A DNA stretch of 32,000 bases, taken from contig JAFGBS010000001.1 of assembly GCA_016933055.1 (NCBI GenBank), positions 90,001 to 122,000 of the forward strand. The letters run 5' to 3'. The translations under genes were made by a program, and so were the position numbers. The notes beneath the pieces are model-generated. The model was not told the DNA's origin, ran no database searches, and saw nothing but the letters and a program-made list of their open reading frames with translations. Each line of letters opens with the position of its first letter. Position 1 is the first letter of the stretch. This document shows, piece by piece, positions 1 to 32,000 of the stretch. Origin of the DNA: Promethearchaeota archaeon (GTDB lineage: Archaea > Asgardarchaeota > Lokiarchaeia > Sigyniarchaeales > Promethearchaeaceae).

Positions 1-375
1 GCCGTACTGATCAGTCGAAATATAATCAATATGCTTGAACAAGGTATAGATATTGCTTCTATCAGCGAAATTGTAAAGATAGGAACTAAATATACAGAAA
101 TTATGACTCAAATATTTTTTAATTGGAAAAATGATAATAAAGATGGTGTTCGGCAGCCTTTAGATGAGAGTAATGTATACCAAGCTAATCTATACCTTGA
201 TCAATTGGGTGTTGTCAAATTGGAGTGTGCAAAATTGATGGAAAGATTTCGAAAACAATCAATTAACTCCTATTTATATGTTATCCTCGAGAAAATTCAA
301 CAATCCATCAAAACATTGTCCAATATCGCTTTAATTTCAATTGACATCGTAGAGGGCAAGCTTCCCCAAGACTAA
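1..375 (+). CDS. 3' end of a gene entering from the left edge; possibly a PhoU-like helical regulator
   Basis: Frame 1 is open from base 1 (AVLISRNIIN) into the tracked ORF at 31, so the true start is probably outside the window. The all-helical C-terminus LEKIQQSIKTLSNIALISID loosely resembles the PhoU repeat end (LERIxDHxxNIAE). The assignment is weak. Confidence 0.4.
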   Translation, partial: AVLISRNIINMLEQGIDIASISEIVKIGTKYTEIMTQIFFNWKNDNKDGVRQPLDESNVYQANLYLDQLGVVKLECAKLMERFRKQSINSYLYVILEKIQQSIKTLSNIALISIDIVEGKLPQD

Positions 376-476
376 AGATTATTTATCTCCTTTTTTCTAT
401 ATAGGAAATATCAAAATTATATATATCTATAGGAACAACTAATTGGTATAAACAAGATAATTGATTGTGATGCACC

Positions 477-1901
477 ATGAAGTATGAAGAAATTATACAA
501 AGATTGGAGAATTTACGTGAAACTCCACCTGTAGATGTATCAAATTCTGTGATCGAGCCAGCGATTCAAGAATTTTATAAGAGATACCCGAAATCTCTCG
601 CAATGTTCGAAGAAATGAAGAAATACATACCTGGTGGAATTGAACATATGAATTCCATTCAATATCCCTTCCCAATCGTCATAAATAAAGCCCAGGGACC
701 TTATCTATTTGATTTGAATGGAAACAAATTTATAGATTACCTTATGACCTCGGGTCCATGCATTTTGGGTCATAACTATCCTGAAGTGCGAGACTATGTC
801 ATTGAAGTATTAAGAGAAAATGGACCTGCTACAGGAGTCATGTGTGAATATGAGTTACTTGCTGCAAAAAAGATATGCGAGCATATGGAGAACGTAAGTA
901 AGGTAAGATTCTATCAGAGTGGCTCTGAGGCAAATATGGCGATGGCTCGAATTGCGAGGTTGTATACGGATAAGAAAAAAATCATCAAGGTGGAAGGGTC
1001 GTATCATGGATGGGCGGATCAGTTTGTCACGGGACTTCATTTACCAGGGACAGGTCCTATGTTCGCTCATGGCATTCCTCCAGAGCATTATTCTAATACC
1101 GTAGGAGTTATGCCAAATGATATTGAAGGGATAAAGAAAGCGATTTCTGATAATAAAGATAAGGGGGGTACAGCTGCAATTGTGCTAGAGGCATGTGGGG
1201 GGGATTCTGGTACTTTTCCTCCCGCTCCCGGATATTTGGAGGAAGTTAGGGAAATATGCACAGAAAATGATGTGCTACTCGTGTTTGACGAAGTTGTTAC
1301 GGGTTTTCGACTTAGTATGGGTGGAGCTCAAGAATATTATGGAATTGATGCAGATATATCAGTTTTAGGTAAGATTGTGGGTCACGAATACCCTAGTGCA
1401 GGCGCAGTTGGCGCACGAGACGATATCATGCAGATGATTTTGGGAAAGGGAGGAAATAATTCTGAAATCGGTCAAAAAGTCTTTACAGCAGGTACCATGG
1501 CTGGGACTAACTTAACCAGTGCTGCAGCTTATAAAGCAATTGAATGCATCGAAAAAACAAACACTATTGAAATTGCCGGCAAGGTTGCGGATGAACTATC
1601 CAAGGGGTTGAATAAAATCTTCGCAGATTATAAGCTTCCGTTTTTCACATATAATTTCAAATCTATAATCCAGCTGCGTATGTCAGGTTTTTATACTGTA
1701 GATCTAACTAAACCTAACGCAATCAAAGAAGTTTTACAGCGCAGAGAAAACGCAGCAAAATATCAAATATTAGAAGCTCTAGAGGGAATCAACACATTAC
1801 AATCTATCCGAATGTATACCTCATTGATGCATAATGATAATAAACTAATCAATGATACTCTTGTTGGATTCGAACGTATTTGTCAAAAATTATCAAAATG
1901 A
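477..1901 (+). CDS. Class-III PLP-dependent aminotransferase, glutamate-1-semialdehyde aminomutase-like
   Basis: Motifs AQGPYLFDLNGNKFIDY, RFYQSGSEA, EGSYHG, VFDEVVTGFR, DISVLGKIVG (PLP lysine) and AGTMAG. Confidence 0.9.
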   Translation: MKYEEIIQRLENLRETPPVDVSNSVIEPAIQEFYKRYPKSLAMFEEMKKYIPGGIEHMNSIQYPFPIVINKAQGPYLFDLNGNKFIDYLMTSGPCILGHNYPEVRDYVIEVLRENGPATGVMCEYELLAAKKICEHMENVSKVRFYQSGSEANMAMARIARLYTDKKKIIKVEGSYHGWADQFVTGLHLPGTGPMFAHGIPPEHYSNTVGVMPNDIEGIKKAISDNKDKGGTAAIVLEACGGDSGTFPPAPGYLEEVREICTENDVLLVFDEVVTGFRLSMGGAQEYYGIDADISVLGKIVGHEYPSAGAVGARDDIMQMILGKGGNNSEIGQKVFTAGTMAGTNLTSAAAYKAIECIEKTNTIEIAGKVADELSKGLNKIFADYKLPFFTYNFKSIIQLRMSGFYTVDLTKPNAIKEVLQRRENAAKYQILEALEGINTLQSIRMYTSLMHNDNKLINDTLVGFERICQKLSK

Positions 1902-1954
1902 AAGCTAGGCAAAGATAAAAACAGCAACATCACGAATTCCCCAAAATTAAGGAA

Positions 1955-2806
1955 TTAATAGTCTCCGGGAGTTTTACTTCGGATTCTCGGAGTTTTTTCC
2001 CGTATTTCTGGAGTTTTGGACTTCATATTTCGCATAAGGTCCTCTAAATCGCTTTGCATTTTATTTACCTTCCGCATTTTTTCATCTAAATCCTTTCTAT
2101 CTCTTTTCATTTGTTTTTGTTCATCTTCTAACCGTGAACGTTCCTTTCTAAGTTGATGTTTTTCATCCTCAATCCGTCTCCTCTCATTCTCAATTTTTTT
2201 ATTTTCATTTTTCAACAGATCATTATCTCGAAGGAGTCTATTGTATTCCTTTTCCTTATCATTAATTTTATTTTCTAATTGTCTCTGCTTCCGTTCTAAA
2301 TCAGGAATTGCCTTTTTATATTTGTTATATTCATCCTCCGCTCGTTTTGCTTTCTCTTCTGCATCACTTTTTCGTCTATTTAAGCGGTCTTCCTCTCTTC
2401 TTTTTTTATCTGCAAATTCTCTTTGATCATCGCGTAATTTTGTTACTTCGCGATTTATAGCATCTTCCCGACGATCTAAACGATCCTTTTCATCTTTCAT
2501 ACTTTTTTGTTGCTTTTCTAACCATGCATTTTCATTTAGGAGTTTATCCCGCTGTTTCTGTAATTCTTTAAGTTCTTGAATAAATTTTTGACGCTGCTGT
2601 TCTAACTCTTCCAAAGATTTAGGATATTTCTCCATTTTCTTTAAGATTTTTTGCCATTCTTTTCGTTCATCTTCTAATTTTTTACGTTCTTCCTCCAGTT
2701 TTTCCCATTGTTTACGAATATCATTCGAATCTACCTCAAGATATGGTTCAGGAGTTTTAGAAATAATATCTTTTGGTGTTTTTGATCGGATCTGCTTTCG
2801 TCCCAT
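1955..2806 (-). CDS. Long coiled-coil protein with SKTP-repeat head and tail
   Basis: 283-aa ORF with an ATG start. Hydrophobic residues fall at exact 7-residue spacing over residues 68-131 (L,F,L,L,L,M,L,I,L,F) and 191-261. The Pro-containing termini carry five (S/E)KTP motifs. Confidence 0.88.
   Translation of the reverse strand: MGRKQIRSKTPKDIISKTPEPYLEVDSNDIRKQWEKLEEERKKLEDERKEWQKILKKMEKYPKSLEELEQQRQKFIQELKELQKQRDKLLNENAWLEKQQKSMKDEKDRLDRREDAINREVTKLRDDQREFADKKRREEDRLNRRKSDAEEKAKRAEDEYNKYKKAIPDLERKQRQLENKINDKEKEYNRLLRDNDLLKNENKKIENERRRIEDEKHQLRKERSRLEDEQKQMKRDRKDLDEKMRKVNKMQSDLEDLMRNMKSKTPEIREKTPRIRSKTPGDY
1968..2017 (-). repeat. Degenerate 21-bp-period repeat encoding three KTP units
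   Basis: ggagtttt occurs at 1968, 1989 and 2010 on the + strand; on the - strand this region encodes MKSKTP-E-IREKTP-R-IRSKTP. Confidence 0.8.
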
Positions 2807-2850
2807 ATATTAAGGTAGATATTATTGACTCAAAAAATTATTGCCCTAGA

Positions 2851-2879
2851 GAATTCATAGAATTATTTTGTATGAATTC
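2851..2879. promoter_or_regulatory. 9-11-9 perfect-arm inverted repeat in the divergent promoter region; candidate operator
   Basis: gaattcata-N11-tatgaattc lies between the divergent starts at 2806 (-) and 2959 (+). Confidence 0.55.
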
Positions 2880-2958
2880 AGCATAGATTTTTATTTTCAC
2901 ACTTTAAGTTGTAAGTACATTTTTTACGATTAGAAAAAAATTTAAATGAGGAATAAGA

Positions 2959-3330
2959 ATGTCAAAAGAATTTGATGAAGATTTAGATGAAGATTTAGAT
3001 GAAGACTTAGAGGAACCTGAGGTAGCATCTAAGACTCCAACCAAGGTTGTATCCAAAACTCCAGCTCCAAGAGTAGCAGGAAATGATCTTTCAATTTTCC
3101 TAATGTCCACTATTGGTCCTGGGGAAAAGAAGCAAAAATTATTAGTTAACACGGGGAATTCGGTCGGGGATATTAAACAGACAGTGGGAAGTATTTTCGG
3201 TGTAGATCCATCCGATTTCCACCTGAGTCATGGGGGAATCACAATGGATGATGGAAATTACTTAAAAGATTATCCCATAAAAGATGGAGATACAGTTCTA
3301 TTAATCCCGGCAAGTACTGCGGGGATGTAA
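2959..3330 (+). CDS. Ubiquitin-like (beta-grasp) protein with acidic N-terminal tail, ending STAG-M
   Basis: Residues ~43-122 align by eye with ubiquitin: SVGDIKQTVGSIFGVDPSDFHLSHGG vs [26 protein letters not shown], and YLKDYPIKDGDTVLLI vs TLSDYNIQKESTLHLV. It is the first gene of the E1/E2/JAMM cassette, with RBS-like gagga upstream. Confidence 0.9.
   Translation: MSKEFDEDLDEDLDEDLEEPEVASKTPTKVVSKTPAPRVAGNDLSIFLMSTIGPGEKKQKLLVNTGNSVGDIKQTVGSIFGVDPSDFHLSHGGITMDDGNYLKDYPIKDGDTVLLIPASTAGM
2974..3009 (+). repeat. 12-bp tandem repeat x3 encoding (DEDL)3
   Basis: gatgaagattta / gatgaagattta / gatgaagactta; one mismatch in the third copy. Confidence 0.95.
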
Positions 3331-3417
3331 TAACAATTTTTCTTTACTCCCTTTTATAAACCAAGTAATCAGAATTAGTTATCCTATACAAGTATTAAAC
3401 TTACCGAGTAGCTTGGA

Positions 3418-4665
3418 ATGTCAGAATCAGATTTTTTTTCAAATAATCTTACAGAAGAAGAACGTGAATTATATGATCGACAATTTCGCTTACAAGGATG
3501 GAATCAAAGCATATTAAAAAACTCTCGAGTATTGATGGTAGGGGTGGGAGGGTTAGGATGTGAAATTGCTAAAAATCTGACAATGGTGGGAGTAGGACAT
3601 ATAGACTTAGTTGATTTGGATGTAATAGAACATTCCAACTTAAACCGACAGATGCTTTTTATAGGTGCGAAGGTTGCTCGTCCGAAAGCTCTAGCAGCAG
3701 TTGATATGCTGAAAAAAATTAACCCAAATATCACCATTAAAGGATATCGTTCCTCATTGGAACAATTACCTCCCGTATTATACAAAAAAGCCGATGTGAT
3801 TATCAGTGGATTGGATTCCATGCAAGCACGCCTAAACCTAAATACTCAAGTTATTCGGTTTAATAAACCTCTCGTGGATGGTGGTGTAAATGGATATCAC
3901 GGTCACATTTATACAATTTTTCCTAAAATAAATGCATGCTTTGAGTGTTATTCCGTTTCCTCCTCTGAAAGTGATGATATGGCTGCATGTACCGTAGTAG
4001 GAATACCCCGCAAACGAATCCATTGTTTGTTTAAAGCAATGATGAAATTTGAGGAGATTAATTCAAATCCCCCTAATGTGAAGAATATTAAAGAACTCAA
4101 ATTTTTGAAGGATAATGCTAATGAATTGGTGGAAAAATTTGGATTCGAACCCCTATTTGAAGAAAAAGAAATCATTCAAATTATTGATCACCATGATCCG
4201 GGAATTATTACCATCAATGCAGTAATTGCGAGCATACAGTCGCACGAGGTGATTAAAATACTGAATTATATTAAGGGTAATAAAGGATTGGGAATTCCGA
4301 ATAAATCTTACATTATCTATAATGGTATGACAGCTCGATTTTATCATTTGGACAAACCACGGAATGATAAATGCCCTCAATGCGGGGATGACGTCCTTTG
4401 GGAAGACTTCTATTTACGCAAAGATCAGCCCCTACAGTTAATTATTGATGGATTGAAAATGAAAGGTCATAACTTAGATTCTGAAATGGAACCGATTATA
4501 ACCATACCAGATTTTAACTCCATTCGGGAACTGGATCTGCAGAGAACTGTCCTGGAAAATAGATTGTTTCCACTCTCATTACTCACAATTTCTGGATTCA
4601 CAGAAGGGGATATTTATGTTACTCTGCATATATTCAAAGATAAGACCCTCAAACACAGTTCATAA
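3418..4665 (+). CDS. Ubiquitin-activating enzyme E1 (ThiF/MoeB superfamily, UBA3-like)
   Basis: YDRQ, GVGGLG and DLDVIEHSNLNRQ adenylation motifs. Zn motifs CFEC and CPQC. The catalytic Cys191 segment ACTVVGIPRKRIHC matches UBA3 MCTIASMPRLPEHC. There is a ~90-aa C-terminal extension. Confidence 0.93.
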   Translation: MSESDFFSNNLTEEERELYDRQFRLQGWNQSILKNSRVLMVGVGGLGCEIAKNLTMVGVGHIDLVDLDVIEHSNLNRQMLFIGAKVARPKALAAVDMLKKINPNITIKGYRSSLEQLPPVLYKKADVIISGLDSMQARLNLNTQVIRFNKPLVDGGVNGYHGHIYTIFPKINACFECYSVSSSESDDMAACTVVGIPRKRIHCLFKAMMKFEEINSNPPNVKNIKELKFLKDNANELVEKFGFEPLFEEKEIIQIIDHHDPGIITINAVIASIQSHEVIKILNYIKGNKGLGIPNKSYIIYNGMTARFYHLDKPRNDKCPQCGDDVLWEDFYLRKDQPLQLIIDGLKMKGHNLDSEMEPIITIPDFNSIRELDLQRTVLENRLFPLSLLTISGFTEGDIYVTLHIFKDKTLKHSS

Positions 4666-4695
4666 TAAATATAAAAAATATCAAAAGGAAGAAAT

Positions 4696-5223
4696 ATGTC
4701 AATCAGACAAAAGCGAGTATCCCAAGAATTTGCTCGTTTGAAGAAATTGTATAAAGAAGGTACAATCAAACAGCTGAAAGCTTTTGATTCCGAGAAAAAA
4801 AGTATTGATCATCTGAAGATCCTAATTCAAGGACCAAAAGGAAGTGCTTATCAGGGAGGTTATTTCAAATTAGAAATGAAATTTCCTAAGGATTATCCAA
4901 ATCAACCCCCCTTCGTACGACTACATACTCCTATTTGGCATCCCAATTTCTGGCCTAAACCAACGGAATACTCAGGTCAACGGAATATTTGTTTAGCATT
5001 AATAGATCCAAATTTTATCGGGAAAAAAGGCGGATGGAGCCCATCCAAGACTTCTGTGACGGTCGTACAAGCAATTATTGCAATGTTGAACACTTCGGGA
5101 CAATATATTAACCCTACTGATGTTTTTAACAAAAAAGCAGCCCTGGAAATGATGGAAAATCGAAAGAAATTTGATAAAAAGGTTAAAAATCTTGTTAGAA
5201 AATATGCCAACCAAAAATGGTAA
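4696..5223 (+). CDS. Ubiquitin-conjugating enzyme E2 (UBC fold)
   Basis: GPKGSAYQGGYFKLEMKFPKDYPNQPP, HPN (82-84), catalytic Cys99 in NICLAL, WSP, and NPTDVFNKKAA. Confidence 0.95.
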   Translation: MSIRQKRVSQEFARLKKLYKEGTIKQLKAFDSEKKSIDHLKILIQGPKGSAYQGGYFKLEMKFPKDYPNQPPFVRLHTPIWHPNFWPKPTEYSGQRNICLALIDPNFIGKKGGWSPSKTSVTVVQAIIAMLNTSGQYINPTDVFNKKAALEMMENRKKFDKKVKNLVRKYANQKW

Positions 5224-5243
5224 TTGGAGGATAGGTCACCGAA

Positions 5244-6044
5244 ATGGACGACGAAGAATCAATGGATATTGAAAGCTTGAAAGAAAAGTTAAAAGCTGAA
5301 ATGCTCCAAAAATTACGCAAAGAAATTAAAAAAGAAGTACTAATGGAGATTTACAATGAATTAAAGTCTGAAGAGAAAGAGACAATCCAAAATAAAATTG
5401 CACATGAAAATCATGAGATCGGAAAATATGAATCTGATTCCAAAGGAGAACTCGTAAGAGAGGGCACAAAGAAAGAAAAAGTTCTTGTTCAAATTAAAAC
5501 GATTATGAAAGTTGTATCCCATGCTTTGAAATATGCTAACAACAATATCCCTAAAGAGTACTGGGTAGAAGTAATCGGTTTGTTATCGGGAAAATTCGAC
5601 CAGAAAAAAAATATTGTCACAATCGAAGATGCTTATCCAATGGGACATGGAAATGCTGTGTACGCCGAAATTAAAGATTATAAGAATTTTGTAAGAGCCT
5701 ATCAAGATTTAAGTTCTAAAGGGCAATTTATTTGCGGTTGGTATCATTCTCATCCTTCATATGGGCTTTTTTTATCTTCTGAAGATATGGGGACTCAAGC
5801 CCGATATCAGAAATTTTGGGATAAATCGTTGGCTTTAGTAATTGATCCCACCCAGATAGATGGAAATAAATTGGGATTCGACATCTTTCGAGCGAATATG
5901 CGAACAAAAAAGTGGTATAAAGTTCCTTTTTTAATCGAAGGAAATTTAGATGCAAAATCTTTACCGGGATTGGTTGATTTCGTGAATCCCATTGTTGAAG
6001 GAAAGAAAATATTTTTAGAATATGATGAATCTACCAGCGGATAA
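5244..6044 (+). CDS. JAMM/MPN+ metalloprotease (Rpn11-like deubiquitylase or maturase) with N-terminal extension
   Basis: E109 in EVIGLL and an intact H168-S-H170-x7-S178-x2-D181 JAMM motif (GWYHSHPSYGLFLSSED); ALVIDP follows. Confidence 0.95.
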   Translation: MDDEESMDIESLKEKLKAEMLQKLRKEIKKEVLMEIYNELKSEEKETIQNKIAHENHEIGKYESDSKGELVREGTKKEKVLVQIKTIMKVVSHALKYANNNIPKEYWVEVIGLLSGKFDQKKNIVTIEDAYPMGHGNAVYAEIKDYKNFVRAYQDLSSKGQFICGWYHSHPSYGLFLSSEDMGTQARYQKFWDKSLALVIDPTQIDGNKLGFDIFRANMRTKKWYKVPFLIEGNLDAKSLPGLVDFVNPIVEGKKIFLEYDESTSG

Positions 6045-6121
6045 GCCTTTTATCTTTATTTTTTGTTTATTCATCATAAGCCATGCTTTTAGGATATAAT
6101 TAATTATATTGTGTGATTTAA

Positions 6122-7312
6122 GTGCAAAAAAGAATTCTAAAAATCATAATATATGTGGTCATAATTGGACTTAGTCTTCTGATTGGAGTGATATTAGGCT
6201 ATACTCCCTCCAATTCTCTGAATGGATTCTTTTCATTTTTATTCATTGGTATCTGGTTGTCATACACTATTACCGTCTTGTTTCGAATTAAAAAAATGAG
6301 AGAATACCATTCTTCGTTAAATAATGCTCTATTAATATTCGGTGATTTATTCATTTCGGCATTTTACGGAATATGGGGTGATTTTACCCCTATTCTTATT
6401 CAAAGAATATTTCCCACTACATCTATGAAAATTAATCTCTGGACTGCGACTTTCTCTTTGCCATACCTAATATTTGGGACCTTCCTTCTACTTTTCTCTA
6501 TTACTAAATATTTTGCAGTATATCTCGGTAATAAAGCAATCAATGCTCGAAAATTTACAATATTTACGGGAATTGTGTTTCTGGGACTAGATTTAAGCTA
6601 TATATTATTGCGGCAAGGAATATACACCTTAGATTTTTTGGATCTCTCTCACCTATATGGAACTTTCAACGTGTATATCACCGTACATATGGGGATTATC
6701 GTGTTTTTTGGAATAGTGGGGATTATAACTCGAAATCGTTCGATGACTTCATATAATTTAGATCAACTCACCTCTCGTATGAATGATATCGATCGTCGTA
6801 TCAATGATGCCGAAATTGCCTCTGCAGCAGCACAAAGGAGTGAACAAAGGGCCCGGGATGCTGAAAAAGAGCGGCAAAGGCGTATAGCTCGCGCTGAACA
6901 ACGAAAAAAGGATAAATCTCTGAAACAACAACGTTCTTCCCCTAAAGTTTTACGTCCCACTTCCACAGCTCAATCTTCACGAAAGACTTCTGCATCTAAA
7001 TCTCGGGGATCCTCGTTAAGTGCTAAACAATTGATGGAAATGAAGCCTAAAACGGGTACTTTGAGTAAGGAGGACTTTATGTGCATCTTTTGCTTTGAAC
7101 TGCCAACTACTTCTGATAAGGGACGTGGTATTGTATTATGCCCCCACTGTCGTTATCCGGCTCATTATGACGAGTTTATGAAGTGGGTACGAAATTCAAA
7201 TTTGTGTTCCCGCTGTGATGGAGTGATACCTGCTAGCTTTATTCGCAACCCTACAATCATCCCAGTCAAAACCTATCTAAAAGTTTATAAACATTTTAAA
7301 AAGTACTTTTAA
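6122..7312 (+). CDS. Multi-pass membrane protein with C-terminal RING-like zinc finger; putative membrane-anchored E3 ligase
   Basis: GTG start. About six hydrophobic segments in residues 7-202, then a charged helical linker, an S/K/R-rich spacer, and C321-x2-C324...C340-x2-C343-x4-H348-x2-E351-x3-W355...C362-x2-C365. Confidence 0.8.
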   Translation: MQKRILKIIIYVVIIGLSLLIGVILGYTPSNSLNGFFSFLFIGIWLSYTITVLFRIKKMREYHSSLNNALLIFGDLFISAFYGIWGDFTPILIQRIFPTTSMKINLWTATFSLPYLIFGTFLLLFSITKYFAVYLGNKAINARKFTIFTGIVFLGLDLSYILLRQGIYTLDFLDLSHLYGTFNVYITVHMGIIVFFGIVGIITRNRSMTSYNLDQLTSRMNDIDRRINDAEIASAAAQRSEQRARDAEKERQRRIARAEQRKKDKSLKQQRSSPKVLRPTSTAQSSRKTSASKSRGSSLSAKQLMEMKPKTGTLSKEDFMCIFCFELPTTSDKGRGIVLCPHCRYPAHYDEFMKWVRNSNLCSRCDGVIPASFIRNPTIIPVKTYLKVYKHFKKYF

Positions 7313-7399
7313 GGTGTTTTACAAAGGTTCTAAATCTCTTGTCGATCTCATCCATTAATATCCTTTACAAATTCTATAAATAGGAAAAAAAATAAAAAA

Positions 7400-8824
7400 T
7401 TAAAGATTTAATCTGGATAACTCTTTTTTTATGTCTTCAACTTTTTCTTTTGTTAAATTATACATACAAATCATCAAGATTGTCCCTAACAGATAAAATA
7501 GGGCAGGAACTAAAGACATGTGTATTCTAACACCCCATTGTACAATTAGAGTCGCAGGGAGTTCTGGATCGTAACCCGTTATGTTGTGTATCACACCAAT
7601 GGCAACTGCTTGAATCACAATTGCAAATCGGCCAAAGAATGTGCGTATCCCAACAAAAATTCCCTCATTTCGCTTTCCCGTTTTTACTGCTATCTCGTCC
7701 AGCACATCTGATAAACCTGGATACATTAATGTCCACATAGCTGAGATACTAATCCCAAGAAAGAAAGTTATGATTATACCAGAAATTAAATTGTCTGCAA
7801 AAAAGAAGAACTCGAATAACCATACAGTTGATGCCAATCCTCCCAAAATAAATGCCTTTCGATTTCCTAATTTTCTCGCAACCCACGTCCATATGGGTAC
7901 TGATAATATTACTCCTATCAACAAGGCTGCGGACACATAAGTTTCAATTTCTGCATTCGTGGAATCAAGTATATCCTCAATCCAGAACGGAAGAGATCCC
8001 AACATAAGACTCGTCATAACCATGTGGCCTAGAAAGAAGATTATATAACTCATAAAATTCTTTTGTTTCAGAGAAAACAGTAGCGAATTCCAATAACTCT
8101 CTTTCTTTCCTTCCTTTTTCAGTACTTGTTCTTCTTGAATTAATTCCCATTGTCTCTGTTTAGTCGCTTCATCTTCCCGCATTCCTGGAATAATCAATAA
8201 TGCAATACCTACTGCAACTGCGGCAACAAAAATTCCTTGTAGAATGAAACCAAAGACATTTTCATAATCTCCAACAATCATTGGAGGAACTAAGATACCT
8301 AATACAGTACCAATGATCCCCCATATGGTGGTAGATGCTCCAACTCTTGTTCTTTCTTCTTGAGTTCGAAATTTTACCGGGAATAGGGCTAGCCAGTTCA
8401 ACTGCCATAAGGAGAAAAGCATATCAAATAGGCAAATAGTCCCAAGTAGCCAGAAGAACATGCCCAAAGCATTAAGAGGAGGTACCGTAAAAATGATCAG
8501 ATAAGACAATGCAAATGGGATGGACGCGCCTATATACCATGGAAATCTACGTCCCAATCGTCGAATCCATTTGTATGGTCTATCTGAAAGCCATCCTGCA
8601 AATGGATCATTCAACATATTGAATATGCCATAAATTATTATCGCAATTGCCACATATGCCCCCGGTATATTTAACACATTTTCATAGAAATGATACACAC
8701 GGATACTGAATGCGGATGTCGTAAAATTATCCAAAAATCCTCCTAATCCATACGAGTTATGCATCAAGAACCGTTTCCAATTCGTTTTTCGTTTTTCTTC
8801 ACGTGTTTGAGTTCGTATTTCCAA
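7400..8824 (-). CDS. MFS transporter, GPH/MelB-like cation:sugar symporter family
   Basis: NMLNDPFAGWLSDR motif, EERTRV, DVLDEIAVKTGKRNEGIF and ~12 hydrophobic segments. The tracked start is TTG; the true start is uncertain. Confidence 0.9.
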   Translation of the reverse strand: MEIRTQTREEKRKTNWKRFLMHNSYGLGGFLDNFTTSAFSIRVYHFYENVLNIPGAYVAIAIIIYGIFNMLNDPFAGWLSDRPYKWIRRLGRRFPWYIGASIPFALSYLIIFTVPPLNALGMFFWLLGTICLFDMLFSLWQLNWLALFPVKFRTQEERTRVGASTTIWGIIGTVLGILVPPMIVGDYENVFGFILQGIFVAAVAVGIALLIIPGMREDEATKQRQWELIQEEQVLKKEGKKESYWNSLLFSLKQKNFMSYIIFFLGHMVMTSLMLGSLPFWIEDILDSTNAEIETYVSAALLIGVILSVPIWTWVARKLGNRKAFILGGLASTVWLFEFFFFADNLISGIIITFFLGISISAMWTLMYPGLSDVLDEIAVKTGKRNEGIFVGIRTFFGRFAIVIQAVAIGVIHNITGYDPELPATLIVQWGVRIHMSLVPALFYLLGTILMICMYNLTKEKVEDIKKELSRLNL

Positions 8825-8843
8825 AATATTTTTCCTCCAAATT

Positions 8844-10268
8844 TTAATTTACATGAAAAGGAACCTTTGCACCCGGTTCCAAAGGTGATATATAGGGATC
8901 TTTCTCTAGTTTGGCGTGTAATTCACCTTGTGCTTTCGAAATTAATTCGGGATTTTTTATGAATTCCACACTTGCTTCAGCAAGAATCCTGGCGGCATTA
9001 ATCATCCCTTTATAAGCAATAGAACTTTTATTTTGAGCTACTCGCTGCCAGCTATGACCTGGTGTACTTATGGAGTAGCATGCTTCCTTAAATTCTCCCG
9101 TAGGGACAACCCAACATACATCAGCGACATCAGTGCTTCCCGGAATTGTAATATCCCGCCCAAATATCGGCAAATTTACATCACACAAAACTTTACCTTC
9201 AAAGACTTGTGCGAGCGGTAGAAATTCCGCAGGAATAATAGACCTGATCGCATCAATGAATTTCACAGGAATGGTTTGTTCAAATTTTTGCGCTAGTTCT
9301 TCATCTTCGGTATCGAATTTTGGTGCTCCTATTTTTTCCATTGTCTTTTGAAGAACTTCTTCTACAACGGAATTCGAAAGATAGTTAGAGCATCCTCCTA
9401 CTTGTTCAATATTCACCGATGTTTCGGTCATTACTGCCGCTCCGTTTGCGACTTTCTTCAGTCGCTCAAATATTTCATTTACTTGCCGGATATTCGGAGC
9501 TCGAATGTAATAATAGGACTCTGCATATTCCGGTACGATATTGGGAGCATCCCCCCCTTTTGTGATAATATAATGCATTTTTCCCTGTGTTGTAATATGT
9601 TCACGCAGGTAATTTGCCCCCACATTCATTAATTCAACTGCATCTAACGCGCTTCTTCCACGATGGGGGTCACTTGCAGCATGTGCACTAGTACCATGGA
9701 ATTTAAAGAGTACTTTTATAACGGCTTCGGAATTCTGTACATTTACCATATTAATGGCTTCGGGATGCCAAGTCAAGGCAATATCTACATCCTGAAACGC
9801 TCCATCCCGTACCATGTAAACTTTCGCACTCCCCCCTTCCTCGGCGGGACAACCATAATATCTGATTGTCGCTTGGATCTCTTTCGCATCAATTGCTTGT
9901 TTTAATGCAAGACATGCCATCATAGGTGCTACACCCAATAAATTGTGTCCGCACCCATGACCTGGACCGCCTTCTTCAATCGGGTCCTTGTAAGGAACGG
10001 GCTTTTGGGACATCCCTGGTAAGGCATCGTATTCCCCCAACAATGCAATGACAGGTTTTTCTGATCCATATTCTGCAATAAAAGCAGTAGGAATATCAGC
10101 CACATTCTCGATCAATCTAAATCCATGTTCATTAAGAATGGATTTTAACAATGCGGCGGATTTATATTCTTTCCATTTTAGTTCTGCATATTCCCAAATC
10201 TTATCACTTGTATCGATCGCGAGTTGGGAATGCTCATCAATCCAGTTTTGCATATCCATACAAATCAT
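8844..10268 (-). CDS. abgB: M20-family amidohydrolase, p-aminobenzoyl-glutamate hydrolase subunit B-like
   Basis: LGEYDALPG, GHGCGHNLLG, YYGCPAEEG, WHP, GSTDVADVCWVVPT and PGHSWQ. The family is recognised; the substrate is not established. Confidence 0.85.
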   Translation of the reverse strand: MICMDMQNWIDEHSQLAIDTSDKIWEYAELKWKEYKSAALLKSILNEHGFRLIENVADIPTAFIAEYGSEKPVIALLGEYDALPGMSQKPVPYKDPIEEGGPGHGCGHNLLGVAPMMACLALKQAIDAKEIQATIRYYGCPAEEGGSAKVYMVRDGAFQDVDIALTWHPEAINMVNVQNSEAVIKVLFKFHGTSAHAASDPHRGRSALDAVELMNVGANYLREHITTQGKMHYIITKGGDAPNIVPEYAESYYYIRAPNIRQVNEIFERLKKVANGAAVMTETSVNIEQVGGCSNYLSNSVVEEVLQKTMEKIGAPKFDTEDEELAQKFEQTIPVKFIDAIRSIIPAEFLPLAQVFEGKVLCDVNLPIFGRDITIPGSTDVADVCWVVPTGEFKEACYSISTPGHSWQRVAQNKSSIAYKGMINAARILAEASVEFIKNPELISKAQGELHAKLEKDPYISPLEPGAKVPFHVN

Positions 10269-10367
10269 CTGTAAAAACTATATAGGTGACTATACTTTTT
10301 CCTAAAACTATATAATAGTTCGTGTTGAATACAAAGAATAATTTAGAAATTTAGAGACTGAAGAAGT

Positions 10368-12662
10368 ATGACTGAGCAATCGGGGATCATAAAGGTCCGG
10401 ACTACTTGCCCTATGCATTGCGGAATTGAGGCTTGTGGATGGCTTGTTTCTGTGAATAAGAAAACAGGACGAGCAATAAAAATAGAACCGGGAGAATTTA
10501 TGGATCCATCCGAACGGAGAATTTGTCTACGTGGACTTTCTCAATTAGATTATACGTACCATCCCGATCGGATAAAAACTCCCTTAAAAAGGGTGGGTAG
10601 GCGTGGTGAGGGAAAATTTGAATCTATTTCTTGGGAAGAGGCGCTTGATATAATTGAAAAGAATTTTAAGGAGATAGCTGAAAAATATGGCTGGAGGGCA
10701 TTGGGATGGGTACTCGGAGGAGTAGGGGCGGGTTCCACGAAGTTTGGAGTATATTTACGCTTAGCGAGTTTAACCAAATCTACTCGAGTCTCTGCTTGGG
10801 GCTATGGTGATAGTGGTCTTCCGTGTGGGTCGAGAATCATTTTTGGATCCCAAATTCCATACGGTCAATTAATGCACCGTTTGATTGATCCTCCCGATCC
10901 TGATCTGATTGTAGTTTGGGGATGCAATCCGGGTGAAGCAGCTCCCTTGCGATGGTTTCGACCCATTATGGACATAAAAGAGCGTAGTGGCACAAAGATG
11001 GTAACCATTGATCCGAGATTCACGGTCACTGCCAGTAAGAGTGATGCCTATCTTGGACTGCGTCCGGGAACTGACACTGCTCTCGCTTTAAGCCTGCTTA
11101 ATATCATTTTCAAGAATGGATATCAGAAGAACGACTATATACGAAAATATACAAATGGTCCTTATCTGGTTCGACTTGATACGAAAAAGTTCTTACGAGG
11201 AAAGGATATCAGTGATAGTAAATCCAAGGCTGATCGATATGTGATAATTGACCATGAAAAAAATGAGCCGAAAATCCTCAGAGGAAGTACCAAGAGTGCA
11301 GCATTGACAGGAATCTATACTGTGAATGGAATTGAATGCAAAACAGCACTTCAATTACTCATGGACTTAGCGGACGAACTTCCCCCTGAGAAAGGCTCTG
11401 AAATTACTGGAGTCTCTGCGGAATTAATAACTAAACTTGCGCATGCGATAGGAAAGGCTAAAACTACAACATTTTGCATTAATATGGGATTTACTAGAAC
11501 CTATCATGGTCATACTAGCCTCAGAGCAATGGGAACCATTGCAGCAATAACAGGTAATGTGCGAGCGGAGGTAGGAAAAGGAAGAAACTTCCCGGTTCTC
11601 AATTGGGATCCCTTCCTAAAAGCTAAACCGGATGAGAGATCCTACCATCGACTCGGAATTTTGAATATGTATGATGCAATTGAAAAGGGAGACCCTTTTC
11701 CCATCAAAGCTGTATGGTTCGCCTTGACAAACTTTGTAAATCAATGTGCGAATAGTGGAAAAATTGTAAATACGCTCTTCAATAATCTCGATTTTATTGT
11801 GACGGTAGACACTTTTCTTACAGACACCTGTAAATGGTCAGATCTCGTTTTACCTACTACTAGTATATTAGAATTCAGCGATTTCATACCGCATCCCTAC
11901 CCTTATGTATGTATCCAACAGAAGGTTATTGAACCCTTATATGAATCGAAATCTGATGTGAATATTGCATCTGCAGTGGCTGAACGTTTGGGATTCGGTG
12001 AATATTTCCAAGGTGGGGAGGACGGAATGATTGATTTACTCCTCGATACTGATCATTTGAGTATGGATGGCATTACCCGAGAAAGTATAATCGCAAATGG
12101 ATGCTTCCAACTTCTCAATCCCATACCGGAGTCAATGGAAACAATGCCGTTTCCTATGCGTACTCCAAGTAAGAAAATCGAGATTTACAGCGATTTTGAT
12201 TACCTAATTGAAGCAGGAGAGGAGCTTCCCTATTATAAAGCAGCGCTTGATTCTCCTATTAAAAATATCGCAGAAGGTTTTCCGCTAACCTTTATTCAAG
12301 GACACACACGATTTAGAACTCATTCGATGTTTGGAAATGTTGATTCTCTTCTAAAGATGAATCCCGAACCCTTATTGGATATGCATCCGAGAGATGCTGA
12401 AGATCGCGGACTAAAAAATAATGATATGGTAGTAATGTATAATGGTTTGGGCAACGCAATATTGAAATTACGAGTAAATGAGGGAATTGTCCCGGGTACC
12501 GTTAATCTCTCCGAAGGTTGGTGGTTAAAGGATTTTAAGGATGGTGGGGTTAATTTCGTTACCCATGATATCGTGAATCCTGTTCAGGATAAAATCTACG
12601 AACCTAATATGTCGATGAACAGTGCGTTTGTTGAGGTGAAAAAATATAAGGAGGAGATCTAA
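10368..12662 (+). CDS. Molybdopterin (bis-MGD) oxidoreductase catalytic subunit, DMSO reductase family, no Tat signal
   Basis: N-terminal C14-x3-C18-x4-C23...C53 Fe-S motif, HPDRIKTPLKRVG, LRPGTDTALAL, DLVLP, HTRFRTHS and MHPRDAEDRGL. No twin-arginine leader. Confidence 0.93.
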   Translation: MTEQSGIIKVRTTCPMHCGIEACGWLVSVNKKTGRAIKIEPGEFMDPSERRICLRGLSQLDYTYHPDRIKTPLKRVGRRGEGKFESISWEEALDIIEKNFKEIAEKYGWRALGWVLGGVGAGSTKFGVYLRLASLTKSTRVSAWGYGDSGLPCGSRIIFGSQIPYGQLMHRLIDPPDPDLIVVWGCNPGEAAPLRWFRPIMDIKERSGTKMVTIDPRFTVTASKSDAYLGLRPGTDTALALSLLNIIFKNGYQKNDYIRKYTNGPYLVRLDTKKFLRGKDISDSKSKADRYVIIDHEKNEPKILRGSTKSAALTGIYTVNGIECKTALQLLMDLADELPPEKGSEITGVSAELITKLAHAIGKAKTTTFCINMGFTRTYHGHTSLRAMGTIAAITGNVRAEVGKGRNFPVLNWDPFLKAKPDERSYHRLGILNMYDAIEKGDPFPIKAVWFALTNFVNQCANSGKIVNTLFNNLDFIVTVDTFLTDTCKWSDLVLPTTSILEFSDFIPHPYPYVCIQQKVIEPLYESKSDVNIASAVAERLGFGEYFQGGEDGMIDLLLDTDHLSMDGITRESIIANGCFQLLNPIPESMETMPFPMRTPSKKIEIYSDFDYLIEAGEELPYYKAALDSPIKNIAEGFPLTFIQGHTRFRTHSMFGNVDSLLKMNPEPLLDMHPRDAEDRGLKNNDMVVMYNGLGNAILKLRVNEGIVPGTVNLSEGWWLKDFKDGGVNFVTHDIVNPVQDKIYEPNMSMNSAFVEVKKYKEEI

Positions 12663-13247
12663 ATGGGGTCACAATATGGTCTAATCTTTAATCTGGAGCG
12701 CTGTATCGGATGTGAGGCCTGCACTGTCGCATGCAAAATCGAAAATAATTTTATTACGGACACCATCCAAGTGAAAACATTGAATACAATCAATAAAGAT
12801 ACCCCCACAGGATCTTTTCTTCAAGGAAATCTACGAATGGAATTCCAACCGCATACTTGTAATCATTGTGAGGACCCTCCTTGCGTAGAAGCATGTAGCT
12901 TTAATGCTTTAATCCAACGAGATGATGGAATTGTAGTTTTGAACCAAGATAATTGTACGGGATGCCAGACATGTGTTACAGCGTGCCCCTATGGAGCGAT
13001 TCACTTTAACAAAGATAGTAATATAGCAGAGAAATGTAATTTATGTTCCCATCGAATCGATCAAGGATTGGAGCCTTTTTGCGTTATTTGTTGCGAAGGA
13101 CAGGCAATTTATTTTGGGGATTGGAATACTCCGCAAGGAAAATTTGCGGTAAAAGATAGAAAAGATGAGCTATATGTTCGCAATCCGGAATTCAACACAA
13201 AACCTAAAATAAAATACCTTCCATTGAAGAAACCTCGAGGATTATAG
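12663..13247 (+). CDS. 4Fe-4S electron-transfer subunit (DmsB/NrfC-like)
   Basis: CIGCEACTVAC, CNHCEDPPCVEAC, CTGCQTCVTAC and KCNLC...PFCVICC. It starts immediately after the upstream stop codon. Confidence 0.95.
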   Translation: MGSQYGLIFNLERCIGCEACTVACKIENNFITDTIQVKTLNTINKDTPTGSFLQGNLRMEFQPHTCNHCEDPPCVEACSFNALIQRDDGIVVLNQDNCTGCQTCVTACPYGAIHFNKDSNIAEKCNLCSHRIDQGLEPFCVICCEGQAIYFGDWNTPQGKFAVKDRKDELYVRNPEFNTKPKIKYLPLKKPRGL

Positions 13248-13341
13248 ATCCCACCTACCAAGTATTTCTTTTTTTCCAGACTATTTTTAAATCGACTCGT
13301 TATGAAAAACCTAATTAATGTGAATCCCTATCGATCTCATT

Positions 13342-14835
13342 ATGAAAAATGCTTATACCGAATTAGCAGCCCACATGAAAGATATTAAACTTCTGGGTAC
13401 CGCAATGTCGATTATAGGATGGGATATGAGAACGGTCATGCCGAGTGAGGGTGCCGCTCAACGAACTGAACAACTTGCGTTACTCTCCAAAGTAGCTCAT
13501 GATTGGATGATCTCGGATAAAACAAAAAGTCTTCTTGAATCTGTACACGAATTAGAGGATTTGAATAATGTTCAATTACGAAATCTGGAGTTATGGCAAC
13601 GAGATTTCGATTTATCGACGAAATTACCTTCAGAATTCGTAAGGAAATTCGAAAAACAAAGACGAACAACCGAAACATTGTGGATAAAAGCTCGACCGAA
13701 AAATGATTATAAGATGGTTCAACCCGAACTTCAGAAACTTTTTGAGTTACTCCAGAAAAAAGCTTCCTATCTTGATCCCTTGAAACATCCATATGATGTT
13801 TTAATCGATTTATACGAGAAAAACGCAACACAGAAAGATATTGATAGTTACTTTGGACCATTAAAAACTGGTATAATGGATGTGATGCATAAATGTTTGC
13901 AATCTTCAGTAAAGCCAAACCCGAATATACTTAAAATCCATGCAAATGTTGAATTCCAGAAAAGGTTTTCTGATCTGTTATGGAAATTAATGGGAATGTC
14001 ATCAGATCGTTCTAATTTATTTGAAGCTGCTCATCCATTCACAACAGGCTATGCAAAAGATGTAAGAATCACCACTCATTATCATGAAGATGATCCCATA
14101 AAAGCCAACATGTTTTCACTCATTCATGAAGCAGGACACGCGTTATACGAGTTAAATCTTCCTGAAGAGCATTGGTGGACTCCCGTTGGAAGTTCTATCA
14201 GTATGGGAATTCATGAATCGCAGAGTCGTTTTCCTGAAAATATTCTGTGTAAAAGTCGTGAATTCTTGACTTATATATATCCTCACCTTCAAGAGATTTT
14301 AACGGGTTATAAGGAAATTCCGCTTGAAAATTTTATTTTAGCAGTTAATATTGTAAATCCTTCCCTCATTCGGATTTATGCCGACGAAGTAACATATAGT
14401 TTACATGTTATTCTGCGATATGAAATTGAAAGGGATTTGTTTAACGATAAAACAACAATTACGGAATTGCCACATGTGTGGAACCAAAAAATGCGCGATA
14501 TACTCGGAATTGAAGTTCCGGATAACAAGGATGGGGTATTACAAGACACTCATTGGTATCAAGGCTTACATGGATATTTCCCAAGTTATGCTTTGGGCAA
14601 TATATATGATGGAAATCTGCTGTACGCGATGGAGAAAGAAGTTCCCAATTGGAAAGAAGAGATTGCGAACGGAAATCTAATGCCAGCGATGAGTTGGATG
14701 AAAGAAAATGTGCATAGACATGGTTCTATGTACGATCCGATTGATCTTATCGAAAAAGTTACAGGTGAAAAACCGAATTCGAAATATTTCGTGCAATATT
14801 TGAACGAAAAATTTAGTAAAATCTACAAATTCTAA
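13342..14835 (+). CDS. Carboxypeptidase, peptidase family M32
   Basis: HPF, HEAGH (HEXXH), HESQ, IRIYADE, QDTHW, GYFPSYALG. Confidence 0.95.
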   Translation: MKNAYTELAAHMKDIKLLGTAMSIIGWDMRTVMPSEGAAQRTEQLALLSKVAHDWMISDKTKSLLESVHELEDLNNVQLRNLELWQRDFDLSTKLPSEFVRKFEKQRRTTETLWIKARPKNDYKMVQPELQKLFELLQKKASYLDPLKHPYDVLIDLYEKNATQKDIDSYFGPLKTGIMDVMHKCLQSSVKPNPNILKIHANVEFQKRFSDLLWKLMGMSSDRSNLFEAAHPFTTGYAKDVRITTHYHEDDPIKANMFSLIHEAGHALYELNLPEEHWWTPVGSSISMGIHESQSRFPENILCKSREFLTYIYPHLQEILTGYKEIPLENFILAVNIVNPSLIRIYADEVTYSLHVILRYEIERDLFNDKTTITELPHVWNQKMRDILGIEVPDNKDGVLQDTHWYQGLHGYFPSYALGNIYDGNLLYAMEKEVPNWKEEIANGNLMPAMSWMKENVHRHGSMYDPIDLIEKVTGEKPNSKYFVQYLNEKFSKIYKF

Positions 14836-14905
14836 TCAGTACAGCAAGAATTTTTTTTTTATTCAATACGGATCAGAGTTTTTAACTGATTTTTACTTTA
14901 AAAAA

Positions 14906-15136
14906 ATGATGACGGATCAAAAATTAGATGTATCCGGAAAAGGGTGCCCTCATTGCTTAATTATGACCCGAAGGAAACTTTCTACCATGGATTCGGGTGA
15001 AACGCTTAAAGTAGAATGTGATCACCCTAAAGCAGCTCTAGAGAATATTCCTTTTGGAATGAAGCAAGATGGGCATAAACTAGAAACCAAAAAAGTGAAA
15101 CCTGGTTTTTGGGAACTCACCATTACAAAAAAATAA
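14906..15136 (+). CDS. TusA/SirA-family sulfur carrier
   Basis: LDVSGKGCP motif, GETLKVECDHPKA (cf. GEVLEVLxDDP) and a 76-aa size. The motif reads CPHC instead of CPxP. Confidence 0.85.
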   Translation: MMTDQKLDVSGKGCPHCLIMTRRKLSTMDSGETLKVECDHPKAALENIPFGMKQDGHKLETKKVKPGFWELTITKK

Positions 15137-15275
15137 CCTAATCCATATTCCATTTTTCATATTTTTTTTGTAATATTCTATTGTGTAATTTTTCGATAAT
15201 CAAGCTAGTTCCTATAGTTTTATAAGAACTAAGATAGAAAGGTAGATCTAACGCATTTTTACTGGTGTAGAAATT

Positions 15276-17087
15276 ATGGCAACATATGATTATAAACCAA
15301 ATATTGAGGAACCTTGGATGAAAAACTATCCAAAGGGAGCTCAACGACATTTAGAATACGAAGTTATGCCATTGGATGGATTGCTACGACAAAAAGCTGA
15401 AGAGATCCCAAATGCAACTTGTATTAAATTTATGGGAAATACATGGACTTTTGCAGAAGTAGACCATTTGGTGGATAAATTCGCTGCAGGATTAATTAAA
15501 CTAGGAATGAAAAAAGGCGATGGTGTACTAATTGATCTCCCGAACTGCCCACAATTCGTCATAGCCTATTACGCAACAATGAGAGCCGGGGGGGTCACCA
15601 GTCCCGTTATTCCTCTTCATAAAATGGCGGAAATTGTCTATCAAGCAAACGACTCAAACGCTTCGATTGGTATTTTTATGGATAAAATCTATCAAGGTTA
15701 CCTATTTGGTAAAGGAATTGAGAAAATCCCATGCATGAAAGCTGTTATATTAACTGGATTAGGTGATTATATGCCTGCTTTCACCCGATTTATGGGTAAG
15801 AAGCTCGGAAAGATTCCATATTGGAAGAAATGGGCTAAGAGGGATGGAGAAGTTCCCTTGATTGACTTTAAGAACGTATTTGAAGAGGATACTAGCTCTA
15901 TTGCTAATGTAAAAATCGATCCACGAGAAGATACTTGTACATTAATATATACTGGAGGAACAACCGGAGCTCCAAAAGGGGTAATGCTAACTCATTATAA
16001 TCTTGTTGTTAATTGCACTCAATTAACTCATTGGTGTTACCAACAGATCGATAATCTTCCCGCGCCGGGAGAAGGATCCTTTGATATTTATCTGCCCCTC
16101 GCTCATTCGTTCGGACTGACCCTAGGTATGAATGCTGCCCTAACTTTAGGATATAGTAACGTGCTTTATGCAAAACCACCTGAGAAAGGTGCAGAATATC
16201 TGAAGAATGCTCTTAAAAATAAAACAACAATGTTTCCTGCTGTCCCTACGATGTGGAACTTAATGGCTAAAGACCCGGATTCAAAGAATTATAAGGGAAA
16301 ATTAGAAAATCTAAAATGTGGCATGAGCGGAGCGGCTGCATTACCCTATGAAGTGAAGAATGTTTTTGAAAAAAATACTGGGGCAATCATCATCGAAGGG
16401 TGGGGAATGAGTGAAGCTAGTCCTTTGGTTACTGCAAACCCATATGTTGGATCAAAGGTCTGGACGGTAGGATTCCCGATGAGTGATACGTGGGTGAAGA
16501 TTACTGATGCTGAGACTGGAGAGAAAATTTTACAACAGTGTCCCCATAAGGATCCTTACTGTAGTGAAAATTGTGGAGCGGACGAAGCTGCGAATTATAT
16601 CGGTGAAATTGCTTTCTGCGGACCACAGATGATGAAAGGATATCTAAATCATCCAAATGAAACAGCTCAGGTCATACGCAAGGATTCCGACGGTGTTCCA
16701 TTCTATTACACTTCAGATATCGGGTGCATTGATGCTGAAGGATACTTGAAAATTAAGGATAGAAAACGAGACATGATTAAAAGAAAAGGACATGCTGTTT
16801 TTCCGTTGGAAATCGAGGATTTAATGTATCAATATGAACCTATATTCGAGGTGGGCGTTTATGGCGTACCAGATCCAGAAGCGGGAGAAGAAATTAACGC
16901 GGCAGTCTCGTTGAAACCGGAGTTTAAAGATAAGGTAACCGAAGAGGATATCATTAACTGGTGTAAAGAAAACATGGCTCCCTATAAATATCCAAGAAAA
17001 GTACACATAATCGACGAATTACCTAAAAGCATGGTTGGAAAAGTTCTTCGAAGAGTTCTAAGAGAGGAATACGGCAATAAGAAATAA
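15276..17087 (+). CDS. Long-chain fatty acid-CoA ligase (ANL superfamily)
   Basis: YTGGTTGAPKG, EGWGMSEAS, GPQMMKGY, YTSDIG, DRKRDMIKRKG and LPKSMVGKVLRR. Confidence 0.95.
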   Translation: MATYDYKPNIEEPWMKNYPKGAQRHLEYEVMPLDGLLRQKAEEIPNATCIKFMGNTWTFAEVDHLVDKFAAGLIKLGMKKGDGVLIDLPNCPQFVIAYYATMRAGGVTSPVIPLHKMAEIVYQANDSNASIGIFMDKIYQGYLFGKGIEKIPCMKAVILTGLGDYMPAFTRFMGKKLGKIPYWKKWAKRDGEVPLIDFKNVFEEDTSSIANVKIDPREDTCTLIYTGGTTGAPKGVMLTHYNLVVNCTQLTHWCYQQIDNLPAPGEGSFDIYLPLAHSFGLTLGMNAALTLGYSNVLYAKPPEKGAEYLKNALKNKTTMFPAVPTMWNLMAKDPDSKNYKGKLENLKCGMSGAAALPYEVKNVFEKNTGAIIIEGWGMSEASPLVTANPYVGSKVWTVGFPMSDTWVKITDAETGEKILQQCPHKDPYCSENCGADEAANYIGEIAFCGPQMMKGYLNHPNETAQVIRKDSDGVPFYYTSDIGCIDAEGYLKIKDRKRDMIKRKGHAVFPLEIEDLMYQYEPIFEVGVYGVPDPEAGEEINAAVSLKPEFKDKVTEEDIINWCKENMAPYKYPRKVHIIDELPKSMVGKVLRRVLREEYGNKK

Positions 17088-17189
17088 TAAAACCAATTCT
17101 CCTTTTTTTGAATGATTTCCAGATTTTGGGTGCATCTATGAAAAACTCATAATCATATTTTTTTTATTGTTTCCTCGCTAGGAACCCTT

Positions 17190-17456
17190 GTGAAAATCGT
17201 CATTCATGCATACCGAGAGGGTAAAAAAATCTATTATCGGGGTGATTTTGAGATATCGCCTAATATGACACTGGAATCAGTGTTAAAAACACTCGGAAAT
17301 AAAATTGGAGAACCCTTACTTGAAATTGTCGAAGATAAGTCCGAATTTACCATAGTAGTATTTAATAATGTAGTAGTAGAGTTTGAAAAAGAACGTAACC
17401 GGACAGTCACAAATGAAGACACTTTGAAATTATTTCCCCAAGTTGTCGGAGGGTAG
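17190..17456 (+). CDS. MoaD/ThiS/SAMP-like ubiquitin-fold protein ending in GG
   Basis: 88 aa with a GTG start; C-terminus EDTLKLFPQVVGG matches the (D-x-L-x-L-F-P-x-V-x-G-G) pattern. Confidence 0.85.
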   Translation: MKIVIHAYREGKKIYYRGDFEISPNMTLESVLKTLGNKIGEPLLEIVEDKSEFTIVVFNNVVVEFEKERNRTVTNEDTLKLFPQVVGG

Positions 17457-18323
17457 GGCTCCATCCTTAACCTTCACATGCCTTGCTCCGTTTTGGAAAA
17501 GCCACTTTAAATAATTCCACATATCCTTTTTGCTATCCCATCCCAGAACTTTTAATCTTTTATCTCGGTTCTTTCGCTTGAACAATTGGACTCGTTTACT
17601 ATAATAATCATTATATACATCCAAAAATGGTTGCTGATTTTTCTTCTCCCAGACTTTCTCAATTAATAAACTCAGTCTGTTCGAAAAAGCTTCAATTAAG
17701 TTTCTCCCTTCTTCCTCAGAAGATGTCAGAAGGGGATCTTGACCTGTTATACCAAGATGCATTGCTCTTTGAATAAATGAGTAATCCTTCGGAAGTTCAC
17801 TTAGGTTCACATGTTCAGGATTTGCGACCATCTCTAATGATGTTTCCCATCTTGCAGCATGATCGCCAAAATATCCGAAATCTGAAAGTAAAAAATACTC
17901 GGTAATTCCTAGAACGTAACAATCTTGGTGGGAACGCATAAAATTTTTGCATGTTCTTTTTAGTAAACGTACCATCCCTTCGGGATAATGACCTGTTAGT
18001 AAAATGATCATTCGAAATCCCATTTTATATAATTTTTTTAGGAAATACCGATAAAATCGTCCTTGACCCGCACGAGGAAAATTAAATGTCCAAGGAAATC
18101 GCATTGTGCGAAAAGCCCCCCAAAATTTAGTTGGGAATAAAACTCCTTTAGCCATTTTTTCTGCGGTCTTTCTTAAAAGAAAATCCACTTTCAAACCATC
18201 CGTTCCAAGAGGTAAATGGTAACTATGCCATTCCAACGCACCAAGTGGAACGAATGCTAAAGGAAATCGCTTGATTTCTTCATCTAATTCTTTAGGTCTT
18301 AAATAAATATATTCTCTATACAT
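17430..18323 (-). CDS. Creatininase/creatinine amidohydrolase family protein
   Basis: PLGALEWHSYHLPLGTD, LTGH and GDHAARWETS metal-ligand motifs. Its 3' end overlaps the SAMP-like gene by 27 nt. Confidence 0.88.
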   Translation of the reverse strand: MYREYIYLRPKELDEEIKRFPLAFVPLGALEWHSYHLPLGTDGLKVDFLLRKTAEKMAKGVLFPTKFWGAFRTMRFPWTFNFPRAGQGRFYRYFLKKLYKMGFRMIILLTGHYPEGMVRLLKRTCKNFMRSHQDCYVLGITEYFLLSDFGYFGDHAARWETSLEMVANPEHVNLSELPKDYSFIQRAMHLGITGQDPLLTSSEEEGRNLIEAFSNRLSLLIEKVWEKKNQQPFLDVYNDYYSKRVQLFKRKNRDKRLKVLGWDSKKDMWNYLKWLFQNGARHVKVKDGALPSDNLGK

Positions 18324-18524
18324 AATGCTTATGCTCTTATCTTTTTCTTAAAGTTTTATTTAACTTTTTTCTTCTTTTTGTCTTACCAATAGCTATTTTA
18401 AAGGTAATGTGGAATGGTATGAGAAACAACAATATACAGAAAACAAATAATAGTCGTTCTTCTCATTCCTTCTACTACCGAATTATTTACCAAATTTTCG
18501 TTTATTAGAAGGTATTTTAACTCG

Positions 18525-19088
18525 ATGAACGAAAATCTTAACATGGAATATAATCTCATTTTATCAGTGATTGGTATTATATGGTTGGTATTTCGCATAT
18601 GGTTGCCTTATTATAAAGTAAAAGAGGAATTGGAATTTAGACAGGTTTATATCAGTAGATTCACGAACTTATTTGCAGCTTGTATGCTTATTGCGGGCGG
18701 GGAAGCAAGATTTCTAAATTGCATCATGTTTGCTAGTTTTCCTGCAATAGCTATTTTAGCTTTAATCTACGATATTCCTTTTTATCTAAAATTTTCCAAA
18801 CGAACCTATTGGAAGAAAAATAGATATTGGGTTCTAATTGAACGCATTACTCTCCATCCCCCGGTGCTAGCAGTTCAAATTTGGATGATTGTTAGAGGAA
18901 TTTATAATTTTATTACTCCGGGGGATTATATTCCATTTATCATATGTACGATGGTGATGATATCGACCACATTGCTATTTGATCCAAGAATTACTAAGAA
19001 ATATCACTGGCCAAGGGGCCGAGATCTTATACTAGTGATCATCGGATCTTGCCTTTTCATTAGTGTATATATATTCTGGCCTGTATAA
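18525..19088 (+). CDS. Uncharacterised integral membrane protein (~5-6 TM)
   Basis: 187-aa ORF filling an intergenic gap with alternating hydrophobic segments. The start may be the second Met at 18543. Confidence 0.75.
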   Translation: MNENLNMEYNLILSVIGIIWLVFRIWLPYYKVKEELEFRQVYISRFTNLFAACMLIAGGEARFLNCIMFASFPAIAILALIYDIPFYLKFSKRTYWKKNRYWVLIERITLHPPVLAVQIWMIVRGIYNFITPGDYIPFIICTMVMISTTLLFDPRITKKYHWPRGRDLILVIIGSCLFISVYIFWPV

Positions 19089-19096
19089 TAAAAAAA

Positions 19097-20317
19097 TTAA
19101 AACTCAGTTGGAACTTCGATTTCAAGATTTGAAATTGGATATGAAGAGCAAGGGTGGAAATATCCGAATTTTTTATCCGCTATCCTCCTTCCATCTGATT
19201 CGGGGCTTATAAATATGTCTCCGGAAATTAAACGAGATCGGCACCATCCACACTCTCCCGATCGACAACGACTCGGGGGAGCTAATTTTGCTCGTTCTAA
19301 AGCGACGAGTACGGTCTCAGTTGCGTTCGCAGGTACTTCAAGATACTGTTTTCCCATTTTTACCTTTATTGTATAGATATTTTCTGCTTTATCTAGTGGA
19401 AATCCCTCGCATTGTGTAATGTTTTTTATTTCCCCAAACATTTCTTGACGAATTCTTTTCGTTGGAAGATTTAGAGAATCAATTTCAGTTTTTAAGAAAT
19501 TATACATAGCTTGAGGACCGCAAATAAAAATAGAGGATTCATTCACATCAGCATAGGTTTGAATGATATCTGCGGTGATAAACCCTTCTAAACATCCTGC
19601 GAGTGTCACTATTTCACAAGACAGAACATTAATTATCTTAAGTTTTTCGGGATAATTCTTAGCGAGTGCAGAGAATTCTTCAAAGAAAATAATATCCTCT
19701 TCATCGCTACTTCCGTAAAATAAAGTAAGATTTGCATTCATCTTGCCGGATGTGATTTCTCTCGCCATAGATCGAAATGGAGTTATACCAGAACCGCCTC
19801 CCAACCCTATTATTGATGGTTTATCACGTATTGGATCATAATAAAAGAATCCTTGCGGATCGGAAGCTTCAATTTTCGTTCCCACTTTCCAATTCTGCCA
19901 TGCAAATTCACTAAGAAATCCCCCTTCGGTCTTCTTTATAGTGATTTCGTAGAAGCCCTTTAAGGCTTCAAACGGAGAAGAGGATATTGAGTAGGGTCGT
20001 GTTATTCTATACGTGTCCTTACCTTTAATTACATCCACTTTTAGGCTTAAATATTGACCGGCTCGAAAATAAGCAACATGCCTGGTATTTGAATCCAAAT
20101 CCGGCACTAACTTGAATGTTTTGGTACTTTTTGTCTCATTAAATATATCACTGATCATAAGGTGTTGAGTGTCGGGGTGGAGTTTGAAAGCTAATTCATT
20201 TATGGGATCAGAGGTGATCTTATCGCTTGATGCATTTTGAATTCTCTCAATGCGTTCCGGAATCAATTTTGTGAATTTGAGTATATCCCGAATATTACCC
20301 TTGATGTTAATCCTCAT
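19097..20317 (-). CDS. FAD/NAD(P)-binding ferredoxin reductase with C-terminal 2Fe-2S domain (PaaE/Hcr-like)
   Basis: FRAGQYL, RPYSISS, GGGSGITP, FICGP, and C-terminal CRSGECGWC...C. Confidence 0.92.
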   Translation of the reverse strand: MRINIKGNIRDILKFTKLIPERIERIQNASSDKITSDPINELAFKLHPDTQHLMISDIFNETKSTKTFKLVPDLDSNTRHVAYFRAGQYLSLKVDVIKGKDTYRITRPYSISSSPFEALKGFYEITIKKTEGGFLSEFAWQNWKVGTKIEASDPQGFFYYDPIRDKPSIIGLGGGSGITPFRSMAREITSGKMNANLTLFYGSSDEEDIIFFEEFSALAKNYPEKLKIINVLSCEIVTLAGCLEGFITADIIQTYADVNESSIFICGPQAMYNFLKTEIDSLNLPTKRIRQEMFGEIKNITQCEGFPLDKAENIYTIKVKMGKQYLEVPANATETVLVALERAKLAPPSRCRSGECGWCRSRLISGDIFISPESDGRRIADKKFGYFHPCSSYPISNLEIEVPTEF

Positions 20318-21906
20318 TTTCGTATCTCCCCAATTTCTTCACTTTCAATTAGTTTCTGCAAAGTGACAAGAGCAGCCAGTCGTCCCGAATCTAGGGAAGA
20401 TGAATATCCATGACCTTGCTCTGCGAATCCTCCACAAAACTCTAATCCATCAATGTATTTTTCGTGATTCATAGATTGCAACCGGTTTACTACTGAATCC
20501 CATACATCATTTTCGTATCCATAGATTACTCCATTATAGACTTTAGTATAATGAGCAAAGGTGATCGGGGTCGCTACCTCTATTTCCTCTATAGAATTTC
20601 GAATTGTAATGTTCGTAGCTTGCTCAAAATCATCGATTAATTGGGTAGCTAATTCCGTTTTGAGATCAAAATAGTCTTCTACTTTTACATTAGCCCATGT
20701 TTCTGGTCGAAATAGCGTTGTAATATATAGAATGCTGGTTCCTGGGGGAGAACAATCAGGGATAGCTTTATTTAGACATACGGTTGCCTGTGCGGGGTGA
20801 CTTTTGGTAAGTTCTTTCGTCCCTTCTTCATATAATGCATCGCTGGAACCTTTATTGTATATAAAATAACTATAGTCTGTAATTCCCAATTCTTCTGCAG
20901 ATTTATCTAAACCTAAATATACTACAAGTAATGTAATTCCATGAGTTCGGGCATTAACTAATTTGTAAGCGATTTCTGGTACCTCTGTCTGGGGGTAGAT
21001 TATCTTATTATATACTGCAGTTGGAGAAATGTTAGCAATCACATGATTTGTTCGGATAATTTCACCTTTTGATGTCCCAACTCCGGTTATTTTTCCATCT
21101 TTTACTAGAATCTTTTCAATTCGAGTGTTATATTCAATTTCCCCACCTAATTCTCTAATTCGTTTATCTAACGCAGTGGTAAATCCATGGGATCTATATC
21201 GAGGCACCCATCCTCCTCCTTTTATGTAGGTACGAAGCATTCCTGCGAAGATTGTAAATGATAGGCGCGATGTAGGAATTCCTAGATAGCACCAATAAGC
21301 AGTTACGATCCTTTGAGCTTTCAAAGGCATTTTCAGAGCATCTAATACTTCATCAACTGCGTAACCCCCTGTTTTAATAAAATTCGCATGATTTCGTAAC
21401 ATTTCAATTCTATCTACTTTTCCCTGGCTTCTTCCTACATATATAATCGCATTATGAATATCTTCGACCAATTGCCAGAAATTTTTCACAGACTTCTTTG
21501 ATCCGGGAACTGCTTTTTCCACAGCATCTGTAAACTCTTGGACACCAAAGGGAATAATAACATCAAGTTCTTCTTCAGGGATGATCACTCGATAAGCTTC
21601 AGGAACTTGTATGAAGGAAGCTTCAATATTGAGCTGGTCTTCAAATATTCGACGTACACCTTCTTTTTCATCGGATGTGCCCATCGAACATAATTCATGT
21701 AGACTAGTTTCAAATTCAAATCTCCCACGAACAAAGCTAGATGCAAATCCTCCAGGAAGATTATGTTGTTCCAATAACAACACTTTTACGCCCTTTCTAG
21801 CTAATGTAGCTGCTGCAACTAATCCCCCATTACCAGCTCCCGCAACAATCACATTATAAAAACGAATTTTATCTTGATTTGAACTATTAGTTGTGATCTG
21901 TGTCAT
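20314..21906 (-). CDS. Phytoene desaturase (CrtI)/RetSat-like FAD oxidoreductase
   Basis: GAGNGGL Rossmann motif, LEQHNLPGG...FEFETSLH, EVATPITF, GVIYG and CGGFAEQGHG. It overlaps the next gene by 4 nt (ATGA). Confidence 0.9.
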   Translation of the reverse strand: MTQITTNSSNQDKIRFYNVIVAGAGNGGLVAAATLARKGVKVLLLEQHNLPGGFASSFVRGRFEFETSLHELCSMGTSDEKEGVRRIFEDQLNIEASFIQVPEAYRVIIPEEELDVIIPFGVQEFTDAVEKAVPGSKKSVKNFWQLVEDIHNAIIYVGRSQGKVDRIEMLRNHANFIKTGGYAVDEVLDALKMPLKAQRIVTAYWCYLGIPTSRLSFTIFAGMLRTYIKGGGWVPRYRSHGFTTALDKRIRELGGEIEYNTRIEKILVKDGKITGVGTSKGEIIRTNHVIANISPTAVYNKIIYPQTEVPEIAYKLVNARTHGITLLVVYLGLDKSAEELGITDYSYFIYNKGSSDALYEEGTKELTKSHPAQATVCLNKAIPDCSPPGTSILYITTLFRPETWANVKVEDYFDLKTELATQLIDDFEQATNITIRNSIEEIEVATPITFAHYTKVYNGVIYGYENDVWDSVVNRLQSMNHEKYIDGLEFCGGFAEQGHGYSSSLDSGRLAALVTLQKLIESEEIGEIRK

Positions 21907-21975
21907 ATAACACTACTGTGTTGAACTGTTATAAAAAAACTAAGCAAAGGAAAACTAACTGAAAAATAAGGAATT

Positions 21976-23361
21976 TTAGTATTTTACTTTATAAGGTTTT
22001 AACATGGACAGCAAGCTAGGAACATTCGAATGAGATCCGTGTAATTTCGCTTGTATTAACAAAATTATCGATTTTATAGGACTCAACGGTACCAATTTTA
22101 ACAAATTCACTCCCATATACCGCCCCAAACCAATAATTGTTTGAGAAAGATTATTGCATCCATCACTTAGAAAAACATGTTTCTTTCCTAACCGTTGAAC
22201 CAATCTATTTCCGACTTCTTCTATTGCACAATGACCAGCGATAACAACAGGACCTTCTAAGTTATCGATTATATCTAAATTATGACCTTTTCCGATCACA
22301 AGGTCACATTTTCCCCTTCCTCCATAATCTTGATGGAGTATCTGTAAGGACATCAACGGATTATTTAGACACCCTTCTCTGCATAATAATTCGGATCCTT
22401 TTACAATATTAACATTTGGGGGAAACTCTTGAATAATATCAAAATCATATCTCTCAGTAAACCTTGAAAGATCTCCGTCTATCTCAAGGTCCTCTGATCC
22501 ATAAACTCCGCCACTCAATCCTTCTTCAATCGCTATTTTTATAGCTGGAACTTCCTCATACGGTATTCCAAATACTTGAGCTCCCACCATATCTGTTGCT
22601 ACCACATTTCGGCTGGCTATCATCACCCTGAAAGGTATTATAACCTTTTCATGCTGGGATACTAATGGGTAATGTCCATGTATTGTCCCCTCAATTCCTT
22701 CTATTAGGGTAACATCAGGTTGAATATGAGATAGAACATCCACCAGCTTATGGTGTAAATTAAAATTATGATCAAATTTCCGAGCGTAATGCATTGGAAA
22801 GCCCCATTGATTTTTTATACCCAGAGTAACTACTCCCATGGAGTGTGTTTTCAATTTGGGGAGATTTATGTATAAATTTTCATTTTTGCCTCGAATTAAT
22901 TTATTAACTACAATTTTTGGCATTTCAAATGTTTTCTTATCATAACCATTGGGATCATGCGAACTTCGATCTTTACCTTCAAATTCTAAGGTTTCTGCTT
23001 TCTGTTCATCTAAATAAACGGGAATTGCGCCAGTCTCTTTACAAATCTTCTTATAACCAATAGCTTCGTATACAATTCGTGTATAATTTGCTTGCGTACT
23101 GTTTTCCATAAGATAGATTTTGTTTGCTCCATTGGAAAAAAAATATTTAATTACTGCTTCTACAACTTCTGGTCGAGTATATGCATAAGGTTTACTATCG
23201 ATTCCATTAGGTTTGATATATACGTCATTAGAAGATTTTAGGAGCTCAGAACCTCCCAAAGTGTCAAAAATCTCTTCCACAGCGCTCTGGATACCATTGA
23301 GATATCCTTCATCATCGGGATTTGAATTAATATCCCGAACTAGGACTTTTACTTTTACCAT
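21976..23361 (-). CDS. DUF362-family protein
   Basis: VYIKPN, TRPEVVEAV, INLPKLKTH...TLGIKNQWG, IEGIEG and NVVATD. A C-terminal extension contains CREGC, HC and GCNN. Confidence 0.8.
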   Translation of the reverse strand: MVKVKVLVRDINSNPDDEGYLNGIQSAVEEIFDTLGGSELLKSSNDVYIKPNGIDSKPYAYTRPEVVEAVIKYFFSNGANKIYLMENSTQANYTRIVYEAIGYKKICKETGAIPVYLDEQKAETLEFEGKDRSSHDPNGYDKKTFEMPKIVVNKLIRGKNENLYINLPKLKTHSMGVVTLGIKNQWGFPMHYARKFDHNFNLHHKLVDVLSHIQPDVTLIEGIEGTIHGHYPLVSQHEKVIIPFRVMIASRNVVATDMVGAQVFGIPYEEVPAIKIAIEEGLSGGVYGSEDLEIDGDLSRFTERYDFDIIQEFPPNVNIVKGSELLCREGCLNNPLMSLQILHQDYGGRGKCDLVIGKGHNLDIIDNLEGPVVIAGHCAIEEVGNRLVQRLGKKHVFLSDGCNNLSQTIIGLGRYMGVNLLKLVPLSPIKSIILLIQAKLHGSHSNVPSLLSMLKPYKVKY

Positions 23362-23449
23362 TACTCTCTACAACAATGCTATTACTCTAGGCATATAAAA
23401 GAATTCCCAAAGAGAAATCATTTTAAACTGAGAATATGAAGAATAATCG

Positions 23450-24223
23450 ATGGTAATGGACGAGCTTCTTGTGAATGAAGAAAAAAAAATTTATACAATC
23501 ACACTAAATCGACCGGATAAACTCAATGCAATAAATTATCGTATGATGGAAAATCTCAAAAAATGCCTAACTCAAGCCGAAGAAAATGATAGAATTCATC
23601 TTGTTTTATTCAAAGGAGCGGGAGATCGCGCATTTTCTGCGGGTCTAGACACTATAGAAATCCTCAGTCTTCCGATAGAAAAGAAAAACGCCTTTTTCGA
23701 ATTATTACTAGATATTTCCAAAATTGCATTAACCAGTAATAAACTGTATATGACTGAAATCCGAGGTTTTGCAGTAGCGGCTGGCTTTGCTTTTTGCTTG
23801 TTTTCAGATTTTAAAATTGCCGAGGACAAGCCCGAAATCTATTTTGCGTTACCGGAAGTAGAGGTAGGGGTGTTTCCTTTTGCAGTGATGGCTCTTTCTC
23901 TTTACAATTTTCCCCCTTCCATTGCGATAGATATGCTTTTTAGTGGGGGTAAATTACCTTTGCAGCGTGCTAATGAGCTGGGATTCATCAATCGTATTTT
24001 TTCAGCTGAGAATTTTGAAAAATCCGCAAGGAAATATATCCGGGAAATCACTTCTCAAAATATAACAGTGTTACGATTGGGAAAAGCATGTTATAATATT
24101 CAACGGATGCAAATACTCAAAAATATCATTATGGAAAAGGACTTTACTCAAAAAGGTTTCAAAGGAGAACTGGATACCAATACTACCATACTTCAATTAA
24201 AAGAAAAGTGGGGATTAAAATAA
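23450..24223 (+). CDS. Enoyl-CoA hydratase/isomerase (crotonase) family protein
   Basis: ITLNRPDKLNA, AFSAGLD and FALPEVEVG. Confidence 0.9.
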   Translation: MVMDELLVNEEKKIYTITLNRPDKLNAINYRMMENLKKCLTQAEENDRIHLVLFKGAGDRAFSAGLDTIEILSLPIEKKNAFFELLLDISKIALTSNKLYMTEIRGFAVAAGFAFCLFSDFKIAEDKPEIYFALPEVEVGVFPFAVMALSLYNFPPSIAIDMLFSGGKLPLQRANELGFINRIFSAENFEKSARKYIREITSQNITVLRLGKACYNIQRMQILKNIIMEKDFTQKGFKGELDTNTTILQLKEKWGLK

Positions 24224-25035
24224 CTGATCCCGAATTTATGAAAAAGATATTAAACGATCCTGGAGTTGTCTCTCAGGTTTTTTTTCCAAGGAAATGCCAA
24301 AAACCTCAAGAAAACGATGAGTTACGTGTATTAAATTTCGAAGTAGAAAAGGAGGTGCAACTTGGAGGGATAGTATATCTCCACGAGCATCCTCATAATT
24401 ATCCAACTATGATGTATTTTCATGGAAATGGAGAATTAAGTCTTGATTACCTACAAATTGCACCATTATTTCATACGGTAGGTGTAAACCTCGCTGTATT
24501 CGATTTTCGTGCATATGGTTTTTCTACTGGTGATTTATCGTACACCGCCTTATTGAAGGATCCAATCTCCCTCTATCACAAGTTTAAAGAATGGATGGAA
24601 ACAGAATATCCTGGAAAAAGTGCAAGAGAATTTATATTAATGGGTCGATCATTGGGTTCTGCTTGTGCTTCTGCACTTGGAGCATATCCAGAAGCCAAAA
24701 TCATTACTAAGATTGTTTTTGAAAGTGGATATTCAAATTTATATGATTTAATGACTCGATTGTTTATGATCCACCATCCCCAAATTACCGAGGAGTCGGT
24801 CGCACCTTATTCCAATCATACGTACCAAGAAAAAATAACAAAACCCACATTGATCATCCATGGTAGTAGGGATACAATAATCCCAATCAGCCAGGGGAGG
24901 CTGATATTTGATTCTATTCCCTCTGATGTTCCCAAACAATTTGTAAAAATCGATGGGGCTACGCATAATGACATTCTCATGTTTAATTCGGAATATTTTG
25001 GTTCTTTAAGGGAATTTATTAATCGTGAATTTTAG
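24208..25035 (+). CDS. Alpha/beta hydrolase (ABHD-like)
   Basis: YFHGNGE, nucleophile elbow GRSLG, IIHGSRD and ATHND (Ser-Asp-His triad). Start is GTG at 24208 or ATG at 24238. Confidence 0.9.
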   Translation: MGIKITDPEFMKKILNDPGVVSQVFFPRKCQKPQENDELRVLNFEVEKEVQLGGIVYLHEHPHNYPTMMYFHGNGELSLDYLQIAPLFHTVGVNLAVFDFRAYGFSTGDLSYTALLKDPISLYHKFKEWMETEYPGKSAREFILMGRSLGSACASALGAYPEAKIITKIVFESGYSNLYDLMTRLFMIHHPQITEESVAPYSNHTYQEKITKPTLIIHGSRDTIIPISQGRLIFDSIPSDVPKQFVKIDGATHNDILMFNSEYFGSLREFINREF

Positions 25036-25285
25036 ATCTAAATTTCCAATGGCTTGGAGAGTAACGAGAATATAAACCGACAAAAACTTATTTGAATCTC
25101 TCAAAATCCGTCGGCTTTTTCTATAATCGGAAACACATTTTAGTATCTTTATCATCCTCTGTAAATTAAAAAAAATCGAATTTACTTTAAAATTTCTTAG
25201 AAATATTCCAACACTTCAATTTCTAATATCTATCTCTTGCATATGATCTTACTCCTTTTAGGAACAAAGTAAGAAGGGAACTATC

Positions 25286-25501
25286 ATGCAAGAAATCCAG
25301 CAACAGAATCAAGCTCAAGCGTTAATCCCCCAAAGCCTAAAAATCAGGATTAAGTGTCCTATTTGTAAAGCTTCTGATATCATTATCGTCAATCGGGAAG
25401 ACATTGGTCTTTTTGAAGAAGGACCGATTCGTCTAACAGTCCCGGCTAATACCATATGTGAGCATAATTTTACCATTCGATGTTTACGTTACCAAATCTA
25501 A
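25286..25501 (+). CDS. Small Cys/His zinc-ribbon-like protein, possibly truncated
   Basis: CPIC...ICEH ligand pattern in 71 aa, preceded by purine-rich aagaaggga. It resembles, from memory, an expanded Lokiarchaeal family (CPxC...VxIPxxxICEHxF). Confidence 0.55.
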   Translation: MQEIQQQNQAQALIPQSLKIRIKCPICKASDIIIVNREDIGLFEEGPIRLTVPANTICEHNFTIRCLRYQI

Positions 25502-25576
25502 TTCTGATTTCCTTTCTTTTTTTACTTACTACTCCAAAACTTTTTCCATTAGTGGAAGTATATTAGACAGAATTCT

Positions 25577-26872
25577 ATGAGTAGAATATTTAAAGAACCC
25601 GATATCGAAAACTACTATATTCGAGTCAAAAAACGTAATCTTGTAGTTTTATATGTAATAAACGTATTGCATGGTGTTGTGATTGGTTTTTTCAATTCTG
25701 TGTATCAATCACATTTATACAATCTAACATTGGATGAATTTAAGGTAGGTATTATACAGAGTACGGGATTTTTGATGATGCTCGTAGCAATGCTCTTTTC
25801 AGGCTTATTTGCAGAAAAGATCGGAAAAAAGAATATGATTTTGATTGGGACTGGAATTTTCATGTCTGGATTTGCGGTATTATACTTGGGACGAACCCCT
25901 TTTTTTTTAATTCTTGGTTCTATGTTGATCTATGGGGGATTTGGCTGTTTAGATCCCTCATGGGTTACAGTGATTTCCCATAACACTAATGAGAAAAATC
26001 GGGGATTGGTTTATGCTCTAATTTACTTCTTTTTCTTTGGAGGATCCATTGCAGGTAGTTTGGTAGTGAATCTATTGGAAGATTTTTCGATTATTGCAAT
26101 TATTGGTCTGGAAACAACTGCTGGGTTTTATTTTCTAATATCGATCGCTCTAATGTTCCTCGAAGGGCTAATCCAAGGAATGTTCTTAAATGATAAAAGT
26201 ATTTCTGAGAATCAAAAAAATCTTTTTGGGATGATTAAAAACAAAAAAAAAATATGGTTGGTATATATCCACGATAAAGCATTGTTATTATTACTCGTTT
26301 TCTTTATTCTGGACGCTTTTATTTGGGGAATTTCTATCCAGCTGTATTATACGGCACTACGATCTTCAGCAAACGGATTTGGAATCAGCGAGGCTGAATT
26401 AGCCCTTTATGTTGTATTTATCGTAAATTTAGGAAATTTATTGTTACAAATACCAGCTGGGTGGTTAGTAGATAAAATTGGGTCCAAAATTTCCTTTATC
26501 CTTTCAGAAATATTCGGTTTAGGATTTTTAATTGTCAATATTGTTACATGGTTCCTACCCCGAACTATGTTATTTCCCATGCTTATTGTAGCACAAGCGT
26601 TTTGGACATTAATGGCTGTTCCTTTTATTCCAGCACAAAATAAAATCATCACACGTATTTATCCCGAGCGTACTGCTGAGATTTACGGATTTATGAATTT
26701 TACACGCAATATTTTTTGGTTTGGAGCCGGCTATCTTGCAGGTTGGATTCTAAGGACTTACGGATTCACAGGACCACTGTTTGTGGGCGTAATTGGCGTG
26801 GTTTTAGAAATTATTTATTTATTTTTATTTATCGATGAGAAAAAATTAGTGCAACTTACTTCTGTAACTTGA
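25577..26872 (+). CDS. MFS transporter
   Basis: Motif A in both halves (GLFAEKIGKK; GWLVDKIGSK) and ~12 hydrophobic segments. Confidence 0.9.
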   Translation: MSRIFKEPDIENYYIRVKKRNLVVLYVINVLHGVVIGFFNSVYQSHLYNLTLDEFKVGIIQSTGFLMMLVAMLFSGLFAEKIGKKNMILIGTGIFMSGFAVLYLGRTPFFLILGSMLIYGGFGCLDPSWVTVISHNTNEKNRGLVYALIYFFFFGGSIAGSLVVNLLEDFSIIAIIGLETTAGFYFLISIALMFLEGLIQGMFLNDKSISENQKNLFGMIKNKKKIWLVYIHDKALLLLLVFFILDAFIWGISIQLYYTALRSSANGFGISEAELALYVVFIVNLGNLLLQIPAGWLVDKIGSKISFILSEIFGLGFLIVNIVTWFLPRTMLFPMLIVAQAFWTLMAVPFIPAQNKIITRIYPERTAEIYGFMNFTRNIFWFGAGYLAGWILRTYGFTGPLFVGVIGVVLEIIYLFLFIDEKKLVQLTSVT

Positions 26873-26958
26873 TCACTTGTTCAGTTTTTGAAGATCTTAT
26901 AGATTCTGAAAATCCTCATTTATCTCTTTAACTTTTAAGGGAAATTAAGGGATTTTTG

Positions 26959-26980
26959 GATTTACGATAGATCGTAAATC
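26959..26980. promoter_or_regulatory. Perfect 10-2-10 palindrome upstream of the ZIP transporter; candidate metalloregulator operator
   Basis: gatttacgat-ag-atcgtaaatc ends 13 bp before the ATG at 26994. Confidence 0.65.
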
Positions 26981-26993
26981 ATAAATATTCATA

Positions 26994-27752
26994 ATGATAG
27001 TTTTTCTTATGCATACTTTCATATATATCACCATTTTCGCAGTTTCCTCTGCATTAATAAATGCTTTTGGCATTTTAGCAATTGCTAAACAACGCAAATG
27101 GGTTGAAAAAGTCAAAACTTATGCAATCTGCTTTGCAGCGGGGATGTTAATTTCAACTCCGTTGGTATTAGCATTGCCAAATGCGGTAAATGCAGCCACA
27201 AAACCATATTATGCAGGTCTACTTGCTCTTGCAGGATTTATTTTTATGTTACTTTCAAATCGATTTATTCAATTTAAGACAAAACAATCCTCTCTTGCAT
27301 TTGGCATCACTGCTGCTGAAGGCATTGCAATCCATTCTTTAGTCGATGGAATCATATATACGGTAGCATTTTCTCATAGCATAATGACAGGAGTTGTCGC
27401 AGCCACAGGTCTAGTTATTCATGAATTTGCTGAGGGGATTATAACATATCTTTTCTTCTTAAAAAGTGATATACCTAACAAAAAAGCCAAATGGTATGCT
27501 TTTCTGGTAGCTGGATTAACAACACCAATAGGAGCGTTTGTGACATATCCTTTTATGAGCTTAATCCCACCTCATATCTTAGCTTTACTATTAGGGTTTG
27601 TGGGTGGGGTATTAATTTATATATCCGCTTCTCACCTTTTATTCGAGGCTCAAAAAAACCAAGATGAAAATAAAGATAAGCATTCAATCCTTGCACTTTT
27701 ACTAGGGGTTGCATTAGCATTGGTTATTGTATTTACAAATATATTCGGATAA
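26994..27752 (+). CDS. ZIP-family divalent metal transporter
   Basis: TM4 IHSLVDG and TM5 VIHEFAEG metal-site motifs, with ~8 hydrophobic segments. The start may be the Met at 27009. Confidence 0.9.
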   Translation: MIVFLMHTFIYITIFAVSSALINAFGILAIAKQRKWVEKVKTYAICFAAGMLISTPLVLALPNAVNAATKPYYAGLLALAGFIFMLLSNRFIQFKTKQSSLAFGITAAEGIAIHSLVDGIIYTVAFSHSIMTGVVAATGLVIHEFAEGIITYLFFLKSDIPNKKAKWYAFLVAGLTTPIGAFVTYPFMSLIPPHILALLLGFVGGVLIYISASHLLFEAQKNQDENKDKHSILALLLGVALALVIVFTNIFG

Positions 27753-27789
27753 TATTCTATAAACGCCAGCAAGATTTCCTTAAGACGTC

Positions 27790-29823
27790 TCACTTTCGCA
27801 ATTTAATTACTTTTTTCGACTTATAGAGCTTACGGATGTTAATATAGATATTTTTTCCTCGTTTTTTTCCCAATAAATCTTGCATTTCTTCTAATGATGC
27901 ATCAATTACTTTATCAGTGGTTTTAAAATGTTCTAATAGGAGATTGCGTATTTTCAAACCGACGCCTGGTATTGCGTCTAATTTTGGTGTCATTATCTTT
28001 TTCTCCATTCGTTTACGATGATGTATAATAGCTCTACGGTGATATTCTTGAGATATTTGCTGGAGGATATTATATCCTGGAGTGAAATCCTTCAAACGTA
28101 TCGGATTTCTCTCATCCGGGAATACAGCTTCCTCAATTTGTGTATGGATAGATTTTTTTTTCAATCCAAGCACCGGAATCGTTGAGATATTAAGCTTTTC
28201 TAATGCCAAAAATGCAGCATTCACTTGAGCTTTTCCTCCATCTATCAGGATTAAATCTGGAAGTGGTTGCCCCTCTTCTAGTAATCGAGTGTACCTTCTT
28301 GATACCAATTCAAACATCATGTTGGAATCTCCTAATATAGTTTGATTCCGAATGGTGAAACTACGATAATTCTTTTTTAGCGGTTTTCCGTTAACAAATT
28401 GAACGAGAGCTCCTACTGCTTCTCCCATCATCCATGTTGAAATATCAAAGCCCTCTATTATTTTTGGAAGATCCTCGAGTCCAAAAAGTTCTTTAATTTC
28501 CTTCAGTCCCACTAATGTTTTACGCTTAGAAGGATTCATCTTTAATATTGCATCTTCTTTCATTCCCAAATCTAAAAGTGCTTCAGATTCTAATGATAAT
28601 TTCTCATATTCATCTTCCAGCAAAACCATTATTTTTGCGTTCTTTTGGGCGATTCGCATCAAACCTTGTATATAATCGTCGCCCCAATTAGTTCTAAAGT
28701 GTAATGATTTTCCATATCTATCCTTTAACACCGATGTAAGTGAATCTAATTCCTCTAATGAGTTTATCTTGTCTGTGTCATTCAATGGTAGGACAATTTC
28801 ATCTGGAAGTGGACGATTTTCGTTCAGATAAAACTGTTCTATAAAGGAATTGATAATTTCTTTGTCTTTATCTATTTTTTTTTCTGTTTCTATAATAGTG
28901 GGAGTTTTTGCAGTTAATCTCCCATTTCGGATATGCAAAACTAATATTCCAATTTTTTTCGTAGTCTTAAAGAACCCAATCACATCCAAACTCATTTTAT
29001 TATCATAATTAATTATTGTCTGCCGCTCAATCATACCCTCTAGTGCTCGGATCGCATCTCTGTTCTTTGCAGCTTCCTCAAATTGCATATTTTCCGAACT
29101 AATTTTCATTTTCGAGTGTAAATCAATAATAATTTCCTCAATATCTCCACTGAGTATTTTATCCAAGCTTTTTATATTCTCTAAATATACTTTTGCGGTT
29201 ATTTTATTGGCACATGGTGCTGGACATAATCCTAATTGATAATTAATACATGGACGATCTTTCTCTTTACATGGTCCCGAACAAGAGCAATACGGAAAAT
29301 GCTTGCGAAGTAGTTTAAGCGTATCTTTCATTGGTTTCACATCGATATAGGGACCAATGAGTTTATTTTTTTCATCAAAATCGGGTTGGTTACGAGGAGC
29401 GCGGATAACTCGAATTCTGGGAAATTGCTCGGAATAGGTTATCACAATCCAAGGGAAGTTCTTGTCATCCCGTAGCATTACATTATAAATTGGCTGAAAT
29501 TTCTTGATCATATTATTTTCTAGGAGTAAAGCCTCTTTCTCGCTCTCAGTTACAATAATTTCGATATCCACTACTTCACTGACTAAATCGTGCAATTTCT
29601 GCCCATACAAAATTTCATCTTTTGTGCCCCCAAATTTATGTATTCGGAAGTAGGATGCTACGCGTCTTTTAAGAAATTTTGATTTCCCAACATAGATAAT
29701 GGAACCCTCTTCATTTTTAAAGAAATACACTCCTGGTTTGTCTGGTAAATTCTCAAGTTTGGAGCTTAGCAATATACTTGAGTTTTTTTCTGAGAAAATG
29801 CTGCTCACCTTAAGATATTGCAC
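27790..29823 (-). CDS. uvrC: Excinuclease ABC subunit C
   Basis: GIY-YIG (KPGVYFF...IYVGKS, EALLLENNMIK), Cys cluster, UVR domain (FEEAAKNRD), RNase H-like GFDIS/LIDGGKAQ, and HhH (IPGVG). The exact start is uncertain. Confidence 0.96.
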   Translation of the reverse strand: MQYLKVSSIFSEKNSSILLSSKLENLPDKPGVYFFKNEEGSIIYVGKSKFLKRRVASYFRIHKFGGTKDEILYGQKLHDLVSEVVDIEIIVTESEKEALLLENNMIKKFQPIYNVMLRDDKNFPWIVITYSEQFPRIRVIRAPRNQPDFDEKNKLIGPYIDVKPMKDTLKLLRKHFPYCSCSGPCKEKDRPCINYQLGLCPAPCANKITAKVYLENIKSLDKILSGDIEEIIIDLHSKMKISSENMQFEEAAKNRDAIRALEGMIERQTIINYDNKMSLDVIGFFKTTKKIGILVLHIRNGRLTAKTPTIIETEKKIDKDKEIINSFIEQFYLNENRPLPDEIVLPLNDTDKINSLEELDSLTSVLKDRYGKSLHFRTNWGDDYIQGLMRIAQKNAKIMVLLEDEYEKLSLESEALLDLGMKEDAILKMNPSKRKTLVGLKEIKELFGLEDLPKIIEGFDISTWMMGEAVGALVQFVNGKPLKKNYRSFTIRNQTILGDSNMMFELVSRRYTRLLEEGQPLPDLILIDGGKAQVNAAFLALEKLNISTIPVLGLKKKSIHTQIEEAVFPDERNPIRLKDFTPGYNILQQISQEYHRRAIIHHRKRMEKKIMTPKLDAIPGVGLKIRNLLLEHFKTTDKVIDASLEEMQDLLGKKRGKNIYINIRKLYKSKKVIKLRK

Positions 29824-30095
29824 TTAAATACATGATTATTGATTGGAATTATCTTTTATTATTCCAATTGTTCGGAATTGAAAATTATTACTATTGTGAA
29901 AAATTCGTAATAGGAGTAATTTTTATATTTAGGAAAATGCCATTATTACTTGGACTCCGTTGTTCAGTAAATTTCTATTATTTAGAAAATAGAATTCTTT
30001 AAAATTCGACTCTTTATGATTATTGAGACAATAGATCTCGCACATTACCCGAAAACTCATTGTACAGGTATTTCAAATAAGAGGGGTAGGACTAT

Positions 30096-30404
30096 ATGAC
30101 GAACAAATTTGTAAATGTAACAAAGAAAAATGAACTATTAGAATACTTTTCGGAATGTTTACTTCCTTTCAAAATTTCGAAATCAATCATAAATAAAAAT
30201 TTAGATCATGCATTACACCAATTTCACTTGGAAATGAAAAAGGATTTTTCTAGCTTCATAGAAACATCACCACAAGATATGAGATATATATTTTACCAGA
30301 TATTGATCAAACACTTCCTTATCTCTATAAATTCCGATAAACATGTGCTAGAACACGATGAACTGGAACAAATTACCAATAAGATCGAACATATGCTAGA
30401 TTAA
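30096..30404 (+). CDS. Hypothetical protein
   Basis: 102-aa ATG-initiated ORF with purine-rich gaggggtagga upstream. It fills the gap between uvrC and alaS; I recognise no motif. Confidence 0.55.
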   Translation: MTNKFVNVTKKNELLEYFSECLLPFKISKSIINKNLDHALHQFHLEMKKDFSSFIETSPQDMRYIFYQILIKHFLISINSDKHVLEHDELEQITNKIEHMLD

Positions 30405-30414
30405 ATCCCTAACA

Positions 30415-32000
30415 TTACGGTGGAATCATCTTCGAAAAGTGGATCTGTAGTTTCTTAAAGAGGGTTCTCTTCAGATCACCCCTCTCTTCATTTTTTTTAA
30501 TAGGCAGGTAACCTTGAAAATTATCTTTTCTCCCTCCTCCTTTGCCACCCATTTCAGTAACTACGGTCCTCATGATTTTTCCCAGATTAATACGTTCCGA
30601 TTGAAGTAAATTCTCTCCGAGTAACCCGTTGATAAGAATGCCATCAGATTGTTCTCCAATGGTAATAAAAATAGAATTTTTCTGGATTTTTATCAAATTT
30701 TGAGCAACAGCTAAAATTTCTTTTGGATTTAATCCCTCAAACTCTTTTATTACTAGATTTACATCATCTGTGATTGGGATACTTTCTTCCTTTTGGTCCT
30801 GCACTTGGTTTACCTTTAAGAATTTCACCAATCTCTTATATTCATTTAAATTTTTTAAGATTGTTTGTTCCAGAATATCACTGGGACATTTTAAGATGTC
30901 TGAAAGGACTTCTATTAGATCAAAATTACTCATTCTAATTTTTTTTCGTTTACGCAAAGTTAAAGCTGCATTTGGAGGACTACTCCCAGAACTAAGAGTT
31001 TTTTGTAGAATTTTTTTCTTATCCATAATTTCCTTTACACGTGAGATCAATCGATCTGGATCGACATCAAGGAGATTAGAAATTCTCTCAATTATTCGTT
31101 CATTTAATTTTTCTAAGCGATCTACTGCATTTCCTCCGGTGAAGGTGATTCGAATTATCCCATCTTGGATTTTTTGGGTTTTTAGAATTTTTATCTTACC
31201 TATTTCTGAAGTATTGTGCATATGGGTCCCTCCACACGCTTCTACATCCTCACCTGGGATCTCAACGATACGCACCATAGCTCCTGGGACTGCACCGCCT
31301 TGATATAATCCCATCCCGTACTTTTCCTCCGCTTTTGTTCGTGGCATCAATGTCGAATGCAGTTCTATACCCTCTTGGATTATTTCATTTGCGCGATCTT
31401 CAATTTGTTTAACCTGGCCTTCCGTTAAAGACTCGAAATGGGTTATATCCAAGTGGGCTTTGTCATAAGTTTTCTTTGCACTAGCCTGATTTACATGTTC
31501 TCCTAGTATTTGACGTGCTGCACCATTAATTACATGAGTGGCAGTATGGTTAGCAGCCAGTTGAATTCTCCAATCATCATTTACTTTTATCTTTACGAGA
31601 TCCCCTACATGGAATGAGGGTTTTGTATCTAAACAATGAATGATATAACCACCGAATTTTATCACATTGGAAAATTTCGTGTTATTTATGATTCCAATGT
31701 CATGTAATTGACCACCTGAAGTGGGATATGCTACCGTTTGATCTAAAATTACTGCCCAGCACGAACTCTCTTCTACAACCGTCTTTTCTATGAAAAGAAC
31801 AGTGGATTCACATTCAAGTAATAAATAATCATCATAATACAAAGGTTTAGTTTCAGGAATTCGGGGGTCAATGATAATATTAATATCTTTATGGGTTTGA
31901 GCTACTTGTTCTTTTTGTTCATGCAGTTCTACTACTTTTTGGTAGAAATTATCAGGTTTTTTAATTTTCTTCCCGAACTTCTTTGCTGCAGCTACTAGCA
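30415..32000 (-). CDS. alaS: Alanyl-tRNA synthetase, archaeal type; 3' part, runs off the right edge
   Basis: The frame stays open from the window edge (LVAAAKKFGKKIKKPDNFYQKVVELH...PETKPLYYDD), so the tracked start at 31842 is not the real start. YPTSGGQ, editing motifs NHTATH and EACGGTH, LYQGGAVPG, and C-Ala GGKGGG are present. Confidence 0.96.
   Translation of the reverse strand, partial: LVAAAKKFGKKIKKPDNFYQKVVELHEQKEQVAQTHKDINIIIDPRIPETKPLYYDDYLLLECESTVLFIEKTVVEESSCWAVILDQTVAYPTSGGQLHDIGIINNTKFSNVIKFGGYIIHCLDTKPSFHVGDLVKIKVNDDWRIQLAANHTATHVINGAARQILGEHVNQASAKKTYDKAHLDITHFESLTEGQVKQIEDRANEIIQEGIELHSTLMPRTKAEEKYGMGLYQGGAVPGAMVRIVEIPGEDVEACGGTHMHNTSEIGKIKILKTQKIQDGIIRITFTGGNAVDRLEKLNERIIERISNLLDVDPDRLISRVKEIMDKKKILQKTLSSGSSPPNAALTLRKRKKIRMSNFDLIEVLSDILKCPSDILEQTILKNLNEYKRLVKFLKVNQVQDQKEESIPITDDVNLVIKEFEGLNPKEILAVAQNLIKIQKNSIFITIGEQSDGILINGLLGENLLQSERINLGKIMRTVVTEMGGKGGGRKDNFQGYLPIKKNEERGDLKRTLFKKLQIHFSKMIPP

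Follow-up and report, generated by a model that had tools for sequence, protein, structure and literature searches.

In Caldiarchaeum subterraneum, an operon encoding a ubiquitin, an E1-like and an E2-like enzyme, a small RING finger protein and an Rpn11-like protein has been reconstituted (PMC5654768). Lokiarchaeal ubiquitin genes occupy a discrete 'Ub region' that is separate from the genes for ESCRT (Hatano et al., 2022, PMC9192718), and a Helarchaeial E1/E2/RING cascade modifies UEV-Vps23 at K201; a gene neighbour can be the substrate of an Asgard cascade (bioRxiv 10.1101/2023.07.25.550441). UFM1 homologues have also been reported in Asgard archaea (PMC12962969).

The locus described here lies in a window of 32,000 nucleotides from a Promethearchaeota genome (GCA_016933055.1) and brings together the five functional parts of the Caldiarchaeum operon, likewise as a single prokaryotic gene cluster. 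Both systems have a short single-chain E1 bearing a catalytic Cys. The present locus differs in its RING, which is small and soluble in Caldiarchaeum and here forms the C-terminal domain of a six-helix membrane protein, in its ubiquitin-like modifier (Ubl), which ends in Ala-Gly and carries an acidic leader and lysine motifs, in a seven-residue loop insertion before the E2 Cys, and in a dedicated motif-bearing partner gene. With the ESCRT-linked Asgard systems it shares the phylum and the enzyme families. However, no ESCRT family was detected by Pfam in the whole window, and a UEV gene is likewise absent from it. Moreover, the Helarchaeial cascade uses a tag with a Gly-Gly end and a soluble RING, and its substrate is read by an N-terminal loop of the E3, whereas here reading is predicted to involve the E2 and a linear motif. 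From computation only, we propose that the locus encodes a functional, self-contained Ubl module whose E2 reads the motif hydrophobic-x-x-K-T-P and whose main client is the protein encoded next door, a reading whose chances we consider evenly balanced.

Genes and enzymes of the locus

The open reading frame list places six genes at 1955-7312: coiled coil, Ubl, E1, E2, JAMM and six-helix membrane protein (Table 1). The preliminary description had reported five co-oriented genes with intact E1, E2 and JAMM motifs and a head-to-head coiled-coil gene, and the coordinates, the gaps (87, 30, 20 and 77 bp from the Ubl to the membrane protein), the Pfam matches and an alignment of 21 orthologues all agree with it. 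It was equally right about a self-contained Ubl/E1/E2/JAMM/membrane-RING module in an Asgard genome with no ESCRT gene nearby. As a whole the locus cannot be called undescribed, since the enzyme cassette itself is already known from Loki-type Asgard archaea, including the Lokiarchaeal 'Ub region' (PMC9192718); what goes beyond it is the co-inheritance of the partner, the placement of the KTP motifs and the E2 docking model. The genes flanking the module are metabolic. The divergent spacer contains a 12-nt imperfect inverted repeat (2851-2879), which is not conserved in the three related loci compared and thus gives no evidence of shared control.

Table 1. Features of the locus (positions in the window)
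Feature	Position	Strand	Details
Coiled-coil partner, 283 aa	1955-2806	-	short basic head, long helical rod, short basic tail
Partner tail motifs MKSKTP, IREKTP, IRSKTP	1967-2026	-	residues 261-280; candidate acceptors K264, K271, K278
Partner head motifs IRSKTP, IISKTP	2750-2791	-	residues 6-19; candidate acceptor lysines K9, K17
Divergent promoter region, partner gene vs operon	2807-2958	.	152-bp spacer
Ubl, 123 aa	2959-3330	+	Pfam ubiquitin 1.8e-8; weak PDB matches to ubiquitin
Ubl tail motifs VASKTP, VVSKTP	3022-3063	+	residues 22-35; lysines K25, K33
E1 activating enzyme, 415 aa, single chain	3418-4665	+	Pfam ThiF 1.9e-56; catalytic Cys191 at 3988-3990
E2 conjugating enzyme, 175 aa	4696-5223	+	Pfam UQ_con 2.1e-28; catalytic Cys99 at 4990-4992
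JAMM/MPN metalloprotease, 266 aa	5244-6044	+	Pfam JAB 3.5e-14
Membrane E3 candidate, 396 aa	6122-7312	+	full-length model pLDDT 82.4
RING-like C-terminal domain	7019-7309	+	about residues 300-396

The Ubl consists of an acidic leader (residues 4-21), the two tail motifs and a beta-grasp fold, and its C-terminus reads ...PASTAG plus one additional Met. Among its orthologues the sequence to Ala-Gly is invariant, 83 of 115 stop exactly at that Gly, and 112 of 115 carry one to three motifs between the acidic leader and the fold.

The E1 comprises an adenylation domain, the catalytic Cys, two C-x-x-C pairs (Zn site) and a C-terminal extension. Its closest solved relative is UBA3, the catalytic subunit of the NEDD8 E1 (1.8e-35 over residues 30-385, catalytic Cys aligned), and its match to UBA5 is far lower (6.5e-14). 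The G-x-G-G-x-G motif, Cys191 and both C-x-x-C pairs are kept in 21 of 21 aligned orthologues. In the E2, HPN occupies residues 82-84 and is followed by a family-specific loop (85-97), with about seven extra residues between HPN and Cys in an alignment to Ubc15; the segment N139-A149 completes the predicted motif-binding surface. HPN and Cys99 are kept in all or nearly all of the 21 aligned orthologues, and most residues of the loop and of segment 139-149 are invariant or nearly so, distant lineages included. The JAMM protein, which has a charged helical N-terminal extension of about 75 residues, finds its best solved relative in 6fju, the Rpn11-like protein of Caldiarchaeum, with Rpn11 and CSN5 next. 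Its Glu109 and H-S-H-x7-S-x2-D motif (H168-D181) are kept in all or nearly all of 21 orthologues, and it probably both trims the extra C-terminal residue of the Ubl and reverses conjugation.

The membrane protein has six predicted transmembrane helices (about residues 2-202), from which alone we infer its membrane localisation, then an extended charged helix (213-269) that a disordered linker connects to the RING-like domain. Neither Pfam at its threshold nor a PDB sequence search detected a RING in this protein. Two models and fold searches nevertheless support a RING/U-box fold for the C-terminal domain: the last 100 residues modelled alone reached a pLDDT of 90.5, and all 50 of the 50 best PDB fold matches of the domain model were RING or U-box. 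In addition, related entries in the AlphaFold DB carry the automatic name 'RING-type domain-containing protein', weak Prok-RING_1 matches occur in 17 of 18 orthologues, and the ligands of the domain follow a conserved pattern (C-x2-C ... C-x2-C-x4-H-x2-E ... C-x2-C), accompanied by an invariant Trp.

This assembly resembles the UFM1 system (UBA5, UFC1 and the membrane-anchored UFL1 complex) in a single C-terminal Gly that would be exposed by trimming, a short E1, and ligation that would take place at the membrane. The Ubl, in contrast, matches the ubiquitin family, and up to E = 0.1 no Ufm1-family Pfam match was listed for it; the E2, with its HPN, belongs to the canonical UQ_con enzymes, the E1 is nearer UBA3 than UBA5, and the protease is a JAMM.

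The coiled-coil partner and the KTP motif

The partner, which ends in an aromatic residue, matches only coiled-coil-type families of Pfam, NCBIfam and PADLOC, all below threshold, and the matches of its Atlas model are coiled-coil domains. Lack of synteny in relatives had been named beforehand as part of a refutation of the proposed pathway, and this refutation fails: of 20 relatives fetched from four families, 18 have the order partner, divergent from Ubl, then E1, E2, JAMM and RING, and so do most of another 80 loci, among them that of Ca. Lokiarchaeum ossiferum. Across about 100 related loci, the partner is divergent to the Ubl in the majority. Within the same family, partner and Ubl are present at the cassette locus in G009 and G013; neither was found in G010, G011 (both single-contig) or G004, in which E2 matches were at paralogue level only and the cassette-type E2 was not found. 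The module is patchy even within genera (G013 vs G010; G008 vs G011 and G004), and its family occurs in 71 of 201 sampled Asgard genomes. Similar downstream gene orientations at many related loci suggest vertical inheritance in a stable place.

The preliminary description also noted a peptide motif common to the coiled-coil protein and the modifier, which proved to be conserved in the orthologues of both. Among the 3213 putative proteins of the genome, only the partner and the adjacent Ubl have at least two copies of I/V/L-x-x-KTP; the partner has five KTP, four of them in this form, and the Ubl two. Against a genome background of 0.154 KTP per 1000 residues, rough Poisson estimates for the excess are about 1e-9 for the partner and 2e-4 for the Ubl, and the shared motif far exceeds chance expectation. 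Other proteins of the genome contain about 160 single KTP sites, so that substrates are not definable by the motif alone.

In the partner, the copies are tandem and heptad-spaced. Of the 147 KTP motifs in 53 partner orthologues, every one falls in the first 50 or the last 40 residues, and the rod of these 53 contains none; orthologues have one to five motifs at the N-terminus, both ends bear motifs in 44 of the 53, and Ile occupies position -3 in 95% of 141 motif instances. At the same terminal positions some orthologues have another residue in place of Thr (KVP, KYP, KRP, KHP, KAP), and distant lineages have Ile, Val, Phe or Lys there. This persistence of Lys and Pro while Thr varies speaks for the lysine and against a phospho-threonine. 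In the distant lineages the neighbour gene encodes a Lys/Pro-rich disordered protein with 11-13 K-x-P observed against 5.5-8.7 after shuffling, clearly above the shuffle in four of six; since this is only about twice the expectation from composition, a widening of the motif to K-x-P is only suggestive.

The E2-motif model and competing readings

A model of four chains (E2, RING domain, Ubl core and the 40-residue C-terminal tail of the partner) gave a complex score of 0.61, compared with 0.01 for the best control, and replacing the E2 abolished the score. Of 80 solved complexes 58 attain this mark, as do 2 of 110 mismatched pairs; the four-chain set-up with its own alignments departs from that calibration. 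The partner had a pLDDT of at least 58, and at least 83% of the contacts were common to the runs. In this model RIRSKTPG (R274-G281; tail numbering 31-38) contacts E2 residues 86, 91-92, 95-97, 99, 104, 140-146 and 149-150: K278 touches the catalytic Cys99, and the Thr-Pro packs against the invariant family-specific loop. Across the family most of the contacted residues vary little or not at all, and W86, Y92, V143 and F144 are missing from the second E2 of the genome. Part of the score could stem from solved E2-substrate structures known to the model, for instance Ubc9 bound to consensus peptides, and what the loop serves could instead be the donor tail with its unusual Ala-Gly.

With its lysine modelled in the E2 active site, the motif makes the partner a candidate built-in, dedicated substrate of the module, with a SUMO-like recognition code. 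In the SUMO pathway, Ubc9 reads a psi-K-x-E consensus, and SUMO-2/3 chains grow via the consensus lysine of the N-terminal tail. Here, too, the E2 itself is modelled to hold a short linear site with its lysine at the catalytic Cys; the loop that precedes the Cys and a C-terminal segment together build the site, and the flexible N-terminal tail of the modifier bears the same site. The motifs differ, with a hydrophobic residue at -3 and Thr-Pro at +1/+2 here, but a hydrophobic residue at -1 and an acid at +2 in SUMO. The E1 is a single chain closest to UBA3, the protease is a JAMM and not a ULP/SENP cysteine protease, and the E2 shows no specific kinship to Ubc9, as its scores with Ubc15 and with the E2-R and E2-G types are equal or better. 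The module is therefore SUMO-like in its working, yet not a member of the SUMO pathway, and the 'SUMO-like logic' proposed earlier gains computational support from the docking of the motif lysine at Cys99 in a model that passes its controls.

The motif might instead be a non-covalent docking element, with the partner as a scaffold, adaptor or pseudo-substrate regulator that places the E2 or charged E2, and the Ubl tail as an auto-inhibitory competitor for the same groove. Synteny, co-occurrence and motif data fit this equally well, the complex model shows binding and not transfer, and tandem heptad-spaced copies are frequent in avidity-type docking sites. In UEV domains, which have the E2 fold, a groove beside the vestigial active site accepts short P(T/S)AP peptides, a precedent for peptide docking on the same E2 face. 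We nonetheless consider this unlikely, as the modelled lysine contacts the catalytic Cys99 itself and, besides Pro, Lys is the sole persisting residue, an invariant lysine at the thioester for which docking has no obvious need. General ubiquitylation, for example ERAD-like quality control of membrane proteins, would place the substrates elsewhere and make the partner merely a neighbour that is conserved and co-regulated, its KTP sites having a different role, for instance in proline-directed phosphorylation or in nucleic-acid or membrane binding. The E3 is a predicted integral membrane protein, the archaeal cascades known so far show auto-modification and broad action in vitro (PMC5654768), and the basic head and tail of the partner contain T-P dipeptides, KTP being found at many other sites in the genome. 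The replacement of Thr in orthologues and distant lineages runs contrary to a phospho-site, and the rare motif in the Ubl tail, the joint absence of partner, Ubl and cassette-type E2 within one family, and the docking model would be unexpected for an unrelated neighbour, which leaves this reading quite improbable.

Bacterial E1-E2-JAB phage-defence operons (CBASS Cap2/Cap3, Bil) are similar in their compact E1, E2, JAB and sometimes Ubl, and in their patchy distribution. An accessory conflict or defence system of this kind, tagging an invader protein with the partner as sensor or decoy, would suit the patchiness within genera and the HerA-like ATPase fused to motif and Ubl domain at the same locus in some relatives; HerA-type ATPases are common in defence islands. 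PADLOC E1-E2 models also match the E1 (up to 6.8e-17), but only in the generic ThiF core and far more weakly than UBA3; the E2 and JAB matches are marginal, and Ubl, RING and partner have none. Given also the metabolic flanking genes, the stable downstream orientations and the spread of the family among Asgard genomes, we regard a defence role as highly improbable. The module further differs from the bacterial operons in that its enzymes are separate proteins of eukaryote type, accompanied by a membrane-anchored RING E3 and by a partner that the host encodes.

Proposed working of the module

If the partner is the dedicated client, Met123 would be removed by the JAMM or another peptidase and expose Gly122 of the Ubl, which, as family knowledge suggests, would be adenylated by the E1, taken on Cys191 and then transferred to Cys99 of the E2. 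The E2 would hold the motif by its own surface with the lysine toward Cys99, the Ile at -3 being modelled on segment 140-150 and the Thr-Pro on the family-specific loop (W86, E91, Y92, Q95-N97) and F144. Discharge may be activated by the six-helix membrane RING protein at the cytoplasmic membrane face. Lysines at both ends of the coiled-coil rod would thus be decorated, linear chains could form via the same motif in the Ubl tail, much as with SUMO-2/3, and the JAMM would reverse the modification. The covalent cross-linking of rods suggested in the preliminary description is unlikely: with a single C-terminal donor carboxylate, the Ubl may decorate a lysine or form linear chains and cannot bridge two substrate lysines. 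Each Ubl would add a strongly acidic leader to a basic head or tail, likely a switch in what the rod ends bind.

The conjugation locus and its place among known systems

All six genes of the proposed ubiquitin-like conjugation locus are found, in the ORF listing of the window, where the preliminary description had placed them. In this genome (G000; 3.76 Mb in 36 contigs, ~35% G+C), of which the window is C16:90001-122000, the five co-oriented genes are separated by 87, 30, 20, and 77 bp, and a spacer of 152 bp lies between the gene of the ubiquitin-like modifier (Ubl) and the divergent coiled-coil gene, hereafter called the partner. The remaining genes of the window encode metabolic, transport, and repair proteins and, as had been claimed, no ESCRT component is present among the proteins encoded there. 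The module is flanked by metabolic genes, which specify a class III aminotransferase, a GPH-type MFS transporter, an M20 peptidase, an M32 carboxypeptidase, a creatininase-family protein, and a molybdopterin oxidoreductase with its 4Fe-4S subunit; this content suggests amino-acid or peptide catabolism, unrelated to the tagging module. The inverted repeat of the divergent promoter was considered as evidence of co-regulation and rejected as a conserved operator, because no similar repeat occurs in the equivalent spacer of three relatives, where different palindromes or A/T runs are found. As for expression, almost none of the window's sequence words occur in two metatranscriptome runs from the source study.

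Coordinates of the locus, its surroundings, and related features (G000, source genome; L numbers, related loci)
Feature	Sequence	Position	Strand	Remark
Partner (coiled-coil protein)	window	1955-2806	-	candidate substrate
Imperfect 12-nt inverted repeat	window	2851-2879		GAATTCATAGAA / TTGTATGAATTC; divergent promoter
Ubl	window	2959-3330	+	
E1	window	3418-4665	+	
E2	window	4696-5223	+	
JAMM protease	window	5244-6044	+	
Membrane RING protein	window	6122-7312	+	
K-P-K-x-G-x-L stretch	window	7046-7069		directly before the RING
Metabolic flanks	window	477-1901, 7400-10268, 10368-14835, 17430-18323		
Second, shorter ubiquitin-family gene	G000:C17	520646-520900	-	beside a small GTPase-like gene
Second E2	G000:C22	160041-160550	-	
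Third ThiF-family protein	G000:C27	25483-26238	+	within a 550-aa open frame
Protein adjoining the partner gene	L066	11075-12814	-	HerA-like ATPase fusion
Protein adjoining the partner gene	L072	1910-3718	+	
Protein adjoining the partner gene	L051	8496-10253	-	
Expanded locus of sister family f3	L047	1972-2400, 2421-3227, 4253-4579		example
Module of Ca. Lokiarchaeum ossiferum	CP104013.1	~3.531-3.543 Mb		

The catalytic motifs of the E1, the E2, and the JAMM protease, already described as intact, proved to be fully conserved across 21 aligned orthologues. The E1 (Pfam ThiF, 1.9e-56) possesses an adenylation domain and a catalytic cysteine; its G-x-G-G-x-G motif, Cys191, and both zinc C-x-x-C pairs are kept in 21/21 orthologues, and residues 30-385 align with UBA3, the catalytic subunit of the NEDD8 E1 (1.8e-35), with the catalytic cysteine in register. 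The E2 (Pfam UQ_con, 2.1e-28) is a canonical enzyme of the UBC fold, in which H82-P83-N84 and Cys99 are likewise kept in 21/21 orthologues. It is closest to Ubc15 and to the E2-R and E2-G types, with Ubc9 not far behind, and has ~7 extra residues between HPN and the catalytic cysteine. In the JAMM protein (Pfam JAB, 3.5e-14), which is of the MPN+ type and has the Caldiarchaeum Rpn11-like structure 6fju as its best solved relative, the conserved residues are those of the E...H-x-H-x7-S-x2-D pattern. The Ubl (Pfam ubiquitin, 1.8e-8) is a beta-grasp modifier with an activatable C-terminal glycine: its orthologues are invariant in sequence through ...PASTAG, and 83 of 115 stop exactly at that glycine, the others having 1-7 variable residues beyond ...AG. 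In the window, one additional methionine follows the glycine and must be removed. For this set of sequences, the proposed role is an ATP-dependent thioester cascade that leads to isopeptide formation.

The claimed RING of the membrane protein escaped sequence methods: none was detected by Pfam (E up to 0.1), which gave no domain match for this protein, or by a PDB sequence search, and sequence profiles for RING stay under threshold. However, structure prediction and fold search support a RING fold. The last 100 residues were modelled with a pLDDT of 90.5 from an 18-sequence alignment, and the 50 best PDB fold matches to this C-terminal domain are all RING or U-box E3s (best E 8.6e-4, TM ~0.5-0.6). 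The conserved ligand pattern is C-x2-C, C-x2-C-x4-H-x2-E-F-x2-W, C-x2-C, in which Glu351 appears to replace one of the eight usual metal ligands of the predicted RING; this is the position of the sixth ligand in RING-H2 fingers. The tryptophan is invariant in the orthologues, and a tryptophan at this place is typical of E2-binding RINGs. The full-length model (pLDDT 82.4) comprises six transmembrane helices, then a long charged helix and a disordered linker that leads to the RING. By the positive-inside rule, the RING would be cytoplasmic, given the basic residues that occupy the N-terminus and follow helix 6. A fold search of AlphaFold DB clusters returned no informative known relative of the membrane domain; the full-length matches were only auto-named RING-type proteins resembling its own family and one uncharacterised helical protein. 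The conserved K-P-K-x-G-x-L stretch (residues 309-316; Pro309 invariant, Leu314 nearly so) could be an auto-modification or E2-contact element.

The enzyme cassette itself is already known, since Lokiarchaeal Ub genes have been described as a discrete region apart from the ESCRT genes (Hatano et al., 2022). The modifier, E1, E2, RING fold, and JAMM features of the Caldiarchaeum/Asgard-type cassette are all present here. In contrast, no specific kinship with the SUMO system was found: Ubc9 is not the nearest match to the E2, the E1 consists of one chain that is nearest UBA3 and not of an SAE1/SAE2 pair, the protease is a JAMM and not a ULP/SENP enzyme, and the Ubl matches the ubiquitin family. 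The UFM1 system also differs, with no Ufm1-family match listed for the Ubl at E up to 0.1 and with UBA5 (6.5e-14) far behind UBA3 as a match to the E1; UFC1-type E2s lack the HPN that is present here, and their system has the UFSP cysteine protease instead of a JAMM. Against the curated PADLOC models of bacterial defence operons (CBASS Cap2/Cap3, Bil), only the ThiF core of the E1 finds a match, up to 6.8e-17; with these models the E2 reaches 7.7e-4 and the JAB domain 1.2e-4, and the Ubl and the RING protein have no match.

The partner gene and its distribution

What goes beyond the known cassette is the partner gene, with its synteny and co-occurrence. In the literature searched, no substrate or recognition rule is reported for the Lokiarchaeal cassette, and the partner gene, the motif treated below, and an E2-level recognition rule are all undescribed for it. 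The synteny check, proposed as a possible refutation, favored the partner: in 18 of 20 fetched relatives, an orthologue (26-67% identical) is divergent to the Ubl gene. In 80 further loci, wherever the sequence reaches far enough upstream, the genes generally follow the arrangement partner< Ubl> (membrane-Ubl< x< Ubl>) E1> E2> JAMM> RING>. As to what the partner is, its Pfam matches are to coiled-coil families only, under threshold. An Atlas search gave generic coiled-coil look-alikes with scores of at most 0.83, and SMC, Rad50, JetC, and LmuB were rejected because the NCBIfam/PADLOC matches are compositional and far under the cut-offs.

Of 40 relatives from four families of the order, most have a cassette-type E2 orthologue (67-86% identical), and nearly all have another, paralogous E2. 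Sampling of the phylum recovered the Ubl family from 71 of 201 genomes, representing 19 of 59 genera. The related contigs belong to Promethearchaeota (Loki-type Asgard archaea), including the cultured Ca. Lokiarchaeum ossiferum B35, which has the module, so that conjugates could be sought in real cells. A wider, class-level range, read from MAG labels (Thor-, Odin-, Hermod-, and Hodarchaeota), was not used and is not claimed, because at least some such contigs (e.g., those of relatives G029 and G023) are placed in the window's own order. One contig labeled as a Nanopelagicaceae (actinobacterial) MAG (L091, DATKTW010000176.1) carries this Asgard cassette, its E2 being 78% identical to that of the window, and is probably mis-binned.

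In the family of the window, genomes G009 and G013 have both the partner and the Ubl at the cassette locus. With the queries used, neither was found in G010 and G011 (both single-contig) or in G004, and the E2 matches in these three are paralogue-level only. This pattern suggests joint gain or loss of the six genes, even inside a genus. The module is patchy within genera: it was not found in G010, G011, and G004 but is carried by G009, G013, and G008.

The KTP motif and its predicted docking on the E2

A recurrent consensus, I-x-x-K-T-P, surrounds lysines of the partner and of the Ubl tail, which are candidate acceptors. In the source genome, where the background is 0.154 KTP per 1000 residues, five KTP are found in the partner (four preceded at -3 by I, V, or L) and two in the adjacent Ubl; among 3213 putative proteins, these are the only ones with two or more such motifs. 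The 147 KTP of 53 distinct partner orthologues all lie near the ends, 64 within 50 residues of the N-terminus and 83 within 40 of the C-terminus, with none (0/147) in the rod, and both ends bear the motif in 44 of the 53 proteins. Ile occupies position -3 in 95% of instances, and Lys or Arg position -2 in 85%; copies are often seven residues apart, and the last residue is aromatic in most partners. Similarly, 112 of 115 Ubl orthologues have 1-3 motifs between the acidic leader and the fold. Some partner orthologues have KVP, KYP, KRP, KHP, or KAP at equivalent terminal positions; Thr varies where Lys and Pro persist, which points to the lysine and speaks against phosphorylation. The neighbor gene of distant lineages encodes a disordered protein, basic and rich in Lys and Pro, in which K-I/T/V-P units are numerous. 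However, the K-x-P excess is only ~2-fold over shuffles of the same composition, and a K-x-P generalization of the motif is therefore suggestive.

Co-folding, as recommended in the preliminary description, was performed on four chains, namely the E2, the RING domain, the core of the Ubl, and the 40 C-terminal residues of the partner, with an orthologue alignment for each, and predicted contact between the tail and the E2. The score was 0.61 against 0.01 for the best control. Of the solved complexes, 58 of 80 reach this mark, as do 2 of 110 mismatched pairs, a calibration that holds only roughly for our own alignments and for four chains. The partner has a pLDDT of at least 58, at least 83% of the contacts are common to the runs, and the score fell to 0.00 when the E2 was replaced. 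Confident contacts join tail residues 31-38 (RIRSKTPG) to E2 residues 86, 91-92, 95-97, 99, 104, 140-146, and 149-150. In the model, the motif lysine touches the catalytic Cys99, Thr-Pro rests on W86, Y92, and F144, and the Ile at -3 on segment 140-150. Most of the contacted E2 residues are invariant or nearly so, distant lineages included, and W86, Y92, V143, and F144 are absent from the second E2 of the source genome. The modeled geometry resembles Ubc9 holding a SUMO consensus site, and the score may partly reflect solved Ubc9-type complexes known to the predictor.

Readings of the locus and variants in relatives

A consensus-site Ubl system would account for the observations most economically; all the support for this mechanism is computational. 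The E2 would read hydrophobic-x-x-K-T-P, and the membrane RING would activate discharge; the co-inherited rod would be decorated at both ends, the Ubl tail would accept further tags, and the JAMM would trim the Ubl and reverse the modification. More speculatively, addition of the strongly acidic leader to the basic rod ends might switch binding partners. The covalent cross-linking of rods suggested earlier is not expected, because each Ubl has a single donor carboxylate; decoration or linear chains are expected instead. In its full form, we advance this reading tentatively, at somewhat below an even chance: in Loki-type Asgard archaea, an invariant, family-specific E2 loop would read I-x-x-K-T-P and set its lysine on the thioester, the genetically linked client would have sites at its ends only, and the tag's tail would present the same site for chain growth.

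Three other readings compete with the consensus-site system. The motif might be a non-covalent docking element. Alternatively, the cassette might be a general membrane quality-control ligase and the coiled-coil gene an unrelated neighbor. An accessory defence module would agree with the patchy distribution and with the HerA-like ATPase-Ubl fusions of some relatives, but the PADLOC results, the metabolic flanks, and the recurring downstream gene arrangement speak against it.

Asgard ubiquitin cassettes are central to ideas on the origin of eukaryotic protein tagging. If true, the consensus-site system would supply the Lokiarchaeal cassette with its first recognition rule and with a candidate for a natural substrate; its confirmation would mean that consensus reading at the E2 level is not peculiar to SUMO and that Asgard archaea tag a cytoskeleton-like rod at the membrane. 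If it is refuted, the locus stands as a further example of a cassette already known. Taken together, the terminal lysine motif of a co-inherited partner, its recurrence in the Ubl tail, and an E2 loop predicted to read it allow a concrete and cheap experiment.

Several relatives have variants of the locus. In three of them (L066, L072, and L051), a protein of ~580-600 aa adjoins the partner gene. In L066, this protein combines a HerA-like ATPase (DUF87 / HerA_C) with KTP motifs and, at the C-terminus, a Ubl domain, which ends in ...STAG plus a short extension; with this ending, the whole ATPase might be activatable and conjugatable. Sister family f3 (L039-L050) has an expanded locus with two free Ubl paralogues: that beside the partner gene has a long acidic leader, and that beside the E1 a short one. 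Between them is the gene of a membrane-anchored Ubl-domain protein that ends in ...IPSRK, without a terminal glycine. In the source genome itself, further tagging genes are scattered: the second ubiquitin-family gene, the second E2, which shares 34% identity with that of the cassette, and the third ThiF-family protein may belong to a separate tagging pathway that is not organized as one operon.

Follow-up and report, generated by a model that had tools for sequence, protein, structure and literature searches.

A Lys-Thr-Pro motif shared by an Asgard ubiquitin-like modifier and its coiled-coil neighbour: candidate acceptor lysines private to one conjugation module

A short motif built around Lys-Thr-Pro (KTP) is shared by the N-terminal tail of a ubiquitin-like modifier (Ubl) and both ends of the coiled-coil (CC) protein encoded next to it in a Promethearchaeota genome, and our analysis supports the view that this motif has a function and belongs with the conjugation module of which the modifier is part. 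We hold this view because the Lys and the Pro are invariant, the two genes are inherited together, the tails that carry the motif are predicted to be disordered, and the motif sits in the modifier's tail, as lysine motifs do in SUMO2/3 and Smt3. As to what it does, we tentatively favour, with a probability of about 0.4, that its lysines are dedicated acceptors for the operon's own cascade, on the ends of CC as well as on the tail of Ubl. The original prediction, made from the DNA alone, thus stands in part: a functional, module-linked motif in the modifier's tail is borne out, while its reading as a general E2 consensus, with Ser as a component, an 8-residue spacing and a phospho-switch, is not.

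In the window (the whole stretch of DNA that was analysed, 32,000 nucleotides), translation places seven copies of the motif exactly where they had been proposed, two in Ubl and five in CC (Table 1), and also reproduces the proposed Lys-to-Lys spacing, 8 residues within each N-terminal pair and 7 between successive copies of the CC tail.

Table 1. Features of the Ubl/CC locus, in positions of the window.
Feature	Position	Strand	Basis
CC protein of 283 aa; head (1-24) and tail (264-283) disordered, helices at 27-59 and 62-263	1955..2806	-	ORF
CC tail motif 3, I275-R-S-K278-T-P280, 3 residues from C-terminus	1967..1984	-	translation, codon comparison
CC tail motif 2, I268-R-E-K271-T-P273	1988..2005	-	translation, codon comparison
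CC tail motif 1, M261-K-S-K264-T-P266	2009..2026	-	translation, codon comparison
CC head motif 2, I14-I-S-K17-T-P19	2750..2767	-	translation, codon comparison
CC head motif 1, I6-R-S-K9-T-P11	2774..2791	-	translation, codon comparison
Divergent intergenic region between CC gene and Ubl operon	2807..2958		inverted repeat 2851-2862 / 2868-2879
Ubl of 123 aa; acidic leader, then two KTP motifs, then the beta-grasp fold (43-117), ending ...STAG122-M123	2959..3330	+	PF00240, E = 1.8e-8
Ubl acidic leader, E4-E21, D/E-rich DEDL repeats	2968..3021	+	direct repeat in DNA
Ubl tail motif 1 (distal), V22-A-S-K25-T-P27	3022..3039	+	translation, codon comparison
Ubl tail motif 2 (proximal), V30-V-S-K33-T-P35, 10 residues N-terminal of strand beta-1	3046..3063	+	translation
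E1-like activating enzyme (ThiF)	3418..4665	+	PF00899, E = 1.9e-56
E2 (UQ_con), HPN and catalytic Cys99	4696..5223	+	PF00179, E = 2.1e-28
JAB/MPN (Rpn11-like) isopeptidase	5244..6044	+	PF01398, E = 3.5e-14
Polytopic membrane protein, C-terminal Cys/His RING-like domain, putative E3	6122..7312	+	ORF

Among solved structures the Ubl profile is nearest to ubiquitin; members of the family end in ...STAG plus 0-4 further residues, with A121 and G122 invariant, and not in Gly-Gly. The window Ubl reads ...LLIPASTAG up to G122. In the AF2 model residues 1-30 are coil with pLDDT below 60, and the fold scores above 90. Across 120 homologue clusters the leader is conserved as an acidic run of 15-35 residues with FDE(D/E)L repeats, and KTP is present in the N-terminal tail of 118 of the 120 nearest Ubl clusters, which come from several Asgard lineages. 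At the proximal copy K33 and P35 are invariant (90 of 90 sequences), Arg never taking the place of K33; the residue after the Lys (+1) is Thr in 85% to at least 90% (at least 90% among the 90 sequences), Ile in 5%, Val in 2% and never Ser, and the Lys lies 14-21 residues (mode 19) upstream of the STIGPG motif. At the distal copy P27 is at least 90% conserved, some lineages have degenerated to K-x-P or x-T-P, KSP is found in about 9%, and Pro is retained slightly more often than Lys, with ~8 of 120 clusters keeping x-T-P while losing the K. The motif is missing from some paralogues that look fit for conjugation (a P-loop-Ubl fusion ending in RAG, and a second Ubl of family f16 ending in STAG); it is thus not required for handling of the Ubl as such.

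For CC, Pfam returned coiled-coil noise only, and the ESM Atlas gave generic coiled coils with scores of at most 0.83 and no family; a sequence search produced a single weak match, since coiled-coil composition defeats such a search. Orthologues were instead gathered by locus and by profile search of genomes, giving 20 proteins of 28-45% identity with rods of 283-435 aa. In the AF2 model, built on a 20-sequence alignment, pLDDT is below 50 at residues 1-24 and 264-283, with helices between; the CC motifs lie within 25 residues of either end. K9, P11, K264 and P266 make up four of the eight columns that are invariant across the 20 orthologues; Arg never replaces these lysines, and T265 is at least 90% conserved. 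Variants at +1 among the orthologues include KKP, KLP, KEP, KRP, KAP and KHP, and two cases suggest that a relaxed Thr in CC may go with a relaxed Thr in Ubl. The second head copy is present in orthologues of family f1 and absent in those of f3, where an acidic run follows the head motif (KTPEEE), and two orthologues end literally in the motif (...KTP-stop). As read from its sequence, the window CC has a net basic C-terminal tail and a nearly neutral head. The original prediction hinged on the motif being kept in orthologues, and Lys and Pro proved invariant in Ubl (90 sequences) and CC (20) alike.

Across these sequences the motif is best written as hydrophobic-x-x-K-(T, rarely V or I)-P, with the hydrophobic residue at -3. 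Two elements of its first description are genus-specific: Ser as the residue at -1, where E, T, K, A, D and V are also found, and the 8-residue spacing, for which orthologues show 5, 7, 9 and 11-13; in the closest relative the spacing is 7 in Ubl vs 8 in CC.

Within its genome (3.76 Mb) the motif is private to the Ubl/CC module and is not a proteome-wide consensus. In a greedy set of 3,440 ORFs, SKTP occurs 18 times against 11 expected, 6 of the 18 lying in the Ubl and CC neighbours, and only Ubl and CC hold two or more copies of [IVML]x[SE]KTP. A second scan covered all six-frame ORFs of at least 50 aa (2.16 million residues); it found five KTP pairs no more than 12 residues apart, four of them in Ubl or CC. 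CC alone in the genome has at least two K-x-P within 35 residues of each end. The E1, E2, JAB and RING-like protein of the window carry no copy, as had been noted at the outset, and the second ubiquitin of the genome, of the GG type, has neither the tail nor KTP. Single copies of [IVLM]xxKTP number 53 against 47 expected in the six-frame scan, i.e. without proteome-wide enrichment, and scanning related genomes with the extended motif, which had been proposed as a way to predict further substrates, returned almost exclusively CC ends; the motif is thus not an E2 "consensus" by which such substrates could be predicted. Separately, two proteins of the proteome terminate exactly in ...KTP.

These counts also bear on whether the motif could be a functionless outcome of chance, of low-complexity composition, or of recent DNA duplication or gene conversion between the divergent 5' ends, to which we assign practically no likelihood. 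The Ubl and CC genes do adjoin divergently, and one CC tail copy has a 13-nt perfect inverted match to Ubl copy 2. However, synonymous codons differ between the seven copies, which indicates selection on the protein and rules out a DNA repeat or gene conversion as the origin, and in both Ubl and CC the motif has been kept through many genera and several families whose flanking residues differ. A chance origin is ruled out by the genome-wide counts of KTP pairs, repeated motifs and two-ended K-x-P.

Of 41 related genomes, 29 have both a Ubl and a CC gene; neither gene was found in the remainder, single-contig genomes included, where only a paralogous E2 (39-42% identical) is present. CC adjoins a KTP-bearing Ubl gene in 28 of the 29 genomes that have both, although the relatives are not independent, so that such co-occurrence counts overstate the support. 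The divergent CC-Ubl arrangement is kept in families f1, f3, f7 and f18 and on a contig labelled Helarchaeota, the pairing extends to the more distant families f7, f16, f18 and f23, and a vWA-KTPx2-Ubl fusion is encoded directly downstream of the CC gene. In f7 and f16 the neighbouring gene encodes a low-complexity protein, very basic and rich in K and P, whose two ends and interior all bear K-x-P-K pentads. Such arrays are confined to these two families; in f7 they read K-V/F/I/L/Y-P, with five pentads per end, and K-hydrophobic-P arrays are found in f16 too. A link to FtsZ and cell division, considered on the strength of f3 synteny, was discarded, as it is conserved neither in f1 nor in the Helarchaeota-type locus.

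Since T-P is the minimal site of a proline-directed kinase, phosphorylation (K-pT-P) on both sides of the rod might control CC assembly, with the same kinase acting on the Ubl tail; the original prediction had suggested that T-P could be a proline-directed phospho-switch. K-(S/T)-P repeats flank a coiled-coil rod or lie in basic tails in the CDK sites of lamins, the KSP repeats of neurofilaments and the S/TPKK of histone H1, and the head-rod-tail layout of CC, with sites at both rod ends, does resemble the regulation of intermediate filaments; the KSP found at some distal Ubl copies is in line with this as well. However, the conserved proximal Ubl copy exchanges Thr for Ile or Val and never for Ser, CC tolerates the +1 variants listed above, the arrays of the distant family f7 are without a phosphorylatable residue, and no kinase gene was found in any locus inspected. 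The invariant Lys would be left unexplained. Unlike in intermediate-filament proteins and H1, moreover, it is K and P that are invariant, the Thr gives way to Ile, Val and other hydrophobics but not to Ser, and the motif is found on a Ubl too; we thus regard this possibility as very improbable.

A beta-grasp modifier, a ThiF E1, a UBC-fold E2 with HPN and Cys, and a JAMM protease are united in one operon, with the signatures of E1, E2 and JAB intact. The putative E3 has no Pfam RING match, and its C-terminal Cys/His pattern was read by eye from the translation; gene and pattern recur at this place of the operon in every locus inspected. Best matches of the E2 among solved structures are E2-15, UBE2R1/2 and UBE2G1, with Ubc9 scoring no better. 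Between HPN and Cys99, within F85-N97 (FWPKPxEY...), it carries a family-specific insertion of 7 residues, which is invariant in the family, shared by 10 orthologues and lacking in canonical E2s. In the Ubc9-RanGAP1 structure Tyr87, in the stretch that matches this insertion, reportedly contacts the SUMO consensus, and the insertion beside the catalytic Cys may read the K-T-P context in our E2. A predicted complex of the E2 with the Ubl fold (38-122) and the CC head (1-40) scored 0.06, the mark being 0.32, a result that speaks neither for nor against binding.

If the motif lysines are acceptors, we speculate that JAB would cut off Met123 to expose Gly122, that E1 would adenylate Ubl and hand it to Cys99 of E2, and that E2 together with the membrane RING protein would attach Ubl to the K-T-P lysines on either end of the CC rod, head and tail alike, a modification that JAB could undo. 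E2 may also transfer Ubl to K33 and K25 of another Ubl, giving tail-linked chains comparable to those at K11 of SUMO2/3 and at the tail consensus lysines K11, K15 and K19 of Smt3. We infer these covalent steps, and the reading of K-T-P by the E2 insertion, from the invariance of Lys and Pro with no Lys-to-Arg exchange, the position of the motif in tails that AF2 predicts to be disordered and hence accessible to enzymes, its exclusivity to the module, the co-inheritance of Ubl and CC and their pairing in distant families, the E2 insertion itself and the precedent of SUMO2/3. Against this, the strict conservation of T and P suits a peptide-binding pocket equally well, the distal Ubl Pro outlasts its Lys, motif-less paralogues exist, the E2 is no nearer to Ubc9 than to others, and the K-x-P-K arrays of f7 and f16 could bind polyanions instead. 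A fuller picture would be that of a candidate self-contained Asgard Ubl system, with a dedicated, linked substrate and a private K-T-P read by the cascade, in which the ends of a CC scaffold are capped or cross-linked at the membrane, chains are linked through the tail and motif-less paralogues act as chain terminators; we offer it as a suggestion with the odds somewhat against it.

A credible if rather unlikely alternative is non-covalent docking: the K-T-P of the Ubl tail and of the CC ends would bind one pocket on the E2, the RING-like protein, JAB, E1 or the Ubl fold, with the Lys as a binding residue. In this way scaffold (CC) and modifier might be brought together on one membrane-bound enzyme, or the CC ends might compete with, or mimic, the Ubl tail. 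The conservation is that of a short linear motif, with hydrophobic -3, K and P fixed and a sterically constrained +1 (T, I, V); the fairly fixed distance between proximal motif and fold (14-21, mode 19) suits bipartite recognition of fold and tail by one enzyme; degenerate copies keep Pro at least as well as Lys; the multivalent f7 arrays suggest avidity; and co-inheritance and synteny fit a partner as well as a substrate. Docking accounts less readily for the lack of Lys-to-Arg exchange at conserved copies (90 Ubl, 20 CC), an exchange that is usually tolerated in electrostatic docking. No reader domain was identified, and the placement of the motif at the very termini, including the literal C-terminus in two orthologues, is unusual, though possible, for a pocket-bound peptide.

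We consider it distinctly unlikely that the CC ends are basic K-x-P(-K) arrays that bind polyanions as H1 does, be it DNA, RNA, an acidic membrane or the Ubl leader, with the Ubl motif a related but separate matter. The very basic f7/f16 neighbour with its pentads and the net basic tail of the window CC are in keeping with this, and the conserved 15-35-residue acidic leader of Ubl would imply charge complementarity. However, non-specific electrostatic tails normally lack an invariant K and P and a fixed +1 Thr across families, and the window copies do not follow the histone H1-type pattern [ST]-P-[KR]-[KR]: at most one of the seven is followed by a pair of basic residues, and a single one follows only in KTPK and KTPR. 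The nearly neutral CC head and the KTPEEE of the f3 head also argue against it, and it leaves unexplained why Ubl keeps the motif beside its own acidic leader. Acceptor lysines remain our preferred reading.

To our knowledge, no physiological substrate has been assigned to the eukaryote-like ubiquitin cascades of archaea, and the shared motif singles out CC as the first candidate for a natural target, or for a docking partner, of the Ubl system. Being common to the modifier and a co-inherited neighbour, it names specific lysines and a specific partner, and such cascades can already be reconstituted. Should the lysines prove to be acceptors, archaeal relatives of eukaryotes would possess both conjugation directed by a motif and chains linked through the tail, and the object of the system would be a coiled-coil structure that probably lies near the membrane. 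In the case of docking, the motif would instead be a new peptide recognised by an Asgard E2, E3 or deubiquitinase. The Asgard ubiquitin papers that were searched by term held no such motif or CC partner, and a search for "KTP motif" returned Raf kinase and fluorescent probes only.

In the sortase-built pili of Gram-positive bacteria, the Lys of the pilin motif (YPKN) accepts the C-terminal Thr of the next subunit. If the acceptor reading is right, the likeness would lie in a conserved Lys motif and a reactive C-terminus on one small protein, yielding head-to-tail covalent polymers on a base protein; the chemistry is unrelated (transpeptidase vs E1/E2), and there is no homology.

Another comparison is with the Caldiarchaeum subterraneum operon for Ub, E1, E2, small RING and Rpn11, which has been reconstituted in vitro (PMC5654768, PMC6043591). 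Both are compact archaeal operons with a Ubl, a ThiF E1, a UBC-fold E2, a JAMM/Rpn11 protease and a RING-type protein (putative in the window), and in both the pro-modifier needs C-terminal trimming. The window's modifier differs in its acidic leader, KTP motifs and Ala-Gly end, and the module differs in having its RING-like domain on a polytopic membrane protein and a dedicated CC partner that is co-inherited. A Helarchaeia E1/E2/RING cascade modifies UEV-Vps23, the product of a neighbouring ESCRT gene, in vitro (bioRxiv 10.1101/2023.07.25.550441); the passage of that paper on Caldiarchaeum gives artificial Rad50 as the in vitro substrate there, and a term search of the paper for "KTP" gave no hit. 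This Asgard cascade is similar in that the product of a neighbouring gene is proposed as substrate, and it shows that such cascades can be reconstituted, but it uses a GG-type pro-ubiquitin tied to ESCRT genes, whereas the KTP module is a separate system with another partner; the window's genome in fact encodes a GG-type ubiquitin and a second E2 away from the module.

SUMO offers a parallel in design. SUMO2/3 build chains mainly on a consensus lysine of their flexible N-tail, in a motif that Ubc9 itself recognises (PMC4869838). Like SUMO2/3 and Smt3, our Ubl is a ubiquitin-fold modifier whose predicted disordered N-tail bears the same Lys motif as its putative target, which suggests chain growth through the tail, and the motif-less Ubl paralogues could terminate chains as SUMO1 does. 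There are differences: at +2 the window motif has an invariant Pro and no acidic residue, and does not read psi-K-x-[E/D]; the modifier is closest to ubiquitin and ends in Ala-Gly; the E2 is not of the Ubc9 subfamily; and the motif, whose covalent use here is putative, is private to two or three proteins where the SUMO consensus is used by substrates across the proteome. If the proposed use of the lysines is correct, this module would parallel SUMO in archaea, with one motif directing both conjugation and the formation of chains.

The original prediction placed seven Lys-Thr-Pro (KTP) motifs in two proteins of the window, the ubiquitin-like modifier (Ubl; K25 and K33) and the coiled-coil protein encoded beside it (CC; K9, K17, K264, K271 and K278), and our translations agree exactly with the claimed residues and spacings. 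The greedy ORF set of the 3.76 Mb genome (3,440 ORFs) contains 18 instances of SKTP, where 11 are expected; 6 of the 18 lie within Ubl and CC, and these two proteins alone carry at least two [IVML]x[SE]KTP. Among all six-frame ORFs of at least 50 aa there are five KTP pairs within 12 residues, four of them in Ubl/CC, and no protein of the genome other than CC has at least two K-x-P in the 35 residues next to each terminus. The Ser, Lys, Thr and Pro codons differ among the seven copies; the similarity is thus maintained in the protein sequence, and neither a DNA repeat nor recent gene conversion accounts for it. Genome counts and codon differences exclude chance or a DNA-level origin of the shared motif. 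The idea of a consensus serving the whole proteome is abandoned, the motif not being used proteome-wide. Two unrelated proteins of the genome end exactly in ...KTP (C17:623847-625145 (-) and C6:305328-306260 (+)), which may be chance; the same exact C-terminus is seen in some CC orthologues (loci L029, L035).

Among the homologues of Ubl, close ones bear the label Promethearchaeota (Asgard) and others Hod-, Heimdall-, Thor- and Helarchaeota; a phylum-level scan found the family in seven anonymised families, with no member in two large ones (0/32 and 0/14). Its architecture is fixed: an acidic FDE(D/E)L-repeat leader is followed by one to three KTP motifs, a short Gly/Ala/Pro linker, a beta-grasp fold starting ...STIGPGEKKQK, and a C-terminus of ...LLIPASTAG plus 0-4 residues. 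Counting KTP motifs in the 120 nearest clusters gives two in 70, one in 46, three in 2 and none in 2. An alignment of 90 sequences shows no variation at K33 and P35 of the proximal copy (nearer the fold) and at least 90% conservation of T34, a level equal to that of fold-core and C-terminal residues, in a tail that is otherwise variable. The proximal lysine precedes the STIGPG motif by 14-21 residues (mode 19); in the AF2 model residues 1-30 are coil with pLDDT below 60, and the fold is above 90. The distal copy (K25) is looser, with K-x-P (KSP, KAP, KKP, KIP and others) in ~30 and x-T-P in ~8 of the 120 clusters.

Because sequence searches with CC fail to retrieve its orthologues, these were gathered from loci. 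The 20 orthologues share 28-45% identity, with rods of 283-435 aa and large indels, and have only eight invariant columns, four of which are K9, P11, K264 and P266; T265 is at least 90% conserved. Conservation in orthologues had been proposed as a check on the motif, and at its best-kept copies lysine and proline are indeed invariant in both proteins. In the CC AF2 model the motifs occupy the sole disordered parts, 1-24 and 264-283, flanking helices 27-59 and 62-263. In family f3 and at a Helarchaeota-labelled locus there is one extended copy per end (head roughly IPKYQIREKTPEE, tail roughly IPKYKIKSKTPSKY-stop), and in f3 genomes a DNA-level search with this extended motif matches almost solely at the two CC ends; in f1, the family of the window, CC carries two to five copies in tandem, which often repeat every 7 residues. 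Pfam and ESM Atlas return only generic coiled-coil matches for CC. A proline inside the rod is nearly invariant (Pro168, window 2303-2305, ..K-A-I-P-D..; K-[IV]-P-K-A-E in f3), which suggests a conserved kink; f3 orthologues have a second internal K-I-P-G.

Judged from these alignments, the motif core is hydrophobic(-3)-x-x-K-T-P. The serine at -1, originally part of the motif, is common, but E, T, K, A, D or V can take its place, and the equal 8-residue spacing of the two proteins holds in the window but not beyond the genus (7 in Ubl and 8 in CC of the nearest relative). Lys-to-Arg exchange is never seen at conserved positions, and +1 of the proximal copy is T in 85%, I in 5%, V in 2% and Ser in 0. 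In two lineages where Ubl lost the Thr (KAP/KSP; KKP/KVP), CC is relaxed too (KKP; KLP, KRP), and both lineages retain at least one KTP; though there are two cases only, it is suggestive that the relaxation goes together in the two proteins. A proline-directed phospho-switch at the Thr, also proposed originally, is disfavoured by the replacement of Thr with Ile/Val, by K-hydrophobic-P arrays and by kinase genes not being found in the loci inspected, and we now consider it highly improbable.

Ubl is present in 29 of 41 related genomes, and a full-length CC match occurs in the same 29. Neither was found in the remaining genomes, including two single-contig ones and one scored 100% complete; in two Ubl-less genomes the CC search gave rod-only coiled-coil noise, and five genomes lacking both, when searched for E2, had only a paralogue (39-42% identical vs 69-83% for orthologues). 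In 28 of these 29 genomes, CC adjoins a Ubl gene that encodes KTP. The KTP/CC theme persists in distant loci: f18 has a CC of 395 aa whose last residues are exactly ...IRTKTP, in f7 the divergent neighbour is K/P-rich, 244 aa long and carries five K-(V/F/I/L/Y)-P pentads per end, and f16 has a very basic K/P-rich protein at the operon 3' end with KTP/KIP arrays at both ends. Only the f7 and f16 neighbours suggest that the motif binds polyanions, a putative role that we regard as improbable.

A natural fusion joins a vWA-domain protein, two KTP motifs and a Ubl that runs 15 residues past its ...STAG (L023:9691-11448 (-)); in f4 such a vWA-KTPx2-Ubl fusion starts 7 nt after the CC gene. A P-loop NTPase-Ubl fusion (L035:8072-9814 (-)) ends ...SSRAG and is without KTP. 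Genomes of f3 encode a pair of free Ubl paralogues, each carrying KTP, and an additional membrane-anchored, non-conjugatable Ubl without it. At the f3-type loci L026 and L028, FtsZ, TPR-protein and nucleotidyltransferase-like genes lie a few genes from the CC/Ubl block, a linkage not seen in f1 or at the Helarchaeota-labelled locus.

What these observations establish is a short linear motif that is private to the module and under strong purifying selection; it lies in accessible tails of two proteins inherited together, one being the modifier itself. We favour the reading, at a probability of roughly 0.4, that its lysine is a putative acceptor, because this lysine is strictly invariant, because the motif lies at extreme termini, because Smt3, with a consensus lysine in its tail, and SUMO2/3 provide a precedent, and because the E2 has a family-invariant insertion ahead of its catalytic cysteine. 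In SUMO2/3 it is the tail of the modifier that carries the consensus lysine (PMC4869838). The E2 insertion of 7 residues (FWPKPxEY..., F85-N97, window 4948-4986) falls between the HPN motif and catalytic Cys99 and is invariant in 10 orthologues and not found in canonical E2s; a loop follows Cys99 as well. Ubc9 contacts its consensus motif in the HPN-to-Cys stretch, and by analogy the insertion is a lead as candidate reader of the K-T-P context. A putative docking site for a common reader would explain the conservation of T and P as well as an acceptor lysine does, and equally well the fairly fixed motif-to-fold distance; we hold it to be possible, if doubtful.

In the window, the Ubl, E1, E2, JAB/MPN and membrane RING-like genes form one plus-strand operon. 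The divergent intergenic region of 152 bp that separates it from the CC gene contains an inverted repeat, GAATTCATAGAA / TTGTATGAATTC (gap 5 nt, window 2851-2879), a possible shared operator for both. Window 7400-21906 holds ordinary metabolism and transport genes, and in relatives none of them shows linkage with the Ubl module.

Features of the Ubl module and other genes in the window
Feature	Position	Strand	Basis
Ubl, ubiquitin-like modifier	2959-3330	+	ORF translation, Pfam
E1, ThiF-type	3418-4665	+	ORF translation, Pfam
E2, UBC-fold	4696-5223	+	ORF translation, Pfam
JAB/MPN protease	5244-6044	+	ORF translation, Pfam
Polytopic membrane protein, C-terminal Cys/His RING-like domain	6122-7312	+	ORF translation
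CC gene, 283 aa, divergent from Ubl operon	1955-2806	-	ORF translation
MFS_2 transporter, M20 peptidase, molybdopterin oxidoreductase with 4Fe-4S subunit	within 7400-21906		
M32 carboxypeptidase, AMP-binding enzyme, creatininase-family protein, flavoproteins	within 7400-21906		

The genome also encodes a separate, tail-less ubiquitin with a GG-type end (...QAGG-N) and no KTP (C17:520661-520843 (-)), and a second E2 away from the window (C22:160065-160484 (-)) with a different, shorter insertion; two separate ubiquitin-like systems thus coexist, and the KTP motif is limited to that of the window. The enzyme cassette is of the known archaeal eukaryote-like type, as in Caldiarchaeum (PMC5654768, PMC6043591) and the Helarchaeia cascade (10.1101/2023.07.25.550441), from which the module differs in its own Ala-Gly end, acidic leader, membrane RING-like protein and KTP/CC pairing. 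By analogy, it may work like SUMO consensus conjugation without being a member of the SUMO system: the motif is not the same and is not in proteome-wide use, the E2 is not Ubc9-like, and the modifier's profile is closest to ubiquitin. A term search of two Asgard ubiquitin papers did not find 'KTP', and a full-text search for 'KTP motif' returned unrelated work only. The motif's conservation across the phylum and its refined form are, as far as can be told, new, and so are the fusions and the joint inheritance with CC.

Follow-up and report, generated by a model that had tools for sequence, protein, structure and literature searches.

The last gene of a ubiquitin operon in a Promethearchaeota archaeon encodes a membrane-anchored RING-like protein of 396 amino acids, which is probably a membrane-resident E3-type component of this Asgard operon, with a predicted role as a ligase. 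The gene and its product, hereafter referred to as mRING, correspond to positions 6122..7312 on the forward strand of the window, the whole stretch of 32,000 nucleotides that was analysed. The open reading frame starts with a GTG codon, is open throughout and ends with the stop codon at 7310-7312. In the family alignment, the starts of homologues coincide with this GTG or fall slightly upstream of it. The public gene call, P0002, has 385 amino acids, and its length and coverage indicate a start apparently 11 codons downstream of the GTG. About 176 full-length homologues, of 360-450 amino acids, and a conserved synteny rule out a chance reading frame.

mRING is the final gene of a Ub-E1-E2-JAB operon. 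The preceding cassette (2959..6044) comprises, all on the forward strand and each with a Pfam match above the cut-off, the genes of a ubiquitin-like protein (2959-3330), an E1 of the ThiF type (3418-4665), an E2 of the UQ_con type (4696-5223) and a JAB/MPN protein (5244-6044). The GTG codon is found 78 nt past the JAB stop, in agreement with the initial annotation, which had placed the gene directly after the JAMM gene. The spacer of 77 nt (6045..6121, forward strand), as read from the sequence, has a T-rich run at about 6049-6069 and an A/T-rich, TATA-like stretch at 6095-6109, which ends 12 nt before the GTG. This spacer could be an internal promoter that gives rise to a leaderless transcript. 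On the other side of the cassette, a divergently transcribed gene for a coiled-coil protein (1955..2806, reverse strand) has tblastn matches in loci L032-L036 and L038-L040, and most loci of the Loki and Borr types keep it beside the cassette.

The protein is full-length and conserved in Lokiarchaeia, Borrarchaeia, Heimdallarchaeia and Hodarchaeales, and the titles of its records include Heimdall-, Hod-, Borr-, Sigyn- and Promethearchaeota. The cultivated Lokiarchaeum ossiferum has an orthologue, P0015. A survey of relatives bears out the proposed linkage to the cassette: in all 20 loci examined, from at least six GTDB families, mRING immediately follows JAB, in the same orientation and as the last gene. 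Within families, the operon is single-copy, syntenic and near-universal (33 of 41 genomes in family f2, 19 of 21 in f5 and 10 of 10 in f22). Furthermore, the five genomes that lack mRING also lack the operon-type E2 and have only a paralogous E2 (about 135 bits), while the genome of the window has both, with 325 bits for the operon E2 and 133 bits for the paralogue. No second RING gene was found in the operon at the loci examined, and mRING therefore occupies its E3 slot. No ESCRT genes were found among the neighbouring reading frames scanned with Pfam at the Heimdall-clade mRING loci.

Bacterial operons of Ubl, E1, E2 and JAB genes can be defence systems, and the E1 of this operon gives generic matches to the E1-E2 models of PADLOC. 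However, PADLOC gave no match for mRING or for the ubiquitin-like protein, and its matches for E1, E2 and JAB were at superfamily level only. The occurrence of the operon throughout whole families, in a single copy and with conserved synteny, is also unlike that of patchy defence islands. It is thus highly improbable that the operon is a ubiquitin-like anti-virus defence of the Bil or CBASS type with mRING as its effector.

An AlphaFold2 model of the whole protein, made from 43 homologues, has a mean pLDDT of 84.9. In this model, mRING can be described as a helical membrane domain, a tether and a C-terminal domain. The C-terminal domain, with its flanking helices, consists of residues 301-396 (7022..7309, forward strand) and was assigned with Foldseek, VIA-align and hhalign. 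It is well modelled over residues 301-393, with a pLDDT of about 85-96. Searched with Foldseek, the whole model has RING/U-box chains as its top matches. Among them is 3lrq, with an E-value of 0.023, a probability of 1.0 and a target-normalised TM-score of 0.61 to the predicted structure of the domain; others are TRIM32, Ring1b/Bmi1, the RING of HRD1 (6f98) and EL5. With VIA-align, residues 312-396 aligned to 3lrq, Ring1b, TRIM21, CHIP and Rad18 with Z-scores of 6.0-7.2 and an rmsd of 3.3-4.3 over 70-74 residues (3lrq: Z 7.2, rmsd 4.1, 74 residues; Ring1b: Z 6.8, rmsd 3.3, 70 residues). These scores are modest, with Foldseek E-values of at least 0.02 and VIA-align Z-scores below 8. As judged from the predicted structure, the C-terminal domain is of the RING/U-box fold. 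The low-complexity spacer and C-terminal RING-like domain of the initial annotation are both recovered in the pLDDT profile and the fold of the model.

The core of the domain (7082..7216, forward strand) has eight putative zinc ligands in invariant columns of the 43 sequences, which follow the signature C-x2-C...C-P-x-C-x4-H-x2-E...C-x2-C. Residues C321, C324, H348 and E351 would form zinc site 1, and residues C340, C343, C362 and C365 would form site 2. F323, P341, W355 and R364 are also invariant. The hydrophobic F323 is located between ligands 1 and 2, and W355 belongs to a helix with the motif H-x2-[ligand]-F-x2-W. The sixth ligand position is a Glu in 210 of the 233 proteins collected and a His in the soluble relatives; E351, which holds the position of that His, is invariant in the 43 aligned sequences. 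From the sequence pattern, we infer that this core binds metal, including zinc through the Glu. Glu is unusual as a zinc ligand, and site 1 may therefore be weaker than usual or built in another way. The last Cys is followed by Asp or Asn, and mRING differs here from many active RINGs, in which an Arg/Lys "linchpin" is common after the last Cys.

When the whole protein and three pieces of it were run against Pfam, only sub-threshold matches were obtained, and none of the RING models reached its gathering cut-off (zf-RING_2: 13.4 bits against a cut-off of 27.3, E 0.1; Prok-RING_1: 10.7 bits against 29.1, E 0.55). A profile of the RING domain searched against PDB sequences gave non-significant matches, the best being the C-terminal zinc domains of IFT144/WDR19 (E 0.065-0.15), with RNF165 at an E-value of 0.73. 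For comparison, hhalign aligned the zinc domain of mRING to the small Asgard RING proteins, which are encoded beside E2-E1, with 97.8% and an E-value of 8.9e-13 over 51 columns. These small proteins pass the Prok-RING_1 and/or zf-RING_2 models, with 29.9-32.1 bits for Prok-RING_1 and up to 33.7 bits for zf-RING_2. On this profile alignment, the zinc domain of mRING belongs to the archaeal Prok-RING_1/small-RING clade. Among 1.84 billion representatives searched, almost no mRING domain was found outside the mRING architecture.

The small archaeal operon RINGs of the Pfam families Prok-RING_1 (PF14446) and zf-RING_2, such as srfp of Caldiarchaeum subterraneum and the Helarchaeial RING E3, thus have a zinc domain homologous to that of mRING. 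The motif C-x2-C...C-P-x-C-x4-H-x2-[ligand]-[LF]-x2-W...C-x2-C is common to both groups, and in both, the gene is found with those of E1 and E2 and occupies the E3 slot. However, the small RINGs are soluble proteins of 83-104 amino acids with His as ligand 6 (C4-H-H-C2), while mRING adds a six-TM domain of 215 amino acids, a tether of about 100 amino acids and flanking helices. It also differs by its invariant Glu at ligand 6, its invariant R364 and its scores below the Pfam cut-offs. A soluble Asgard RING E3 of the small operon type is reported to be active in vitro (10.1101/2023.07.25.550441), as is the RING E3 of Caldiarchaeum (PMC5654768). Hatano et al. 2022 looked for E3 proteins solely by way of the UFM1-ligase InterPro entry. 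In the literature searched, a scope outside which a 2011 paper on prokaryotic RING families lies, a membrane RING of an Asgard ubiquitin operon was not found to be described.

The operon E2 retains the HPN motif, the catalytic Cys and the W-S-P-S loop. A complex of this E2 with the RING domain of mRING and two Zn was predicted with a median ipSAE of 0.60, against 0.02 for the best control; at least 84% of contacts are common to the runs, and the partner has a pLDDT of at least 89. In the calibration of this score, the mark was reached by 58 of 80 solved complexes and by 2 of 110 mismatched pairs, and scores of 0.60 or lower occurred in just 7 of these 80 complexes and in both of the mismatched pairs that had reached it. 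Since RING-E2 complexes have already been solved, the pass may reflect likeness to those structures. The predicted complex lends weak support to binding of the operon E2 by the RING. The initial annotation had tied its proposal to binding or stimulation of the E2 by the RING, and it is the binding part that the prediction weakly supports.

These features have to be weighed against a role of mRING as a non-catalytic membrane receptor or anchor, whose finger would bind ubiquitin, the E2 or JAB and so concentrate machinery or cargo, or as the main substrate, modified on its Lys-rich tether. The degenerate zinc site with Glu as ligand 6, the lack of a canonical linchpin after the last Cys, the Pfam RING scores below threshold, the Lys/Arg-rich composition of the tether and cytoplasmic loops and the tentative E2 prediction are all in keeping with such a role. 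In contrast, W355 and F323, the hallmarks of E2 contact, do not vary, the domain has homologues among the small operon RINGs, a type with demonstrated activity (10.1101/2023.07.25.550441), and mRING alone fills the E3 slot. We consider the receptor or substrate role unlikely, and an E3-type component remains the preferred description of mRING.

A flexible tether, some 100 residues long and made of a long charged helix and a disordered spacer, carries the RING domain. The helix (residues 213-269, 6758..6928, forward strand) appears in the AlphaFold2 model and has only generic coiled coils as structural matches. The initial annotation had proposed a helical linker at residues ~210-265. The helix is indeed seen there, but it is peculiar to this lineage and not a feature of the family, most members of which have a low-complexity linker rich in Arg, Ser, Thr and Lys. 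The linker of the family is about 92-154 residues long, with 19% R, 17% S and 13% T. The spacer (residues 270-300, 6929..7021, forward strand) is basic, rich in Ser, Thr, Lys and Arg, and disordered, with a pLDDT below 50 at residues 272-296. A sub-threshold Pfam match of the charged helix to Selenoprotein_S (E 0.0065) was treated as compositional.

The membrane domain comprises residues 1-215 (6122..6766, forward strand). The initial annotation had counted about six TM segments, and six helices are found in the AlphaFold2 model, at residues 2-24, 33-62, 69-85, 106-128, 142-164 and 184-202. A model of this domain alone has a pLDDT of 86 and a pTM of 0.81. The N-terminus, loop 2, loop 4 and the segment after TM6 have a median of 12 Lys and Arg residues, while loops 1, 3 and 5 have a median of 0, and the inside count is higher than the outside count in all 43 sequences. 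By the positive-inside rule, both termini, and hence the RING, would be cytoplasmic (N-in/C-in); the C-terminus is predicted to be inside, and not outside the cell, in each of the 43 sequences. Conserved residues of the domain include G43, W45, K57, E61, N67, W85, G86, W107, P114 and Y115, of which G43, W45, N67 and W107 are invariant and P114-Y115 nearly so in the family alignment. The alignment and the model also show a basic and highly conserved cytoplasmic loop between TM4 and TM5, at residues 129-145 (6506..6556, forward strand), with the consensus KKY-x-V-I-Y-F-G-T-K-S-x-N-A-R-K-F and a mean of 4.4 Lys and Arg residues. K129, Y130, Y134, G136, K138, A142, R143 and F145 are nearly invariant. 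Within this loop, a β-hairpin is modelled at residues 132-141, with strands 132-135 and 138-141. The loop is a candidate docking surface.

The fold of the membrane domain has no relatives above noise in the PDB or the Atlas, as searched by Foldseek and VIA-align wide with the whole and the TM-only models, and its sequence profile has no match to PDB sequences at E-values up to 10. The best fold matches are designed helical bundles, MSP1, VPS35L and the four-helix cores of VKOR, all within the noise of helical proteins; the VKOR core has a probability of about 0.2 and, in the Atlas, TM-scores of 0.36/0.49. VIA-align wide with the TM-only model gave only designed or generic helical bundles, with Z-scores up to 7.9. 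A Pfam match of TM1-2 to EMC6 (E 0.006, 17.5 bits against a cut-off of 23.3) was treated as compositional. In some loci of the Heimdall clade, a paralogue of the membrane domain without a RING is encoded directly downstream of mRING.

This paralogue shows that the membrane module can stand alone, and the domain, with its four invariant residues, is as conserved as many enzymes. Both points would fit a protein whose functional core is the membrane domain, acting as a transporter, a channel, or in lipid handling or signalling, with a RING that serves mainly self-regulation or turnover, as in auto-ubiquitinating membrane proteins. However, no transporter, channel or enzyme fold was found above noise, most of the conserved positions are cytoplasmic, in loops 2 and 4, and do not line a pore, and the coupling to the ubiquitin operon is strict over at least six families. 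We regard such a core function as quite unlikely, and the membrane domain is better described as part of an E3-type component.

The general layout of mRING, in which a multi-TM domain precedes a cytosolic RING at the C-terminus, is that of several eukaryotic membrane ligases, and the parallel drawn by the initial annotation holds as an analogy of architecture only. Like Hrd1 and gp78, mRING has a polytopic N-terminal membrane domain, a disordered region and a cytosolic RING, which recruits a soluble E2 in these ligases and is predicted to do so in mRING. The RING of Hrd1 also shares its fold, as indicated by 6f98. However, the Hrd1 RING is a RING-H2 (C3H2C3), while mRING has the pattern C-x2-C / C-x2-C / H-x2-E / C-x2-C. 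Hrd1 has the partners Hrd3, Der1 and Usa1, and no counterparts of these are encoded beside mRING, nor is there a sign of retrotranslocation. The HRD1 chain 8ket_B was ranked 34th by Foldseek against the TM-only model (E 3.6, probability 0.12, TM-scores 0.32/0.28), and it is absent from the VIA-align wide list. The MARCH and Doa10 ligases, which have a RING-CH (C4HC3), resemble mRING in their attachment to the membrane, in the four Cys that precede the His and in a Trp helix after ligand 6. In MARCH, the RING-CH is N-terminal to the TM segments, with a C-x-C spacing and then x7 before the His. The order of the domains is thus opposite to that of mRING, where the TM domain comes first and the RING last. 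No Pfam match of mRING to RINGv was found even at E-values up to 10, and a RINGv cluster matched in the Atlas reached a TM-score of only 0.29.

Tul1 of the Dsc complex, proteins of the RNF121/RNF145 type and Pex2/10/12 have the same order as mRING, a multi-TM domain and then a C-terminal cytosolic RING. No sequence similarity to them was found. They are absent from the PDB-wide fold searches with the membrane domain, an absence that is no proof of difference; no Pex RING membrane domain was found by Foldseek on the PDB, VIA-align wide or the Atlas. Likewise, none of the membrane domains of Hrd1, derlin, MARCH or Tul1 emerged above noise from these searches.

The common layout, the presence of mRING in Hodarchaeales and Heimdallarchaeia and the HRD1 RING among the many RING matches would be expected if mRING were a homologue or an ancestor of Hrd1/gp78, Tul1, RNF145, MARCH or Pex2/10/12, acting in ERAD-like retrotranslocation and quality control. 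Against this, the profile of the membrane domain is without a PDB match, its fold searches gave the low rank of 8ket_B and only designed or generic bundles, the pattern C4-H-E-C2 is neither that of RING-H2 nor C4HC3 with the spacing of RING-CH, and the domain is almost confined to one architecture. A kinship with Hrd1, Tul1 or MARCH is therefore not supported, and such a descent has, in our estimate, very little chance of being correct.

For mRING as an E3-type component, the following mechanism can be proposed. The six TM helices would hold the protein in the cytoplasmic membrane, its two ends facing the cell interior, and the basic flexible tether would carry the divergent, binuclear RING-type zinc domain. 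This domain would dock the thioester of the operon E2 with ubiquitin and promote the transfer to lysines of proteins in or close to the membrane, while the orphan membrane domain and its conserved cytoplasmic loops would serve localisation and probably the recognition of a substrate or partner. The JAB protease would mature and remove the modifier. In this scheme, the binding of the E2, the activity as a ligase and the kind of substrate are inferred, and the arrangement suggests that the cell membrane is where the ubiquitin system of the operon works. Membrane-protein quality control and an anchoring of the neighbouring coiled-coil protein, the two functions proposed in the initial annotation, are speculative.

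To date, reconstitutions of archaeal ubiquitin cascades have relied on small, soluble RING proteins only. A large share of the Asgard archaea instead has an unannotated polytopic membrane protein in the E3 slot, and the position of mRING there suggests the membrane as the site of the ancestral ubiquitin system. The invariant replacement of His by Glu among the zinc ligands clearly marks this membrane form. We tentatively raise the possibility, which we hold to be rather doubtful, that the core ubiquitin system of Lokiarchaeia, Heimdallarchaeia and Hodarchaeales, the lineages closest to eukaryotes, is primarily one for tagging membrane proteins, its only operon-encoded E3 being a protein embedded in the membrane, with an orphan TM fold and a Glu-RING. 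If this is true, soluble RING E3s would represent either a parallel type or a derived one, and membrane ubiquitination, a precondition of ubiquitin-dependent ESCRT sorting and of ERAD-like extraction, would predate eukaryotes. mRING bears on the origin of ubiquitin-dependent membrane trafficking and membrane quality control, and its orthologue in Lokiarchaeum ossiferum offers a concrete handle on the first natural substrates.

In the AT-rich window (GC about 35%), a coiled-coil gene (1955-2806, minus strand) is divergent from a plus-strand cassette composed of a ubiquitin-family gene (2959-3330), a ThiF-type E1 (3418-4665), a UQ_con E2 (4696-5223) and a JAB/MPN protease (5244-6044), each recognized by Pfam above cut-off. 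mRING, which the initial annotation had placed directly after the JAMM gene, is a 396-aa ORF (6122-7312, plus strand, GTG start) located 77 nt after the JAB/MPN gene; a Pfam search of the protein gave no model at or above cut-off. The public call of mRING, P0002 (385 aa, 100% identical, 97% query coverage), is 11 residues shorter, consistent with initiation at the second in-frame GTG (6155; window 6122-6157); the longer N-terminus, in which basic K/R residues precede TM1, is backed by homologues. The coiled-coil protein adjoins the cassette in eight of the ten Loki- and Borr-type loci examined (relatives' loci L032-L036 and L038-L040) and was not found by tblastn in Heimdall-clade loci. Several loci have one or two additional ubiquitin-like genes.

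Homologue searches indicate that mRING is a genuine, conserved gene. Among 5.8 billion proteins searched, 176 matched, and the best 120 of these are 337-447 aa long, with 84-100% query coverage in all but two. Those of the 120 that are named are called "hypothetical protein" and belong to Promethearchaeota/Lokiarchaeota, Lokiarchaeum ossiferum, Harpocratesius, or MAGs with the labels Thor-, Hod- or Hermodarchaeota. A more divergent clade, with members labelled as Heimdallarchaeota (B3_Heim among them), Hodarchaeota (Hodarchaeum mangrovi among them), Borrarchaeum and Sigynarchaeum, aligned end to end with the alignment of 43 homologues (A1), over TM domain and RING alike (hhalign 100%, E 4e-45, 363 columns). 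Matches occur in 95 of 201 sampled Asgard species genomes, the weaker ones being soluble RINGs outside the mRING family.

The AlphaFold2 model of mRING, built on A1, has a mean pLDDT of 84.9. It can be described as six long hydrophobic helices (2-24, 33-62, 69-85, 106-128, 142-164 and 184-202), a β-hairpin (132-141), a helix (213-269), a disordered stretch (272-296) and a compact domain (301-393). The elements of the TM domain were unchanged when it was modelled separately (pLDDT 86, pTM 0.81). The roughly six TM segments, the spacer and the C-terminal domain of the initial annotation are all recovered in this model. Its helical linker (about 210-265) is also modelled, but the helical part is confined to the window's lineage, and most members have an R/S/T/K-rich low-complexity linker of 92-154 residues.

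In the 43 sequences, loops 1, 3 and 5 have a median K+R count of 0 and carry acidic residues instead; the median is 12 for the N-terminus taken together with loops 2 and 4 and the first 15 residues past TM6. K+R is higher inside than outside in every sequence. By the positive-inside rule mRING is predicted to be N-in/C-in, and the RING, which the initial annotation needed on the inner side of the membrane, is therefore predicted to be cytoplasmic in 43 of 43 sequences. The top conserved positions of the TM domain lie on the predicted cytoplasmic side, in loop 2 (K57, E61 and N67) and in the basic hairpin loop 4 (K129, Y130, Y134, G136, K138, A142, R143 and F145), a pattern that would be expected of a docking surface and not of a pore. 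Mean column identity in A1 is 53% over the TM region and 69% over the C-terminal 92 residues. A function centred on the TM domain, with self-regulation, is in our estimate improbable.

The TM domain is an orphan. Its profile (A3) had no match among PDB sequences, and the TM-only model gave a best Foldseek E of 1.1, with HRD1 chain 8ket_B at rank 34 (E 3.6, prob 0.12). The best VIA-align Z, 7.9 to helical repeat or designed proteins, is within the stated noise for helical models, and Atlas searches gave TM < 0.5 except for the family's own cluster. Since these searches gave nothing above noise, the Hrd1/Tul1-like architecture initially proposed is supported as a likeness of layout and not of descent, and a true kinship of mRING with Hrd1 is very improbable. 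Directly 3' of mRING, B3_Heim-type loci and related ones of the Heimdall clade have a gene for a TM-domain-like protein of about 195-213 aa that lacks linker and RING (L045:8413-9000, L046:8474-9076, L047:8288-8926 and L048:9024-9653, all minus strand; hhalign to A3 94.6%, E 6.6e-8, 153 columns), and which may be a partner or paralogue of mRING.

Fold, homology and motif agree in identifying the C-terminal domain as a probable RING-type finger of the archaeal operon kind. By Foldseek against the PDB, the whole model is most similar to RING or U-box chains (3lrq, E 0.023, prob 1.0; further TRIM32, Ring1b/Bmi1, LubX U-box, Rad18, HRD1 RING 6f98 and EL5), and VIA-align against 48,161 representatives gave Z 6.0-7.2 to like chain types for residues 312-396; these scores are modest in absolute terms, yet all point to one fold class. 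The A1 profile also recovered ORFs of 83-104 aa in other Asgard families, which adjoin E2 and E1 genes and score above Pfam Prok-RING_1 and/or zf-RING_2 cut-offs. Alignments of the two RING kinds matched in profile-profile comparison (97.8%, E 8.9e-13). The small proteins have the motif C-x2-C...C-P-x-C-x4-H-x2-H-[LF]-x2-W...C-P-x-C; mRING, which in contrast to them has a membrane domain, shares this motif except that Glu replaces the second His, the sixth ligand position. This Glu is found at 20 of 20 inspected genomic loci and in 210 of 233 collected proteins, weaker, non-membrane matches having His (18), Asp or Cys. Only 121 proteins among 1.84 billion representatives matched the RING-domain profile at E <= 0.001, nearly all with the domain C-terminal in about 360-450 aa; the shorter ones are most simply explained as fragments.

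Other RING-bearing genes were observed. Asgard RING profiles have a sub-threshold, non-significant but recurrent resemblance to C-terminal zinc fingers of eukaryotic IFT-A/protocoatomer proteins (protein P0001 residues 333-372; L056:7947-8222, L057:7764-8075, L052:7646-8248, L059:6480-8219), with IFT144/WDR19 in the PDB at E 0.065-0.15, a common C-P-x-C-x-[FY]-P-A motif, and Pfam Zf_2nd_IFT121, Zn_ribbon_IFT122_C and zf-Vps39_C at E 7e-4 to 0.03. In the 580-aa Asgard protein encoded by L059:6480-8219 (+), a Prok-RING_1 finger at the C-terminus (29.6 bits) accompanies a NosD/beta-helix domain (E 3e-20) and a stretch weakly similar to Vps23_core (E 4e-4, under the cut-off). Heimdall-labelled genomes of family f5 that have mRING also encode, away from E1/E2, a conserved soluble protein of ~195 aa (L052:7646-8248, L053:7815-8396, L062:7713-8309, L063:8013-8591), in which a zinc ribbon at the N-terminus is followed by a helical middle region and a His-type RING, and the C-terminal tail is a conserved (E/D)-(E/L)-(I/L)-V-F-(T/V). 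A 9-kb stretch of the complete Asgard genome G012 (L058:7539-16499, minus strand) holds five ORFs with a RING, and one of them (8347-9171) has hydrophobic segments ahead of it.

Linkage to the cassette, on which the initial proposal depended, was surveyed in ~19 kb surrounding each of 20 matches, which represent at least 6 GTDB families, window proteins being placed by tblastn. In 20 of 20 loci mRING is the next gene 3' of JAB, on the same strand. Loci of the Loki, Borr and B3_Heim types read Ub-E1-E2-JAB-mRING; those of f5 read E2-JAB-mRING, with Ub-E1 a few kb off. mRING is missing from genome G089 (92% complete) and from four g5 genomes (a genus; 90-100% complete), all of which hold only a divergent E2 (about 135 bits) in another context, without Ub or JAB; mRING and operon are therefore present or absent together among the genomes examined. 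In the window's genome the operon E2 (325.6 bits) is accompanied by that divergent paralogue (133.3 bits). This second E2 is located at G000:C22:160047-160472 (minus strand; 133 bits to the operon-E2 profile). In g5 (L124:8618-11393) the divergent type is the sole E2 found and lies near an E1-like gene of 530 aa, with no Ub, JAB or RING; this has the look of a separate conjugation system. PADLOC yielded no specific hit, and membership of mRING in a defence system is highly unlikely.

The operon E2 retains HPN, the catalytic Cys and the W-S-P-S loop. Its predicted complex with the RING domain plus two zinc ions was rated as weak support for binding, with a median ipSAE of 0.60 (runs 0.60, 0.75 and 0.57; best control 0.02), run-to-run contact agreement of at least 84% and partner pLDDT of at least 89. 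In calibration, 58 of the 80 solved complexes reached the mark, as did 2 of the 110 mismatched pairs, but scores <= 0.60 were seen in only 7 of the 80 and in both passing mismatches. The pass may be due to likeness to RING-E2 complexes, which have been solved, and the prediction adds only a little to the case for binding. A non-catalytic role as anchor or receptor is unlikely. Most likely, mRING is a membrane-tethered E3 of the operon, with putative ligase activity, zinc content and substrates. The TM domain would fix mRING in the cytoplasmic membrane and probably pick partners, the tether would allow the RING to reach far over the membrane surface, the operon's E2~Ub would be recruited by the RING, and JAB would process and recycle the modifier.

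Asgard and Caldiarchaeum E3s have been described as small soluble RINGs (PMC5654768; 10.1101/2023.07.25.550441), and one survey sought E3s solely via the UFM1-ligase signature (PMC9192718). The literature searched, which did not extend to a 2011 survey of prokaryotic RING families, has no mention of a membrane RING. Our comparisons suggest that what is novel here is a predicted archaeal operon-type RING E3 with an orphan membrane domain and a putative Glu ligand.
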